Shown here one piece after another: positions 1 to 64,000 of a stretch of DNA of 64,000 nt (its first letter is position 1; each line of letters opens with the position of its first letter). A program made the position numbers and the translations under genes. This DNA is from a virus (taxonomy: Duplodnaviria > Caudoviricetes). Location: positions 2,068-66,067 of IMG/VR virus record IMGVR_UViG_3300046804_002424; one strand, 5' to 3'. The notes under the pieces are model-generated. The model made no database searches and had not been told where the DNA came from. It saw nothing but the letters and a program-made list of their open reading frames with translations.

Positions 1-1
1 A

Positions 2-697
2 AAGAAGGAAGAAACAAAGACTGATCAAGAAATCAAAGTTACACCTAATGATTTAGGATGGAATGACTATGTTCTTGGTTTATTGAGCGATGACGAAAAA
101 ATAGATGGTAATCCTACTACTGATGGATTAAGAAGAATATTTGAAATAGCCTTAAACTGTGAAATAATTGAGTCTACCAGTTCTGTAGTTCAGTCTCCTA
201 GTCCAGAAAATGAAAAGAGGGCCACCGTAGTACATCAGCTGGCCTATGTTTTAAAAGATGATGCTGCACCATCAGAAATTAAAACAAGGGTTGTGAGCGG
301 GGCCGCAGACGTTTATTGGGGCAATTGCGACAAGGTTTATAGAAATCATCCTGTTGCCGTAGCAGAAACACGAGCAGAAGGTCGAGCCCTAAGACGAGCA
401 TTAAGGCTAAGAAAAGTTGTTGCCGCAGAAGAATTGGCCTCTTCCATTGACGATAATCCTGATCATGATTCTGTTAATAAAATCAGTAGTAATCAGATTA
501 GTTTTATAGATAGTATTTCACAAAGATTAAATATTAACGTTAAATCACTACTTGCTTCACTAGAAATTGGATCAGATAATATCTATGCGATGACACATAA
601 TGATGCTGTCAATGTTATTAGGTCTTTATCCACACATCAACAAAATCTGGATTCCATACCAAAATCACTGTTGGGATACGAATCTAGTTGGAGGTAA
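2..697 (+). CDS. Putative Rad52/Sak/Erf-like single-strand annealing protein (5'-truncated by window)
   Basis: Frame is open from position 2. The AETRAEGRALRRAL motif and a C-terminal S..Q..I..L...T..DA..VI helical motif resemble phage SSAPs. Confidence 0.5.
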   Translation, partial: KKEETKTDQEIKVTPNDLGWNDYVLGLLSDDEKIDGNPTTDGLRRIFEIALNCEIIESTSSVVQSPSPENEKRATVVHQLAYVLKDDAAPSEIKTRVVSGAADVYWGNCDKVYRNHPVAVAETRAEGRALRRALRLRKVVAAEELASSIDDNPDHDSVNKISSNQISFIDSISQRLNINVKSLLASLEIGSDNIYAMTHNDAVNVIRSLSTHQQNLDSIPKSLLGYESSWR

Positions 698-699
698 TT

Positions 700-1035
700 A
701 TGAAACTAAGATATAAAGTTAATAGCAAATTAGAATTTGAATTAGAGGGTGAAGGACAAAAGGAAATTTTTAAAGAACTTGCTGCTGTGCAAGAAATATT
801 CGGAGAAGAAAAATGTGGACTGTGTGGAAGTCAAAATTTTAAATTTGTTGTGAGGAATGTTGACGGCAACGACTTCTATGAGTTAAGATGTATGGACTGC
901 GGAGCCATATTGGCTTTTGGACAGCACAAAAAGGGAGGGACTTTGTTTCCCAAACGTAAGGACGATCAAAATAATTGGTTACCAAATAAAGGTTGGCACA
1001 AATGGCAAGGATCAAAGGATACAGAGAGCAAGTAA
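700..1035 (+). CDS. Zinc-ribbon hypothetical protein
   Basis: CGLC...CMDC pairs; GGAGG SD before ATG 700. Confidence 0.65.
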   Translation: MKLRYKVNSKLEFELEGEGQKEIFKELAAVQEIFGEEKCGLCGSQNFKFVVRNVDGNDFYELRCMDCGAILAFGQHKKGGTLFPKRKDDQNNWLPNKGWHKWQGSKDTESK

Positions 1036-2033
1036 AAGATTTAGTATATTACGGCTATAATAAAGGATTATGGCAAAGTTTATTTATAAACATATCCATA
1101 CTTTTATTATTAGCTATTATATGTAGTGATATTCCAAAAAAGATTAATGTTGTAGTACTGACTCTTGGGGAACCAGAGCAGTATTCTGATATTGATATGT
1201 CATTAGCTCCAGAAATACAGATAAATAATTTAACAGATTCTGATTCATCTAAAGAAAGCACAGATCAATATCTTGTAAATGATCCTGCTGAGGGAGAAAT
1301 TATTTCTGTTAATTTAGATATTGACACCCCCATAGACACGACATCTATTAAAGAATTTTCTCCAACCGGAAAAGAATTAATGGAGACTTTATCTGGTCAA
1401 TCTCAAAATTATGTTGATCCTTGGAGTGATGCTCCATCAACAGGATTGGGCAAATCTTCAAGAAAAGGTTCTGGTGGTAATGGAGATGGTGCTGGAAATG
1501 GCGGCTCAAAAATAGAAAAAAGACTCACCAAATATAGGGCAAAAACCGGAGATGTTCAAGTATCTATATCTTGGGATAATTTTAATGATGTAGATGTATG
1601 GGTACGTTATGAAGGTAATGGGTACTCAAGCGACATTGGATGGAGAAATAGAGCAGATCGTTGTGGAGGTATGCTCGATATTGATTGCAATGTTTCTCCG
1701 ACAACAAAAGAACCAATCGAAAATATCTTTTGGCCTGTGGGTGCTGCCCCACCAGGAAGATATACTGTATATATTCAAAGATTTCATCAATGGGATAAAC
1801 CATACAGTACAAAAGTCGATATAAGAATTTTATGGGACGATAAAATTGTCAATAGACATGCATCATTAACAAACAATGATATGATAAAAGTATTTACTTT
1901 CACAAAAAAATATGGAAAGAATCCAGTCTCGCCAAAAATACAACCAGAAACATTTATGGATGCTTTATTAGCCCCTATGCCATCTTATGATGATGTAGAC
2001 ACTGGACCCCATTTATTTACTGGACAAGATTGA
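993..2033 (+). CDS. Membrane-anchored protein with YfaP/DUF2135-like C-terminal domain
   Basis: N-terminal hydrophobic helix, acidic and Gly-rich linker, then GDVQVSISWD..DVDVWV...GGMLDID.N...ENIFWP...PPGRYTV. Confidence 0.6.
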   Translation: MAQMARIKGYREQVKDLVYYGYNKGLWQSLFINISILLLLAIICSDIPKKINVVVLTLGEPEQYSDIDMSLAPEIQINNLTDSDSSKESTDQYLVNDPAEGEIISVNLDIDTPIDTTSIKEFSPTGKELMETLSGQSQNYVDPWSDAPSTGLGKSSRKGSGGNGDGAGNGGSKIEKRLTKYRAKTGDVQVSISWDNFNDVDVWVRYEGNGYSSDIGWRNRADRCGGMLDIDCNVSPTTKEPIENIFWPVGAAPPGRYTVYIQRFHQWDKPYSTKVDIRILWDDKIVNRHASLTNNDMIKVFTFTKKYGKNPVSPKIQPETFMDALLAPMPSYDDVDTGPHLFTGQD

Positions 2034-2518
2034 TCTGCCCATAATAATTTATTCATATAATTTCGTTCTCTAGATAAAGCGCATCCACATTTTAGACAAG
2101 TATTATTTTTATAAAATTCACAACCTTTGCAAATCTCCATCCTTTGATCAATTTGCTCTTGTGAGCATTGTTTTTTATTTTTATTAGCAGTTTGTTGAGA
2201 CGGAAGAACATCAATAGGTTTAAGTATAGGAGATGGTTGACCAAACCACCAATCATGAACAACGCTGGGTTTTTCTTTATTTTTTTCTATCATTTGCTCG
2301 GAAACAACTGTTCCGTCTTGTTTCATAATTGTAACTTTATCTAAAGTTATTTGAGAATAGGCAGGGTGCTGAGATGCCTCATGTAAAAGAACAGGACATA
2401 TACGAGATATTTCATCTACTCCTTCGGGCTTTGTTGCAACAAATTGACAATATTTACAAACAACAAAATTACTTTTTAATTTAGAGTTTTCAAATACACA
2501 ATAAATAGAAGTATCCAT
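1985..2518 (-). CDS. Cys-rich hypothetical protein with DUF6171-like C-terminus
   Basis: RMEICKGC...CLKCGC...CPVNKW and an N-terminal CxxC; AGGAG SD. Confidence 0.6.
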   Translation of the reverse strand: MDTSIYCVFENSKLKSNFVVCKYCQFVATKPEGVDEISRICPVLLHEASQHPAYSQITLDKVTIMKQDGTVVSEQMIEKNKEKPSVVHDWWFGQPSPILKPIDVLPSQQTANKNKKQCSQEQIDQRMEICKGCEFYKNNTCLKCGCALSRERNYMNKLLWADQSCPVNKWGPVSTSS

Positions 2519-2569
2519 ATAATAATCTCCTTGTATTAATATAATACATCACTATATTTTTTTGTCAAT

Positions 2570-4204
2570 TTATTCAGTTATTACAACACATTCTTTAGCT
2601 GTTATCTTACAAAAAACCATAATTAATTTAACAGGGTATGGCTCTGAAACTTTCTCTGGAATAAATTTTGTTTGTCTTACAATATTGATAGCTTCTGTGT
2701 TACTTGGACATTTAGAATTAGGATCTTGTTCACATTCATCATTACCTGCTTTATCGCAATTGTTACATATTCTCCAATATTGTTTATCTTGAACAGGTGC
2801 ATCGTATCCGTATATAGAGTTAGAAAATATTCTTGTAATTTTATGTGTTGAACAATATTTTGTACTATATGTACACATATCATCTGATCTTTGATAAATC
2901 AGATCATTGCCACAACTACTAGCGTCGCATAATTTTTCTTTAGTAGTTTTACTATAATTTGGTCCCTCTTCTGCACATTGACTATTTATTGCATCTTGCA
3001 TAGTATCTATGAAATTTGAATCACAGCAATATCCTCTACTATAGTTTTTAGAATCTGGTATACATTTATTGGTTGTCCCAGTCTCATCTTTTAAACAGTC
3101 TTCCATACATGCTTTATAGCCAGTATACGGGCCGGTATCGGTTTCTGATTGATCTCCAACGGCTTTCTGAGAACACTCCGATCCATCGCACCACCATGGA
3201 TTTTCAGAACCGTCCCCATCCACAGGACAAGGTTGATTATATATTCCATAATACCCCCACCAAGATCCCCAAAAATTATTTGTACAACAATCGTCTCCGA
3301 TATATCCTGCATATGAATATGCTCCCCAATACCAACCTGAATTCCATGATCTTAAATCATAATTACAGTCTTCTAGATCTTCGCACTTGTAACAAGATGG
3401 GCATGTATAATAACCAGAGTCATTTCTGCCACATTCGCAATCGTCTAACTCCCATAAGTTTTCTATAGAAGTAGCAGCAGATGTTCTCAAAGAATATTCT
3501 TCTGGCATATCATTTGGATAGTCAGGACATTTTGCATTACTCCACCAATAATATCCGCTATCGCATTTTGCTTTTGGCTCTGTAGAACAATCAGTTTTTG
3601 ATCTTGTGCATGTTGTGTCGTATATTGGTATAGAAGTTGTGCATGACGAATCTGGGTATACTGGTTTTTCAATGCAAGCATATGGTTGAGTTACCAGTTC
3701 CCATTCTACTGTATATTCTTTTCTGACAATTTCATAATCATAATCGCATTCTCCTTCTTTACATTTAAAGTTAGAAGGCGCCTTACAACATCTTCCTTCT
3801 CTATCTTTATTATTAATTAATACACAATAATTATTATCATTATAATCTGATACACAGCCGAAGGTTTTACATCTCGCTATTCTTGGCTTAGCACAAGAAG
3901 ATGCTTCAAGATCATCACAATATTGACCGATAAAATTAGAACAGTTTGAATTATACCCATTACATTTAAGTGAATCAGGAGCATCTATTTCACTGTATAA
4001 AAAAGTTAAATTATCTCCGTATGCACTCCAGTTATATCCCCAACCCCACCAATTGTTCCAATATCCATTATACCACCAGTTTGTTTTACAGGCCATGCTT
4101 CCGCGAGAAGAATCACACACCTGATCATCTTTAAAGCATTTTTCTGTTTCGTCTGATGCAACATATTGCAGTTGACCATTTTTATCAAAATAAGTTTTAG
4201 ACAT
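2570..4204 (-). CDS. Very Cys/Trp/Tyr-rich putative virion protein
   Basis: About 47 Cys in about 545 aa (hand count); WWGWGY-type patches; coupled to the upstream gene (probable start MSKTY at 4204). Confidence 0.6.
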   Translation of the reverse strand: MSKTYFDKNGQLQYVASDETEKCFKDDQVCDSSRGSMACKTNWWYNGYWNNWWGWGYNWSAYGDNLTFLYSEIDAPDSLKCNGYNSNCSNFIGQYCDDLEASSCAKPRIARCKTFGCVSDYNDNNYCVLINNKDREGRCCKAPSNFKCKEGECDYDYEIVRKEYTVEWELVTQPYACIEKPVYPDSSCTTSIPIYDTTCTRSKTDCSTEPKAKCDSGYYWWSNAKCPDYPNDMPEEYSLRTSAATSIENLWELDDCECGRNDSGYYTCPSCYKCEDLEDCNYDLRSWNSGWYWGAYSYAGYIGDDCCTNNFWGSWWGYYGIYNQPCPVDGDGSENPWWCDGSECSQKAVGDQSETDTGPYTGYKACMEDCLKDETGTTNKCIPDSKNYSRGYCCDSNFIDTMQDAINSQCAEEGPNYSKTTKEKLCDASSCGNDLIYQRSDDMCTYSTKYCSTHKITRIFSNSIYGYDAPVQDKQYWRICNNCDKAGNDECEQDPNSKCPSNTEAINIVRQTKFIPEKVSEPYPVKLIMVFCKITAKECVVITE

Positions 4205-7200
4205 TTTTTGCTCCGGCAAAACAATCTATACATTCAGATGTTACGTTGTGGCATATATACAACTGTTCATTTTCAGATTTAAAATTAATTTTTGGACATT
4301 TAAATGAAGAAGATCTTGTACGATATATTTTATTATATTCATCATCATTAATCATTCCAATTATTACATTATCATAAATTTCAAAGGATAATTGTATATT
4401 AAGATCTGTCTTATCTTCGCAACATTCTTCGTCTTCTGATATACACTGATTCTCACAACAAATTTCATCATCTGCACATTCTGAACATCCAGAATCATCT
4501 TGATTTTTAAAAGTTAATTTAAATTCTTTATTAAATACCTTTACGGTACTGGTTGAATCAATTTTATCCTGTTGAGAAGATACATATGTTTTATATTTAT
4601 AATATGATTTTACTTCTCGTGTTTTTATCTGATATGAGGATGCTACAGTATGAACTTGTTCTAGTGATAAATCTTCACAGTATCCATTAGAAGTTTTGAA
4701 ATTTCCATCTCCGTCACAAGAAGCAGTCCAACTCCAGTGTTTGACTTTTAATCTTTTACCAATTTCTGCACATGAATTATAATCGCATCCTGTATCTGGA
4801 CAACAAGATTCTGGGGAGCATCCACCTCCTGCTGATGTTGATGTAATATAACATTGACCATCATAACAAGCTCCTCCTATACTATTAGCATTACCAATTG
4901 TAATATAATCACTAGTATTACAATAACTATTGCAGTTATAATATACTGTTTCGCTTGATGCTATATCATTAGTAGCATTCCAATAGGTGGCATAACATGC
5001 ACAACACGCCGCCGAGCCTTCGCAACTAGATAAACATTTGGCATAAGCTTCACGAGCTTGATTAAGCTCGCAAATCATTCTATAATATTCTGTAGTTGAT
5101 TTAAATACTAATTCATTATATTTAGAATTAGTTCCATTGTCATCAATATATATAATTTGATCAGATGAACTTTGAGATACAAATTCTGTTGATTTTGGAC
5201 AACTATTATTATATTGGTCTAGAGCTTCTTTAGATGGTCCCACAACCTCTCCAAAACAGGATGGTGCAGCATATGCCTTAACAGTTTTTGTGATAGGATC
5301 ACATGCATCTGACACATAATCTTTGTATGCATCTCCATCGCCTGGATTTAATGTGAGTATATCATACTCATATTCACATGTCTCTTGTCCTGGATCTCCA
5401 ATCAATTTTGAGCCAGGAGGGCAATAACATTCTCTTGGTAATGGATCGCTATAGTAAATTGATGCTGAGCAATTAATATCTCCACACTGTCTACAAGACA
5501 AATAATAATCTTCTGGTAATGAAATTTCTTCGCATTTAATTAGCTCATAATCAGAACTTATAGACTTAAGGTACTCCGCAGCATCTTCACAACTCCATTC
5601 CTCACATCCGTATGGCTGGCAATCTACTCCGGCGTTGCAAGGCTCTTGAAGATCAGAAGCGCACTTAAATTCTCCTTCACATATAGTCTTGTATACTGTA
5701 AGATATGATTCTGTTTTTGGATCAATAACTACATCATTAAAGCATGAACTCTCAAGAATCAGTCCTGATGCAGTATCACTTAATGTAAAATCGCACGTTA
5801 AATTATCTAAAGATAAAGTAAATAATTTTCCTGGACCAATACATTTTTTGCTTTTAATATCAAATGTATGATTTATTACATATTTAGAACCAGAGTCTGG
5901 ATCATATTCATATAATGGAGCAGATATCACATTTGGATGATCTACAGAATTTCTATATCTTAATTCATTTTCTATGATTACGGAACTAGGAACAATATTA
6001 AGTTCGGCAGAAATTTTATTATTTTTTAATACAGATAAATCTACTAAAACACCAGGGATATACTTTGATCCAGCGCTATAGTCTTGAGCAATAATAGTTG
6101 AGCATTCTTTATTAGTATCCGCACAACTATAATTATATAAAAATGTTTCACCAATATTTGGAAAACTTAAATTAGTACAAGGAATATCTATAGAATCACT
6201 TTGAGGCAAAAATGTAAATGTAATTTCTTTAACTGGTTGTAAATTTGGCTTTATATCTTTTTTAAGTTCGATAACATAATATTCTAATGATTTAAATTCT
6301 ATAGTTCCGCTTAAATTACCAGTTGGACAAATATCTTTGCATGAGACATCTTTTTTGGAATCTTTAAACCAAAAATCTTTACATTCTTCAATTTCTGTAT
6401 TTTGTTTTTCTAAACAGTCTTCTCTATCAGATAAACAATTTTCTCTTCTTTGCAAACAAGCGTCTATATCTGCTTGATCTTCATAGACATCACAATCTTC
6501 AGAACTACATTCTTCTTCGGTTTTACAACAATAATTTATAGCATCGCATTGTTCTGGAAAAGAGATTTCTGTAATATCTAATAACTGTTGATCTGGTCCT
6601 ATTAATCCTAATATATCATATATGTCTCCTTTAGTAATTTCATATGATTCTTCGCATATATTTGTTGGATACCTATCTGAACATGTGTCTGTATCTCCTG
6701 CACACTTATATTCTATTTTTTTAGGTATTTTATATTTAGTATTATTTGTTAATAATATATTTTTAGATGTTAATAAATTCCATTGATCATTAATTTGTAT
6801 ATCTATCCAATATAAATCATCATTATATGGAACTTCCATCTCTTTATAAAGATAATTATATGATTTTGGTTTAAAGAAATCTTCAAAATAAATAATACCA
6901 CTATTACTTAAAATTGGTTTTTTAGAATCATCACTTTCAAAAATATTCAGATCCATAAAAGGATTGAAGTCCTTATTCAATGATCTAATATGAGACTCTT
7001 TCATTAATAAAAAGTCACTTGAATCATTTATAGCTTCTGTCTTTTTTTGTCCTAATAAAGATGGGCTTGGTTCATGTTTATAATATGATATTCTAGATCT
7101 ATTAGATAATTGTGTCGGATCTACATTATCAAGAGAAACAGTATAATCTTTAATATAAAAAGCTTTAGCGCTAGATGCTGCATCTAAAACAACATCTATT

Positions 7201-10200
7201 GGTATACAAAAATCAGAGTTTCCTTGAGCTATAAGTTCACCATAGATTGGTAAAATATCATTTTTATTATATGTAATAATAATTTCATCATTTTCATTTA
7301 CATCTTCTGCTTTTCCTCTAAAAATTTCTTTATTATTGTGTTTAAATATTAATAATCCAGAGTTTCTAGCTTTTGTATTTAATTTAACTTTAATTGTTAA
7401 TGGCCCAGTGATTGATCCGATATATATCCAACCATTAGTATTATTTATAGATCCTTGAGAAATAATACTATCTCCTGGTAAATATAAGTCATTTGCAATT
7501 TCTAAATTTTGTTCATAATTTAATATTTGAAATTTACGTCTATTACTATCGTCTAATGTGTCAAAAAGTCTAGTTGTTGGGAAAAAATATGTCTGATTTG
7601 CTATATCATAATTATTTACAAAACTTATAGGACATCCCCAACTAAATGATGTATTTTCTGTAACACTAGTTCTTATGGTTGAATTATTATACCATATGTT
7701 ATCAATAGGCTGTCCATACCATTCTTGATTTAAAAATAAATCCTGTTGATATATTGCTATTCCATCATATTTTTTTGCAAGTTGAGCGGCGTACCCATAG
7801 GATAAATTGCCCCATTTGCTGATAGTTAGTTTTTCGTCTAGATAAGTTTCATTTGGTCTATATATAATAATAGATTGATTATATTGACCATTTTTAAGTG
7901 TTTTGTATAAATATCCTCTAAGATATAATTTATCGTCTAATGTTTTATTAATACGAAATTTATTGGTATCTAATATTTCTGTAATAAACACATTTTCTTT
8001 TTTAGAAGAATCAATAGCAGATACTACCGTTATTTCTTCTTGCCTAACAAATGGATCATCAATATAGTTTAAAACTCTAAAACTATTATTGCTAGAACTG
8101 TCAATTTCTAGTATGTCTGTCTCGGCCTCTCTAGTATATTTAAAATCATTATAAGCATACCCATATGCATAATCAATATTAATATATTCAAATGGAATAT
8201 TTTCCAGAATCATAGACTCTATTGGATTATATTTTGTTTTTGTAAAATTATTATTTACATAATATGATCCACCCTCTGTCTTGATCCCTAAATATGTGCT
8301 ATTATCAATTTTATTTTTTTGCTGTTCTGTCATTCCACTTGTACTATAAATAAAGTTATATCCTGGTAGATATTGTTCTTTATACATAGCTTTAGCATTA
8401 TAAAAATAATTATTAAGACTTTCTTCTAGTTCAATTGTAACTAATACTTCTGTCCCTATACAACTATCAAATATTTTTTGACCTTTATCATCTATAATTT
8501 GTGTCCAGGCTATTCCTCCGTGACATGATCCTTCGTATGCACACTGGATAAAAATATCCATAGTTTTACCAGATTTGTTACGAACTTTCTTTGGAAGTGT
8601 TAATACGGCCGTTCTGTCTCCTCCTGGCACTGTTCCTGGGTCATCTGGACCTCCTCCATTATTTAAATTCGCTATTCCAATAAATACATCATTGACATAC
8701 ACATTGAATTTGGCTCTATCGCATCCGTGTCCTCCAGGGCAAGGGCCGTCAGTATTACTATATCTAACATAAAGAGTATACGATCCTCCACCAGCTGAAT
8801 ATGGTGTTGGAATTGATAATCCATTGTGTATTGGTATAATTGGAGATAGATTATGATATTTTGTTTCATAAGTCCAGCCAAAGTTTGGGTGGAAAAATCC
8901 TTTGGTTCCCGATACATCTAGTCCTGCTAAAATAGATTTTCTAGGATAATCTAACTGAACTCCAGATAACTCAATCGCCCATTCTATTCCTTCTCCAGTA
9001 GGAGGAACACTAATTTCTATAGATACTTCTGTTGGATTTTGAGTTTTCTTTGTAAGACACAAACTTCCAGCTACGTTTGTAAAATATGGATCTTCATTTT
9101 TTTTATAATTATCATTCCAAGATAATTTAAAATGAGCATTGGTTGATTCATAATTCATAATTAATTCAGCAGGATAGTCGAAATTTAAATTAATATTTTT
9201 ATTTCCGCATCCTTCAATTCTATATGAACAATTCTTATCCATTGGGAAAATTGGTTGATGTGTTTTAGGTAGTGGTGTGCCAGGATTTGGGTGTCCAGAT
9301 GGTAATATTAAACCATAACTATTAACTTGATTTTGAGTTAAACCACCATAATATTGTCCAGATGGCAGATAAAACATCGAAGTTGATGGAACATATATGG
9401 TTGCAGATTCGTTACTTAATTCTTGTTGACCACTAGCTTCTGGATGTAGATCCATTAGTGAGAAACATTTACATGTCGAACTATTTTCATTTATAAATGG
9501 TGTGCATGATGGTTTTGAGTCTGATCTTAAATATGAAATAAAAATACCACTACTAAACTGAACCTGTGAATTATTATGTGTTTTTACTTTAATAAAAATA
9601 TTGCTTGGAGTACCATCTAGTTTTTGCGGAGATGTTGTTTTTTGTACAAAATATGGTCCATCAAAAGATTCGCCATTAATTGCTGATGAACACGATGTAT
9701 CCCTACTTAGTGATGTTGTAAAGTCAATTCCTCCTAATCCGTGCAATTTTATCATATTAAAATTAGGATTAAAAATACCACTTGTTTGTTCAGATAAATT
9801 GTATCCTATAGTTTCATTACCATATTTAACATAATTGATATTATATTTTGTCTCTGTTGGGTTTTCTCCTTCTTCTGCTGGAGGCTCCTGAACTGTAAAG
9901 ATTTCATCAGATCTCACTGCTTCTAATTTATTTTGATCATTTAAATAAACTGAAATATCATATCCTGTCGATTGCTCTTCGTCCGAAAATAACAGATCTG
10001 TTTTCATCTGTATTTCTATATTCGGTCCAGTAACGCTCTGAAAATTAGATTTTAATGTTGCTTCAGATGCTTCTGGAACGATCAGTTGTATTCCGTATTT
10101 GGAGCTTATTTTTTTTAGTAGTTGTATTTTATTAGTTATAAAATTACCCTGTCCAATATCTGAATATCTTTTATTGGACATGCCAGACAATTGAGGATAT

Positions 10201-10883
10201 AAGAGTCCAAGCGAAGTTCTTTCGTAATTTAATCCATTGTCCGGGCCTGATAAAATTTCTGTGATTCTATCAATTTGTGGACCAGTAGACAATATTGCTG
10301 CATTAATGGAGGCCTCGGATGAATTATATCCTGCATTTATCAATGATGATTTTATAGTTAAAAATGATCCGCTAATGTTAGGAGTAACTATCGGGCCATC
10401 TTCTATTATTGCCATATCTCCATCAGAAATATATAGATCAATGCCAGGAAACATTCTAAGATCTTTTTCTTTTGGACGATCCATATTATAATATCTATAC
10501 CAAAACAATACTCCACTAGTATATGTTTTACAGTCATAATATTTGTTAAGATTTATTAGCCAGTCTACAGATAGTTGTAATTTCCCTGTTATTGTCCAAT
10601 TTTTAAATTTTGGATTATCTATCAAAACGAAGCTTTTAATTCCTAATCCATCAGGAGTTGTTGACTCACAATCACTTGCTTGTGTTCCTACTTTAATCCA
10701 TTGTTTATTATCTGGATTTTTTGCTGGTTCTCCGTACAATACTGGTTGCCAAATGCCACTATATTTAGGATCAAATTCTGGTATTAAGGTTTCAATATCA
10801 TATTGAAGTGGAGTACTGCTATCGAATGTAGCAGATAGTTCATTAATAAAAGTTGTGTCTTTGACCTTGCAATCACAAGTCAT
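4197..10883 (-). CDS. Giant putative tail/baseplate protein with Cys-rich C-terminal third
   Basis: About 2230-aa ORF; GGAGG SD before MTCDCK at 10883; lies downstream of the tail genes. Confidence 0.6.
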   Translation of the reverse strand: MTCDCKVKDTTFINELSATFDSSTPLQYDIETLIPEFDPKYSGIWQPVLYGEPAKNPDNKQWIKVGTQASDCESTTPDGLGIKSFVLIDNPKFKNWTITGKLQLSVDWLINLNKYYDCKTYTSGVLFWYRYYNMDRPKEKDLRMFPGIDLYISDGDMAIIEDGPIVTPNISGSFLTIKSSLINAGYNSSEASINAAILSTGPQIDRITEILSGPDNGLNYERTSLGLLYPQLSGMSNKRYSDIGQGNFITNKIQLLKKISSKYGIQLIVPEASEATLKSNFQSVTGPNIEIQMKTDLLFSDEEQSTGYDISVYLNDQNKLEAVRSDEIFTVQEPPAEEGENPTETKYNINYVKYGNETIGYNLSEQTSGIFNPNFNMIKLHGLGGIDFTTSLSRDTSCSSAINGESFDGPYFVQKTTSPQKLDGTPSNIFIKVKTHNNSQVQFSSGIFISYLRSDSKPSCTPFINENSSTCKCFSLMDLHPEASGQQELSNESATIYVPSTSMFYLPSGQYYGGLTQNQVNSYGLILPSGHPNPGTPLPKTHQPIFPMDKNCSYRIEGCGNKNINLNFDYPAELIMNYESTNAHFKLSWNDNYKKNEDPYFTNVAGSLCLTKKTQNPTEVSIEISVPPTGEGIEWAIELSGVQLDYPRKSILAGLDVSGTKGFFHPNFGWTYETKYHNLSPIIPIHNGLSIPTPYSAGGGSYTLYVRYSNTDGPCPGGHGCDRAKFNVYVNDVFIGIANLNNGGGPDDPGTVPGGDRTAVLTLPKKVRNKSGKTMDIFIQCAYEGSCHGGIAWTQIIDDKGQKIFDSCIGTEVLVTIELEESLNNYFYNAKAMYKEQYLPGYNFIYSTSGMTEQQKNKIDNSTYLGIKTEGGSYYVNNNFTKTKYNPIESMILENIPFEYINIDYAYGYAYNDFKYTREAETDILEIDSSSNNSFRVLNYIDDPFVRQEEITVVSAIDSSKKENVFITEILDTNKFRINKTLDDKLYLRGYLYKTLKNGQYNQSIIIYRPNETYLDEKLTISKWGNLSYGYAAQLAKKYDGIAIYQQDLFLNQEWYGQPIDNIWYNNSTIRTSVTENTSFSWGCPISFVNNYDIANQTYFFPTTRLFDTLDDSNRRKFQILNYEQNLEIANDLYLPGDSIISQGSINNTNGWIYIGSITGPLTIKVKLNTKARNSGLLIFKHNNKEIFRGKAEDVNENDEIIITYNKNDILPIYGELIAQGNSDFCIPIDVVLDAASSAKAFYIKDYTVSLDNVDPTQLSNRSRISYYKHEPSPSLLGQKKTEAINDSSDFLLMKESHIRSLNKDFNPFMDLNIFESDDSKKPILSNSGIIYFEDFFKPKSYNYLYKEMEVPYNDDLYWIDIQINDQWNLLTSKNILLTNNTKYKIPKKIEYKCAGDTDTCSDRYPTNICEESYEITKGDIYDILGLIGPDQQLLDITEISFPEQCDAINYCCKTEEECSSEDCDVYEDQADIDACLQRRENCLSDREDCLEKQNTEIEECKDFWFKDSKKDVSCKDICPTGNLSGTIEFKSLEYYVIELKKDIKPNLQPVKEITFTFLPQSDSIDIPCTNLSFPNIGETFLYNYSCADTNKECSTIIAQDYSAGSKYIPGVLVDLSVLKNNKISAELNIVPSSVIIENELRYRNSVDHPNVISAPLYEYDPDSGSKYVINHTFDIKSKKCIGPGKLFTLSLDNLTCDFTLSDTASGLILESSCFNDVVIDPKTESYLTVYKTICEGEFKCASDLQEPCNAGVDCQPYGCEEWSCEDAAEYLKSISSDYELIKCEEISLPEDYYLSCRQCGDINCSASIYYSDPLPRECYCPPGSKLIGDPGQETCEYEYDILTLNPGDGDAYKDYVSDACDPITKTVKAYAAPSCFGEVVGPSKEALDQYNNSCPKSTEFVSQSSSDQIIYIDDNGTNSKYNELVFKSTTEYYRMICELNQAREAYAKCLSSCEGSAACCACYATYWNATNDIASSETVYYNCNSYCNTSDYITIGNANSIGGACYDGQCYITSTSAGGGCSPESCCPDTGCDYNSCAEIGKRLKVKHWSWTASCDGDGNFKTSNGYCEDLSLEQVHTVASSYQIKTREVKSYYKYKTYVSSQQDKIDSTSTVKVFNKEFKLTFKNQDDSGCSECADDEICCENQCISEDEECCEDKTDLNIQLSFEIYDNVIIGMINDDEYNKIYRTRSSSFKCPKINFKSENEQLYICHNVTSECIDCFAGAKNV

Positions 10884-10884
10884 C

Positions 10885-13800
10885 CTATCCTCCACAAGAA
10901 TTTGTACCTGTTAAAATCCATTCATTTTTTATAAAAGTAAAAATACCAGGTTGGTTTGATGATGATATATCATAATTTAAATAATTATTAAATTGTATAA
11001 TAATACTTTCTGGTGTTTCTGGTTGTCCGGTTACCGGGTCAAAGCCTTTAGCGTAAGCGTCCAATATTGTTGCTGTTCCATCATTATTAATAGTTCCTAA
11101 AGCAACTATATTTTGTTTTGATACCGGCTCATAGAAACCTGAAGCCTCATCATAATAACATGTTAATTTTGTCCCCCTAGGTGCTCCATAGCTTTCTGTA
11201 CTATCTCTTACAAAAACCATTCTACGTAAATTATTGGGTAATGGTGATTTTTTATCAGCACTATTTAAAAAGCCTCTTGCTGGAAATGGTGGTACTAAGT
11301 CATCTTCTAATTGAATATCAACTAAACCATATGGTTGTGGAGCTGTCCATACCTTCCTAGTCGGATCCCATCTTAAATCAACTGGGCCTACTGGCCACAT
11401 ATCTGGCCTTAATCCCCAGCCTTTATAAAAGTTATTCTCTTTAATTGGCGCTGTCCACTCTCCTTTTTCAGCATCCCATGTTTGATTTTTGCCTAAAATA
11501 GTACCAGGATAATTTTCGTATCCTCCTGTTTGATCTTTAAGATTTCTAATTCGTAGAGGATATCCATTAGCATTTAAAGATTTAGGTTCTCCAGAAGCAT
11601 TAGGAACAGGAAAACCATCTGTATCAAATCCCCAGCCAGCCATAACAAGCGGACCACGCAAAGCTAAAAATCTATGGTTATTTTGAAAATATTCGAAATT
11701 TTTCTCTCCAACTGTCACAAAGGATGTGCTTGTTGCAACTCTATCTGTAGCTTGATCAAACGCTACAGAATTCCAATCTCCATAAGCCTCTAAATCATTT
11801 TGATCCAATAATTCTGTGCCATTTAAATCAGCATTAAGGTGTGCGCTGATAGATAATGAACCTAAAGGAGGAACAACACTTCTACCAATAATGTCAATAT
11901 GATGAGCCGTATAATCTGTGTCTTGAGCATATTTATTTCTTAATTCTCCAACTGGCATAATAATAGGATTTAAATTTACATAATCTATTTTTTTACTTTT
12001 GGTAGTAGCTAATAATAATTCTTCTAATTTATTTGGATTTTGAATGATTGTCTCATCGGCCTGATCTGATAATATATAAGGAGGTAATCTTCCGTTATTT
12101 GAAGATGATATATCTGGTTCCTGACCAGCTAATACGTCAGAACAAAAATCACAATATAATGTTTTATCAAACCATGTATATTGCTTGGTTCCTCTACATA
12201 CTGGACACCCAGATTTTTTTCCATCGTTCGTTGTTGTATAAGGCTTGTATGATGCTGTAGAATTAAGCATTGTTGGATAAAATGAGACAGGATGTAGTAG
12301 TCCATCGAGACTCATAAATGCTTTTGTACTATACAATTCATCAAATTCTTGTACTATTTCTCTTGATTCTTGCAATCCAACAGTGGTCATCTGTTTAATA
12401 GAATCTCTAGTCCACTGATTATGGGATACTGTATTATTTGGATAATATCCCATTTTGAAATTATTATTAACTTTTCTACTATAGAAAGGAGCAGAATATC
12501 CTACTAAAACGTTGGCTGGACTATAACTTCTTAATACAGAATCACCTCCAGTGCTCCATGATCCATTTACTCGCTCTCCATTAGCTAATCCATTTAAAAT
12601 TGGTAATATCTTATTAAATGATTCTCTAAATTCTTTGTTTAATTTAATAGTAGCTTCAGAAGCTTGTTTTATTCTGTCTGAATTTTCTTTATTAAATAAT
12701 GTGAATTTTTTAGTAAATGTTCTGAATGTATATGTTGTACTAGCGCCATTATCACTAATTTGACATTGTATATTGCTTACCGTTGGACCTCTAAATTTAA
12801 CACCGGCAGCTTTTAATTCAGAACCAAGATTCAAAAAAGGAACTCCACGAATAGTTAAATTCCCTGTTTCTAATTTTTGTTGATAATTATTATCTTGTCC
12901 TACTGTTAATAATGCTATTTCATCCAAAATTCTCATACCACCATACTGCCATGGAACAAAATCTGAATTAATCTCTAATTTTACTCCGCCAATTAGTGTT
13001 TCTATTTTTTTGTTTTTTATTGGTTCTGAATCAAATGGGAATATAGTATCTTTTAATAAATCTGGAGCACTAACCCATGGTCCATAAACAGAAGTATTAT
13101 CAACAATAGGTATTCCAGCAAAAAATGGCATGGCAGCTTTTGGAGCCATACTTAAATTATTAAACTGTTTATTTGCTTTATTTTGCCCCACAGCATTAGA
13201 TGCTGTTGGAGATGTTGATGATTCTTGAGCAGTTGGCACCCTGAACATAGAATTAGCCAGGGCGTTGACAGCTACTACTGCTCCAACATCATCATATTCA
13301 TTGATAAAATATTCGGCTACAGCCGCTTGTACGGATAATGCTTCTGGATTAATAGAATTAATTAAGATTGGTTGATTAACAGATATAATAATTTTTGGAT
13401 ATATTTGTCCATTAATTACATATGTCTCAAATTCTTTTTGTACAGATGCTTTTACATAAATTTTTGACACTCCATTACCCATAGGAATTGCCGTACCAAA
13501 AGGATCAGACAATAATTTATTTGGCTGGGGAACAATTACATTTTCGCCATCTTTTAATTGTAGGGCTGGTTCCCAAAATCCCAAAGATATAGAATTATCA
13601 CCAGCTAAAGTAACCAAACTACTATTTACGCCATATCCCGCCCCATATTTTCTTGCAATATCCCATTTCCAAAAATGAATACCCTGCATATTAGATGATG
13701 CTGTTTTAGATGCGTCATATATTTTTTGATATAATTCTTTACTATAATTGTATTGAAAAGTATTATTAAATCCTAGTATTGGTTCTATTGATCCATCATC

Positions 13801-16482
13801 CTTTAATAGTGGATCTAAAACTGCGTCTCCCACTCTTAAACTGTCATCTATCCAATTACCTGGTTCTTCCCATGCAAAATCTGCGGGTTCAAATGAGTAG
13901 TATATTTTTTGTGATCCTGATCGTAAAAATATGGGAGTATTTGTGTTGGTAGTTCCTATTCTGATAAGTAGTTCATTTCCATTAACATCTCTAAACGGGG
14001 CGTCATCTCTCCAAACTTGAGGAGATGGAACGTTAACCATATACTTTTTACCATAAAACTCATCTCCAATTTTCTTAAAAAATGTTTGAAGATTGTTTAA
14101 TATTGAGTATATTCTTTCGTCATTTAAAACAGATCCATTTGGTGTTAAAGAAACAGACTCATTTCCATTTTGTTTGGCTGATCCATTAGTAGCGTTGATA
14201 TTAAAATTTCTAGATAATCCAGACACTAATCCCTTAATTAAAGGATCAGAGAAACTAGAATATGGAGTTATAGCAGAAGCCTCCTGTGTAAAAATCACAG
14301 GACCAATAACATGTTTCCAAATATCTATAGGAAATCCTGGTTTTTTAATAGAATTAAAGCAATCATATTTGCTGCCATCTTCTAACATTCCTGTCAAAAA
14401 TCCAACATAAGCATCAAATCCGCTCATTGCTGCACGAATCTCTGATTCACTAATTCTGGCATAAAAATTAGAATTACTATATGTGACACCTATAGCGGAT
14501 CCAATTTCAGCTAATCTGAAATATACTAAATATCCAATACCTCCACCATCTGCTATTGATCCTGGTATAGCATTTTTATTTTTATGATGATGACTGACCG
14601 GCCTAACATATCCTGTTATAGGATCATTTCCAAAATATGGACATATAGCATCATAAATATAAGAAGCATATTCATTGCCTCCTGGGATGGCTGTATTTTC
14701 TGTTCCTAAAGGTGTTCTAAAAGTTGTTTGTATTGTGGATATATAATTGCCAACGGGTCTAGCGGTTCCTCCAAATATGCTACTTTCTGTTTTAAAAATA
14801 TTAGTGTAAAGTTCTACTCTACCAAACGGAGTTGCTGGCGTAACATATGAATCGAGGTAATGATCAGGATTTCTTATGTTTGCAGTGTCAAAAAATCTAT
14901 AGTGCTGTAATACATTAGGATCATTTGGAGTGGTTGGATAATGATCAACCTTCAAAAAAACATTGGCATAAGAATTATATCTCAATGTTGATTGTTTAAG
15001 AGCATATTTAAAATTAGCAACTTGATACAATCTTTGTTGTTTTCCTCCAACAATAACTGTCCTTATAGGCTCATTATTACTTAATTCTTCTCCTTTAGAG
15101 TATGATGTAACGGAAACTCCCTGATTTGCGACATCAGTAATAAATTCTTGAACTATATTTTCTGGACTATTTTCTAAAGTATTGATAGAATTAATTTTTA
15201 AATATGGATATATTTTATTTTCTTGTACAATTAATTCCATAGAGATAAAAATAGACTGTCCAGTATTTTCTGCAAGATTATTAAAAAATGTCAATACATC
15301 CATCTTATTTTCTGATATACGATAATTATATGGTATAATACCATTATTTATAATATCGCTATAATTTATTCCGTATGGTATCATATACAAATCTAAATTT
15401 AATTTAGTATAATTTGCATATTTTGATGGCTCAATCAAACCAAAAGAATATTTTTCTTTTTCAGCAGCAGCCAAAGTAAATACATCATTAAGAGTAGATT
15501 TGAATTTTGGTGCTTTGCTAACTATTCTACCATATGGTGAATATCTTAATATTTTTTTCTTTTGAGGATTTGATGTTACTGGTTCTACTGAATTAACTAG
15601 ATCATTTAAACCAGCTAGTACATTAACCGCAGGAATACCTTGTTCACTACGTCCTGATCTTCCATATTGATATAACGACGTTGTGTTGGCTGGTTTATTA
15701 CCATTAATATCGCAATGATCTTCTAAATATCCATATACGTTTAATAAATTAGGAATATTTTGTTCGCCTATGGCTCCTACATAATTACCTTCATTTACTT
15801 TGGGAAATCCGTATTCTATGCCAAATTGAGATCCAATAGCTTTAGAAAATACTGCTCCATTATAATCTCCTAAAATCATTTGAGTTTGATTTAATAAAAA
15901 TGATGGAGCTTCTATATTAATAGTATATGTTGATGTTCCAGAAGACCCTCCTGTTCTTTCCCAACTTTTAACTATGCCATTAAATTCAAAATCATCATAC
16001 TTAAAATATACAGAACATCCAACAATATCTACAGTTTTTGACAAATCTACATTCCCAGATGAGTCTAAAATTTCTCCATAAAATCCAGGATCAGCATCAT
16101 ACCAATATTTGGATATTATTTTTCCATCATATGGAACATAGTATACTTTTCCAGGAATTAAAGAGTTTCCATTTTCGTCTTTATCAAAAGTATTATTTTT
16201 TCTTTTTTCAGTATAATCGTCTCTTGAAGCAATTCCTACTGGTCTTGATACTGGTTGTCCATTAATATTTATTAGTGATGGATATGAACATTTATCAACA
16301 GCTATATCTACGGTTAACTTACTTCCTTCTGTGCCCCATGCTAATGATGCATTAAAAGATTTTATACTCCCACCTAAAAATAATGTTTGAGCATAAACTT
16401 TTGAGCAGCAAATGTTATATGTTTTGGTTTCTCCTCCATTTTTTCCAGGAATATTGATACTAGTTGGACATAAAAAAGCCAT
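10885..16482 (-). CDS. Large tail tip/hub-like structural protein
   Basis: 1865-aa beta-rich ORF after the TMP and fibres; internal CPVC...CDFC zinc finger. Confidence 0.55.
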   Translation of the reverse strand: MAFLCPTSINIPGKNGGETKTYNICCSKVYAQTLFLGGSIKSFNASLAWGTEGSKLTVDIAVDKCSYPSLININGQPVSRPVGIASRDDYTEKRKNNTFDKDENGNSLIPGKVYYVPYDGKIISKYWYDADPGFYGEILDSSGNVDLSKTVDIVGCSVYFKYDDFEFNGIVKSWERTGGSSGTSTYTINIEAPSFLLNQTQMILGDYNGAVFSKAIGSQFGIEYGFPKVNEGNYVGAIGEQNIPNLLNVYGYLEDHCDINGNKPANTTSLYQYGRSGRSEQGIPAVNVLAGLNDLVNSVEPVTSNPQKKKILRYSPYGRIVSKAPKFKSTLNDVFTLAAAEKEKYSFGLIEPSKYANYTKLNLDLYMIPYGINYSDIINNGIIPYNYRISENKMDVLTFFNNLAENTGQSIFISMELIVQENKIYPYLKINSINTLENSPENIVQEFITDVANQGVSVTSYSKGEELSNNEPIRTVIVGGKQQRLYQVANFKYALKQSTLRYNSYANVFLKVDHYPTTPNDPNVLQHYRFFDTANIRNPDHYLDSYVTPATPFGRVELYTNIFKTESSIFGGTARPVGNYISTIQTTFRTPLGTENTAIPGGNEYASYIYDAICPYFGNDPITGYVRPVSHHHKNKNAIPGSIADGGGIGYLVYFRLAEIGSAIGVTYSNSNFYARISESEIRAAMSGFDAYVGFLTGMLEDGSKYDCFNSIKKPGFPIDIWKHVIGPVIFTQEASAITPYSSFSDPLIKGLVSGLSRNFNINATNGSAKQNGNESVSLTPNGSVLNDERIYSILNNLQTFFKKIGDEFYGKKYMVNVPSPQVWRDDAPFRDVNGNELLIRIGTTNTNTPIFLRSGSQKIYYSFEPADFAWEEPGNWIDDSLRVGDAVLDPLLKDDGSIEPILGFNNTFQYNYSKELYQKIYDASKTASSNMQGIHFWKWDIARKYGAGYGVNSSLVTLAGDNSISLGFWEPALQLKDGENVIVPQPNKLLSDPFGTAIPMGNGVSKIYVKASVQKEFETYVINGQIYPKIIISVNQPILINSINPEALSVQAAVAEYFINEYDDVGAVVAVNALANSMFRVPTAQESSTSPTASNAVGQNKANKQFNNLSMAPKAAMPFFAGIPIVDNTSVYGPWVSAPDLLKDTIFPFDSEPIKNKKIETLIGGVKLEINSDFVPWQYGGMRILDEIALLTVGQDNNYQQKLETGNLTIRGVPFLNLGSELKAAGVKFRGPTVSNIQCQISDNGASTTYTFRTFTKKFTLFNKENSDRIKQASEATIKLNKEFRESFNKILPILNGLANGERVNGSWSTGGDSVLRSYSPANVLVGYSAPFYSRKVNNNFKMGYYPNNTVSHNQWTRDSIKQMTTVGLQESREIVQEFDELYSTKAFMSLDGLLHPVSFYPTMLNSTASYKPYTTTNDGKKSGCPVCRGTKQYTWFDKTLYCDFCSDVLAGQEPDISSSNNGRLPPYILSDQADETIIQNPNKLEELLLATTKSKKIDYVNLNPIIMPVGELRNKYAQDTDYTAHHIDIIGRSVVPPLGSLSISAHLNADLNGTELLDQNDLEAYGDWNSVAFDQATDRVATSTSFVTVGEKNFEYFQNNHRFLALRGPLVMAGWGFDTDGFPVPNASGEPKSLNANGYPLRIRNLKDQTGGYENYPGTILGKNQTWDAEKGEWTAPIKENNFYKGWGLRPDMWPVGPVDLRWDPTRKVWTAPQPYGLVDIQLEDDLVPPFPARGFLNSADKKSPLPNNLRRMVFVRDSTESYGAPRGTKLTCYYDEASGFYEPVSKQNIVALGTINNDGTATILDAYAKGFDPVTGQPETPESIIIQFNNYLNYDISSSNQPGIFTFIKNEWILTGTNSCGG

Positions 16483-16501
16483 ATAAAAATCCTATTTAAT
16501 A

Positions 16502-18274
16502 TTAGAGATTACACGCTCCTGATGTATATACCCAAGTCACATCCCAATTGAATCTTCCTTCAAACGGATTCCATGATTGGGTATCTCCGGTCTTAAAAAC
16601 CAATCCAATATCAGATATAGAGTAAGACGATGTTGGAACAAGAGTCGCAAATGCTGTTGCTCCTATCGGTTTAAATGCGTCCATAAGTTGTTTTAACTGT
16701 TGATATTCTGGTCTACTAGCATGAATAACACACTCTGGTGATTGCGGATGACTGGATTTAAATCCTGTAGGAGTAGGATAAACTACTTCAATATTTACTC
16801 TTCTTTCAGACTTAGAATTACCAACTTTTTCTAAAACTGGCCCAAGTGGTCTGCCCAAAACAAATGTTTCTGCAACAACGTCTGTTTGTCTATTATCAGT
16901 TACTGATATAGTTGAACTTAAAACTCCAGATAGCCACGATCCTGGTTTATTATTATAAGAAACAGAATATGTTATGGAACCTGCAATTGGACTTAAAGTT
17001 TCAGTATATGATAATGGAGTTATATTAAGTGGTATTATACTTTTAGGACCAATCCATTGTACTGGCTGAGTTCGTCCTGTTGGAGCATCTGGAGACGGAA
17101 CAGAGGATAGTGCTGAAGATGCTCTTTGGTATAAATATGGCTTAACCCCTGACATATATCCGTATAGTGCGTTTGTAAACTTGTTATTAGCTCTAGTTTG
17201 ATCTGGAAATGATGGAAAAAATTCTTTAATTAAATTACCTGTCATTATGGAACTTGGAAATACAACATATCCATTTGGAGCTTGTTCTAGACCCTTAATT
17301 GTTCCATTTAATGTAACAGTTTTAGAAAATTTTTCATCAGTAGATATTTCCCACGTAAAATCTTCAGTATATCTAACTCCTGTTCCTAAAGCCAACCAAG
17401 TGTCAGTAATACCATAAGATCCAGCAGACACATTAGATTCTACAGTTCTCATGTGGTTATATAATCTTAAACCATCAGTGACCTGTTCATATGGCTGATT
17501 TGTTATTTGGACACCAGTAGCAATGCTTGATGATGACGAACTGGTAAATGGAACGTATGCTATATTCGCTCTGTCTTTGACCCATTTCGAAGCTTCTACA
17601 AATGCTGCACTTTTTAATGCTGGATTAATTGGATTATTTGGATTGCTTCTATCAATAGCTTTACCAACGGCACTTAATCTATGTGTAATTCTATATTGTA
17701 AAAAATTACGCATTGGAATATCTTGAATTTTAATCTCTAAATCAGTTTGAGACGGAGACTTTGATGTATCTATAGTAGCATTTGGTTTAAAATCATATGA
17801 AGTTGTCTTTTGAACATGATTATAGTAATAAACTTCTTCTAGTGGTTCTATTGTCCAACTATCATCGTATGATTCTATTAAGGCATTTCCAGTAGTACTT
17901 ATGCTTTCTAAACTTATAGTATATGGCAATGTGACAACCCAATTATTTTCGCTCTTAGAAGCGTTGCTAGATACAAAATATGTTCCAGAATAATTGGTTA
18001 ATTGTAGGTTATTGCAAATTATTTCAAATGTTGAATTTTGTTTAATTGGATCTTTAAAATATGCTTCTATTCCACTATACCGGGCTAAACAATCGCTTAA
18101 TCCTGTTCCTATTACTGTGCCTTCTAATTGTAGAGTAGTTTTATATGATAAAATATTATTATCTATATCTCTATTTGCTGTAGTGTCTATTGTAAGTAAT
18201 GGTATTGCTCTACCACTATTAGGAGGATTACTAAATAAAGATCCTCCATATCTTATATTAACCTCATTAGCCAT
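16502..18274 (-). CDS. Putative distal tail/baseplate protein
   Basis: 590-aa Ser/Thr-rich beta protein in the tail module. Confidence 0.5.
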   Translation of the reverse strand: MANEVNIRYGGSLFSNPPNSGRAIPLLTIDTTANRDIDNNILSYKTTLQLEGTVIGTGLSDCLARYSGIEAYFKDPIKQNSTFEIICNNLQLTNYSGTYFVSSNASKSENNWVVTLPYTISLESISTTGNALIESYDDSWTIEPLEEVYYYNHVQKTTSYDFKPNATIDTSKSPSQTDLEIKIQDIPMRNFLQYRITHRLSAVGKAIDRSNPNNPINPALKSAAFVEASKWVKDRANIAYVPFTSSSSSSIATGVQITNQPYEQVTDGLRLYNHMRTVESNVSAGSYGITDTWLALGTGVRYTEDFTWEISTDEKFSKTVTLNGTIKGLEQAPNGYVVFPSSIMTGNLIKEFFPSFPDQTRANNKFTNALYGYMSGVKPYLYQRASSALSSVPSPDAPTGRTQPVQWIGPKSIIPLNITPLSYTETLSPIAGSITYSVSYNNKPGSWLSGVLSSTISVTDNRQTDVVAETFVLGRPLGPVLEKVGNSKSERRVNIEVVYPTPTGFKSSHPQSPECVIHASRPEYQQLKQLMDAFKPIGATAFATLVPTSSYSISDIGLVFKTGDTQSWNPFEGRFNWDVTWVYTSGACNL

Positions 18275-18295
18275 ATTAAATCCTTATCTTAGTTA

Positions 18296-19582
18296 TCAGG
18301 GCGACTTAAGAGCTAATCTCCAATTTGATCCGTCATGTATAAAAGAAGCAGCAGAATATGTTGCATCTAATGTCACTAATAATGGACTAAGATTAGTTGG
18401 ACCATTGTATACGTCTAAAGAATATGTTGTATCTGTATTTCTAATTATAAATTCTGCACCCTCTGAAACCGTTAACGACAAAAGAACATCTCTGCTACTT
18501 CCACCAGGATTTAGAAACTGGTACTTGTCAGAAGCTAAACCTAAACTAATATCATCTGTTAAAGTGATTGTTGTAACTCTAATTGATGCTGGAATTACGG
18601 TATTTGTTATTGTTATCGTGTCTGTTGAAGTATTGGCATCTATTGAAATACCTTCTCCAGCTTGAATATTCAAGGTATCAGTATTAGAATCAGCAGTTAT
18701 AGTAGTACCACTTACCGCGATATTAGCAAAAGCAATATTATTAGTATTATCTGATGTTAATCTAACAATTCTATTAGAACTATTTAATCCTAATGGAATA
18801 GCATTTGTTGTGCTATCTGTTGGACATTGATTTTCAATACTTCCAGAGATTTTCAATATGCTATATGAATTATCCCATTTTAAACTATTGGCCACATCAA
18901 ATCTAGTAGCTGATGAATTATAGAAAAAAATGTTTCCTTCATTTGTTGTTAATGAAGATAAATCTACTCCAATACCACCCTTGGTTACTCCAACTACTCC
19001 TGATATTTTAGCAGGTGGTAGGGTATTGTCTGTTAGATTTCCCATGAAAGATGTTGATGTTACGCCATATACATTTTGATCTAAACTACTCCAACCCATA
19101 ATTTTAAAGGATGATACAAATCCTGTTGTCCAGTCATCTACTGTCTGGATTCTGACATCTCCTCCAACATCTAGGGTTGCTAAAGCTTCTGTAGATTTAT
19201 TTACATTTAATCTTCCAGTACTAGGATTCCATGTTAATGTATCATTCGTTGCTTTATCAATAGTATGATTACCGTTGGAATTATAATTAAAATACATTAA
19301 TGGTTTAGAGTTGCCTACAGATGGAGCAGTTGCTCCTGTAAAAGAATTATTAGTTCCACCATACTTGGTTTTAAGCGACTCTTCGCTACTTCCCGGCAAT
19401 CCTAATCCGATAAATCTTCTTATCTCTCCATTGCTCAATTTAATATATAATCTACCATTATTAAAACCATTAGATGCGGACCCTAATGTTGAAGCATTAA
19501 TAGCTATTTCTCCTTCTGTTATTTCTGATGAAGAAGGAGTGGTATTAGTATTAAGATTTGTTCTGTGATAATATTTAGTCAT
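18296..19582 (-). CDS. Tail fibre-like protein
   Basis: N-terminal P...EGEIAIN...LYIK fibre motif; GVTKGG and LDVGG fibre repeats. Confidence 0.6.
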   Translation of the reverse strand: MTKYYHRTNLNTNTTPSSSEITEGEIAINASTLGSASNGFNNGRLYIKLSNGEIRRFIGLGLPGSSEESLKTKYGGTNNSFTGATAPSVGNSKPLMYFNYNSNGNHTIDKATNDTLTWNPSTGRLNVNKSTEALATLDVGGDVRIQTVDDWTTGFVSSFKIMGWSSLDQNVYGVTSTSFMGNLTDNTLPPAKISGVVGVTKGGIGVDLSSLTTNEGNIFFYNSSATRFDVANSLKWDNSYSILKISGSIENQCPTDSTTNAIPLGLNSSNRIVRLTSDNTNNIAFANIAVSGTTITADSNTDTLNIQAGEGISIDANTSTDTITITNTVIPASIRVTTITLTDDISLGLASDKYQFLNPGGSSRDVLLSLTVSEGAEFIIRNTDTTYSLDVYNGPTNLSPLLVTLDATYSAASFIHDGSNWRLALKSP

Positions 19583-19594
19583 ATTAAAAACCTT

Positions 19595-22366
19595 TTAACT
19601 ATCTGATGTTCCTGAAAAAGCTCCATAGCCAGCAATCATAGTATTAGTGTAAGCCAATTTGTTATCGTTTGTATCAAATACCATCATTTTGATGTCATCT
19701 GTTGTTGTGGTAGTTGGATATGATGTGGCATATGTTTGCTCTGATAATATAGACTCTGAGACACCCTGATTAATATATAAGCCAGATGATGTTATAGAAA
19801 ATCTGTTTGGTGATGATGGTCCAGAATCATATGATACTGTGAATTGATTATTATTATATTCTACATAATAGTAAGTACTATTAAATAATCTAGTTATTCC
19901 AGACACATGTAAATTATAAGAAGGTACTGCATTAATACCTATTCTATTAAATTCACTATCAACAATAAATAAATTGTTTGTTCCGGAACCTAAAATATTG
20001 AATGCTTTACTTAATGCTGCTTTATTATTATTAATTAATACAGTTCCTTGTCCAGTTGGAAACACTGTATTGGTACTACCTAAATATAAACCACTTGTGG
20101 CGCTCCAATAAACTCCTGTTGTGGAAACTAGACTTGTTCCATCATAAATAACCATTGCATTATTGGTCATAGACGATGACAATTTAGCAATATTACTTGG
20201 TATAATAGCGGATGGATCAACAAAAGAAACATAGCCGTTTGGCTGATATGTTGCTATTGCTCCAGAAACAGGGGCTGAGGATGTTCCAGAATTTATAATA
20301 ATATTTTGAACATAAATACTATCTGTTGATAAAGTTCCACTTACATCTAGCGAATATGATCCTGGAGTTTTATTTACTCCTATACCATTATTTCTGATAA
20401 AAATACCTGAAGTGCTAGATGCTCCATATATACTAATATTATTAATTAATCCTGAATTAACAACAATATTTCCAGAATTAAGAACTATTGATGGATTATT
20501 AATGCCAAGAACAATACCATTCCCAGACGAAGATAAATTATGACCTATGATTATACCACTATTTCCTAGTATGGTATCATTATTACCTATTACTACAGAA
20601 CTATTACCATTAACTAATCCACTATTACCAATATAAATTGTATCTCTTCCATTTATATTATTAGTATTACCTATTGAACAGCTATATACTCCGGAAACAT
20701 TTGATTGAGATCCAATAATTGTAGTTAAATCTTTACCACTATTATTTAATCCAATTATATTACCAGATGAACCAATGAAAATATTATTTTGTCCAATATT
20801 TGAGATATAATTACCACTAATATATGTGGAATGTCCAACATCTATTATCCCAGTACCAGAAACAGAAGAATTATTTCCTATTAGTAAAATATTAGAACCA
20901 TAGACTGTATCTGATCCTATAACCGAAATTTGATTACCAGACACTGTTGATGAATGACCGGCTACTAAATTACCACTACCTTGTAAACTGTTAGAATTGC
21001 CAACTAAAATGTTTGTATTGGAAGTTGTACCAGAAAGATTATTATTGTTACCTCCAATAAAATTATTATATCCACTATTAATTACTTTGTTTCCAATTAT
21101 AACATTATTATTATCGTTAGTTTGAGATGCTAGTCCAATATTAATTTTTGTTGGATGAACAGCAAGAATATTGGTCGAGACACCAGAAAGGTCAACATTA
21201 AATAATAATTCTCCACTGGTATTATTGATTGTTGTTCCTAATATTCTACTTTTAATTTGGGCATAATTTACTTGTTGGGCACTACTATTTCTTCCAGCTA
21301 AATTAATAATTGCTGGATAATCTCCAACTTCTGAGCCGCTAGTAGAATTATGATACAATGTGAGCTGTGTTCCACTGGCACATTGTGAAGATGTTTCAAG
21401 TCTCAAGGTTTCATTTGCACATCTACCAACCAGATGTAATACTGACGAAGGAGTATTTGTATTAACTCCTAATCTTCCTGTTGAAGCATCAAAGTATATC
21501 TGATTTACTGTTCCTGTACCTTTTACTTGAAAATCGGAGTTGTATGCTTGATTGTTAAAAACAATATTTTGTCCAGAAAATGCTGGTAAAATTATATTCC
21601 CAGAAGCTGTTGAAGAGCCGCCGAGTATAAGATTGCTATTGTCCCAATGAAGATTATTACTTCCTGCAAAATCTACTTCATTAAGTTTAAATTGTAAATT
21701 ACCTGAAGAACCGGCTGGTAATCCGGCACTATCTATTTGAATCTCATTATTTAGTTCATACCAGCCAGATCCATCTGAAATTATAGATGTAAATTTTGTT
21801 GCTGGAGTAAGAGTTAATGTTGATGCGCCATCAATGAGTTGTGATCCAGATGGTGAGATAATGATATTATTTGTTGATGAATTTAAAGATCTAAATGATA
21901 AAAGTAGATTTTTATTTCCAGATGCCGATGGTAAACTAACTGTTACGTTTGATCCGCTAGCAGAAATACCATATGTTGTTTGAACTGTGTCTGCTACAAA
22001 ACTTGATGTTTTTAAAGCAAAATTATTGCTGCCATGGTTAATTCGCTCTGCATCTATTACTGCTATTACGCTTTTAGTTCCGGCGCTTAAAACAACTTTA
22101 GCATTGCTGTTTGAAGATTTATAAATAGTAGTAACGCTATCATATCCTCCACGAGCTAATACTATTTGACCACCATTATCTATAACTTTACCAAGACCAT
22201 ACTCCCATTCTTGCAGAGAATCGTGTTTTAAATAATATGGAACATATTTATTTACTAAACTAGATAAAGAAGTGTAGTATGATAGTGCTGATCCAAGTAA
22301 TAGATCATTTAATCCATCACTGCTTGTTGTATTTCCAAGATTATTATCGTAATAATATACTGTCAT
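19595..22366 (-). CDS. Tail fibre/adhesin with YadA-head-like GxxN repeats
   Basis: EWEYGLG N-terminal motif, GRLGVNT..P...LH fibre repeats, and about 20 IGxNNx repeats. Confidence 0.7.
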   Translation of the reverse strand: MTVYYYDNNLGNTTSSDGLNDLLLGSALSYYTSLSSLVNKYVPYYLKHDSLQEWEYGLGKVIDNGGQIVLARGGYDSVTTIYKSSNSNAKVVLSAGTKSVIAVIDAERINHGSNNFALKTSSFVADTVQTTYGISASGSNVTVSLPSASGNKNLLLSFRSLNSSTNNIIISPSGSQLIDGASTLTLTPATKFTSIISDGSGWYELNNEIQIDSAGLPAGSSGNLQFKLNEVDFAGSNNLHWDNSNLILGGSSTASGNIILPAFSGQNIVFNNQAYNSDFQVKGTGTVNQIYFDASTGRLGVNTNTPSSVLHLVGRCANETLRLETSSQCASGTQLTLYHNSTSGSEVGDYPAIINLAGRNSSAQQVNYAQIKSRILGTTINNTSGELLFNVDLSGVSTNILAVHPTKINIGLASQTNDNNNVIIGNKVINSGYNNFIGGNNNNLSGTTSNTNILVGNSNSLQGSGNLVAGHSSTVSGNQISVIGSDTVYGSNILLIGNNSSVSGTGIIDVGHSTYISGNYISNIGQNNIFIGSSGNIIGLNNSGKDLTTIIGSQSNVSGVYSCSIGNTNNINGRDTIYIGNSGLVNGNSSVVIGNNDTILGNSGIIIGHNLSSSGNGIVLGINNPSIVLNSGNIVVNSGLINNISIYGASSTSGIFIRNNGIGVNKTPGSYSLDVSGTLSTDSIYVQNIIINSGTSSAPVSGAIATYQPNGYVSFVDPSAIIPSNIAKLSSSMTNNAMVIYDGTSLVSTTGVYWSATSGLYLGSTNTVFPTGQGTVLINNNKAALSKAFNILGSGTNNLFIVDSEFNRIGINAVPSYNLHVSGITRLFNSTYYYVEYNNNQFTVSYDSGPSSPNRFSITSSGLYINQGVSESILSEQTYATSYPTTTTTDDIKMMVFDTNDNKLAYTNTMIAGYGAFSGTSDS

Positions 22367-22368
22367 AA

Positions 22369-25300
22369 TTAATACCCTTCATTTTGTCTACTCTTTTGAT
22401 CAAACGCATCTTTAATCGCTCTTTGAACCAGAGTTCCTAATGGTCCGTTAAGAACATCTGCCAGCACTGACGCCCCATTAATTGTTACATTAACAGGAAT
22501 AGGTGTTGGAACTTCCAATCTTACTGTGGATGGTATAGCATTGTGAAGTTGTTCAATAAATCGGTCTAGTCGGTTTCCAAGTGCTTCTATGCTGACTGAT
22601 GGATTGATCTGATTATTAGATACACCGTTTGTTTGTACCTGTCCTATCTCAGGATTATTTTCAGTTATATTATTAAGCTTCTTAACAGCATTAACAAATG
22701 CCAAATTAAGATTATCTGCTCCTTTCTTTAACATATCTGATAAATAGGTCATATTTGAATCTAAAACAGATGTTCCTGGTGTTCCTGTTGCTAAATATGC
22801 TACTCCTCCTTTAGAATAGTAGCCATTATTAATAGCCTGTAATAATCCTAAATGTTTTTGAGATGCTTGACGATTAACAACAAATTCGCCAGGAGTTAAC
22901 ATGGCAGGAACAGTATCTGTGCCCATTGGTTGATATGGAACCAGAGTCCCACTATTTGCGTAAACTACTCCTCCATATTGTTTTGATTTTGGCGTTAAAT
23001 GAGGTAGCGTAGGTGGTAATTGTGGAGTATTTCTTCTTCTTGTTTTTTCCTCTTCGCTATTAAATTTATTATTTACAGGAATTTGACTATACTGAAAACG
23101 CTTGTATTCATCTATCATATCTAGAGCAAATTTAATTTGCTCATATTCTTCGTCATCTATCACAGCATCTTTGCGCTGTTTTTTACCTTCCAAATAACCA
23201 GATGCTCGTAATCTTTGTTGCAATTCGAACATTGCTCGATTATCAGTAGGAGCTAATTGAGCATTTATTTGTTTTCTTAGTCTATCAAGCATTGCTGCTT
23301 TTTGTTTTTCTTCTTGTACCTTTTCTCCTTGTATTCTTCTATCATTTAAAGCTTTGGCTCTGGGAGTCTTGAACGGTATATAGGAACCATCTTCAGCATA
23401 AACAACTCCGCCTTTATTATAATAGTCTTTATTTGGAAGATTTTTTGGATTAAATTCATTAAATATTGATGTTTGATCTCTCTGTAATCCTGACAGCTTT
23501 TTTTCGGCCATTAATCTATTCCATACTTTATCTATCAAATTAATTTCTTTTTCGGATCCAAAATACTGTCCTCTCAAAATCTCAATCGCATTTCTATTTG
23601 GCGTCATTTCTTTGTCAAAAATCTTAAGAGCAGCTTCAACATTTGCACGTACTCTATATAAATAATTTTGTCTTTTTGTGGCTTTTCTATATAATTCTCC
23701 TGGATTTTGCCCACTATCAAGTTTTTGTCTTATATTATCTTCTTTTTCTTTAACGTTGATATTAAAAGCATCTTTTCCAAATAATTCTGGGGCATCTTTC
23801 ATTTGCTGAAATAATTCTATAGTTATTTTTTCAGAAGGGCTGGCTTTTTTATAAGCCCTAAAAGCTTCATTTTGTTCAGCAATAAGTTGATACTGTGTTA
23901 TATTTTTGTCAAACCAATTATATTTATTTCTTGCTATTCTAGCAGCATCAGTTACATCTTTAGCTTGTTCAACATAAGCTGATTGATCTCGTTCAACTCC
24001 ACCAAATCTCATTTTTCCTTCTTGATCAACTCTTTGTTTATTTTTACGATTTAGAATCCAATATTTTCCACTTTGTTTTAATAATGACATTCTGTATTGA
24101 AGATTACCAGCAACTCCTCTTAAAAGATCGTTAGGACTTCTAGATGGAATTTCTCCACCAGTAGCATAATATCCACTATTTATAGCTTGTAATAATCCTA
24201 AATTATCTTTTGTTGATTGAGCATTTACAACAAACTCTCCTGGCGTAAGCATTGCCGGAATAGTATCTGTACCTTTTGGCTGGAAGTTGATATATTTGCC
24301 ATCAGAAGCATATACCATTCCGCCAGTATTAAATTTTTGAGAATTAATAGAATTTGATAAATTATTTATATTTTTATTTAGTAATAAGAATTGTTTGTTA
24401 TTTGAATCTTGACTATTTCCTATAGACGAATCAAGAGATGGAATCTGATTATTTTTTGTAGTTAAAGTTGTATTATTAATATTTTGAGATAGTGTTTTAA
24501 CGGTATCAAGTTTATTACCTAATGTTGTCTGATTGATCAGACCGCTTCTTGTCATATCTTCTTGTCTTGCTGTTGCTGATCTTTGTGATACTCCTGATAA
24601 ATCTGCTTGACCTCCAACAGCCAGATAGTTTATTCTACCTCCCTTACTATTATTTATAGCAGTTAATAGTCCAAGATTTTCTCTTGTAGATTTTGCATTA
24701 ATTACAAACTCACCCGGAGTTAACATTGCTGGTACAGTGTCTGTGCCTTTGGATTGGAAATTAATATATTGGCCATTGGCAGCATATATTAATCCACCAT
24801 TAGCTCTTAGTTGTCCATTAGCATTAGCTCTTGGTTGTGGAGGAGCAGCGCCCATTCGTCTTGCTATATCATTCATAGCGGCAACAAATGCTCTTTGTGT
24901 TTCAGCAAGGGAGTCCAATATTTTTTTTCCAACCTCCTGTAATAAATCTTTTTGAATAGTTCTATCATTTTCATTTTGTAGTCTAACAGCATCAACCTGA
25001 GCCTGTTTTAATGTTTCCATTCTATTTACTAAAGCTAGTAATACAGGATCATCTTTTGCTCTTTCTGCTGGATCTTGTCGTAGTGTTGCTAAAATTTTCT
25101 GGAAGAATGGATTTTGATCTAATCCTGTACCTTGGGCTCTGGCAAAACCTTCTAAAAGATCAGCTTTCATTACGTCTAATTCTGGACCTTCTATTCCAGC
25201 AATTTGTGTTAATTCACCAAATAAACTTAATGCTTTTTTATTCTCATTAGCATATGCCGCTTGAGCATCGCTCATAGCTTCTTGGGCTGTTTTACCTTCT

Positions 25301-28300
25301 TTTATAGCTTGAACATAAGCTTTTTGTGCGGCCTGAGATTGGTATATTGTGGTTAGTTGACCTCTTAATGTATTATTTAATAAATTAAATGTTTGATTCA
25401 ATTCCATTAATTCTTGTGGTGTGCTGCCAACTAATTTTTCTGCAAATGCTGATCCTGCTTGCTTTTGTGCTTCTAGTTGAGCAACTCGTTTCTGAATTTC
25501 TGATGTAACATCACTTATAGCTCCTTCTAGTGATGCTGGTAAATCTTCTAGTTCTTTACTTGTTTTATCTATAGTAGAATTAACTTTTGCTAACTTAAGT
25601 TGTAAATTAGCAACTTCTCTTGCTGCTCCAGGATTAGTTGCTGTTTCTGCTGATTTTTTATCAATTTGAGCTTGTAATGCTTGTTGTTCTTTTTGAGCAT
25701 TAGCTCTCATATTCGCAATATTTTGCGGAGTAAAATCGCCCTGATTTTTAATTCCTAATCTGGCCCTGTTACCTGCAAAACGAGCATTTATTCTTTCTCC
25801 AATAGATACTTTTTGTCCTAATGCTTCTTTTGTGGCTAATCCACTCTGGGCTTGCATTTCTACTAATGCTGCTGTTCTATCTACTCTTCTTTGTTCAATT
25901 TCTACTACTCTTTCTGCAACCTTGCCCAACTCTTCTAAATGTTTAGCAACATTCTCATTGTTTTTAATGAGTAATTGTCCGGCCTGTTGTGCCGCTTTAT
26001 TTAATGGTCCTGTTGCCTTGTCTATTAATTCAGCAGGGTCTATTGATGAATCTCCCGCCTCTTCAACAGCTTTATCAACAGTTTCTCTTACTCCATTTAT
26101 TAGAGTTTGAGCCATGCTGCTATTTGGACCAAAAGTGGCCAAGATATCATTTGTTAAATTACGAGTAACAGATGCTCCTACTTCAGCATTACTTCCTCCG
26201 GCATTATAAACAGCATTCGCTTCTCTTGTTGCCTTTTCTGTGGCTCTTGCTCCAAATTCTGCTACTCGTCCAACTAATTGTCCTGTTGGTCCCATTCTAG
26301 AAGCAGATGACGATATTGCTGCTTGTCTTTCTGCGGCAGAATAAGCGTTAGGATTTTGAAGAACATTATTTGTTTTTGCGAATGTGGAACTGGTTAAAGA
26401 AGCTTTTCCAGAAAAAATCTCGTCAGCTTTGCCAGATATTTGTCCCAAATCAAAACTAGATTTATTTAATACTTCGTCTAAAGCATTAAAAGATTTTTCC
26501 AAACTAACAACTGCTTGCATCATTACAACTTGTAATTTCTTAGATGCTTCTGCCGCAGCCTTTGCTTGTGCAGCAGCACCGGCTTCTGCTGTTGCTCTTC
26601 GTGATATATTTTCTGCCATAGCTGCCAAGTCTTTATTAGTCTGTGCTTGTACAGCATCGGCCTCTGCTCCTCTTCCACTATCTCTTAATTTTTTGATTTC
26701 GTCCGCTCTTTGAAGTTGAAAAGCCGCATATTTTTCATCTGCTTCGGCTATATTAGAGGTTAGAGTTTTAAACTGGGCAGGGCTCATACTTTTGCTTACT
26801 TCATCAAAAGTCTTCCCTGTTCTCATCATTTCTGCTTCTAAAAATTGTTGAGCCTGTTCTGCTCCTGCCTTTTGAGTTTCTGCTCTTCTTTTGCCAAGAT
26901 CTGCTGTTGTTTCATCTTGATATCCTAACATCTTGCCAAAACCACTTGCTCTTTGTCTTTTTATACCTTCTCCTGCGGCAGCTTCTACAGAGGATGCTTC
27001 ATTAAAAGACTTAAAGAATGCTAATTTTTGTGCTCCGCCTGGTTTAGACATATAAGCTTGAAGGGCTTTTCCGCTTTTTTCTGTTGCAGCTTGAGACGCT
27101 GCCACTTTTTGACTTTGAGCATATTCTTCATTTGCTTTCTTGGCATCTCCTAGACCCATAACAAATCCCGCTAAAGCTCCTGCTGCTGCGCCTACTCCTG
27201 TTCCAATAGGACCAAATAAACTTCCTACGGTTGCTCCTATAGAAGCCATATTTGCTACGCTTCCGCCAACTGCTGATATTGTTCTGCCAGACTCTGTTTT
27301 TTCTCCTCCCATAGCATTAGATAGAGCCTCTACGCCCATACCGCCAACCATTGTTAAAGCCATGCCAGCCATGCCAAATCCGCCTCCGCCACCACCATCT
27401 CCGGCTCCTCCGGCTCCTCCTGCTCCTCCACCACCTCTTGCTCCTCTGGAACCAAATCTTCCTAAACCAATAGAATTTAATACTCCTCCTCCAATGCTAC
27501 TAATCAATCCGCCAGCACCTCTTCCAGCAGCCATCACACTAGATTTGCCAACTTGTAATAATCCGGTTCCAGCATTTTTTGCAGCTTGTGTTAGAGTTTG
27601 AAGTGGCGTTGTTGCATTTTTAAGACTTGCAGCAAATTGTAATCCTGCATTAGACATGTTACTAGTAGAAGACATACCCATAGGAGTATTTCTTCGATCT
27701 ACCACATCCTGTCCTCTTTGATATTGTCCAACATTTCCGGCAATTTGATTTATTCTTGCTTGACTGGCCGCAAAGCCAGTAGGACCAACAGGAGCAGTAA
27801 TATTTCTGGATTCTGATACTCCAGCGGTTTGTTGTAATACTCCTTTTTTGGGTGTTCTTTCTGAACCTGCTCCTCCAACTCCAGCTCCTACAGCAGAGGA
27901 TAGAGCATCTGCTGTTGATGCTCCTTTCTCTAAAGATCTGTCTAATTTTTTCATCGCCATAGCGATATCTTCTGCTGGCCAATCAGTGACCATGCGCTCT
28001 AGCTGTTCAAATGCTTGAGCATTTCTAGTTATGCTAGCACCAAGCCTAGCAGAATCTTTTGGAGACATTCCAGCTAATGTGGATTGTAAAAGTCCACCAG
28101 AATTTAACTTTTGTACACCTCCTACAGCACCACCTTTATTAAATCCCTGAATTTTATCTGCTCTATTTAATTGATGAAGTCTGCTTGCTCCTATTCTACT
28201 TGCTGCTTTTCTATTAATTACAAATTCGCCAGGAGTTAATAATGCGGGAACAGTATCTGTGCCAACTCCACCGCCAACAGCAAACTTCTTTCTACGCTGC

Positions 28301-31300
28301 ATGTAACGATAGTCTCTAGTGGCGGCACGAACTTCATTAGCTTGATAACGAATGCTTTCACGTATTTTTTTAGTTTTATTCTTTTCCTCTATCTCTATCA
28401 TGGATTTGTCAGCATTAGCGCTCATGCTCTTAGCACGGGCTATAGCAGCATCACCAGCAGTTTTTCTTTCTTGTTCTAGTCTAGCTTTTAAATCTGCTTC
28501 GCTTTCTTGCTTTAGGGTTGTTTGCGGTCTAGCACTGGCTTGCTCACGCATAGCCATTTCTCGTAACATTTTTCCCTGCATTGGATCTAGCTTTACTAAT
28601 TGACCAGTTACTGCATCCCAAACACCAGCTAAAGAAGTGTCAGTAAGTAATTGTTTACCATAAGCTTGACCAGTCCACCAAGTTCTTGATTTACCTTTAC
28701 CAAGTTTATCCGCAATTGCTTGAGCTTCTCCACCTACAGCAAATTTTTGGATAAACCCACCCATAGCTTTTCTAAACCATTTAGTTCCAGTTTTTGAAAA
28801 GTTTCGATTACGATCAGAAACAGTTGCAAAGCCCTGTGCCTTTAATTCTCCTGTAGTATATGGTTTATCTCTTTCAAATTTTTGTAAATTAGAATTTCCA
28901 GCTAATGTTGGAGGCGCAGCCTGTGTTTTTTCTTGTGCTTCTTGTTGTATTTTAGAAGCTGTTTTAGCTTCATTATCTATGTAAAGAGATGGATTCTTTC
29001 TAATTTCATTAGCTAATTGTCTAATAGTTTTAGCTCTAAGAGATCCGCTTCCGGTAATTTGTGCAGTCTTAAATGACGCTTTTGCATCTACCCATTTGGG
29101 AGGAAGTCCAACAAAATCATCACTTAAAACTCCGCCAAGACCATTTGGAAAATCGAATGGTTGCTGAGATTCTCTTTCTGCGAATGGTCCTCCTCTCATA
29201 GAAAGAAGAACATCTTCAAATAAATTTCCTCTAGTAGCATCATTAATTCCACTTAAAAATGCTTGTTTATCTCCCTTGCCAATTTTTGCCACATCACCCA
29301 TTCCCAAATCTTTAGCTAATAATCTACTAGCATAATTAACTCCTCTTACTATTCCTTCATCAAGAGCATTATTAAAAGCTCCTGAAGTATTAGAACTGAG
29401 ACCAACTCTTGGAGCATTGAATTTTCCTAGTGTTGGTAAATTCTTTAATGGTTTTCCTACAGCCTTTTCTAAACTTTTAGGACTTAATAAAAACTCGGCC
29501 TGTCTTGCTGGTCCTGCCTCTAATATTGCTGCTCCAACAGTTTTATTTCCTGCTTTTATATCATCAATTAAACCTCCACCAGCAAATCTTGCTACTCTTT
29601 GTGCTCTTGGACCTTTATTTTGGAATGCTTTATATGCTCCTTCTTTACTTCCTCCTCCAGTAAATATCATATTTCCAATAGGAATACCAAATAATTCGTT
29701 AATGTATTCTGCAAGTCCTGGTGTTCTGCCAGATTTGCTTATAATACTAAGATTAGCAGGATTAACTTTTCCGCCCTGAATTGATTTTTGTAACATTCTT
29801 CCAAATTGAGTTAATCTTGCACTTTTGGCATCGGCTAATCTTGTTGTTGGATCTCTAAAATATTTTGATAATACGGCATCTTTTTGTCCTGTTGTTTTAG
29901 CTTTACCGTATGCTTGATCTCCAACTGTTCTTTTTAATGTTCTGTCAAAATCTAATGCTCCATATCCACTAGCTAATATTTTTTCTAAAGCTATTTTATT
30001 TGGTAATATCGCGCCCTTAGCATTTGCTGTTATATCATCCACCATTGGTGCTTTTGCTGATCCGCCTTTTGCAAATCTATTCATTTTATGAAGTTTATTA
30101 ATTCCAATAGCTTGAACTGCTTTCTTTCTAATAACAAATTCTCCAGGTGTAAGCATTGCTGGAAAAGTATCAGAATTACCTTCTCCCGGAACAACACCTC
30201 CTGTGGCAAAACCTCTAATAAAACCACCATTATTTTGACGGCGTAATCCACCAGCAAATCCTGCTCCAAATCTTGTTAATGCTGATACTCCTCTAAATGC
30301 AGCAATAGCTGTTAATGCTGGTAATACTGTTTTTGCACTATCAGCTAATCTGATTAATGCGCTAGCAAGATCTAGACTTAATCTTACGAAAGTTTGAAAT
30401 GTTGAACTTTCTCCTAATGATCGGATTAAAGCAGTGAACTCTTCTCTTACTTTACTTATTTGATTAGATAAACTTAGTTGTGCCGTGGCCGCATCTTTGG
30501 CTAGTGATCCTTGTCCCTGCTGTGCAACTTTCAATGCTGCCTGTGCTGTTGCAAATTGTTGAATAAGTGGAATCACTTTACCAATCTGGCGGAATCCACC
30601 AAGTTCTTCTACAATCTGAGAGAATCTTAAATCTCGTGGATCAAGTTTACTCAATCCTTCGCTTAGTCTTCTAACTGCTTCATAAGGACCAACGAATTTA
30701 CCTTCTAAATCTGTTAAAACTACCCCATATTCTCTTAGGGCTTTGATTGTATCTCCTCTTTGAATTCTGGTAAAAATTGTTCTTAAACCAGTAGCAATTG
30801 TTTCTGCACTTTCACGAGTTGTGGCACGAACACTTGTAAATACAGCTAAGAATTCATTAAGAGCATCTTTACCTTGACTAACACCTTTGCTTGCTGTGGC
30901 AAACACACCACCAGTACGCTGAATAGCTGTAATTAAGTCACTAGCTTCTACCGCGAACTTAGCAGCCACAGAATTAACACTACCAAGAGCATCTTCTAAT
31001 TCTCCAGCACTAATTCCGAACTGTCTCATCAAAGCAATAGAACCTTCTACCGTATCTGATAAACTATCAAACGATGGAGCCAAAGCACTTAATGCTAACG
31101 CCCTAAGAGCTTTTTCAGTATCTTTAGCGCTGAGACCGGCCTGAGCCAATGTACTAGATACAGAAATCAAATCTTTTGACGCTATACCAAGACTTGTAGA
31201 TAGTCTAGTAATCTCTCCAACTAATGGGCTCAATTGAGATAAACTAGAATCTGTAACTTGAGCAACTCTTACTAATTCTCTATTAAAATCAATAAACTCA

Positions 31301-31785
31301 GTTGTTGCAGAAGAAATGGCATTTGTGAATCTATAAATAACTCCGGTAACTGTTGCAAACGCAGCGAATCTTCTAACGGCCAATGCTGACTGTCTACCGA
31401 ATTCTTCAAACCCACCGGCAGCTTGGTTTAGAGCATTATTGGTTTGTGTTAAGGCATTATTTGTATTTGCAGCTCCAGTATTTATTCTATTTAAATTTCT
31501 TGGTATATTACCAATATTATTATTAGTTACTGCTGCTGCTCTGCCCAATGCTGTTAAGGCTGCTGCTGCATTTCTGGCAGAAGTTTGTGTTGTATTTAAA
31601 GATGTATTTAATCTTGTAATAGATTGTTGTAATGTATTAACATTTCTTGCAGTATTATTATTTATATTAACATTTACATTAGCGGTAATACCAGATAACT
31701 GCCTTCTTATATTGGCAATTATAGGTCTAATGTTTGCTGGACCTCTTAAATTTAATTCTGCTGTGAGATTAAATGCTCTTGACAT
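22369..31785 (-). CDS. Tape measure protein (TP901-like core) with inserted cargo domains
   Basis: 3138 aa; Ala/Leu/Gln helical core (LAQAG...ATGLRTIFTRI); five DTxPAxLTPGEFV repeats; follows the tail tube and chaperones. Confidence 0.9.
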   Translation of the reverse strand: MSRAFNLTAELNLRGPANIRPIIANIRRQLSGITANVNVNINNNTARNVNTLQQSITRLNTSLNTTQTSARNAAAALTALGRAAAVTNNNIGNIPRNLNRINTGAANTNNALTQTNNALNQAAGGFEEFGRQSALAVRRFAAFATVTGVIYRFTNAISSATTEFIDFNRELVRVAQVTDSSLSQLSPLVGEITRLSTSLGIASKDLISVSSTLAQAGLSAKDTEKALRALALSALAPSFDSLSDTVEGSIALMRQFGISAGELEDALGSVNSVAAKFAVEASDLITAIQRTGGVFATASKGVSQGKDALNEFLAVFTSVRATTRESAETIATGLRTIFTRIQRGDTIKALREYGVVLTDLEGKFVGPYEAVRRLSEGLSKLDPRDLRFSQIVEELGGFRQIGKVIPLIQQFATAQAALKVAQQGQGSLAKDAATAQLSLSNQISKVREEFTALIRSLGESSTFQTFVRLSLDLASALIRLADSAKTVLPALTAIAAFRGVSALTRFGAGFAGGLRRQNNGGFIRGFATGGVVPGEGNSDTFPAMLTPGEFVIRKKAVQAIGINKLHKMNRFAKGGSAKAPMVDDITANAKGAILPNKIALEKILASGYGALDFDRTLKRTVGDQAYGKAKTTGQKDAVLSKYFRDPTTRLADAKSARLTQFGRMLQKSIQGGKVNPANLSIISKSGRTPGLAEYINELFGIPIGNMIFTGGGSKEGAYKAFQNKGPRAQRVARFAGGGLIDDIKAGNKTVGAAILEAGPARQAEFLLSPKSLEKAVGKPLKNLPTLGKFNAPRVGLSSNTSGAFNNALDEGIVRGVNYASRLLAKDLGMGDVAKIGKGDKQAFLSGINDATRGNLFEDVLLSMRGGPFAERESQQPFDFPNGLGGVLSDDFVGLPPKWVDAKASFKTAQITGSGSLRAKTIRQLANEIRKNPSLYIDNEAKTASKIQQEAQEKTQAAPPTLAGNSNLQKFERDKPYTTGELKAQGFATVSDRNRNFSKTGTKWFRKAMGGFIQKFAVGGEAQAIADKLGKGKSRTWWTGQAYGKQLLTDTSLAGVWDAVTGQLVKLDPMQGKMLREMAMREQASARPQTTLKQESEADLKARLEQERKTAGDAAIARAKSMSANADKSMIEIEEKNKTKKIRESIRYQANEVRAATRDYRYMQRRKKFAVGGGVGTDTVPALLTPGEFVINRKAASRIGASRLHQLNRADKIQGFNKGGAVGGVQKLNSGGLLQSTLAGMSPKDSARLGASITRNAQAFEQLERMVTDWPAEDIAMAMKKLDRSLEKGASTADALSSAVGAGVGGAGSERTPKKGVLQQTAGVSESRNITAPVGPTGFAASQARINQIAGNVGQYQRGQDVVDRRNTPMGMSSTSNMSNAGLQFAASLKNATTPLQTLTQAAKNAGTGLLQVGKSSVMAAGRGAGGLISSIGGGVLNSIGLGRFGSRGARGGGGAGGAGGAGDGGGGGGFGMAGMALTMVGGMGVEALSNAMGGEKTESGRTISAVGGSVANMASIGATVGSLFGPIGTGVGAAAGALAGFVMGLGDAKKANEEYAQSQKVAASQAATEKSGKALQAYMSKPGGAQKLAFFKSFNEASSVEAAAGEGIKRQRASGFGKMLGYQDETTADLGKRRAETQKAGAEQAQQFLEAEMMRTGKTFDEVSKSMSPAQFKTLTSNIAEADEKYAAFQLQRADEIKKLRDSGRGAEADAVQAQTNKDLAAMAENISRRATAEAGAAAQAKAAAEASKKLQVVMMQAVVSLEKSFNALDEVLNKSSFDLGQISGKADEIFSGKASLTSSTFAKTNNVLQNPNAYSAAERQAAISSSASRMGPTGQLVGRVAEFGARATEKATREANAVYNAGGSNAEVGASVTRNLTNDILATFGPNSSMAQTLINGVRETVDKAVEEAGDSSIDPAELIDKATGPLNKAAQQAGQLLIKNNENVAKHLEELGKVAERVVEIEQRRVDRTAALVEMQAQSGLATKEALGQKVSIGERINARFAGNRARLGIKNQGDFTPQNIANMRANAQKEQQALQAQIDKKSAETATNPGAAREVANLQLKLAKVNSTIDKTSKELEDLPASLEGAISDVTSEIQKRVAQLEAQKQAGSAFAEKLVGSTPQELMELNQTFNLLNNTLRGQLTTIYQSQAAQKAYVQAIKEGKTAQEAMSDAQAAYANENKKALSLFGELTQIAGIEGPELDVMKADLLEGFARAQGTGLDQNPFFQKILATLRQDPAERAKDDPVLLALVNRMETLKQAQVDAVRLQNENDRTIQKDLLQEVGKKILDSLAETQRAFVAAMNDIARRMGAAPPQPRANANGQLRANGGLIYAANGQYINFQSKGTDTVPAMLTPGEFVINAKSTRENLGLLTAINNSKGGRINYLAVGGQADLSGVSQRSATARQEDMTRSGLINQTTLGNKLDTVKTLSQNINNTTLTTKNNQIPSLDSSIGNSQDSNNKQFLLLNKNINNLSNSINSQKFNTGGMVYASDGKYINFQPKGTDTIPAMLTPGEFVVNAQSTKDNLGLLQAINSGYYATGGEIPSRSPNDLLRGVAGNLQYRMSLLKQSGKYWILNRKNKQRVDQEGKMRFGGVERDQSAYVEQAKDVTDAARIARNKYNWFDKNITQYQLIAEQNEAFRAYKKASPSEKITIELFQQMKDAPELFGKDAFNINVKEKEDNIRQKLDSGQNPGELYRKATKRQNYLYRVRANVEAALKIFDKEMTPNRNAIEILRGQYFGSEKEINLIDKVWNRLMAEKKLSGLQRDQTSIFNEFNPKNLPNKDYYNKGGVVYAEDGSYIPFKTPRAKALNDRRIQGEKVQEEKQKAAMLDRLRKQINAQLAPTDNRAMFELQQRLRASGYLEGKKQRKDAVIDDEEYEQIKFALDMIDEYKRFQYSQIPVNNKFNSEEEKTRRRNTPQLPPTLPHLTPKSKQYGGVVYANSGTLVPYQPMGTDTVPAMLTPGEFVVNRQASQKHLGLLQAINNGYYSKGGVAYLATGTPGTSVLDSNMTYLSDMLKKGADNLNLAFVNAVKKLNNITENNPEIGQVQTNGVSNNQINPSVSIEALGNRLDRFIEQLHNAIPSTVRLEVPTPIPVNVTINGASVLADVLNGPLGTLVQRAIKDAFDQKSRQNEGY

Positions 31786-31806
31786 AAATTGTCCTTATTA
31801 AAGATA

Positions 31807-31840
31807 TAACGCCGAATCACCAATATTGATGACCGGCGTT
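31807..31840. other. Intergenic hairpin before the TMP gene
   Basis: TAACGCCG...CGGCGTTA GC-rich stem in an AT-rich gap. Confidence 0.4.
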
Positions 31841-31873
31841 ACATATGACAATGCAAAAATTAAATTACAAAAA

Positions 31874-32743
31874 TTAAGATTCTGTCTTTTCGCTGTCTGT
31901 TGAAACAACAGGCGTTGTAACCACCTTTTCTGTGGGTTTAACTTCGTCTGAAAGTAAGATTGGATTTCCGTCCTCATCCAAAAATGGTTGTGTTTCAACA
32001 ACATATTCTCCTGTTTCGTTTACTCTGTTGCCATCTCTGTCTACAAAGTTACCACTTTCATCAATCAATCTATTATTTTCATCTACTAATCTTCCCTCAG
32101 AATCTATTAATCTACCCTTTTTATCAATTCTTCTGAGTTTATCGTCAACAAATTTATATTTGGCTAAAAATTTATTTTCTGGTAAGTTTTTCTCAAAGTT
32201 ATTATCTAAACCATAAATCATATTAGCCAAATTTTGAGCACCTAAAATAGCTACAGGATCATCCGACTTATTAAGGTACTCTTCCAGACTGCTAAAATAT
32301 TTTTCTCCGCTATCTTTATACACCACACAGGCTGATACTAAGTAGTTAAATCTTGCATTATCTGCTTGACCTTCTGCACTATGATTATCCAAACTAGTTC
32401 GCACACTAATTAGATCTTTAATTTTTTCTCTAATTTCTTGCATCTCGAAAGCTAACTGTTTGGCCTCATTAATACTAAAACCACCCTTAGCTAATCTTCG
32501 TTCTCCTTCTAGTAGTTGCTTTTGCATACTAGAGTAATCTGCTTGTTTTTCATCGTTCCATAATCCTTGATCTCTGAGAAGCTCGTCTAACTTTGCTCTA
32601 ACAACGCTCTTACTCTTTATAGCGTCTGTAAAAGCCTGATTATAAACCTTTTGAGCTTCTCTCTGATCATTTAAAGATGGCGATTTGACTAAAAATTCAA
32701 CTTCTTTATCATTAATTTTTGCAGTAAAGGATCTAGTTTGCAT
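31874..32743 (-). CDS. Putative tail assembly chaperone
   Basis: Directly upstream of the TMP; C-terminal 7-residue (I/V)D..G(R/N) repeats; AGGAG SD. Confidence 0.55.
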   Translation of the reverse strand: MQTRSFTAKINDKEVEFLVKSPSLNDQREAQKVYNQAFTDAIKSKSVVRAKLDELLRDQGLWNDEKQADYSSMQKQLLEGERRLAKGGFSINEAKQLAFEMQEIREKIKDLISVRTSLDNHSAEGQADNARFNYLVSACVVYKDSGEKYFSSLEEYLNKSDDPVAILGAQNLANMIYGLDNNFEKNLPENKFLAKYKFVDDKLRRIDKKGRLIDSEGRLVDENNRLIDESGNFVDRDGNRVNETGEYVVETQPFLDEDGNPILLSDEVKPTEKVVTTPVVSTDSEKTES

Positions 32744-33053
32744 TGTCGTTCTCCTTGTTTATTGGTCTAACCTTAAATTTATAATTATACTTAAGTTCTG
32801 GTCCATTTCTTAATTGCTTAGAAATATCATTTACTAAGCCCCTAATTTGTTGATTACCATGATTAAGAATATTGTTTCTAACATCTTGCCACATATTGTC
32901 AAAATGTATCTCTGAATCTGTTAATGGTTCATCCATATTTTTATGATGTGCCCACAAAAATCCAAATACATTTTCAAATCTGGCCAAGGCTCCTATCATT
33001 GTTGTTTCTAATCTTTTAACTGCTAATTGAGATATTATTTGTTCTTCATTCAT
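32733..33053 (-). CDS. Hypothetical protein (tail assembly region)
   Basis: 106-aa ORF coupled to its neighbours. Confidence 0.6.
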   Translation of the reverse strand: MNEEQIISQLAVKRLETTMIGALARFENVFGFLWAHHKNMDEPLTDSEIHFDNMWQDVRNNILNHGNQQIRGLVNDISKQLRNGPELKYNYKFKVRPINKENDNAN

Positions 33054-33056
33054 AAA

Positions 33057-34088
33057 TTATCCAGTTCTTGCTGTGTTAGTTTTCATAAATATATCTTGTT
33101 TAACGTCCGGTAAATTAAATTCATCTATCCCATCATCTTGTGCTTTGGAAATAACCCGTGATCTTTGCTTAATTATTCTGTTTGAGTCAGGTGAATTTAA
33201 ATCAAAAATATTGCCAGCGTCTTCTCTGCTAGAAACAACAAATACTTCTTTAGCATTTTTATGTTTGTTTAACAGATCTTCTGCTGTCTTTTCTTTCTTA
33301 AGATTGTCATTTTTTTGTTTTTGGTCCAACATCCATCCGTCAAGCATATCATCATCTTCTATAACAAAATCTTGAGGACATTCTGGGTTCTCATAGATTC
33401 TATCATACATTATACTTATATTAATAAGAGTTTTTTGTTCGTCTGTCAATTGATATGCCGCTTTATTAAATACATTATTTTTATTGCTATTCCATAATGT
33501 TTTCCAATATTCGTTTCTTGCTATCTTCTTATAAGTCTCAATATTTATAAAATTTTCAGCGATATGAGATGTGATATTAATAAAATTATTATAATCCGGA
33601 TTTGAATCAAATACTCTTTCTTTATTTTTCCTATAAAAAATGCTTTGAATAAAAAGATATTCATTTTTTTGGAAAGCAGCATAGTCTTCTAGTGTTAAAT
33701 AGTCAAAACTATGTTTTCTTTTAAGTAATTTATTAATAGAATCTTTTGACCATTCTATGTCTTTTTTGATTTTATTCACTTTTTCTTTTTGAAGCCTACT
33801 GTAGTATAGGTTAAGCTTTAGTTTTTCCAGATTCTTTTCTGTACTTTTAAGAAGTTCTTCGTCTTCCTTTGTCCAACACTCAATTTTTTCTAAGAATTTT
33901 TTAAGAGCATCTTGAGTTATCCAAGATTCAAATTTATTATCATTAATAATTTGTTCATAAAATAATTCTGCTTCATATTTTATGTCAGTTGTTGGACTAA
34001 CATAAATATAATCAACATTATTATATTTAAAATACAAATGTCCTAGACTAATTCTATGAACAAGTAATTGAATGTTTTCGCCATTCAT
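33057..34088 (-). CDS. Hypothetical protein, possible tail chaperone
   Basis: 343-aa ORF between tail tube and TMP; PECP..VIEDDDMLDGW motif. Confidence 0.55.
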   Translation of the reverse strand: MNGENIQLLVHRISLGHLYFKYNNVDYIYVSPTTDIKYEAELFYEQIINDNKFESWITQDALKKFLEKIECWTKEDEELLKSTEKNLEKLKLNLYYSRLQKEKVNKIKKDIEWSKDSINKLLKRKHSFDYLTLEDYAAFQKNEYLFIQSIFYRKNKERVFDSNPDYNNFINITSHIAENFINIETYKKIARNEYWKTLWNSNKNNVFNKAAYQLTDEQKTLINISIMYDRIYENPECPQDFVIEDDDMLDGWMLDQKQKNDNLKKEKTAEDLLNKHKNAKEVFVVSSREDAGNIFDLNSPDSNRIIKQRSRVISKAQDDGIDEFNLPDVKQDIFMKTNTARTG

Positions 34089-34091
34089 CCA

Positions 34092-34244
34092 TTACTGACT
34101 ATCTTTTTTAACTAGTTTTTCTAATTCTATTATTTCTTTTTCTTTATCTTGTAGCTTTTTTTGTAATACTTCTATTACTCTCTGAGCAGACATTATATCT
34201 ATATATAGTCTACCAATCAGACTAAACATCTGTTCTTGATCCAT
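34092..34244 (-). CDS. Small coiled-coil protein (50 aa, not in ORF track)
   Basis: MDQEQMFSLIGRLYIDIMSAQRVIEVLQKKLQDKEKEIIELEKLVKKDSQ with an AGGAGG SD; fills the gap between genes. Confidence 0.6.
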   Translation of the reverse strand: MDQEQMFSLIGRLYIDIMSAQRVIEVLQKKLQDKEKEIIELEKLVKKDSQ

Positions 34245-34283
34245 CGTGTCCTCCTGTATATTCCAGTAAACTAGTTGTCTAAC

Positions 34284-35342
34284 TTAGCTTGCTGCTACAC
34301 CACTGACCTTGAAGTCATTGAATGTTTGGAAGCTATATGTTATAGTAGCATTTCCGCCACCAGTGTCACCACCGGTATAGTTAACTGAAGTTAGCTTATT
34401 CTTTAAGCCTAAATCAAAGACATAATCAACACTACCATCAGCATTATTAGAATCACAAATCATAACCTTAATTTGCTTATTGGTAAGGTTACTTGCTGCT
34501 GCTGCTGCACAGCCGGTTTGTGTATCAAAGTCATCAGCATCTACCTGATCACCTTGAGTAGCTGTGATTTCAAATTCTGATGTTACTTCTACAGGGAACT
34601 GAATATATCTGTAGTATGGCGATCTCTTGCCTAGTTCATTAATAGCTTCACGACCAAGATTGCATGTTAATGAAATACTATTAACGTGTAATCCTGAGCC
34701 AACAGCAAATGAGCCAGGAAGACCACCGCTACCGCTTGGAAGAATACTATTATCTTTATTTAATGACCAGCGACGAGAAACTTTTCTTGTCTCATCACCA
34801 CTATCTACAACACCAGTATTAAATGATGTTATACCGCCACCTGTTGTTAAACCCCACTTTTTATGATTACCAACAAGAGTTACGTCTTCAGTAAAATTAC
34901 CATCTGATGCTAAGTTATAGGTAACACTGCTAACATACATGCCTGTGCAAACAACATAGTAAGCGGCGGCTCCACTTGCGCCAGTGCGAGTATCATCCCA
35001 TATACCAAGAGCAACGTCACATCTGCGGTCAGAAATATTTGTTAAAGTGAGATTATCACTACTATTAGCAACATTGCCGTCTAAAGCAAGATTATATACC
35101 GGACGTGTTCCGTCTAGAACTTTATTTAAAGTAACTTCAACGTCTGGTACTTCTTCAACGTTGTCATAAAGCTCTAATTGGCCTAATTGATAAACCTGCT
35201 CAAGATTAAAATTGGTTGTGATACCAACGCTCTGAATACCCCTAAGAACTCTTTCAGATCCATAGGTGTATGAGCCATTAGTTGAGCGACATGGTTTGAT
35301 TTTTACAGCTTGTACGGCATAGAAAATACGATTGTTTGCCAT
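34284..35342 (-). CDS. Major tail tube protein
   Basis: 352 aa; QSVGITTNFNLEQVYQLG and later REAINELG beta motifs; follows the terminator-like gene. Confidence 0.7.
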   Translation of the reverse strand: MANNRIFYAVQAVKIKPCRSTNGSYTYGSERVLRGIQSVGITTNFNLEQVYQLGQLELYDNVEEVPDVEVTLNKVLDGTRPVYNLALDGNVANSSDNLTLTNISDRRCDVALGIWDDTRTGASGAAAYYVVCTGMYVSSVTYNLASDGNFTEDVTLVGNHKKWGLTTGGGITSFNTGVVDSGDETRKVSRRWSLNKDNSILPSGSGGLPGSFAVGSGLHVNSISLTCNLGREAINELGKRSPYYRYIQFPVEVTSEFEITATQGDQVDADDFDTQTGCAAAAASNLTNKQIKVMICDSNNADGSVDYVFDLGLKNKLTSVNYTGGDTGGGNATITYSFQTFNDFKVSGVAAS

Positions 35343-35360
35343 GATAACCTCTATTTTAAA

Positions 35361-36326
35361 TTAGACTATAACTTCGACGGTTAATCTAGTGATACACCAA
35401 AACATAGTAGCGGATGTATTTTTTTGAACATCAAGAAAATTGACTTCTTTAATATATAGACGATTCCAAATTAAATTATTATCACTAACAATTTGACCAT
35501 AATTTAAACCATTAATATTTTTGGATCCATTATTATTTAAGCCATATAAATTATCAGTAATAACTTTAGTTAGATCATATAATAAAATAGTTTTATCTTT
35601 TTGTAATCTTAAAATATCCATTAAAGTATTGCAATCACTATAGTTTTCGCTATATATATGTAATAAAATATCTTGTTGTCTATAAGAAATAAGAGATCCT
35701 AATTCATATGGAGAGTTAGAATTTCTGGGAATAGTTTCTATCACTATTGCTGGTAGTTGTAATCGGTGAGAAGCAGATACAGCATAGTTGCCTTTGTCCG
35801 CTTGAGAAATTTGAGAATCTGGCTTAAATGTCATGGCTTGAAGAGTTTGCCACATATTATTATTAGACTTAATAATTTGACACCATTTATAACTATATGA
35901 CATCTCAACTTTTGATGATGAATTTAATGGCTTATCAAAAATTACTTGGCCATTTTCATAATCTAATCTATATCCAACCGATCCTGATCCTGATGGTGCA
36001 GGATAAAAGGTATTGGCCACATAGACCCCGCTAATATTAACTGGCGAAGTATTTTGATATGATATGCCAGATTCCCATACCCAATCCTTTTTTGGTGTTT
36101 GCCACACAGTATTTGCTGTGTAAGAAGGATCTTTTGTTGGTTTTAATGTATGAAATGTTGTTTTATAAAGTCCAGAGGTTGGAATACGAACATTAACAAA
36201 TCCGCCTATATGTAATAATCCATAGTCTAGAAAACTCTTAAGGTTTTCCTCAACAGTTGGTATTAGCATATTATCTTGCAGACTTGTTATTCCATGAAGT
36301 CTGTACATGTTTTGATTACAGCTCAT
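35361..36326 (-). CDS. Neck/tail-terminator-like protein
   Basis: QLPAIVIE motif; lies just before the tail tube. Confidence 0.5.
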   Translation of the reverse strand: MSCNQNMYRLHGITSLQDNMLIPTVEENLKSFLDYGLLHIGGFVNVRIPTSGLYKTTFHTLKPTKDPSYTANTVWQTPKKDWVWESGISYQNTSPVNISGVYVANTFYPAPSGSGSVGYRLDYENGQVIFDKPLNSSSKVEMSYSYKWCQIIKSNNNMWQTLQAMTFKPDSQISQADKGNYAVSASHRLQLPAIVIETIPRNSNSPYELGSLISYRQQDILLHIYSENYSDCNTLMDILRLQKDKTILLYDLTKVITDNLYGLNNNGSKNINGLNYGQIVSDNNLIWNRLYIKEVNFLDVQKNTSATMFWCITRLTVEVIV

Positions 36327-36982
36327 ATATTTTGTTCAATATTTTTTTGTATGATTTGAAAGAACGCATCTTCATCAATACTAGAGATTGCTCGTGTGAT
36401 CCAATTATTCTCTTGTACACCAGCAAACTGGGCCGGAACGCTCCAATTATCGCTAGACTCAACCATTATGGCCATGCCTGTACGAGATCTTGGATTTGGC
36501 CCTAATTTTACTTCAAAATTTTTAACTATAGGAGAAGTTCCTTGAGTCAAGAGCCATTTTAACCATGGCATGGTATAGCCTTTAGAATCCTGCACAAGAC
36601 CATTTTGACTATTCATAGACTGATCTACTGTATCTCCATCAATAATAGTATATCTAATATTACCTACTACGCCTCTACTGTTAACTCTCACAGGACTTCT
36701 TGAAACTTTTCCAGCGCATATATTTCCAACAACAGCATCAACTACCATAGTATCTGGTATACCAAACTCATATCTTAATTGTCCATTTTTTAAGGACATA
36801 TATTCTGGTTCTCTTTTTATATTCTCTATTGTAAGATTTGTTAGTTCATCTCTAATTTTATTGATAGATTTAGATATTGCGGAATCTAAAACATCTCTTA
36901 TACTATCTAATATAGCTTTTTTAATTTGACTATCAGATTCCAATAAACGAATATTAAAAACTAATGTCATGGTCTGGTCCAA
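36323..36982 (-). CDS. Putative neck/tail completion protein
   Basis: PWLKWLL..G...NNWITRA pattern; gene order. Confidence 0.5.
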   Translation of the reverse strand: MDQTMTLVFNIRLLESDSQIKKAILDSIRDVLDSAISKSINKIRDELTNLTIENIKREPEYMSLKNGQLRYEFGIPDTMVVDAVVGNICAGKVSRSPVRVNSRGVVGNIRYTIIDGDTVDQSMNSQNGLVQDSKGYTMPWLKWLLTQGTSPIVKNFEVKLGPNPRSRTGMAIMVESSDNWSVPAQFAGVQENNWITRAISSIDEDAFFQIIQKNIEQNI

Positions 36983-37488
36983 TTTGTAAGAATAAATTTA
37001 TGTTCACCTAAACCCATAGGAATTGGTGGACCAGCTTTAGAGTATTGGTTATTATCATATGCTTCGTTATCTAATACAACCATCTGTGTAGCATTTTGAA
37101 TTTTGGGCATAAGAGTAATAGAGCATAATGTTTGTGCTGCTAGGTTTGGAATTTGTATATTTTTTGGTCCCCAATTTAACCAATATTTACTGTCTAAGAT
37201 AACTCCAAGATATACGGTTTCTTCAGTGTCATAAACTATTTTGCCAAATCCATTACATACCGGACATATAGAACCTTCTGGAAAAGATAATGGTCCTGTG
37301 CCATTATACTTATTAAAAGATTTATCTAAAATTGGATTGTATATACAATTTGTACAGAATGACTGATCTGTTGTATTATACTTTAATCTGCATGGAACAG
37401 CCAATGCTGTTGATTCCAATAGGCTCTCAATAGCTTGATTGTATAAATTTTTAAAATCAGAATTAACTAATCCACTAAATATATTCAT
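36967..37488 (-). CDS. Putative head closure protein with CxxC motifs
   Basis: Probable start MNIFSG at 37488; CTNC and CPVCNG.G motifs. Confidence 0.5.
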   Translation of the reverse strand: MNIFSGLVNSDFKNLYNQAIESLLESTALAVPCRLKYNTTDQSFCTNCIYNPILDKSFNKYNGTGPLSFPEGSICPVCNGFGKIVYDTEETVYLGVILDSKYWLNWGPKNIQIPNLAAQTLCSITLMPKIQNATQMVVLDNEAYDNNQYSKAGPPIPMGLGEHKFILTNWTRP

Positions 37489-37489
37489 A

Positions 37490-37768
37490 TTATATTTCCG
37501 ATAATAATACTTTTTTCCATGTATTGGAAGCAACGCATAAGTATAGATAATTATTGTCCCATCTAATTTCTCCTGGTTGACCAGCATCAACAGAAGATTG
37601 TGGAGGTGTTCCGGAGATTAGTCTTGATAATGATTGTGAACTGGTTTCCACAATTTTAACTTCCGGCATCCTTTCTGATAAAATAGAATTTGTGGTAAGA
37701 TTACCATCAACATCAGATGTTGTTACATTAATTAGGGATTGTGATGTATTAACAATAACATTAGACAT
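37490..37768 (-). CDS. Small virion accessory protein
   Basis: GQPGEIRWDNNYLYLCVASNTWK fibre-associated motif. Confidence 0.55.
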   Translation of the reverse strand: MSNVIVNTSQSLINVTTSDVDGNLTTNSILSERMPEVKIVETSSQSLSRLISGTPPQSSVDAGQPGEIRWDNNYLYLCVASNTWKKVLLSEI

Positions 37769-38205
37769 TAGCATCCCTCACATGGAGTTTCTTCTGCAAT
37801 ATCAGGAAAGATTGCTGGACTTAATGAATTGCCAGATAAAATAGTCATTGTTCCTTTAACAAGTTTAGCGATATAGTCCCCAGCGCCATCGTACAATTCA
37901 TTTGGAGCCTTTAGATCAATATCGTACAATGCTGAACTAAAATCAAAAGAGCCAGTTGTTGATGATGGTAATTTTAATATGATTTTACCTTCGTCACCAT
38001 TAATACTTAAACTATATGTAGAATTTGACTGTCCAGTAAAATAACTAATTGTAGTATTAGCCAATGATCCATCCACTGGACTAAAACTAAATCTTCCTCG
38101 CCAATTTGTTAGATTAATAATTTCATTAGTATCATCTAAATATGTAAATGATATATAAAATATGGATCCTTTATCTAGTGCAAAATTATAAACTGGTGCT
38201 GACAT
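37768..38205 (-). CDS. BppU-like adaptor protein
   Basis: YNF.LDKGS...NLT.W.GR...YDIDL...LVKG; paralogous to 46160-46576. Confidence 0.6.
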   Translation of the reverse strand: MSAPVYNFALDKGSIFYISFTYLDDTNEIINLTNWRGRFSFSPVDGSLANTTISYFTGQSNSTYSLSINGDEGKIILKLPSSTTGSFDFSSALYDIDLKAPNELYDGAGDYIAKLVKGTMTILSGNSLSPAIFPDIAEETPCEGC

Positions 38206-38218
38206 AATAATTACCTAA

Positions 38219-38737
38219 TTAGGAGAAAAATGTACGACCTCTTTGGCTTGAATACATGCCAAGAATACTTGGATCAAATTTATTACCAGCAAAGGGACTA
38301 AGAATAGCTTTAACAGAAGATGCATTAGCAACATCCCAATGTTCAACAAAATCATTATACAATGCACATGGGCCTTTTTCTAGAATCTCTCTCCATCCTG
38401 CTAAACTTCCACCAACTGAAAATGCCGCTGGGCCAAGGGATGCTCTCAATCCTTCCATCGCTGATTTTGTTCTAAATGTACTTTGATCTATTATACAAGC
38501 GGCTTTTAGAGACACTAAACTAATAAATATTTCATCTCTCTCTTGATCGGTTGGATCGGGACTTATAGTATTATTCAATACGTCAACATCATATTGATGA
38601 TCCAAAACAACATCAAATTGAACATATTTAGCAGATACTGTTAGTACCTGTATGATTCTTTCATCCGAATATGTTGGATTATCGGCCCAATCATTAATAA
38701 GTGTTCTAACGATCACTGGTAATTCTAAATTCCACAT
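38219..38737 (-). CDS. Putative head-tail adaptor
   Basis: VRTLIND....YSDERI N-terminus typical of connector proteins. Confidence 0.55.
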   Translation of the reverse strand: MWNLELPVIVRTLINDWADNPTYSDERIIQVLTVSAKYVQFDVVLDHQYDVDVLNNTISPDPTDQERDEIFISLVSLKAACIIDQSTFRTKSAMEGLRASLGPAAFSVGGSLAGWREILEKGPCALYNDFVEHWDVANASSVKAILSPFAGNKFDPSILGMYSSQRGRTFFS

Positions 38738-38849
38738 AAATTATCTCCAGCAAAATGAATAATATACTAGTTAATACACCCAATTCTACACATCTGGAGT
38801 TGGGTCTATAATAGTAACAGTACCATCTTCATTCTAGTAAATTGACCAA

Positions 38850-39260
38850 TTATATTTGATAAGCTTCTATAAATGCTTGATCTACCTGTTGTTCAGTTAA
38901 TCCTAATGCCGATGCAAGAGGAATTAACATTGGATGAGTTCTTTCTATATATGGAGCATATTCCCACTCCACTAATGTAGAATCTCTTATAGCTTGATCA
39001 GAAATGCTATTTATAGCTGCTTCTACATTAGCAAGACTATAGCCATTATTTACTAACCATAATCTAATTTGTCTCGCAGAAATAGTGGCTGGTACTATGA
39101 TTTGTTCTGGTGCTCTTTGCCAACCTTCTGGAAGTTCGTCATCAGCGACTATAGAAAATCCTTCTGGTGGCTCCCAATTTTCTGGCAAATCAATTCTTAA
39201 AAATGTTTCTACTAATCCTTCTGAATTAACTAATGCCCATGAGGTTTGATTGCTTCCCAT
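38850..39260 (-). CDS. Tail fibre assembly-like protein
   Basis: ISARQIRLWL...EWEYA..IERTHP..LGLT.QQVD..F; AGGAG SD before ATG 39260. Confidence 0.6.
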   Translation of the reverse strand: MGSNQTSWALVNSEGLVETFLRIDLPENWEPPEGFSIVADDELPEGWQRAPEQIIVPATISARQIRLWLVNNGYSLANVEAAINSISDQAIRDSTLVEWEYAPYIERTHPMLIPLASALGLTEQQVDQAFIEAYQI

Positions 39261-39274
39261 ATTATTCTCCTTTA

Positions 39275-40198
39275 TCAATACCATACATAAATACGAACAA
39301 GTCCATCGCCACCATTACCACCAGCGCCACCAGTAAATCCATTTAATCCACCACCACCACCGCCTCCACCACCGCCGGGGAAACCTCCATTACCTCCTGC
39401 TCCACCACCACCAGAAGGATTACCACCACCACCTCCTCCACCCATACCATATCCGCCGGGAAGAGCGGTTGTCGCATTACCACCATTACCTCCAGTATTT
39501 GCTCCACCAGCAGGATTAAGAATAGTTGGTGCTCCTCTAACTATTTCTGTTCCATAACCAACAGCACCAGCCGTTGCAGTATTAGAAGCATTTACTCCAC
39601 CTCCACCAGCACCTGGATTTGGTGCTACGGTTCCTCCAGCATTGGTCGCAGCGGCTGTTCCATTAGAACCAGCGCCTCCAGCAACACCCGCATACATAGA
39701 TACCCAAGCTGGAGAACCTCCAGTTCCACCAGCAGCAGATGTCCCTCCAGTAGAAGCAGTCGAATTCCAAGCATGACACAAATAAAATAATGAATTTTGT
39801 ACTAATCTTACTATAGAAGCATTACCTGGTGATCCAGAATTGCCGTTTGTATCATCTGTTGTAACACCAGCGCCACCAGCACCACCAGCACCAACAGTAA
39901 TAACGAGCATTTTAGAGGGAGCGAAGTCTACTATATCTTGAACTAAAAAGTTATATCTTGATCTTCCACCAGTTGCTCCGCCAGCACCACCGCCTCGTAT
40001 AGTACCAGCGGCACCTCTTCTGCCACTTGCTCCACCACCACCACCAGCGACTGCTTCAATTTCAATATATTTAGCGCTTTCTGGGATACTCCAGTAATAT
40101 GTGCCACCAGATCCAGTAGCACTATCTGGTTTACTATTTCTAGTAAATAAAAAACTTTCTACGGTAGATTTATTTAAAGAATAAATTCCATTGTTCAT
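39275..40198 (-). CDS. Glycine-rich virion protein
   Basis: GGGGGG..G...GGGAGG...ITVGAGG...GG.GGDG.VRI glycine-rich domain. Confidence 0.7.
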   Translation of the reverse strand: MNNGIYSLNKSTVESFLFTRNSKPDSATGSGGTYYWSIPESAKYIEIEAVAGGGGGASGRRGAAGTIRGGGAGGATGGRSRYNFLVQDIVDFAPSKMLVITVGAGGAGGAGVTTDDTNGNSGSPGNASIVRLVQNSLFYLCHAWNSTASTGGTSAAGGTGGSPAWVSMYAGVAGGAGSNGTAAATNAGGTVAPNPGAGGGGVNASNTATAGAVGYGTEIVRGAPTILNPAGGANTGGNGGNATTALPGGYGMGGGGGGGNPSGGGGAGGNGGFPGGGGGGGGGGLNGFTGGAGGNGGDGLVRIYVWY

Positions 40199-40578
40199 AG
40201 ATCAGCCCCCAAAACTGCAATATTAAAAGTTTCAGCATTATGTGTTGATGCTCGTATGCTCCAACTATTACTTGGTAAAGTTAAATTTTCATAAACTTTT
40301 GAACCCCTGTAAACTGGAGTCGAAGCAGCAGCTGTAACGGCAACTACTACAAACTCATCAAATAGTCTAGCGTTTGTTCCATCATGTAAATAAATTCGTA
40401 CCATTCCTGCTGTTGTTGTGGCAGTTCCTTCAACAACAATTTCATTAATTCTTGTTCCAGAAGCACCACCTGTTAGTATAGTAGCTATTGTGCCAGTACC
40501 ATCACGATTAGTATTCGCTGTACTAACTTGTCCTAGTCCTATTCTTGGTGTTGTTGCAAAAACTGGTTGATTAGCCAT
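40195..40578 (-). CDS. Virion accessory hypothetical protein
   Basis: 127 aa, TANTNRDGTG motif, AGGAG SD. Confidence 0.6.
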   Translation of the reverse strand: MANQPVFATTPRIGLGQVSTANTNRDGTGTIATILTGGASGTRINEIVVEGTATTTAGMVRIYLHDGTNARLFDEFVVVAVTAAASTPVYRGSKVYENLTLPSNSWSIRASTHNAETFNIAVLGADL

Positions 40579-40627
40579 ATTAAATCTCCTTTGTATTATT
40601 ATATTAATAGTTTGTTAAATAGTCAAG

Positions 40628-43576
40628 TTATCTAAAATTTGACCATAAGTAAAGCATTTCGCCAGGTGATCGTAAAGCTCCGTTAATGAAAACATTACCG
40701 TTGAGATTAATCTGATTGCTAATATTAGAAGTTATATCTATTGTTCCATCGCCAGTTAAAACAAAACCAATACCACCAGCATCAACAGTAATATTAGTTG
40801 GATCATTATTAGTAACATTTAATCCATTAAGATTTAAATAACCATTAGTACTATCTCCAATAGATCCATTAACATCTAATCTATAGTTAGAATTTGGAGA
40901 ATTTGTTCCTATACCAATACTACCAGCATTGCTGGCTGGTTGTAAAATCAAATTTGAAGTATCAGCATCTATAGTTATTCCATACTGAGAAACTAATTGC
41001 ATCGCTGATAAATCACTAATTATCCATAATGGATTAGTAGTTGTGCTAAATAATCCGTATTGATCAAAAGTTGTATTAAGTCCTAATGTTACATTACCCG
41101 CTCCAGCGTTTACACTATTAAACACCCCATCTCCAAGTTGATTAATATTCCAATTAATATGAGATAACTTAGTATAGTTACCTATTGTTAAATCAGTATT
41201 TGTATTAGTATTGTCTCCTGACGAAAGTATAGAGGTAAATCTTAAAATACCATTATCATTATAAACATTATCTCCATCAAAAGTCCATCCATTAATATTA
41301 GTAATTGTACTATTTAGATTAGTAGTATCTCCACCAGCACCACCGATAGTAATAACTCCATCTCCCGCTGTTCCAGCTAATAACTGAATAACCTGTGTAC
41401 TATAAGTTTCTAATGTTATTCCTAGTCCATCAACAGTTATTTTAGATCCTTCATTATTTGCAATATTATTGTTAAGAGTTAAATTACCATCTACTTGAAT
41501 ATTTCCATTTATATGAAGTTTTTCAGATGGGTTGGTAGTTCCTATTCCAACATTTAAATCAGTATTTAAAAATAATTGAGCATTATATCCAGCAGCAAAG
41601 CATATTGGAGTGTATGCTGTAACATTCTCATTAAAACCCTCAAACATATAGAAGGCAGCGGCGCTACCTAATGCTCCACTATTAGCATGATGAGCACCAA
41701 TACCAACACTGCCATCATTTTTACCAAACCATGTATATCCTTTTAAAATAGTTGCTGGAGATTGGCCTCCATATGTTAAATCGTCTCCGATTACTGCAAA
41801 TACATTTTCTGCTCCATTTACTGTTAGTTTACTAGACGGAGAGTTGGTGCCTATACCAACTTTGCCATCAGATGCTACAACAATATTTTCATTTCCTGGA
41901 TACCCACCACCATATCCAAATGATCCATCAGAATTTTTGTTAGCAATAACAGTCTGATCAGAAAGTAGTAGTCCTAATTCTCCACCAAACCAATCATCAG
42001 ATATATATAAATATTGATTATATCCAAATCTAACACTCTGACTACCATCATCAACAATACTACTATTAACTAGTCCACTAGAATTAGTCCACTTTGATAT
42101 ATAATTAGCAATACCAGTACCAACAACAGGATTAGTAAGAGTGGCCTGTTTATTATTTAGTTGAGTTTGAATGGAACTAGTAGTTCCTTTTACATAACTT
42201 AGCTCTGTTAAAGATGGATAAGTTCCAGTACTCAATGAAACAATATTTTTATTGCTATCAAAACTTGCTATGGTACTTGCTGTTTGATTACTTATATTTA
42301 AGCCGCTAGTAAATAATCCGCTACCTATAACATGAAGTTGAGATGTTGGACTTGATATTCCTATACCAAGTCTATTATTAGTACTGTCCCAATATAACTG
42401 ACCACTATCAGCAACTATACCGCTACTACTATTCCAATAAGCAATGTGATTAGCAACTCCGATTCCTGTTACTGGATTACTTAATAATGGTTGATAACTG
42501 GTACTATCAACGCTTCCATCAGCTTTGAGAAATTGAGTACTAGTTCCACCACTTTTAATAAAACTACTAGATGTAAGATTGCCTATACCTATTAAATCAT
42601 CAGCATCAAATATCCAAGCATCATTATTTATACTCGTATAACCATATATATTTATACTTGGATAATATGATCCTATGCTACCAAAATTAATAGTACCTCC
42701 ACCAATATTAGTAATATTTGTTAGATTTCCATCATTATATCCAAGATTTAAAGTACTATCACCTTCAGTACCGGCATAAATACTAATATTATCAGAATAG
42801 TATGTAGATAAATTAACAGTTCCTCCAGCATCTATAGTAAATAAGCATCCTTCATTATTATTTGGATCGCTATTTAGATTTAATGGACCATTAATATTTA
42901 AAGTTGTAAAATTTCCACTACTACTAGCAACCCATAATCCACTAGCACTATTATATTGCAGAAATTGACCGTTGGTTGCTCCAGTGGTAGCCACATTATG
43001 AAGTTCTTCTAATTCATATCCATTCTGAATTTTAACATTAATAACTCCCTGATGAGAGTGTTTTCTTATTAATGTTCCTACAAATACACTATGATAAGGA
43101 GCGTATGGCTTACTAGTAGTAATGCCACCAGATACTGTTGGACTAAGCCAAAGTGCTGTTCCTTCATTAACACCATTAAACTGAGTAGATGTATTAAGAT
43201 TTCTTAATGTTCCATCAACAATGACAGAACCAATATTTCCTGTAGGGATATCATTTACCACAAAACCATAAGTTTTACTACTATGAGCTTCACCACTAGC
43301 TAAAGCTAAACTTATTCTTGGAGTATCTCCTTGAGCCCCATTAATATAAACAACGCTCATTTTATTAATAGTACTGCCAGTATCATTACGAACAATTGTT
43401 ACTAAACTATCATTTATAGCCGGTAAATCACTCCATTGTTTAGTTCCATCACCAATTTTGAGTATATTAAAATTTGTTATAAAACCGGGTTCACCACTAG
43501 ATAAAACGGTACTACTACTACTATCCCATTGAGTATATGTTCCTTGACGAAGTTGAATTAATGAATTTCTTGGCAT
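40628..43576 (-). CDS. Tail fibre protein
   Basis: IQLRQGT..QW....L..GEPG.....KIGDG...W (Mtd-N/hyaluronidase-N-like anchor); VGIGT..P..KL repeats. Confidence 0.75.
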   Translation of the reverse strand: MPRNSLIQLRQGTYTQWDSSSSTVLSSGEPGFITNFNILKIGDGTKQWSDLPAINDSLVTIVRNDTGSTINKMSVVYINGAQGDTPRISLALASGEAHSSKTYGFVVNDIPTGNIGSVIVDGTLRNLNTSTQFNGVNEGTALWLSPTVSGGITTSKPYAPYHSVFVGTLIRKHSHQGVINVKIQNGYELEELHNVATTGATNGQFLQYNSASGLWVASSSGNFTTLNINGPLNLNSDPNNNEGCLFTIDAGGTVNLSTYYSDNISIYAGTEGDSTLNLGYNDGNLTNITNIGGGTINFGSIGSYYPSINIYGYTSINNDAWIFDADDLIGIGNLTSSSFIKSGGTSTQFLKADGSVDSTSYQPLLSNPVTGIGVANHIAYWNSSSGIVADSGQLYWDSTNNRLGIGISSPTSQLHVIGSGLFTSGLNISNQTASTIASFDSNKNIVSLSTGTYPSLTELSYVKGTTSSIQTQLNNKQATLTNPVVGTGIANYISKWTNSSGLVNSSIVDDGSQSVRFGYNQYLYISDDWFGGELGLLLSDQTVIANKNSDGSFGYGGGYPGNENIVVASDGKVGIGTNSPSSKLTVNGAENVFAVIGDDLTYGGQSPATILKGYTWFGKNDGSVGIGAHHANSGALGSAAAFYMFEGFNENVTAYTPICFAAGYNAQLFLNTDLNVGIGTTNPSEKLHINGNIQVDGNLTLNNNIANNEGSKITVDGLGITLETYSTQVIQLLAGTAGDGVITIGGAGGDTTNLNSTITNINGWTFDGDNVYNDNGILRFTSILSSGDNTNTNTDLTIGNYTKLSHINWNINQLGDGVFNSVNAGAGNVTLGLNTTFDQYGLFSTTTNPLWIISDLSAMQLVSQYGITIDADTSNLILQPASNAGSIGIGTNSPNSNYRLDVNGSIGDSTNGYLNLNGLNVTNNDPTNITVDAGGIGFVLTGDGTIDITSNISNQINLNGNVFINGALRSPGEMLYLWSNFR

Positions 43577-43653
43577 ATTTTTACTTTTCCATAATTGATT
43601 ATTTTCCTATTATATAGTAATTACAAGACAAAAATCGTCTAATAATTAATATA

Positions 43654-45843
43654 TTATGGACTACCACCATTAATCCAGCCCCAATAGGACACCACTCCAT
43701 CTGTTTGTAAAATCATTCCGCTAGTGGCAGTTCCAGCATATACTCCTGTTACAGAAATATTATATAGACCGCTCATTCTTCCAGATGCTACAATTCCTGT
43801 GCTTAAATTTGATGCATTTAAACCAGTTAATGAAGCTCCATCTCCAGAAAAACTGGTTGCTGTTAATCTTCCTGTTGAAGGATTAAAAGTTAATGACGAG
43901 GCCACTCTCTGAACATTATATCCTGTAGTATTATCTACAAATGTTAAATATCTACTAGCATTAGTAGAATCAGAAACAATAGTAGTTTGTGTGGCATTTG
44001 TTGCTACTCCACTTAATGTTGCTGTAATTGTTCCGGCGCTGAAGTTTCCGGATGAATCACGAGCAACTACTTTACTACCAGTATTAGCATCTGTTGCATC
44101 TACGCCTAGAGTTAATGTTGCTCCTTCACTACCTCCATTTCCACCAGTAAGATAATTTCCATTGGTGATACTCTCTACATAATTACCTGTGGTATCGCTG
44201 CCCAAAGCCACACTATTTAAAGCTATGGTGGTTGCTATAGTAGCTGTTCCATTGCCAAGATCTGTTAATGTTGCTGATGCTGAACCTGATACGTCTCCTG
44301 TAAGGGTTACAGTAACAACAGGATCTGGAATACTTCCAGTAATATTACTCCAATTTAAATATGCATCAATTTCGCCCTTTGTTCCACTAAATACTTCATT
44401 AGTATTAGTAGCTTGCCTTAAAAAGATAAACTTATCACTACTATCTTGATAACCAAAAAATCCAATTCTTGATGATCCATCATTATATTTAAACTCAATA
44501 CCTCTGTCTTTGCTATCATTAAGAGCAGTGCCTGAGCCCCCTAATGTAAAAATAGGATCATCAATAACAACCACTGTACTCTGTACCAAAACTCCAGTAC
44601 CATTAATTAAAACATTTCCACCTACTCTAAGATTTCCAGTAACATTAACGTCTGGTGACTCAACAACAATAGATGATCCACTAGCTAAAATTTTACTAGT
44701 AGTAATATTTGTAGTTGATAGTGTGTTAGATGTTAAACTATTTAAACCAGTAATAGTATTATTTAAATTAACTTGGATATTTCCGCCAACACCATCAACA
44801 TTATTTAATAAAATATTATTATTAGATGATGTAATTGCTCTATTATAGAAAGTTCCAGTATTATCTCTTACAAGAATACCGGTCCCAGTAAAATTATGCA
44901 GATTTAATGACTGTCCAGAAAGAGCTACTGTTAATGAATTAGTTCCAGAAATAAATTGAATACCAGTACCAGCTAATAAAGAAGTATCAACACAATCTGC
45001 TACTCCGGAGCAAAAATCTGTAACGTCTGTCCAAACGTGTTTATGTCCACTTAAACTTACTCCTGTAGCATTTATTCCTCCATTGCCTGTTGGTCCAACT
45101 TTCGGAATATTATCAAAATAAACATCACCTTGAAATCTTGTTGGATTACCAGAATATATTATTGATCCTTGAGCTAAAATTGCTGCTGCCAACTCTATAC
45201 TTATTCCATTTCCAACATATAGTGTTCCATCAACATCTAAGTCATCAACAGAAACTACTCCAGCACCAGCATTTAATGACATGCCACTAGCTGTAGAAAT
45301 TGTGAAGCCGTTAACTCCGCTAATACTATTTAATCCGGTAATATTACTATTAATACCAATAGTTGGATTACCAGATACTCCATTAGCATTTGTTAAAATT
45401 ATATTAGATCCACTGCTTAACACTCTTTCATAGATATTAGACAATCCATCTGTTACAATAAATCCTTGTCCGCTTAAAGCTGCTATATCCCTCAGTTTTT
45501 CATTAAGAGAAATTGAATAATACGAACCAGAAGGATCTGATGTTCCTAAATTAATAACGTTTGCAGATAATCCATTTCCTGATGCTGTTATAACATTATG
45601 AAATATATATGAATTTGTTCCGGATGGATCTAATATTATACCACTTCCAGGTATTAATTCTGATCCACCTGCTGACCCTAAATTAGTCCAATGCGTACTG
45701 CCGTCACCGATTTTAAATATCTTTTTATCTGTATCATACCCTAATTCACCTTCATATAATATACCATAACCCAAACTATTGGCAGCAGCAGCCCATTGGG
45801 ATGTTGTACCTCTTCTTATCTGAATTCTTGTTTGAACTGGCAT
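43654..45843 (-). CDS. Tail/head fibre protein
   Basis: IQIRRGT..QW...GELGYDTD...KIGDG anchor; DRGIEF and VARDSSGNFSAGTITA fibre motifs. Confidence 0.75.
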   Translation of the reverse strand: MPVQTRIQIRRGTTSQWAAAANSLGYGILYEGELGYDTDKKIFKIGDGSTHWTNLGSAGGSELIPGSGIILDPSGTNSYIFHNVITASGNGLSANVINLGTSDPSGSYYSISLNEKLRDIAALSGQGFIVTDGLSNIYERVLSSGSNIILTNANGVSGNPTIGINSNITGLNSISGVNGFTISTASGMSLNAGAGVVSVDDLDVDGTLYVGNGISIELAAAILAQGSIIYSGNPTRFQGDVYFDNIPKVGPTGNGGINATGVSLSGHKHVWTDVTDFCSGVADCVDTSLLAGTGIQFISGTNSLTVALSGQSLNLHNFTGTGILVRDNTGTFYNRAITSSNNNILLNNVDGVGGNIQVNLNNTITGLNSLTSNTLSTTNITTSKILASGSSIVVESPDVNVTGNLRVGGNVLINGTGVLVQSTVVVIDDPIFTLGGSGTALNDSKDRGIEFKYNDGSSRIGFFGYQDSSDKFIFLRQATNTNEVFSGTKGEIDAYLNWSNITGSIPDPVVTVTLTGDVSGSASATLTDLGNGTATIATTIALNSVALGSDTTGNYVESITNGNYLTGGNGGSEGATLTLGVDATDANTGSKVVARDSSGNFSAGTITATLSGVATNATQTTIVSDSTNASRYLTFVDNTTGYNVQRVASSLTFNPSTGRLTATSFSGDGASLTGLNASNLSTGIVASGRMSGLYNISVTGVYAGTATSGMILQTDGVVSYWGWINGGSP

Positions 45844-45857
45844 TTTATATCTCCGGT

Positions 45858-46163
45858 TTAGGGTGTACCACAGTCAAATTCATAATCATAATCATTTAAA
45901 AAGGCGCTTAAGCCGCTAGATCCAATTCCATAAGGATCTCCAAAATCTATTCTTTGTATAGATAAATTTCCAACAATTTTAGTTATAGGAATATTATCAG
46001 GTAGATCACTAGCTAAAACAACAGCACTATTAGTAATTTCAACATTAAAAACATCATATCTTTCTATTTCAATATTATCTGTTACAGTATCTAAAAAGCT
46101 TGTTTCTATCTCAATAGTATGTACAACAGGCTCTTGAATTTCAATTATGAATTCAGAACTCAT
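45858..46163 (-). CDS. Small acidic hypothetical virion protein
   Basis: Coupled (ATGA overlap) to the adaptor gene; ends DCGTP. Confidence 0.55.
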   Translation of the reverse strand: MSSEFIIEIQEPVVHTIEIETSFLDTVTDNIEIERYDVFNVEITNSAVVLASDLPDNIPITKIVGNLSIQRIDFGDPYGIGSSGLSAFLNDYDYEFDCGTP

Positions 46164-46576
46164 GGTGAGCACTCCAATAATTCTGCTGACTGACTAAATC
46201 TCTTAACTATTGTTATTGTTCCATATATTAATCTAATAATATATTTACCGCCCTCGGTTAATTGTGATCCATAAAAATAGTCTGGAGATTGTAATTCCAA
46301 ATCGTATTTAGCTGTGTTAAAAGTAAAGTTATTTGTTTTTGATGCTGGAATCATCAAAGTTAATTTACCAGAAACACCGTCAATAATGAATTTATATACA
46401 CCGTAGTCATCGTTCTCTGTTGTGAACGTTTGTGTGACATTAGTATTAGTTTTCCATACTAATCTAGCACACCAGTTTGTTAAATCAATTGGATCTCCAT
46501 TAGGATCCTTATAGATTAAAGCTAATTTGAATGATGAACCTTGTTCGATAGCAAAGTCATACTTGCTTGCAGCCAT
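46160..46576 (-). CDS. BppU-like adaptor protein
   Basis: YDF.IEQGSSF......PIDLT.W.AR...YDLEL...RLIYG. Confidence 0.65.
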   Translation of the reverse strand: MAASKYDFAIEQGSSFKLALIYKDPNGDPIDLTNWCARLVWKTNTNVTQTFTTENDDYGVYKFIIDGVSGKLTLMIPASKTNNFTFNTAKYDLELQSPDYFYGSQLTEGGKYIIRLIYGTITIVKRFSQSAELLECSP

Positions 46577-46663
46577 AATATGGGCCCTATTTTTGTAAAT
46601 GGCCTAGTTAATAATCGATTATGATGATTCTTATATAAGAATACACCAATGAATAATCTATAT

Positions 46664-46707
46664 AAAAAAAGAAGGACCGGAGATTTCTCTCCGATCCTAC
46701 TCTTTTT
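46664..46707. terminator. Intrinsic terminator after the major capsid gene (possibly bidirectional)
   Basis: AGGAcCGGAGA/TCTCCGaTCCT stem flanked by an A7 run and a T-rich run. Confidence 0.75.
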
Positions 46708-46725
46708 AATTAATTACCAGTAATA

Positions 46726-47754
46726 TTAGAGAGCGCCTAATAGAACTCTACGATTATCTAGAACAGCAAAGCCTTGCTCTGCCCAACCGTAGAAACCAGC
46801 TCTCTTTTGACGATGTAGAGTATCGTCTTCAAAGATCTGAACTTCTTGGCGAACTGGCATTATGAAACTGTCTCTCTTGCGTAGGTCAAGACCAACAACA
46901 AGTTCAACCTTATCATCAGTACCACTATAATCTTGTGGTAATGTACCGTTTAATACATTACTATAGAATAGTTGATACTCTTGACCTTCTCCAAGCTCAT
47001 CACGATCATGGAGATTGATACCAAAGATACGGTTAAGAGTGCCGTCAGCAGCGGTATAGATCTCACGACGAGTAACTTCGTCAACTTGATCAACACCCCA
47101 GTTACGGATATCTTCCATAGCTTCTGGAGAAACATAAAGATCTGTTAGCATACCACGATTGTTACTAGCAGAGTTACCACCACCGTTTCTTCTCATAACA
47201 GTCTTCATAAGACTTACGAGTCTCTTGGTGAATTGGCCTGGAGCAGCATCGCTATCGTATACTACGATATTGCGATCAACACCAGCGGCTAGAAGTGTGT
47301 GCCAACCATCATCATTCATCTTCTTAACGAAAGAAGCCTCAAGAACTTCCATTGCACGACCGACAACATCCCAACGAGCATCACGAGCATACTTTAAGAG
47401 ATAGTCGATTGAAGAACCGATGTCATAGGTTGGAACCATGACATAATCGCCTTCAACGTGACGCTCTGGAATATATCCGTGGTTAGGAATGGTATAAGCA
47501 ACGAAATTTCTCTCGGTGCCTGGAGCAAGAAAGTCTAATGGGAATTCAGGAGTGGCACTTTGAGCAAGTTGAATTGGCTCGAAGATACCATCAAGAATAT
47601 CGCCATTAAGGATACCTTGACGAAGTGGCAACTCTAGTGCTTTTGCAAATTCAGCATTGGCGGCAAGAGCCTCTTCTTTCTTTAGTGAGCCAGAACGAAC
47701 AAGAAGATCTGTTAATTCTGGAGTTGGTTGAAATACTTTAGTGTTACCTGACAT
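46726..47754 (-). CDS. Major capsid protein (HK97-fold)
   Basis: 342 aa; follows the scaffold and decoration genes; GFYGWAEQGFAVLD C-terminus; followed by a terminator. Confidence 0.85.
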   Translation of the reverse strand: MSGNTKVFQPTPELTDLLVRSGSLKKEEALAANAEFAKALELPLRQGILNGDILDGIFEPIQLAQSATPEFPLDFLAPGTERNFVAYTIPNHGYIPERHVEGDYVMVPTYDIGSSIDYLLKYARDARWDVVGRAMEVLEASFVKKMNDDGWHTLLAAGVDRNIVVYDSDAAPGQFTKRLVSLMKTVMRRNGGGNSASNNRGMLTDLYVSPEAMEDIRNWGVDQVDEVTRREIYTAADGTLNRIFGINLHDRDELGEGQEYQLFYSNVLNGTLPQDYSGTDDKVELVVGLDLRKRDSFIMPVRQEVQIFEDDTLHRQKRAGFYGWAEQGFAVLDNRRVLLGAL

Positions 47755-47772
47755 GTTTTTCTCCCTTATAGA

Positions 47773-48222
47773 TTAAAGATTTACAGAGACTTTTGCGTAG
47801 CCATCGGAGTCTTTGGCACTCAAAAACTGACCGATCTTGACAGCACCAGTTGCTTGTACTGTACTGATATAGCCGCTTGCGGCAACATAAGCATCAGAAC
47901 CAGCGGCTGGAGTACCAGCTACTAAATTGGTTGTTACTTGACCGTTACGAAGAAGGGCGACTTTACCGCCGACCTGTACTTCGTCACGATGCCAGTTGAT
48001 GTGCTGTCTTGTGAGATCAAGACTAACAACGTCATTTAATAAAATACCGATTGGTTTGACACCTGATGGATTAGTAGCATAACTGACAACAGCATTTGCG
48101 TCATCCATACTAACGCCAGAACCACCTGTCACTACTGAAACAACACCGCCACGCTCGGCAGCTGAAGTAGCGAAGAATGAGATGTCTGAAAGGAATTCGA
48201 TACGATCTGGTTTAAGAGCCAT
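47773..48222 (-). CDS. Capsid decoration/cement protein
   Basis: 149 aa between scaffold and MCP; IGQFLS.KD.DGYAKV pattern. Confidence 0.7.
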   Translation of the reverse strand: MALKPDRIEFLSDISFFATSAAERGGVVSVVTGGSGVSMDDANAVVSYATNPSGVKPIGILLNDVVSLDLTRQHINWHRDEVQVGGKVALLRNGQVTTNLVAGTPAAGSDAYVAASGYISTVQATGAVKIGQFLSAKDSDGYAKVSVNL

Positions 48223-48224
48223 TT

Positions 48225-49703
48225 TTATTCTCCCTTATTGAGTTTTTTACCTAGTCTAGCACAAACGAATTCTACTAATGCTGCACGAGTTGATTCTACT
48301 TGAGAATCTTCTTCGCTGCCTACTCCAAGATTAAGGTCTGTATCAGCCTCAACATTTTCTAGTGCTTCTTCTGTATCAACTTCTGAAGCCTTTGGTTTAG
48401 CTTCTTCTTCTTTCTTTTTCTTCTCTAGCCAAGGAGGCATCTTTGCAGCAAATAGACTTGTCATAGCACTAAAAGCATCGTCATCTAATGACTCAAATTT
48501 GTCGGCTGTTGCTGAGGCTGCTTCATTATCTAGACCAGCTTCTATTAGAGATGCCATTCTCTTCATCTTCTTTTCTTTCTTGGCCATCTCTTCTTCTTTT
48601 TTCATGTAACTGGCAATGATTTCATTGGCAGCATCAAGTTCTGACTTGACTTTATTCATTTCTTCTTCTTTTTTCTTCATGTCTTCTTCCATCTTTTTGG
48701 CAGCAAGTTCTTTCTCTTCTGTAGCTGCGTCGATGGTTGCTTTAGCTTCTACTAAAGCGGCTTCTTGAGCCTTAATTGTATTTTCTAGTTCGACAGTTTT
48801 ATCTTTAAGAGCTGAAGCATCAGCAAATGAGTTCATTTTTTCTGCGAGTTCAGCGATTTGTTGCTCTAAATTCATAGTGTTATTCTCCACATTTGAGTTA
48901 AACTGATTATTAGATACACCTGCTATTGTTAAATCGTCTTTTTTTTCTGTAGAATTTTTATCGGATTCGTTCATAATCATATTTCGACTAAATATAATAC
49001 TATCTGGATTAGCTGGTTTATTAACAAAACCTTTACCAGAAAATGTTATATTTCTTAATACTCTACCTATTTTATAGTTTTCATGTTCTCCTTGACCGCC
49101 ATAGGCTCTCAAGAATTTTGTTAAATATGCTGTATCTTCATTTCTAGCTAAAACTTTGTAAGATCCAGTACTTTTATCTATAATTCCGTAATCAAAATTT
49201 TTAAAATAACATTCCATACTAACAAATTTTTCACCAGATTCTATTTCGCTAATTAGCTGTGCTGATCTGGATTTTAGTTCTGGACTTGAAAATGTTTTAT
49301 AAATAACAGATCCTGTTAATATATGAAATTTTTCTGGTATATTTTCAATGGGAGTATTTTCGCTTATAAGAATTCCGTCTTCTGTTATTGGCCAATTAGA
49401 AGTAATATGGCCGATGATTGTATTTTCATCGTGCTCTAAATTAGTTGGTTTATCTTCTGGAGTATTTCTTGCTGCCCAAACTTCTGATTTATCAAAAATA
49501 TCGTCATTTTTATTCCAACTGGAACTAACTAAAATTGATTGAACATAGTATAAATCATCGTCATTAATAGCTGCTATACTTTTTATATGTTTAATTGTTG
49601 AGTCAGAATTACATGGCTCAGCCATTGTTGAATAAGAGATAGAGGCTGATGCTTTAAGTTGTTCTTCTAAACCATCTTGAATTTCTTGAGCAAAAATTTT
49701 CAT
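48225..49703 (-). CDS. Prohead protease/scaffold fusion
   Basis: N-terminal NKNDD.F...EH...IGH...VSMEC...G.GFV.KPA domain and C-terminal acidic coiled coil. Confidence 0.7.
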   Translation of the reverse strand: MKIFAQEIQDGLEEQLKASASISYSTMAEPCNSDSTIKHIKSIAAINDDDLYYVQSILVSSSWNKNDDIFDKSEVWAARNTPEDKPTNLEHDENTIIGHITSNWPITEDGILISENTPIENIPEKFHILTGSVIYKTFSSPELKSRSAQLISEIESGEKFVSMECYFKNFDYGIIDKSTGSYKVLARNEDTAYLTKFLRAYGGQGEHENYKIGRVLRNITFSGKGFVNKPANPDSIIFSRNMIMNESDKNSTEKKDDLTIAGVSNNQFNSNVENNTMNLEQQIAELAEKMNSFADASALKDKTVELENTIKAQEAALVEAKATIDAATEEKELAAKKMEEDMKKKEEEMNKVKSELDAANEIIASYMKKEEEMAKKEKKMKRMASLIEAGLDNEAASATADKFESLDDDAFSAMTSLFAAKMPPWLEKKKKEEEAKPKASEVDTEEALENVEADTDLNLGVGSEEDSQVESTRAALVEFVCARLGKKLNKGE

Positions 49704-49730
49704 AATAACCTCTATTTTATAAGAATATAC

Positions 49731-51917
49731 TTAATTCGAATACACCGAAGAATAAAAAGAAGCTTTGGCTTGTTTAAGTTCTTCCACAGATAATTCTTTA
49801 TGCAGTTGATGTTCTAGGTTATTTAGCCAATTATTATAAGATGACATTACTGTTGAAAATTCTGGATTATTAATATTAGAAAATGCTGACATAATCTTAT
49901 CTTCAGTTATCTGGGCGAATGGTTGGAAACTAAAAAGTACTTTTGTTCTTATATTTTCGGCCTCTTCAGTTTCTTGCTTAGATAAACTTCTAAAATTTTT
50001 CTTTTTATAAAAATCTAATAGAATGGGATTTAATGTGTCACTAATTTTATCTTGAGCTTGTGTGGCCCAAATTAAAAGACTTGCTCCTGTTTGTGGGGCA
50101 AAATTTTTCTGTTTTCGCTTCTGTGAGTCTTTTGAAAGTTTGGGTCTGCCTTCTCCTGCTTCTTTTGGCAAAGATTCTGGCGAATCTTTTGCCAACTTTG
50201 TTGGAATCTGAGGAGCTTTCATTTCGAGGGCGGGTTTCTCGCCAGGTTTTTTCTTATCTAATTCCAGTCCAACCTGACTAGGAGCAACAGATCCTGATTG
50301 TAGAGCAATCTTTTTAAGAGAGTTTTCTAACTGAGGATCATGCCATGGTCCTGCTTTCTTAACCATCCTTTCGCTATCTCTTTCTTTATTTTCTCTATTG
50401 AGACGGCTCTTTTCCATTTCTGGATCAAAACCAAATCTACTTTGTAATAATTCATCACTAATAAGATTTCTATCAGCTAATTGAACTAATAATGCTTTTT
50501 CTGCATCTTCATTACTAAGATCCATTCTATCAAATTCAATTTTAGCTGGATATCTGAATCCCATCGCTTTTTGTACGAGTATAATTTCATTTTCCCAAAA
50601 TTTCATTAATACATCACGACCATATTGAAGTCTTTGTGTTAATGTTTTAAGACTGATAAAGTTATTAGTTGTTCCTGATGCTCCGAATGTTCCTGTTAAT
50701 GTAGGAGGAATTCCTAAGCCAGCGTAAATAGAATTAAGATGCGGCACATACTTTGATTCTCCAAGAAAATTATGAACATTAGTATTACTTTCAACCAATT
50801 CAATATCTGGTCCCCAAACGATATCCATTGTTCCACCGCCAACATTATTTCCTAATATATCTGCTAGTTTTGCGGTAGCTGCCTTGGTGGGAGCGATCTT
50901 GTGTTCTAGACTACCTAGTTTAAAAATTCTAATATTGGAGATTGCACCATCCAAAGCAGCCATATCTGCTAATTTTAATTTTTCTATAATAGAAATATCG
51001 TCCATGATCGCATAGATCATAGGATAAGCCCAACTTTGCCAATCATCTTTTTTATAATGAAATACAAGAGTCTTATCTTGATCTAATGGATATGGTTTTT
51101 TGTTTTTAGCTGCTTCAATAATTTGATTTGGCAAATTACTAATTATAATTTTATCAGCTTCTGTTTTTGGTGAATTGATTAATTTTCTGAGTCCTGCTGG
51201 TAAAATAATCTGATATTGTTTCTTCTGTACAAATGCTGCTAAAGGACCAGAAGCTACCTCTACAACAAGAGGATCAATAAAAGTATATCTCCAAGGTATT
51301 TCTCTTTTCTCTATCCTTATATCATCCATGTCATTAATCTGTAGGTCTGGAGAGCCTAAAGTTTTGTATAAAGTTTCTGTTACTTTAAGACTAATTTTAG
51401 CTGTTTGTTTATTGATAATAACATTGCCGGTCTTGTACAAGTTATTTAAGAATCTTTCACTTCTATCTTTACCGTCAATTTTCTTGAACCATTTTCGATA
51501 GAATCTTTCAATTCTTTTATTTCTATGAGATAGTTTGATGCCTTGAACAGCAAAGTCTCCCATGAGGTCGATAATATTTTTGACTAAACCTACTCTTTGA
51601 TATATCTCTTCAGCTCTGGCTATGATCTCTTTTTGCTTAACTGGAACTGCTTCATCTGGTCTAAAGTAGTCATAGTCTGATCTTAATAATCCTGGGCGAC
51701 CTCCGCTATTTGTGGTCAATCCAGAGTAATCTCTAAATCTGGCTGTCATACCAGCGGAAGCTTTATTTTGTACCCCAGTAAATTCACTTAATGAATCTGA
51801 AGCTGATTTTAATGCTTCCCTTTTACTGTCTAAATCATCTCCCCAAGCGATATATGCTTGTTCTCCTGCTAAAGAGGCGTCTTTGATAGCTTCACTTTTG
51901 GGATATTTTTTAGCCAT
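49731..51917 (-). CDS. Portal protein
   Basis: 728 aa directly after TerL; LV.NIIDLM.DF and I...LGIPP motifs. Confidence 0.8.
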   Translation of the reverse strand: MAKKYPKSEAIKDASLAGEQAYIAWGDDLDSKREALKSASDSLSEFTGVQNKASAGMTARFRDYSGLTTNSGGRPGLLRSDYDYFRPDEAVPVKQKEIIARAEEIYQRVGLVKNIIDLMGDFAVQGIKLSHRNKRIERFYRKWFKKIDGKDRSERFLNNLYKTGNVIINKQTAKISLKVTETLYKTLGSPDLQINDMDDIRIEKREIPWRYTFIDPLVVEVASGPLAAFVQKKQYQIILPAGLRKLINSPKTEADKIIISNLPNQIIEAAKNKKPYPLDQDKTLVFHYKKDDWQSWAYPMIYAIMDDISIIEKLKLADMAALDGAISNIRIFKLGSLEHKIAPTKAATAKLADILGNNVGGGTMDIVWGPDIELVESNTNVHNFLGESKYVPHLNSIYAGLGIPPTLTGTFGASGTTNNFISLKTLTQRLQYGRDVLMKFWENEIILVQKAMGFRYPAKIEFDRMDLSNEDAEKALLVQLADRNLISDELLQSRFGFDPEMEKSRLNRENKERDSERMVKKAGPWHDPQLENSLKKIALQSGSVAPSQVGLELDKKKPGEKPALEMKAPQIPTKLAKDSPESLPKEAGEGRPKLSKDSQKRKQKNFAPQTGASLLIWATQAQDKISDTLNPILLDFYKKKNFRSLSKQETEEAENIRTKVLFSFQPFAQITEDKIMSAFSNINNPEFSTVMSSYNNWLNNLEHQLHKELSVEELKQAKASFYSSVYSN

Positions 51918-51967
51918 AATTTTAATACTATTGTAATACTAATGTAATATAATTACTATTATACACC

Positions 51968-53986
51968 TTATTTTTTGATACTACAGTATATAGCATCATT
52001 AGCTGCTGAGGTGAACCATTCTGGCCCTTTATACATTTGGCCGTCCTGCTTAACCATATCTAATCTATTGCCGCCAACTATATCATAAGATATTGGCTGT
52101 AATGTTCTAGTTATTTGTCGTGCTAGCATATTTGCTATTAATAATGAACTATATCGGTCTTTTCTTAATCGACCCTTTTTTCCATTTTGTAATTTTACTT
52201 CTGGAGTATCCCAGCGATCTCTAGCGTTTGGCCCGGTGCTGGTTTGTGTCATAACTATAGTTGTTAATTCATTCTTAAGTTCTTCTATTTCTAAAATACA
52301 TTCACTTAGACTGTCATATAAATTTTCTAGATTAGCTCCCATAATATCCTTGCCTTCTGCGTCAAGAGCTAATCCTAAAGTTAGATTATCAAATCGTGGA
52401 AATAATAATACTTTATCTTCTAAATCTTTTCTTAAACCATGATTTGCTTGACTTGTCCAATCTGCTTTTGCGAACTGCACTAATTCTATAATATGCAATC
52501 CTTGTTGATCATCTGTATCTTTTGGCTTATCATAATCTATTACTGGCCATAATAAATTTTCTCCTTCTTCTAGTTTGCTTGGGTCGTGTAAAGCTTCTTC
52601 AATAGCAACACCACCACCCTGAGCATCCATGCCTATTCTCTCGCATGGAAATATTTTCATTAGATTACGAATTTTTCTAGCACAAAATCCATAAAAATCA
52701 TGTTCTGCTACGAGTCCAGTTTTCTGTCTTTCTTTAAAATTATTTCTATTAGTAGTCCAGCAATAAACAACTCTATTATGATCAGGATGAGCTTCTAATA
52801 TAGTAATGCTAAAATTATCTTGTTCTGACGCTGGGTCAATACCATATATATATTTATGATTAAGATTACCTTTAACCATAGGATCAAAAATAATTGATTT
52901 TTCTCCGATATATATAGGTTTAGCTTCGCTGACCACACAACTTTCTATCAAGCTTCTCTTAAAGAAACCATCACTATCTTTGGTAAAACATGCGGCATAT
53001 TCCATATTATATATACCAGTATGGATAGTAGCTTTGGCTCGTGAAACTTGTTTATCATCCATGAAGCCCTTGGGAATAAGCTCATAAGGAATACGAATAA
53101 TACTATAATCTTTCCAGTTAAAATTAGATGGAACTTCTCCTTTAAAAAGCTCTTCTAGTTTTCTTGTGTCTCCTTTGCTTTCAATAATAGAATGATATCT
53201 ATTCCAATACTGAGCAAAATGTTTAAAACTATAATCTGCCGTACCAGCTATGATAGCTTGATTTCCCATTTTCTTATCTAAAGATTCTAGATCTTCATTC
53301 CATACTCCACTATCTATCATTGCCTGTTTTTTAGCTTGTTCTTTTACGTTCTGAATAGGATTAGCACTAACGGCAGCGAAGCCTGAGACTACTGTTTCGT
53401 ATATATCTGGACTAATAGAAGCAAATTCGTCCGCAATAATAATATGTGCTCTAAGACCTCTGATTTTACTACCATCACCCATAGGAATAGCCATGGCCCA
53501 ACTATCACCTAATCGTAATGTACATCTATCAACATCTCGTCGTGGTCCATCGTCGTTTCCACTAAAAATACTTCTAAGGATCGGACTATTTCTCCATATG
53601 GTTTCCATATATTCAAAAATAACTTTACTCTGTCGGAAAGCTGCGCCAACAATAACAATTTTTGTTCCTGGTACAAATATACATTTCAAAACAGCATATA
53701 AAGATAACATAAAACTTTTACCGAAACCACGACTAGCTATATACATAGGAAATGGTCTATACCAGAATTCTTGTAATATAGCAATTTGTATGGGATGAAG
53801 TTCTATTCCAAATAAGAGTTTACAAGTAATACCAAAGTATGCTGGATTTTTTAAAAGCCTCATTAAATGTAGATCTGGATTTTCTATATCTTCCTTGGTC
53901 CGATGAATCATCAGATTGTGATTTATTTTTAATAAGGATAAGTCTCCTAGACCTAACCATGCATCATCAAATATTTTCTGTGTCAT
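51968..53986 (-). CDS. terL: Terminase large subunit
   Basis: Walker A ASRGFGKS, Walker B IIIADEF, RNase H-like YGIDPAS...D...KDRYS. Confidence 0.93.
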   Translation of the reverse strand: MTQKIFDDAWLGLGDLSLLKINHNLMIHRTKEDIENPDLHLMRLLKNPAYFGITCKLLFGIELHPIQIAILQEFWYRPFPMYIASRGFGKSFMLSLYAVLKCIFVPGTKIVIVGAAFRQSKVIFEYMETIWRNSPILRSIFSGNDDGPRRDVDRCTLRLGDSWAMAIPMGDGSKIRGLRAHIIIADEFASISPDIYETVVSGFAAVSANPIQNVKEQAKKQAMIDSGVWNEDLESLDKKMGNQAIIAGTADYSFKHFAQYWNRYHSIIESKGDTRKLEELFKGEVPSNFNWKDYSIIRIPYELIPKGFMDDKQVSRAKATIHTGIYNMEYAACFTKDSDGFFKRSLIESCVVSEAKPIYIGEKSIIFDPMVKGNLNHKYIYGIDPASEQDNFSITILEAHPDHNRVVYCWTTNRNNFKERQKTGLVAEHDFYGFCARKIRNLMKIFPCERIGMDAQGGGVAIEEALHDPSKLEEGENLLWPVIDYDKPKDTDDQQGLHIIELVQFAKADWTSQANHGLRKDLEDKVLLFPRFDNLTLGLALDAEGKDIMGANLENLYDSLSECILEIEELKNELTTIVMTQTSTGPNARDRWDTPEVKLQNGKKGRLRKDRYSSLLIANMLARQITRTLQPISYDIVGGNRLDMVKQDGQMYKGPEWFTSAANDAIYCSIKK

Positions 53987-54449
53987 TGGATTCTTCTATT
54001 TCGAATACTTTTTTCATTAATGATAAGGCCATTTTGCTAGCATTGACTGGATTATCACAAAATAATATTTTTATATTATTTTTAAGTTGCAGTTCTAATA
54101 AGTTTTTGATAATAAATCCTGGAGAGATTTTTAATTTATTCCACATGTGTTTTGGAACATTACTGCCAACTGGATATCTATAAATATCATTTAAGCTAAA
54201 CTCCAGCATTAAAAATGAATATTTATAATTATTCATTCTTTCTATAACGTCTTTAAAACGACTTTCTGTAATATTATTAGCAATCTCACTAACGCTCTTT
54301 TTGCGTTCTATACATAAAAGATGCTCATAACCCTGGACGCTATAATCTCCAGTATCTAATTTCTTATGTTCTGCCACAGTTCGCTCAAATTGCCATGGCT
54401 GCTGTTCTCTTGTATCTATAATTACTTTAAACTTATTATAGTCTACCAT
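53967..54449 (-). CDS. ERCC4/XPF-family nuclease
   Basis: IIDTREQ...LDTGDYS....IERK motifs. Confidence 0.85.
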   Translation of the reverse strand: MVDYNKFKVIIDTREQQPWQFERTVAEHKKLDTGDYSVQGYEHLLCIERKKSVSEIANNITESRFKDVIERMNNYKYSFLMLEFSLNDIYRYPVGSNVPKHMWNKLKISPGFIIKNLLELQLKNNIKILFCDNPVNASKMALSLMKKVFEIEESNDTENI

Positions 54450-54711
54450 TTTTTTGTGCTACTATTTTATAGAAGACACCTTCATAAAGTTCTTCTATAC
54501 CTTTAATGAGTTTATGATGTAACTTGCATAATGTAATTCCGTTATCAACAACGAACCGCAATCCTGGATAATTTGCCCATGTTTTAATATGATGAGCATT
54601 TAGTCCAGTTGTTGTATTACACCCAGGCCACTGACAAGTATGATTATCTCTAGAATAAACCTTTTTTCTCCATTCTTTATATAATGGATCTTTATAGTTT
54701 CTGAATGTCAT
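54436..54711 (-). CDS. HNH endonuclease
   Basis: RD..TCQ..GC...HHI...NGITLC..HH. Confidence 0.85.
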   Translation of the reverse strand: MTFRNYKDPLYKEWRKKVYSRDNHTCQWPGCNTTTGLNAHHIKTWANYPGLRFVVDNGITLCKLHHKLIKGIEELYEGVFYKIVAQKNGRL

Positions 54712-55672
54712 GATCTACCATATCTTTCACCAAATCAATAAAGGATATTTCTGGTTTCCAGTTTAAGTAGGTTTGAGCTTTTGTTGGCATACCTCTTAAA
54801 TATTCAACTTCTGCTGGTCGATATAGGTCAGGATCTATTTCAACATAATCTTTATAATTTAATCCTGCATATTCAAACGCTAATTCTAAAAAGTTTTGAA
54901 CTGACCAAGTGTTACCTGTTGCCACAACATAATCAGTGGGACTAGATTGTTGTAGCATTAACCACATTGCTCTTACATAATCTTTTGCGTGTCCCCAGTC
55001 TCTATGGGCACTAAGATTACCTAGCTTTAATTTTTGTGATGTTTCGCCACTTTTAACTTGACCAATATACTTAGTAATTTTCCTAGTAACAAAGTTTTCT
55101 CCTCGTCGTGGACTTTCGTGATTAAACAATATTCCACAGCAACCAAATATTCCATAGCCTGTTCTGTAAATTCGCACCATATTGTGAGCCGCCAATTTTG
55201 CTACTCCGTAAGGACTCTGTGGCAACAAAGCGGTGTCTTCGTCTTGATATTTTAGTCCTGTTAAATTAGTACTATAATTAAATCCAAACATTTCGCTAGT
55301 GCTTGCCTGATAAAATTTGGTACTAAAAGAATAATTTTTAATGGCCTCTAGGAGGTTCACAACTCCAATAGTATCAATTTCGAATGTTGTTGTTGGTTGT
55401 TTGAAGCTGGTTCCAACATGACTCTGAGCAGCCAGATTATAAACTTCATGAGGCTGGTGACGATGAATAACGTCGTTGCATCCGCTAGGATCTGTTAGAT
55501 CAAATTCTTCCAAAATGAAATTTGGATTGTTTAGCAGATGGGAAACTCTGTCTAGGGTGTTTGTGCTACTGCGGCGATATAGGCCAATCACAGTATAATT
55601 TTTCTCTAAAAGTAAGTCGGCCAAATAACTTCCGTCTTGTCCATTAACTCCTGTGATAATTGCTTTTTTCAT
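54692..55672 (-). CDS. gmd: GDP-mannose 4,6-dehydratase
   Basis: ITGVNGQDGSYLA, NLAAQSHV, QASTSE, YGVAK, FNHESPRRGENFVTRKI, RDWGHAKDYV. Confidence 0.97.
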   Translation of the reverse strand: MKKAIITGVNGQDGSYLADLLLEKNYTVIGLYRRSSTNTLDRVSHLLNNPNFILEEFDLTDPSGCNDVIHRHQPHEVYNLAAQSHVGTSFKQPTTTFEIDTIGVVNLLEAIKNYSFSTKFYQASTSEMFGFNYSTNLTGLKYQDEDTALLPQSPYGVAKLAAHNMVRIYRTGYGIFGCCGILFNHESPRRGENFVTRKITKYIGQVKSGETSQKLKLGNLSAHRDWGHAKDYVRAMWLMLQQSSPTDYVVATGNTWSVQNFLELAFEYAGLNYKDYVEIDPDLYRPAEVEYLRGMPTKAQTYLNWKPEISFIDLVKDMVDHDIQKL

Positions 55673-56484
55673 GATTCGTCCTTTGCTACGCTTTCTGGTG
55701 TGAAAAATGGTCGATCTACTGAATTGTCTGCATAATTATGATATTCTTCTAATTTATTTTTATATTTTTCGGTTGCTAATTTTAGTATTTCCATCTCTCT
55801 TCCTTCTCGTTCCCTAATATCTTCATCCTCTAACATGCGTATTAATCCTACCCAACTACTTTTACCATCCTCAATTCTTTTAATACGTTGTTCACGGGTG
55901 GCCTTAAGATCTTTACTTATTTTTTGTTGTTCGTTTAGAAGTTTTGTATATTCATTAGTATAATTAGCAATACTATTTCGCGCAAAGCTTAATTGAGTTT
56001 CCATATTGATCAGTTTCGCCGTGTCTCTTTGATCTTCTGGCTTGTCGTATTCTTTATCAACATCCTTTTGTAATTTTTCTGTCATGGTAATATGACGCTT
56101 TCGTTCCTTCATGCTTCGATTAATCAAAATATCAATAGTAATAAATTGTTTAATTTGTAATTCTTCAGCAGGAAGAACATCTTCTCGGAACTGCTTAATT
56201 AATCCTATCCATGTATTTTCAAAGTATTCTAACTCTCCTGTTTCAGCATCAAACTGACGGGCGATTTCTGGCCAAAAGGTTTTACTATGTAGTTTATATC
56301 GTAGTGTTTCGTTATCTTTTTTCTCATCACTGCTCAGGTATAAATTATTTTCATCAATGTATCTTTTGATGGGAGCTTCACTACGATTTAATGATTCTGC
56401 TATTTGTTCTATGGTTAGATCTTGAACATTATCTCTTATGTATTGTTCTTCATCTAAACTTAGTTGTCCTCGTTTTTTGGGCAT
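55669..56484 (-). CDS. Putative terminase small subunit (HTH plus coiled coil)
   Basis: N-terminal LTIEQIAESLNRS HTH; upstream of TerL in the same operon. Confidence 0.45.
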   Translation of the reverse strand: MPKKRGQLSLDEEQYIRDNVQDLTIEQIAESLNRSEAPIKRYIDENNLYLSSDEKKDNETLRYKLHSKTFWPEIARQFDAETGELEYFENTWIGLIKQFREDVLPAEELQIKQFITIDILINRSMKERKRHITMTEKLQKDVDKEYDKPEDQRDTAKLINMETQLSFARNSIANYTNEYTKLLNEQQKISKDLKATREQRIKRIEDGKSSWVGLIRMLEDEDIREREGREMEILKLATEKYKNKLEEYHNYADNSVDRPFFTPESVAKDES

Positions 56485-57131
56485 GAATAGTCTTTCATAA
56501 GAAGTGATATGTGGCTTTTTAATTTATCTAATAGTGGCTTGTTTACTTTAACTCCGTGCTTCAACTTTAAATAAATTTCTCTATATTCTGCTATAACAAT
56601 ATGATCATCTAAAAAGTTTATAATTTCTTGATTTTGCAGAAGAAGGTTGGTGTCGTATTTGTCCGGTATGGGGGTATCATTATTTTCATCGTCGTGATGA
56701 ATACTTTTGGGTTTCATAATATTTTTTTTATTTTCGTTACGATTGCTCCAACTAGCATATAGTTCACAATCATTTTTATTAGAATATTGTAAACACTGAC
56801 TTTTACTGGATGAGCAATGTTTATCATACAAAGGACAACTCAAGCATGGTTTGTCGGGCCTTTGATAATTATTACGCTTATAATTAAATAAGCGATTTCT
56901 TACATGGGTCCAGAGAAAGTTTTCTAATGGGCGCTTTTGATCATATTTCTGCAAGCCTTCTATAGCGAATATAGCAGCTTGTTGCTTCATATCATCAAAG
57001 TCATGGTAACCAAATTTAAATTTGTATGCTAATCTTTTGCTAATATTATCTAATACTTTTAAGAAATCTTCTTCTGTGACGCCATATTCTTCATATATAT
57101 TATTATTCTTGTTTTTGTTTTTCTTCGTCAT
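56460..57131 (-). CDS. Phage-encoded sigma70-family sigma factor with Cys-rich insertion
   Basis: Region 2 DDMKQQA.IF.IEGL.KYD...LENFLW.HVRNRL.N.KR, then CLSC...C...C...C. Confidence 0.75.
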   Translation of the reverse strand: MTKKNKNKNNNIYEEYGVTEEDFLKVLDNISKRLAYKFKFGYHDFDDMKQQAAIFAIEGLQKYDQKRPLENFLWTHVRNRLFNYKRNNYQRPDKPCLSCPLYDKHCSSSKSQCLQYSNKNDCELYASWSNRNENKKNIMKPKSIHHDDENNDTPIPDKYDTNLLLQNQEIINFLDDHIVIAEYREIYLKLKHGVKVNKPLLDKLKSHISLLMKDYSCPKNEDN

Positions 57132-57258
57132 CTAATAGTTCCGCTATAGACTTGCCTTCTGGCAACTCTAAGTCTTTTTGAATTTGGTCGTTTAAGCTGG
57201 CTTCTGCTTTAGTTTCTAATACAGAATCAACAAATTGTGGATTTTGATCATTTGTCAT
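57103..57258 (-). CDS. Small acidic protein (51 aa, not in ORF track)
   Basis: MTNDQNPQFVDSVLETKAEASLNDQIQKDLELPEGKSIAELLDDEEKQKQE; GAGG SD; overlaps the sigma gene start. Confidence 0.5.
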   Translation of the reverse strand: MTNDQNPQFVDSVLETKAEASLNDQIQKDLELPEGKSIAELLDDEEKQKQE

Positions 57259-57336
57259 GATGAACCTCTTGCTATTTTGGTCAACAATACTATAATAAAC
57301 AGTTACACATTTTGTGCAATTTACGGAGTTATAAAA

Positions 57337-57549
57337 ATGGCGAATTACAAGAAATGGCTCGATAATGAACTGGATTTTATCAAAAACAATCAGGATTCTA
57401 TGAATGATGAAATTTTGGCCACTAAGTTAAGCGAAATGACTGGTCAAAGTATTACACGAAGCATGATTCGTCGCCAAAGACGAAAGTTGGATATTAAGAA
57501 GAAACGAGGCCGTCCACGCAAAGAGAAAGTGAGTGAAGTTCATGGTTAA
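57337..57549 (+). CDS. Small DNA-binding protein (HTH-like plus AT-hook)
   Basis: W...ELDFI......DE.LA..L......IR..RR.L and KKKRGRPRK; GGAG SD; upstream TTGCTA-N16-TATAAT at 57269-57296. Confidence 0.65.
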   Translation: MANYKKWLDNELDFIKNNQDSMNDEILATKLSEMTGQSITRSMIRRQRRKLDIKKKRGRPRKEKVSEVHG

Positions 57550-57757
57550 AATGTTATACGCTGCTATCTTTATGTTAGCTTATTGTTCGTCAGAATGTTA
57601 TGCTAACTGTTGCTGGGTTCAACAACCAGCTCCTATTGTTGTGCAGGAAGTGAGGCCTGTGGTATATTATCAGGCGATTCCTGTAACATACTATTACTAT
57701 GTGCCAGTAGCTCTTCCGGCACCAGTATATAACCCTTGGGTTCGATACTGCTACTAA
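57542..57757 (+). CDS. Small secreted Tyr/Pro/Val-rich protein
   Basis: Signal-peptide-like N-terminus followed by VVYYQAIPVTYYYYVP. Confidence 0.5.
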   Translation: MVKMLYAAIFMLAYCSSECYANCCWVQQPAPIVVQEVRPVVYYQAIPVTYYYYVPVALPAPVYNPWVRYCY

Positions 57758-57787
57758 ATTAGCAAACTTCGACCCTAGGATCTAAAA

Positions 57788-57818
57788 GGGGCGGGTGGAA
57801 ACACTCGCCTCTTTTTTT
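57788..57818 (+). terminator. Intrinsic terminator
   Basis: GGGGCGGGTG-GAAA-CACTCGCCTC followed by a T run. Confidence 0.85.
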
Positions 57819-58158
57819 ATAAATGTTCATAAAGAAACTGGCCAATTCTATGTGAGGGTGCTTATTTTTTTTGGACCACCCGGCATTTTTATGAAAATCG
57901 TACGATTTCCATGCTAAAACAAAAAAACCCCCCTTTCGCCCCGCCGTTTTTGACGTAACTCGTTACTGGACAAGGACTTACGACTAATATGCTGATCGAC
58001 ACGATCTTCTGTTTAAGAGCAAATGCTATGCCAAAGAAAAAATATGTTTGGCACGATATTTGCTGTACATAACCTTACGATATTGTAAGAAAAGATTTTT
58101 ATTGACTTCTAAAGTTTTTGTGGTATAATGTCGATATAAGAAGTAAGAGAGAAAGAAA

Positions 58159-58380
58159 ATGGAAAAGACGATTCACACTAACGACTTCATCAAGAGCCTT
58201 CCTAAGATTGTTCAGAAGAAGGTATGGAAGGTTACCGATAAGAATGGTACGGTTGTTCAGTACGTTGGTGCAACCGATAATCGTAAGAGTACCGCTCAAG
58301 AGTATATCAACGAGAAGTATCCTTCTCAAACTCTTACCCTTACCTTTTCGCATTTCAACGGATTGATTACGATTCGTTGA
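58159..58380 (+). CDS. Early hypothetical protein (73 aa)
   Basis: Follows promoter 58102 and a purine-rich leader. Confidence 0.7.
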   Translation: MEKTIHTNDFIKSLPKIVQKKVWKVTDKNGTVVQYVGATDNRKSTAQEYINEKYPSQTLTLTFSHFNGLITIR

Positions 58381-58454
58381 AAAATATTTTCTAAGGTATT
58401 GACAGGCTAAAATCCGATAGGTATAATAGAGCGAAAGAAAGAAAAGGAAATCAA

Positions 58455-58604
58455 ATGACCATCCAAGTTCAGAATACGATCCGCCGCCTTGTTGCTCGCC
58501 ATGGATATTCGGCCACCTTTGTTCAGCATATGGGTGAGGGTATCTGCCTCTATAGCATCGGCGGGATCATGTACCGTATCCGTGGTGATGGTACGATTCT
58601 CTAA
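58455..58604 (+). CDS. Early hypothetical protein (49 aa)
   Basis: MTIQVQNTIRRLVARHG...; follows promoter 58399 and an AAGGA SD. Confidence 0.65.
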   Translation: MTIQVQNTIRRLVARHGYSATFVQHMGEGICLYSIGGIMYRIRGDGTIL

Positions 58605-58656
58605 AAAATATTTTCTGGGGATTGACACGGAAAAATCCGATAAGTATAATAGCAGC

Positions 58657-58782
58657 ATGACACGAATCACCTGGACAACCGAAAGCCGATACCGATACAA
58701 TCTCTTTGTTGACGGTATCAAGGTAGGATACAATCTTTCTCTGGACGATTTCTTTACCCTTCTGAAAAGGTATGATATATGA
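58657..58782 (+). CDS. Early hypothetical protein (41 aa), probably leaderless
   Basis: ATG lies 7 nt after TATAAT (58645-58650). Confidence 0.55.
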   Translation: MTRITWTTESRYRYNLFVDGIKVGYNLSLDDFFTLLKRYDI

Positions 58783-58967
58783 ATAGCCTCGACAAGATTC
58801 TCGCCGCTATGCGTTCTGGCAAGTATGGTAGCGTTATCGACCCAAAGGGTAACGCTCATGTAGGTATCATCAACGCTATCATGCGAGAAGATGGTAGCGG
58901 GAAAAACTGGATCGTGACACTGACCAACCGTACAGTAAGTGAACGCGTGTTCATTCATGCCACCTGA
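58779..58967 (+). CDS. Early hypothetical protein (62 aa)
   Basis: ATGA-coupled to the previous ORF. Confidence 0.65.
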   Translation: MNSLDKILAAMRSGKYGSVIDPKGNAHVGIINAIMREDGSGKNWIVTLTNRTVSERVFIHAT

Positions 58968-59241
58968 GAGGGGGTATGGGGCTAATCCCTCATAGGTGGG
59001 GGATCGGCGGGCCGATTTTGACGTAACTCATTACGGCACAACGACTTAGGGCTAATCACATGATCGTATCGAATAAGTGATTAAGAAAATAAAATATTTG
59101 GCATGATATTTGCTATAAGAATATTTATTGTTTTGGCATAGCGTTTGCTGTAGGAAACCTTACGATATTTTAAGAAAGATTTTTGTTGACTTCTAAAGTT
59201 GGCATGGTATAATGCCGATATAGAAAGTAAGGAGAAAAGAA

Positions 59242-59370
59242 ATGACAACGCTCATCGTAATCGGAAACAAGTATAAGGTTTATCGTGACATGGAAAACGG
59301 AAAGCGTAGACTGCTCGGCACGTTCAAGAGCAGCGACGAGGCTATCCGATTCATGAACAATGTGCGATAA
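59242..59370 (+). CDS. Early basic micro-protein (42 aa), paralog of 60484-60624
   Basis: MTTLIVIGNKYKVYRDMENGKRRLLGTFKSSDEAIRFMNNVR; AAGGAG SD. Confidence 0.7.
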   Translation: MTTLIVIGNKYKVYRDMENGKRRLLGTFKSSDEAIRFMNNVR

Positions 59371-59442
59371 ATATCCCTATTGACGATTCAAGTTTCGATC
59401 TGTAGAATCCCGATATAGAAAGTAACCCAAAAGGAAAAGATC

Positions 59443-59646
59443 ATGAGCAACGACTTTGTTTACGATATGAGCGAAATCAACGAAGAGGAAATCATGAAGG
59501 GTTGGGAAGAAATGAACGAAGCGGACTACATTCCGGGCCTTGATGATGGCGAAGGTTGGGATCCGATCATGGGTGACGATGACGAATGGATCGACACGGA
59601 TGACGAATGGCTGGACGATTTTGCAGGTGAGGAGGATTTTGCCTGA
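59443..59646 (+). CDS. Highly acidic early protein
   Basis: About 27 of 67 residues are Asp/Glu, one Lys, spaced Trp/Phe; has its own promoter. Confidence 0.7.
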   Translation: MSNDFVYDMSEINEEEIMKGWEEMNEADYIPGLDDGEGWDPIMGDDDEWIDTDDEWLDDFAGEEDFA

Positions 59647-59860
59647 CCACCCATTTGGAGGGGTACTATACTCTCCCCCATTGTGGGGGAAACAGCAAAT
59701 GTTATGCCAAATGCGAATGGCATAGGATTCGCGGGGCCGATTTTGACATAACTCCTTATGGCACAACGACTTACGAACAGTATCACCTAATCCTGACAGC
59801 TAGCAAATCCCGTGCCAAAACACCATCTGCCTAAAAAATGTCATCCCCGCAGTTGGAGGG

Positions 59861-59941
59861 TGCCGCAAAATGCTACACTATGCTGTTTTTCTCGGGAAAA
59901 TCGCGTAGCAAAATGCTACACCACTGTAGCAAAATGCAACG
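59861..59941. promoter_or_regulatory. Three phased palindromes, consensus TGTAGCAAAATGCTACA (enhancer-like)
   Basis: Start at 59861, 59904 and 59925, between divergent sigma54 sites. Confidence 0.6.
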
Positions 59942-60072
59942 CTCAAAAACTGGGCCCACAAAATAGGCATGACGTAAACCCTTGTGGCATAAGGACTTAG
60001 GAAAACCAAAGATTTTTTGAGTTTGGCACACCGATTGCTCTTATATATGGTATAAGAAAGAGAGAGTTGAAA

Positions 60073-60240
60073 ATGGTTTATATCGAAGATATTCAGAATG
60101 AGTTGGTTAGGTTGTATGGTGAAAATGGTAAGACTTTCGAGATTGTGCCGATTGGGTCGGCTTTTCTGGTTGGTCGATCTGTATATGATGCAGTAGAGAT
60201 TAGTGGTTGGGAAGATTTTGATCTTCTGGAAACTTTTTGA
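60073..60240 (+). CDS. Early hypothetical protein (55 aa), candidate sigma54-driven gene
   Basis: MVYIEDIQNELVRLYGENGKTFEIVPIG...; starts 34 nt after sigma54 site 60023-60039, with no consensus sigma70 -35. Confidence 0.6.
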   Translation: MVYIEDIQNELVRLYGENGKTFEIVPIGSAFLVGRSVYDAVEISGWEDFDLLETF

Positions 60241-60260
60241 GGATAGGAAAGGTAGATAAG

Positions 60261-60419
60261 ATGAGAAAGTTTAGTTATTACCGTGGTTCAGATGATGGAT
60301 ACGATTATTCCCGTGATAATCGGGATGGATACGTTGACGAGTTTTTGAAGTCTCTCGACCGTGATCGTGAGATGAAAGAAAGAGAAGAAAAAGCGAAAAA
60401 CGAAAAAGAAAAATCGTAA
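60261..60419 (+). CDS. Small charged hypothetical protein
   Basis: MRKFSYYRG...; AAGG SD. Confidence 0.55.
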   Translation: MRKFSYYRGSDDGYDYSRDNRDGYVDEFLKSLDRDREMKEREEKAKNEKEKS

Positions 60420-60483
60420 GTTTTTTGCTTGCATCTTCAAGATTAGACGCTAGAATGTCGATAGATAAGAAAGAAAGTTAGAT

Positions 60484-60624
60484 ATGAAAACTGTGCTGAT
60501 CATGGTCGGGAAGAAATATAAGGTTTACTCGGAAAACAATGGAAAGCGTAAACTGCTCGGAGTGTTCAACACTTCGCAAGATGCTATCCGGTTTATGAAT
60601 ACTTTTTCCGCTTGTGCTGCCTGA
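60484..60624 (+). CDS. Early basic micro-protein (46 aa), paralog of 59242-59370
   Basis: MKTVLIMVGKKYKVYSENNGKRKLLGVFNTSQDAIRFMNTFSACAA. Confidence 0.7.
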   Translation: MKTVLIMVGKKYKVYSENNGKRKLLGVFNTSQDAIRFMNTFSACAA

Positions 60625-60666
60625 GAGAATCTGATAGACTCCACACTCACCCATAGGAATAGAAAA

Positions 60667-60990
60667 ATGAAAAGCCCGATTCTTGCCGATTTTCAGCGTG
60701 GTATTCTGGAGTGGTTTGAAGGTATCGCCATTCCGCATCAGCCTAGCGTAGCCGATGGGGTATATACCCCCATTCGGAGTGAGAAGGTTATGAAGTTCAA
60801 TCGGAAGGCTCTCCGCAAGATTGGCAAGCGGAAGGTGGAAAAGGCCGATCCCCGACTTGTGGGGGGTGAAGATAAGATGATTGTTAAGGTCGGCAAGCCC
60901 GGTAGTCGAGAGAGGGTAGAGGCCCTGCGTAGTCAGTACGAGGCAGTGGCCGCTTGCGGTGAGGAAGTATCCCCCTTCGCGGAGGGGTAG
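60667..60990 (+). CDS. Early hypothetical protein (107 aa)
   Basis: AGGA SD; basic central patch; PGS.ERVEALR motif. Confidence 0.65.
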   Translation: MKSPILADFQRGILEWFEGIAIPHQPSVADGVYTPIRSEKVMKFNRKALRKIGKRKVEKADPRLVGGEDKMIVKVGKPGSRERVEALRSQYEAVAACGEEVSPFAEG

Positions 60991-61259
60991 ACTTCTGTAC
61001 ACTACCTCTTGGTGGGGGTAAACTTTTGTACACTCCCCTTTAGGGGGGTTGTTGTCAAAATGGCAGCCGGCGGGCCGAAATCGTCGTAAGTGCTTGTGGC
61101 ATATAGACTTAGGGCTAATGAGGACATCGTATCGAAAAGGTGTTTAAGGAAATAAAATATCTTTGGCATAGTATTTGCTGTGTAGAAAATTTTTTATTTT
61201 GTTGTTGACTTCTAAAGTATGACCTGTAAAATGTCGATATAAAGGAAAAGGAAAAACAA

Positions 61260-61379
61260 ATGCTTGGACTGGTGTTTTTAATGATTCTGGGCTATATGAT
61301 GTATGTCGAAATCGTCACCTTTTTTGAGAATCGACGAGATACGAAAAGAATCCGCGAGTATTTTCAGAATCGTGGTTGA
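61260..61379 (+). CDS. Single-pass membrane micro-protein (39 aa)
   Basis: MLGLVFLMILGYMMYVEIVTFFENRR...; follows promoter 61205. Confidence 0.6.
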   Translation: MLGLVFLMILGYMMYVEIVTFFENRRDTKRIREYFQNRG

Positions 61380-61423
61380 CAAGTAAAGTTTAGCCTGTAA
61401 GATGTCGATATAAGGTAAATAAG

Positions 61424-61627
61424 ATGGAAATCGGACAACAAATCACCGCTACCTATAACGATGGGCGAATCTTTTCTGGTACAATAGTTCAAATCGAAAT
61501 CGGATCAAATGACGATGTGGTATATGGTGATGGTTCAATCATGCCTAATCGAACCATGATTAGGATCAAAAAAGAAAATGGAAACTATGCCAGTTTCTAT
61601 CTTGACAAGTGTTTTTCAGTCGGGTAG
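61424..61627 (+). CDS. Small beta-barrel (SH3/KOW-like) early protein
   Basis: MEIGQQI....DGRIFSGTIVQIE pattern; has its own promoter. Confidence 0.6.
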   Translation: MEIGQQITATYNDGRIFSGTIVQIEIGSNDDVVYGDGSIMPNRTMIRIKKENGNYASFYLDKCFSVG

Positions 61628-61653
61628 AATCCCGATATAAGAAAGAGAAAACA

Positions 61654-61749
61654 ATGTATAACGACTTTGCTAGCAACCTTATCGTGTGTTTTTTGCTCGG
61701 CTGTTGGGCATACCTTTTTATCTATATTCCTCTTTATTTTTGGTGCTAA
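61654..61749 (+). CDS. Membrane micro-protein (31 aa)
   Basis: MYNDFASNLIVCFLLGCWAYLFIYIPLYFWC; follows promoter 61602. Confidence 0.55.
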   Translation: MYNDFASNLIVCFLLGCWAYLFIYIPLYFWC

Positions 61750-61941
61750 ATGATTACCAACGACATCACCAACGTAGTGATCATGACCGCTAAGACTCTT
61801 TCGGGTACTAAGGTTGTGGTTAACAGTTTCGACGTTATCATCGAAAACGGAAAGCCGCTGATTATGTTTTTCGTTAAGGATGAAAATGGCCAGTTCGGAC
61901 TTTTCAATCAGAACGAACTCACCGATTATGTGGAGAGTTGA
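61750..61941 (+). CDS. Early hypothetical protein (63 aa)
   Basis: ATG directly abuts the previous ORF's TAA. Confidence 0.6.
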   Translation: MITNDITNVVIMTAKTLSGTKVVVNSFDVIIENGKPLIMFFVKDENGQFGLFNQNELTDYVES

Positions 61942-61985
61942 CAAGTAAAGTTTAGGCTGTAGAATGTCGATATAAGGAAAAGAAA

Positions 61986-62081
61986 ATGTATCGTGCTGGT
62001 TTCATCTTTTTCGTGTTCATTCTGCCGATTCTGAACATTGTGTTTTGCCTTGGATTTCTGGCTGGAAAGGCTGCCCAATGA
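61986..62081 (+). CDS. Membrane micro-protein (31 aa)
   Basis: MYRAGFIFFVFILPILNIVFCLGFLAGKAAQ; follows promoter 61938. Confidence 0.55.
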   Translation: MYRAGFIFFVFILPILNIVFCLGFLAGKAAQ

Positions 62082-62191
62082 ATCGTGATTTGGCATACGT
62101 TGGTTTACTGGTCGCTGGTAGCGTTGTGCTTTCCACGATCATGCTCTACAGTTTTTTGGTCTATAGCATCATCACGGGAGATTGGTCATGA
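62078..62191 (+). CDS. Membrane micro-protein (37 aa)
   Basis: MNRDLAYVGLLVAGSVVLSTIMLYSFLVYSIITGDWS; ATGA-coupled at both ends. Confidence 0.6.
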   Translation: MNRDLAYVGLLVAGSVVLSTIMLYSFLVYSIITGDWS

Positions 62192-62496
62192 CTCACGCCG
62201 AAGCAGTTAAGATGGTTCGTGGTAAGCGTAATAAGGATAGCCGAAAGATTGGTAATAATACCTACGCGGAAATCCTTAACGATAATACTGTAGGCATTAA
62301 GTTGCACAGTACCTACGTTGTAAAGATTCGGGACGATGGTACTTATACTCTCAATAGCGGTGGCTGGCAAACTGCTACCACTAAAGATAGGATTAACCAG
62401 TATAGTCCCGTGAGGGTTTATCAACGCAAGTTCGAATGGTTTGTTACTATTAACGGTAAAGAGTATCCATTCATTGATGGTATGGTGGTATCATGA
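62188..62496 (+). CDS. Early hypothetical protein (102 aa)
   Basis: KIGNNT...LH...V......LNSGGWQT.TTKDRIN motif; a paralog begins at 63955. Confidence 0.7.
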   Translation: MTHAEAVKMVRGKRNKDSRKIGNNTYAEILNDNTVGIKLHSTYVVKIRDDGTYTLNSGGWQTATTKDRINQYSPVRVYQRKFEWFVTINGKEYPFIDGMVVS

Positions 62497-62563
62497 ATAT
62501 AACGATTTATGATTTGCTGAAATATTCTACTAAACGGTGGCCGAACTAAAGAAAGGGCCAAGG

Positions 62564-62671
62564 ATGGTCGATATTAACTGGGTACAAATAGGTGTGGGAT
62601 TTATTGCTGGCATTATTGGTTCTTACCTTGTTTCTGACCTTGTTTTTCCAGTAAATAGTAATAAGGAATAG
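62564..62671 (+). CDS. Membrane micro-protein (35 aa)
   Basis: MVDINWVQIGVGFIAGIIGSYLVSDLVFPVNSNKE. Confidence 0.5.
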   Translation: MVDINWVQIGVGFIAGIIGSYLVSDLVFPVNSNKE

Positions 62672-62675
62672 TAAC

Positions 62676-62753
62676 ATGACTATTATGGACAAGTGTACAC
62701 TGGTGGTGTCGTTTGTGGTAGGGTGTGTAGCCGCTTGGGTTGTGAACAGTTGA
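62676..62753 (+). CDS. Membrane micro-protein (25 aa)
   Basis: MTIMDKCTLVVSFVVGCVAAWVVNS; AAGGA SD. Confidence 0.45.
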   Translation: MTIMDKCTLVVSFVVGCVAAWVVNS

Positions 62754-62954
62754 CCTAAGTGCTTGTGGCGTAAAGAGTTACGACAAACTCGGCGGGCCGC
62801 GATTTTTTTTGGCACGATATTTGCTACATAGCAAGCGCCGTGCCAAACGACTGCCCGAAACCTTACGACATTGCAACGAAAAAATATTTGTGGTGGTGGG
62901 CTTGACAGGCCGATATTAGACTGTAGAATCAGCGTATCACCCGGAGAGAAAAAG

Positions 62955-63137
62955 ATGATCAACTCTTTTGACGATGTGAATCGGATTCTGGCGGAACTGG
63001 CCGAGATGGGCACGATTGAACCGATGGTCGAGCCGATTGATGAGAACGATTGTCACCCAATGGACTATGCGGACGTTACTGGGTTGTGGGATGAAATGTA
63101 TCCCGAACCGCTTGACGCAAACGATTTTGTGTGGTAA
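62955..63137 (+). CDS. Acidic early protein (60 aa)
   Basis: GGAG SD, promoter 62902; Asp/Glu-rich. Confidence 0.65.
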   Translation: MINSFDDVNRILAELAEMGTIEPMVEPIDENDCHPMDYADVTGLWDEMYPEPLDANDFVW

Positions 63138-63158
63138 AGTCTAACTAAGGAGAAAAAC

Positions 63159-63485
63159 ATGAGTCACCCTGATCCCCTGTTCGATCCCGATAACTCTTAT
63201 GAGGATGATAACGTGGACTATAACTACGACGATCACGACGATTTCTTCCGCGATGATCTGGATGAGTTGCGTGGTCGTGAAGTCGAGTATGACAGCCCCG
63301 ATTCCGACCCGGATGGTGATGGCGACTACGATCCCGACTATGATGTTTGGGATAGCATGGACGGAGATCACGACAGTGCCATGACCAGTTGCGGCTGGGG
63401 AACTGACGAGGACTACGGTTACTATGGCGATGATGATCGTGAGGATTTCCATAGCGATGACGGCTACGGAAGTTACGACGATTGA
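63159..63485 (+). CDS. Extremely Asp-rich early protein (108 aa)
   Basis: About 42 Asp/Glu and no Lys; AAGGAG SD; has its own promoter. Confidence 0.75.
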   Translation: MSHPDPLFDPDNSYEDDNVDYNYDDHDDFFRDDLDELRGREVEYDSPDSDPDGDGDYDPDYDVWDSMDGDHDSAMTSCGWGTDEDYGYYGDDDREDFHSDDGYGSYDD

Positions 63486-63654
63486 GCCTAAAGCCTTGAT
63501 GCATAACACTTTGCGTCAAGGCCGGCCGCCCCCGTTCAACGTAAACTCTTATCTGCTAATGACTTATACCAAAAAAGATTTTTTCAAGAAAAACCTATTG
63601 ACAGACCGATAATACTTGATAGAATACTCGTATCACCACCAACAAGGAGCGATT

Positions 63655-63894
63655 ATGAATACTCTCTGTGCTACGATTTTTGGTATTGCTTGGGCCGTTG
63701 TTTTCTGTCTGATCATGAAGATCACTTTCATGCTGGGCTGGGGAGAGCCTAACGTGATCCCAGAAGCGGGTGAAACCTATGCTGGTTGGTGGGCTATGCT
63801 CTTTTTCTGTAATGTTGCCCCTTGGGCTTTCTGGGGTGTGTTCTTCGATGTTGTTGGATGCGTTCAACGATTTTTTCGTCGTTGCAAGGCTTGA
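63655..63894 (+). CDS. Two-helix membrane protein (79 aa)
   Basis: AAGGAG SD before ATG 63655; two hydrophobic segments. Confidence 0.65.
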   Translation: MNTLCATIFGIAWAVVFCLIMKITFMLGWGEPNVIPEAGETYAGWWAMLFFCNVAPWAFWGVFFDVVGCVQRFFRRCKA

Positions 63895-63954
63895 CAACTA
63901 AAGATTCATCCTGTAAAATATCGATATAAGGTTATCACCCCAAAAGGAAAGAAC

Positions 63955-64000
63955 ATGACTCACACCGAAGCGACTAAGATGGTTCTCGGAAAGCGTAACC
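63955..64000 (+). CDS. Start of a paralog of 62188-62496 (truncated by window)
   Basis: MTHTEATKMVLGKRN versus MTHAEAVKMVRGKRN. Confidence 0.6.
   Translation, partial: MTHTEATKMVLGKRN

Follow-up and report, generated by a model that had tools for sequence, protein, structure and literature searches.

An array of sigma-54-type sites over the early gene cassettes of an uncultivated freshwater phage family

The early region of a 64,000-nucleotide stretch of phage DNA (the window) carries ten exact 17-mers of the form TTGGCAY-N5-TTGCT between positions 58018 and 62846, and a pattern scan found none elsewhere in the window. From the observed motif, its statistics, conservation, placement and orientation we infer, with modest confidence, binding by the host sigma-54 holoenzyme and with it every function discussed here: the sites would be -24/-12 elements laid over sigma-70 early cassettes as a second layer of control. 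The sigma-54 holoenzyme is, to our knowledge, the only bacterial polymerase form that binds promoters yet is unable to start without an ATPase activator.

Across 100 dinucleotide-preserving shuffles of the window, the motif matched 0.05 times on average and once at most, against 10 observed matches, and the reversed pattern, used as a control, gave 0 matches across the whole 66-kb record. For scoring we used a sigma-54 matrix built by counting bases at 42 sites bound in E. coli ChIP-seq (Bonocora et al. 2015, PMC4591121, Table 1). On this E. coli-derived matrix the ten sites reach 16.2-20.9 bits, which places them at the 36th-87th percentile of sites sampled from it (median 17.5 bits), and by score they look like ordinary real sigma-54 sites. 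The window has 10 sites of at least 16 bits, where 200 simulations average 0.45, and none of that strength lies outside 58-63 kb. The late block holds three weak matrix matches (12.4-14.3 bits); simulated windows yield 4.4 at that low threshold. The shuffles, the simulations and the spacing counts given below rule out a chance origin of the array. An earlier note on this DNA had listed ten intergenic 17-mers, six on the plus and four on the minus strand, some of them paired and none in the late block, and had likened them to sigma-54 -24/-12 elements. All its coordinates and strands are correct, every site lies outside genes as judged by the plus-strand genes, and 0 exact matches occur outside 58018-62846. 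The pairs are divergent (58018/58048), tandem (59098/59133) and both convergent and overlapping (62809/62830), and the scores are in the range of experimentally bound E. coli sites; a matrix scan against randomised controls, of the kind that the note had proposed, bears out the likeness. The sites and the elements around them are as follows.

58018..58034, minus strand: sigma-54-type site, antisense to the early genes; 17.1 bits; divergent partner of 58048
58048..58064, plus strand: sigma-54-type site, sense; 20.9 bits
58073-58088: inverted repeat CCTTACGATATTGTAA, between site 58048 and the sigma-70-like promoter at 58102-58129
59098..59114, plus strand: sigma-54-type site, sense; 19.3 bits; forms a tandem pair with 59133, 35 bp further on
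59133..59149, plus strand: sigma-54-type site, sense; 16.2 bits
59158-59173: inverted repeat, between site 59133 and the sigma-70-like promoter at 59186-59213
59694..59710, minus strand: sigma-54-type site, antisense; 17.9 bits; faces the 3' hairpins of gene 59443-59646
59718..59732, plus strand: degenerate eleventh copy TGGCATAGGATTCGC, with TTCGC for TTTGC; below 12.1 bits; divergent partner of 59694
59802..59818, minus strand: sigma-54-type site, antisense; 19.8 bits; divergent from 60023
59905-59919 and 59927-59940: palindromes between sites 59802 and 60023
60023..60039, plus strand: sigma-54-type site in place of a -35; 18.3 bits; 34 nt upstream of the ATG at 60073
61163..61179, plus strand: sigma-54-type site, sense; 16.9 bits; followed after 26 bp by the sigma-70-like promoter at 61205-61232
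62809..62825, plus strand: sigma-54-type site, sense; 20.9 bits; convergent overlapping pair with 62830
62830..62846, minus strand: sigma-54-type site, antisense; 19.8 bits; 56 bp upstream of the sigma-70-like promoter at 62902-62929

Six of the ten sites are sense and four antisense; the four face no gene, as had been claimed for the minus strand. Only site 60023 stands directly before a gene. No TTGAC follows it, and it overlaps an extended -10-like sequence, TGGTATAAG (60048-60056). The -35 hexamer lies 38 bp behind TTGC at 58048, 37 bp at 59133 and 26 bp at 61163, and the sigma-70-like -35 is about 56-78 bp from the 62809/62830 pair; the distance of 25-55 bp given earlier is thus roughly right.

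These positions fall within a repeated intergenic cassette made up of terminator hairpins, a conserved box and a sigma-70 promoter, with the following parts and neighbour.

58102, 58399, 58622, 59186, 59380 and 61205, plus strand: first six of twelve sigma-70-like early promoters within 58102..63919
61376, 61602, 61938, 62902, 63598 and 63891, plus strand: last six of these promoters
59019..59055, plus strand: one copy of the cassette box, GACGTAAC..TTACGGCACAACGACTTAGG
About 57952, 59745, 59970, 61081, 62755 and 63538: further copies of the cassette box
56460..57131, minus strand: phage sigma-70-family factor, the first gene of the leftward late arm, adjoining the site cluster

Each of the twelve promoters precedes small ORFan genes and shares the leader (C)GATATAAG. 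Over 45 early regions, such promoters are sense in 175 cases and antisense in 14. The box occurs also in relatives without sigma-54-type sites, and no known RNA family was found in 57000-64000. When ten early proteins of the window were compared with Pfam, only that of 62188-62496 matched (Kyano_Gp96, function unknown), and none of the ten had a DNA-binding Pfam domain. The sigma-70-family factor matched Sigma70_r2 with 26.2 bits in the genome search (cut-off 24) and with 23.7 bits, just under, in the protein scan; the relatives G001, G002, G003 and G006 also have such a match. As a reader of the motif this factor was rejected, the spacing of the two blocks being unfit for -35/-10 recognition and the factor being present in G003, which has no sites.

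The phage belongs to a freshwater, uncultivated family with genomes of 150-230 kb, which is abundant in lake metagenomes and for which IMG/VR holds more than 599 related terminase loci. Its tape-measure protein has 3138 aa, and its terminase is 24-26% identical to those of Bacillus phages, the nearest cultured phages. Early regions of relatives contain 130 motif sites in 208 kb, against 1 in 257 kb of late DNA. The core TGGCA-N6-TTGC, whose GG and GC doublets stand exactly one helical turn apart, was counted 136 times in the 214 kb of early DNA examined and 3 times in 497 kb of late DNA. Every other spacing from N2 to N10 occurs 0-3 times in the early DNA; the conservation check in related contigs that the earlier note had suggested therefore finds the motif kept and its spacing rigid. 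A control pattern with the spacing one base longer hit 107 loci, none with a cluster. Of the relatives whose early region reaches 4 kb or more, 26 of 29 carry a site. Where the genome is complete, the sites do not extend beyond a single stretch of 4-5 kb at the start of the early arm. Their number per relative ranges from 0 to 10 or more. The sites are not indispensable: no copy of the true type occurs in G003 and just one in G004, and 58018 has decayed in the closest relative, G001, by a 2-bp insertion and one substitution.

Promoter-early stem-loop (PeSL) cassettes have been described in T4-type phages (PMC2839356, PMC4122927). Like these, the present units combine a stem-loop with an early sigma-70 promoter between small ORFan genes and are shuffled as mosaics among close relatives, with gene gain, loss and replacement at the cassettes. 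Unlike them, they belong to another phage lineage, outside the T4-type myoviruses, and carry in addition a box, an inverted repeat and sigma-54-type sites. They appear to work like PeSL cassettes without being members of that class. A functionless motif could likewise spread as a passenger, by duplication and recombination of mobile intergenic cassettes as with PeSL in T4-type phages. The early region is indeed mosaic, matching a relative in patches of 74-88% identity in rearranged order against 97% identity of the terminase, and cassette parts recur as repeat families in the window. Nevertheless, the 124 distinct copies differ in spacer and flanks but preserve both blocks and the distance between them, cassettes exist both with and without the motif, and the motif recurs in unrelated phages, which makes a mere passenger very improbable.

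The orientation and packing of the sites count against a sigma-54 promoter reading. About 60% are antisense (78 of the 124 distinct sites; in a second count 80 of 130, with 50 sense). Most lie 30-80 bp upstream of sigma-70-type early promoters in either orientation, with distances clustering at 37-39 bp and 31-33 bp. Overlapping convergent pairs with an offset of 19-21 bp were found in 12 cases, tandem copies stand 26-27 bp apart, and inverted pairs and triplets recur at offsets of about 20 and 43 bp. Given the overlapping pairs and close tandem copies, not all sites can be occupied simultaneously. The failure to find a bEBP (enhancer-binding protein) gene in the complete relatives searched or a conserved enhancer, and the dispensability of the sites, weigh on the same side; the sites here are not simple gene promoters, and the pair and tandem arrangements are more suggestive of an array that serves a DNA-binding protein.

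Such a protein, of phage or host, could control the nearby sigma-70 promoters from operators whose sigma-54 likeness is accidental, for instance as a dimer whose head-to-tail subunits recognise TTGGCAC and TTTGCTG at an 11-bp interval. The placement upstream of sigma-70 promoters in either orientation and the inverted and tandem arrays would suit it. So would the palindrome CTGCCA-WWW-TGGCAG, which contains the TGGCA word, has 22 copies in 6 records and adjoins sites in some relatives; the palindromes are no conserved partner of the sites and lie downstream of them in G006. In a profile of five genomes, 26 raw ORFs of G001 are common to the site-rich G002 and G006 and missing from G003 and G004, as expected of an operator protein. 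We nonetheless regard this explanation as unlikely: the likeness to sigma-54 sites spans all informative positions and the exact spacing, a coincidence hard to credit, the motif also occurs in phages with no protein detectably in common with this family except SSB, and no DNA-binding Pfam domain was found in 9 candidates from the profile or in the ten early proteins. A T7-type RNA polymerase (PF00940), another candidate reader, was not found in a search that had no positive control.

The phages in question are G412 (222 kb), in which 8 of 8 clustered motif sites are followed after 20-62 nt by a co-oriented ATG, and G413 (46 kb), in which 11 of 11 sites are on the strand of its replication gene block. 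G001, G412 and G413 have no protein in common (BLASTP E<1e-4) except SSB and weak polymerase matches. Since phages without shared proteins have the same motif, its reader is more likely a host factor. Within the family, the motif stands in for the -35 and spacer of the cassette at 8 of the 50 sense sites, and there the leader G(A/G)TATAAG starts 11 nt past the C of GC. Sigma-54 starts lie 19 bp from the motif centre in the E. coli data (PMC4591121), and the predicted sigma-54 start would therefore fall within about 2 nt of the sigma-70 cassette start. We favour the sigma-54 reading because of the count, the matrix scores, the rigid spacing, the block conservation and the spread among relatives, and because these eight sense sites match the expected transcript start and G412 and G413 use the motif in promoter position.

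As the earlier note had stated for the window, no gene for a bEBP (PF00158, PF14532), sigma-54 or IHF/HU was found there, nor in the complete relatives searched. The PF00158 profile matched in 0 of 5 cases, Sigma54_DBD was absent from the phage records searched, and no conserved enhancer sequence was found to accompany the sites. Two apparent candidates were dismissed: sub-threshold PF14532 matches belong to a RuvB-like protein, and the PF00158 match in G412 belongs to a ClpB-like two-ring chaperone.

In bacteria, the divergent promoter pairs hycA/hypA and zraP/zraS each have a shared enhancer. Like these sigma-54 pairs (OS27/OS28 and OS38/OS39 in Table 1 of PMC4591121), sites 59802 on the minus and 60023 on the plus strand diverge, 221 bp apart, with palindromes between them; unlike them, the minus-strand partner has no gene and the palindromes are not conserved with the sites. 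More generally, the phage sites share the GG/GC spacing, the TTGGCAC..N..TTGCT consensus and the score range of bacterial -24/-12 promoters (Bonocora et al. 2015, PMC4591121), but they form an array of 10 in 4.8 kb, in both orientations and partly overlapping, without a bEBP gene or recognisable enhancer, and most copies stand upstream of sigma-70 promoters and not directly before genes. They also resemble the non-productive intragenic and antisense sites of E. coli, at which sigma-54 is bound in an inactive state (PMC4591121), in facing no nearby gene and perhaps never firing; the E. coli sites, however, are single, mostly intragenic and scattered over a 4.6-Mb genome, whereas those of the phage are intergenic, clustered and near consensus.

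This comparison bears on a decoy role, in which the sites would hold sigma-54 holoenzyme without ever firing and replication would draw sigma-54 from host promoters; sigma-54-dependent stress or defence operons, for example, would be the losers. Orientation would then be irrelevant, and a copy number of 0 to 10 or more, near-consensus strength and the lack of an activator gene would all fit, as does the inactive sigma-54 sitting at many E. coli DNA sites (PMC4591121). A pure sponge, however, needs neither preferred distances to sigma-70 promoters (37-39 and 31-33 bp) nor restriction to the first 4-5 kb. Overlapping pairs would waste its capacity, the motif sits where promoters sit in G412 and G413, and eight sense sites replace the -35 in register with the transcript leader. 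We hold it to be quite unlikely.

Under the sigma-54 reading, the sites would be insertions in the intergenic cassettes that recur over the first 4-5 kb of the early arm. Sense sites would act as activator-dependent promoters, in tandem with the sigma-70 early promoter or, at 60023, replacing its -35 region; antisense sites may be divergent promoters or mere occupancy sites facing back into the preceding cassette. The first early cassettes would thereby come under a second control layer that needs sigma-54 and an active enhancer-binding ATPase. Because neither a phage ATPase of this kind nor a fixed enhancer was found, activation may come from a host activator acting from solution on near-consensus sites, or from an unrecognised phage factor. 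Among the roles proposed earlier, the coupling of early genes to host sigma-54 signalling seems to fit best, ahead of a roadblock or repressor and of the sponge, because 8 of 50 sense sites replace the -35 and unrelated phages have the motif in promoter position. The roadblock is weakened, as intragenic sigma-54 sites had no roadblock effect in the E. coli data described in PMC4591121; repression by direct overlap may still occur, for example at 60023.

As to the host, related contigs fall in metagenome bins of mixed taxonomy. Of five such bins, 3 have rpoN and 2 show none, which counts somewhat against the sigma-54 reading, although bins are poor evidence of a host. No homologue in 401 sampled genomes of one phylum exceeds 55% identity to the GDP-mannose dehydratase of the phage; a 63% match was discarded as a host lead, being a related phage contig itself. 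Shine-Dalgarno-like sequences precede 13 of 26 starts in the late genes and 17 of 23 in the early ones. These sequences and the consensus TTGACA/TATAAT promoters presumably argue against a Bacteroidota host, while naming none.

Full-text literature searches turned up no description of phage genomes with arrays of sigma-54 sites. The sites suggest that phages make use, in an as yet undescribed manner, of a host polymerase that is normally idle. One bolder version, which we rate as doubtful, is that unrelated phages (the 150-230 kb family, G413 and G412) control or transcribe genes through host sigma-54 without an AAA+ bEBP of their own. This would imply an undescribed phage-encoded way to open or exploit closed complexes, and the bidirectional overlapping sites here would serve as a switch over the sigma-70 early cassettes. 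What fires the sites is directly testable, as no known activator is present in the phage genomes. If the sigma-54 reading is true, phages would have a new means of tapping or disarming the transcription system of the host, and infection would be tied to the host states that switch activators on, such as nitrogen limitation or envelope stress.

The earlier note had reported ten exact copies of the sigma-54-type -24/-12 motif TTGGCAY-N5-TTGCT in the 64-kb window, and both their positions and their strands were confirmed. Six lie on the plus strand (58048, 59098, 59133, 60023, 61163 and 62809) and four on the minus strand (58018, 59694, 59802 and 62830), all between 58018 and 62846 and, as the note had also claimed, all intergenic (10/10 within gaps between gene groups). 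A degenerate extra copy is found at 59718. Dinucleotide-preserving shuffles gave a mean of 0.05 matches (maximum 1) versus the 10 of the window, and the reversed pattern had no match across the whole 66-kb parent viral record, of which the window covers bases 2068-66067 and whose completeness is estimated at 44 %. For scoring, we used a matrix of base counts at 17 positions from 42 intergenic sense ChIP-seq sites (Table 1 of PMC4591121, Bonocora et al. 2015). On this E. coli-derived matrix the ten window sites reached 16.2-20.9 bits, and sites drawn from the matrix had a median of 17.5 bits (10th-90th percentile 12.1-21.3). The matrix scan against a random control that the note had proposed bore out the enrichment, with 10 window sites at 16 bits or more, where 200 first-order simulations averaged 0.45.

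Conservation in related contigs, a further check named in the note, was evident as well. By terminase, the window phage has more than 599 IMG/VR relatives at 77-97 % identity, the closest terminase of cultured phages being only 24-26 % identical; complete relatives measure 150-224 kb. Across 80 terminase loci (1.17 Mb) there were 138 matches to TGGCA-N6-TTGC and none to the reversed control. The GG/GC spacing is kept, since N6 was found 136 times in 214 kb of early regions versus 0-3 times for each of N2-N5 and N7-N10; late DNA (497 kb) had the N6 spacing 3 times. With the matrix, 130 sites of at least 16 bits were found in early regions (208 kb) of the relatives versus 1 in late parts (257 kb), and 26 of the 29 relatives with an early region of 4 kb or more carry at least one site. 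The 124 distinct copies give the consensus TTTGGCACAg.ATTTGCT.T, with the information in two blocks and a variable spacer. In the closest relative, G001 (terminase 97 % identical), two arms diverge from about 144 kb, the late one leftward and the early/replication one rightward, and the sites occupy the first 3.6 kb of the early arm. In G002 and G006 the matches likewise crowd into one stretch of 4-5 kb (9 of 12 and 8 of 9, respectively), and true-type sites number 0 in G003 and 1 in G004. Aligned with G001, the early region of the window breaks up into a mosaic of patches 74-88 % identical, and site 58018 has decayed in G001. This mosaic favours, and the kept spacing speaks against, an improbable rival explanation, namely that the sites are passenger sequence of shuffling cassettes.

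The same motif also occurs outside the family. Scanning IMG/VR with TTTGGCAY-N3-ATTTGCT returned at least 120 loci; among the 120 matches listed, 47 contain at least two TGGCA-N6-TTGC sites and 37 at least three, and of these 37 listed loci blastn matched 19 to the window family and left 18 unmatched. A mis-spaced control pattern returned 107 loci and zero clusters. Two records, G412 and G413, are clearly unrelated to the window family. The former (222 kb, 34 % G+C) carries 8 clustered sites (C1:205494-216088, L356), every one of them 20-62 nt before a co-oriented ATG. The latter, a complete 46.5-kb record with terminal repeats, has 11 sites (14626-37366, L336-L338), all on the strand of a leftward block of polymerase B, helicase, YqaJ, Rad52 and SSB genes, and five tandem copies head this replication gene block. 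BLASTP at E<1e-4 among G001, G412 and G413 found no common protein except SSB and weak polymerase matches. That the three have the DNA signal in common, but not a protein to go with it, suggests that the putative reader of the motif is a host factor. This DNA signal is known to be read by sigma-54; a rival, less probable explanation is that a different DNA-binding protein binds the sites. In another viral contig (G416:12477-16197, L215), motif clusters are interleaved with many CATGCCAA(C/T)ATT repeats, which form extra -24-like half sites.

The statement of the note that the window encodes no AAA+ enhancer-binding activator (bEBP), RpoN or IHF stood up in the wider search: PF00158 (Sigma54_activat) and PF04552 (Sigma54_DBD) had no match in records G000-G004, and the HU/IHF family had none in seven records. 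Sub-threshold Sigma54_activ_2 matches were rejected as bEBP because they belong to a RuvB-like protein. Sigma54_DBD is absent from G412-G416, a PF00158 match in G412 was rejected as a ClpB-like chaperone, and neither G412 nor G413 has a bEBP or sigma-54 gene. A search for T7-type polymerase, run without a positive control, gave no match. In a five-genome presence/absence profile, 26 raw ORFs track with the sites, and none of the nine tested has a DNA-binding domain; one of these nine is an actin-like protein of G001 (35657-36658, L340:3657-4658; Pfam Volactin, E 1.3e-64) with 85-86 % identity to its counterparts in G002 and G006 and no counterpart found in G003 or G004. The bins that contain related contigs span mixed taxa; rpoN is present in 3 of 5, and such bins are poor evidence of the host. 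A look for RNA runs covering the region found none.

The sites adjoin a minus-strand block of large genes at 1985-57131, including terminase, portal and a 3138-aa tape-measure protein.

Features of the late block
4197-10895, minus strand, 2232-aa ORF after the tape-measure ORF, very large structural gene, no PHROG match
10885-16482, minus strand, 1865-aa ORF after the tape-measure ORF, very large structural gene
22369-31785, minus strand, tape-measure ORF (3138 aa), matches tape-measure families
54692-55672, minus strand, GDP-mannose 4,6-dehydratase gene (Pfam E 2.8e-115), no host signal
56460-57131, minus strand, sigma-70-family factor (223 aa), Sigma70_r2 match, first gene of the late arm, adjoining the site cluster

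The Sigma70_r2 match recurs in G001, G002, G003 and G006. From about 57.9 kb, roughly two dozen small ORFan genes follow on the plus strand, most of them preceded by near-consensus TTGAC-N16-18-TAnAAT promoters with the common leader (C)GATATAAG. G+C content is about 33 % in the late block (1-57000) and climbs to 41-45 % in the early region (57900-64000), and GC skew switches sign between them. The gaps share one order. First come G/C hairpins along with a terminator-like hairpin bearing a T run; next is a conserved box (GACGTAAC..TTACGGCAC..GACTTAGG) lying 3' of the hairpins that end each gene group, and after it optional sites, an occasional inverted repeat and a sigma-70-type promoter.

Repeated elements of the early region
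57952-57990, 59019-59055, 59745-59780, 59970-60006, 61081-61118, 62755-62787 and 63538-63570, conserved box
58073-58088, 59158-59173 and 62861-62876, inverted repeat CCTTACGAyATTGTAAGG, between sense sites and the next -35 hexamer
59905-59919 and 59927-59940, 15-bp palindromes (6-bp arms and an A/T triplet), many copies in loci L052 and L079

Since pairing in the small hairpin of the box survives base changes (e.g., CGTAA/TTACG to CATAA/TTATG, with G-T pairs on the plus strand), there are hints that the box is an RNA element. It is found also in relatives without sigma-54-type sites, and cassettes without sites also occur. The inverted repeat, kept in several relatives, may be bound by a protein, or it may form a hairpin where a sigma-54-driven transcript begins. 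Two forms of the palindrome are over-represented in early regions: CTGCCA-WWW-TGGCAG, with 22 copies across 6 records, and GTAGCA-WWW-TGCTAC, with 7 across 7 records. TGCCA-N3-TGGCA is absent from late DNA. The palindromes are often paired 29 bp apart, beside sites or directly upstream of sigma-70-type promoters.

Part of the array looks like promoters. In 8 of 50 sense sites, including 60023, no -35 hexamer follows; the motif itself occupies the position of the -35 and spacer, and (T/A)CTATATA and the usual leader come after it. This leader, G(A/G)TATAAG, starts 11 nt past the C in the GC doublet, and the start predicted by the rule of PMC4591121, 19 bp from the motif centre, is its second base. 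On our reading, this puts the predicted sigma-54 start at most about 2 nt from where ordinary cassettes should start behind their sigma-70 -10.

Other aspects do not fit simple promoters. Early sigma-70-type promoters lie nearly all on one strand (175 versus 14), and sites in early regions are 46 sense and 78 antisense by distinct copies, or 50 and 80 by matrix. Neighbouring copies form convergent overlapping pairs offset by 19-21 bp (12 cases), divergent pairs at 23 or 30-32 bp (9 cases) and tandem pairs at 26-27 bp (6 cases) or 35 bp (2 cases). About half of the sites lie at most 100 bp upstream of a -35 hexamer, at preferred distances of 37-39 bp for sense and 31-33, 42-44 or 52-56 bp for antisense sites. 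A further, rather improbable rival explanation, that the sites are a sigma-54 decoy, is favoured by this two-strand layout and weakened by the promoter-like sense sites.

With all roles taken together, the sequence evidence makes it quite probable that these are sigma-54 holoenzyme sites. The element type is already known; what is new is the use of sigma-54-type sites in phages, their arrangement in both directions, with overlaps and with no activator gene at all, and the recurrence of the motif in unrelated phages. A search of openly available main texts turned up no paper on sigma-54 site arrays in phage genomes.

As to their role, we lean slightly towards activator-dependent promoters layered over sigma-70 cassettes. 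Near-consensus sites bind the holoenzyme tightly. Strong sites are reportedly fireable by activators from solution with no enhancer (Buck and Cannon 1989; Morett and Buck 1989); such firing would fit the absence of a phage activator and a fixed enhancer. Where a site overlaps a sigma-70 promoter, e.g., at 60023, repression by competition may occur, and repression through such overlap is cited for E. coli in PMC4591121. From antisense sites, transcripts may run back into the cassette before, or polymerase may merely be held there; a roadblock effect was not seen at intragenic E. coli sigma-54 sites, according to PMC4591121. Sense sites would give the first early genes a second expression route while a host activator is on.
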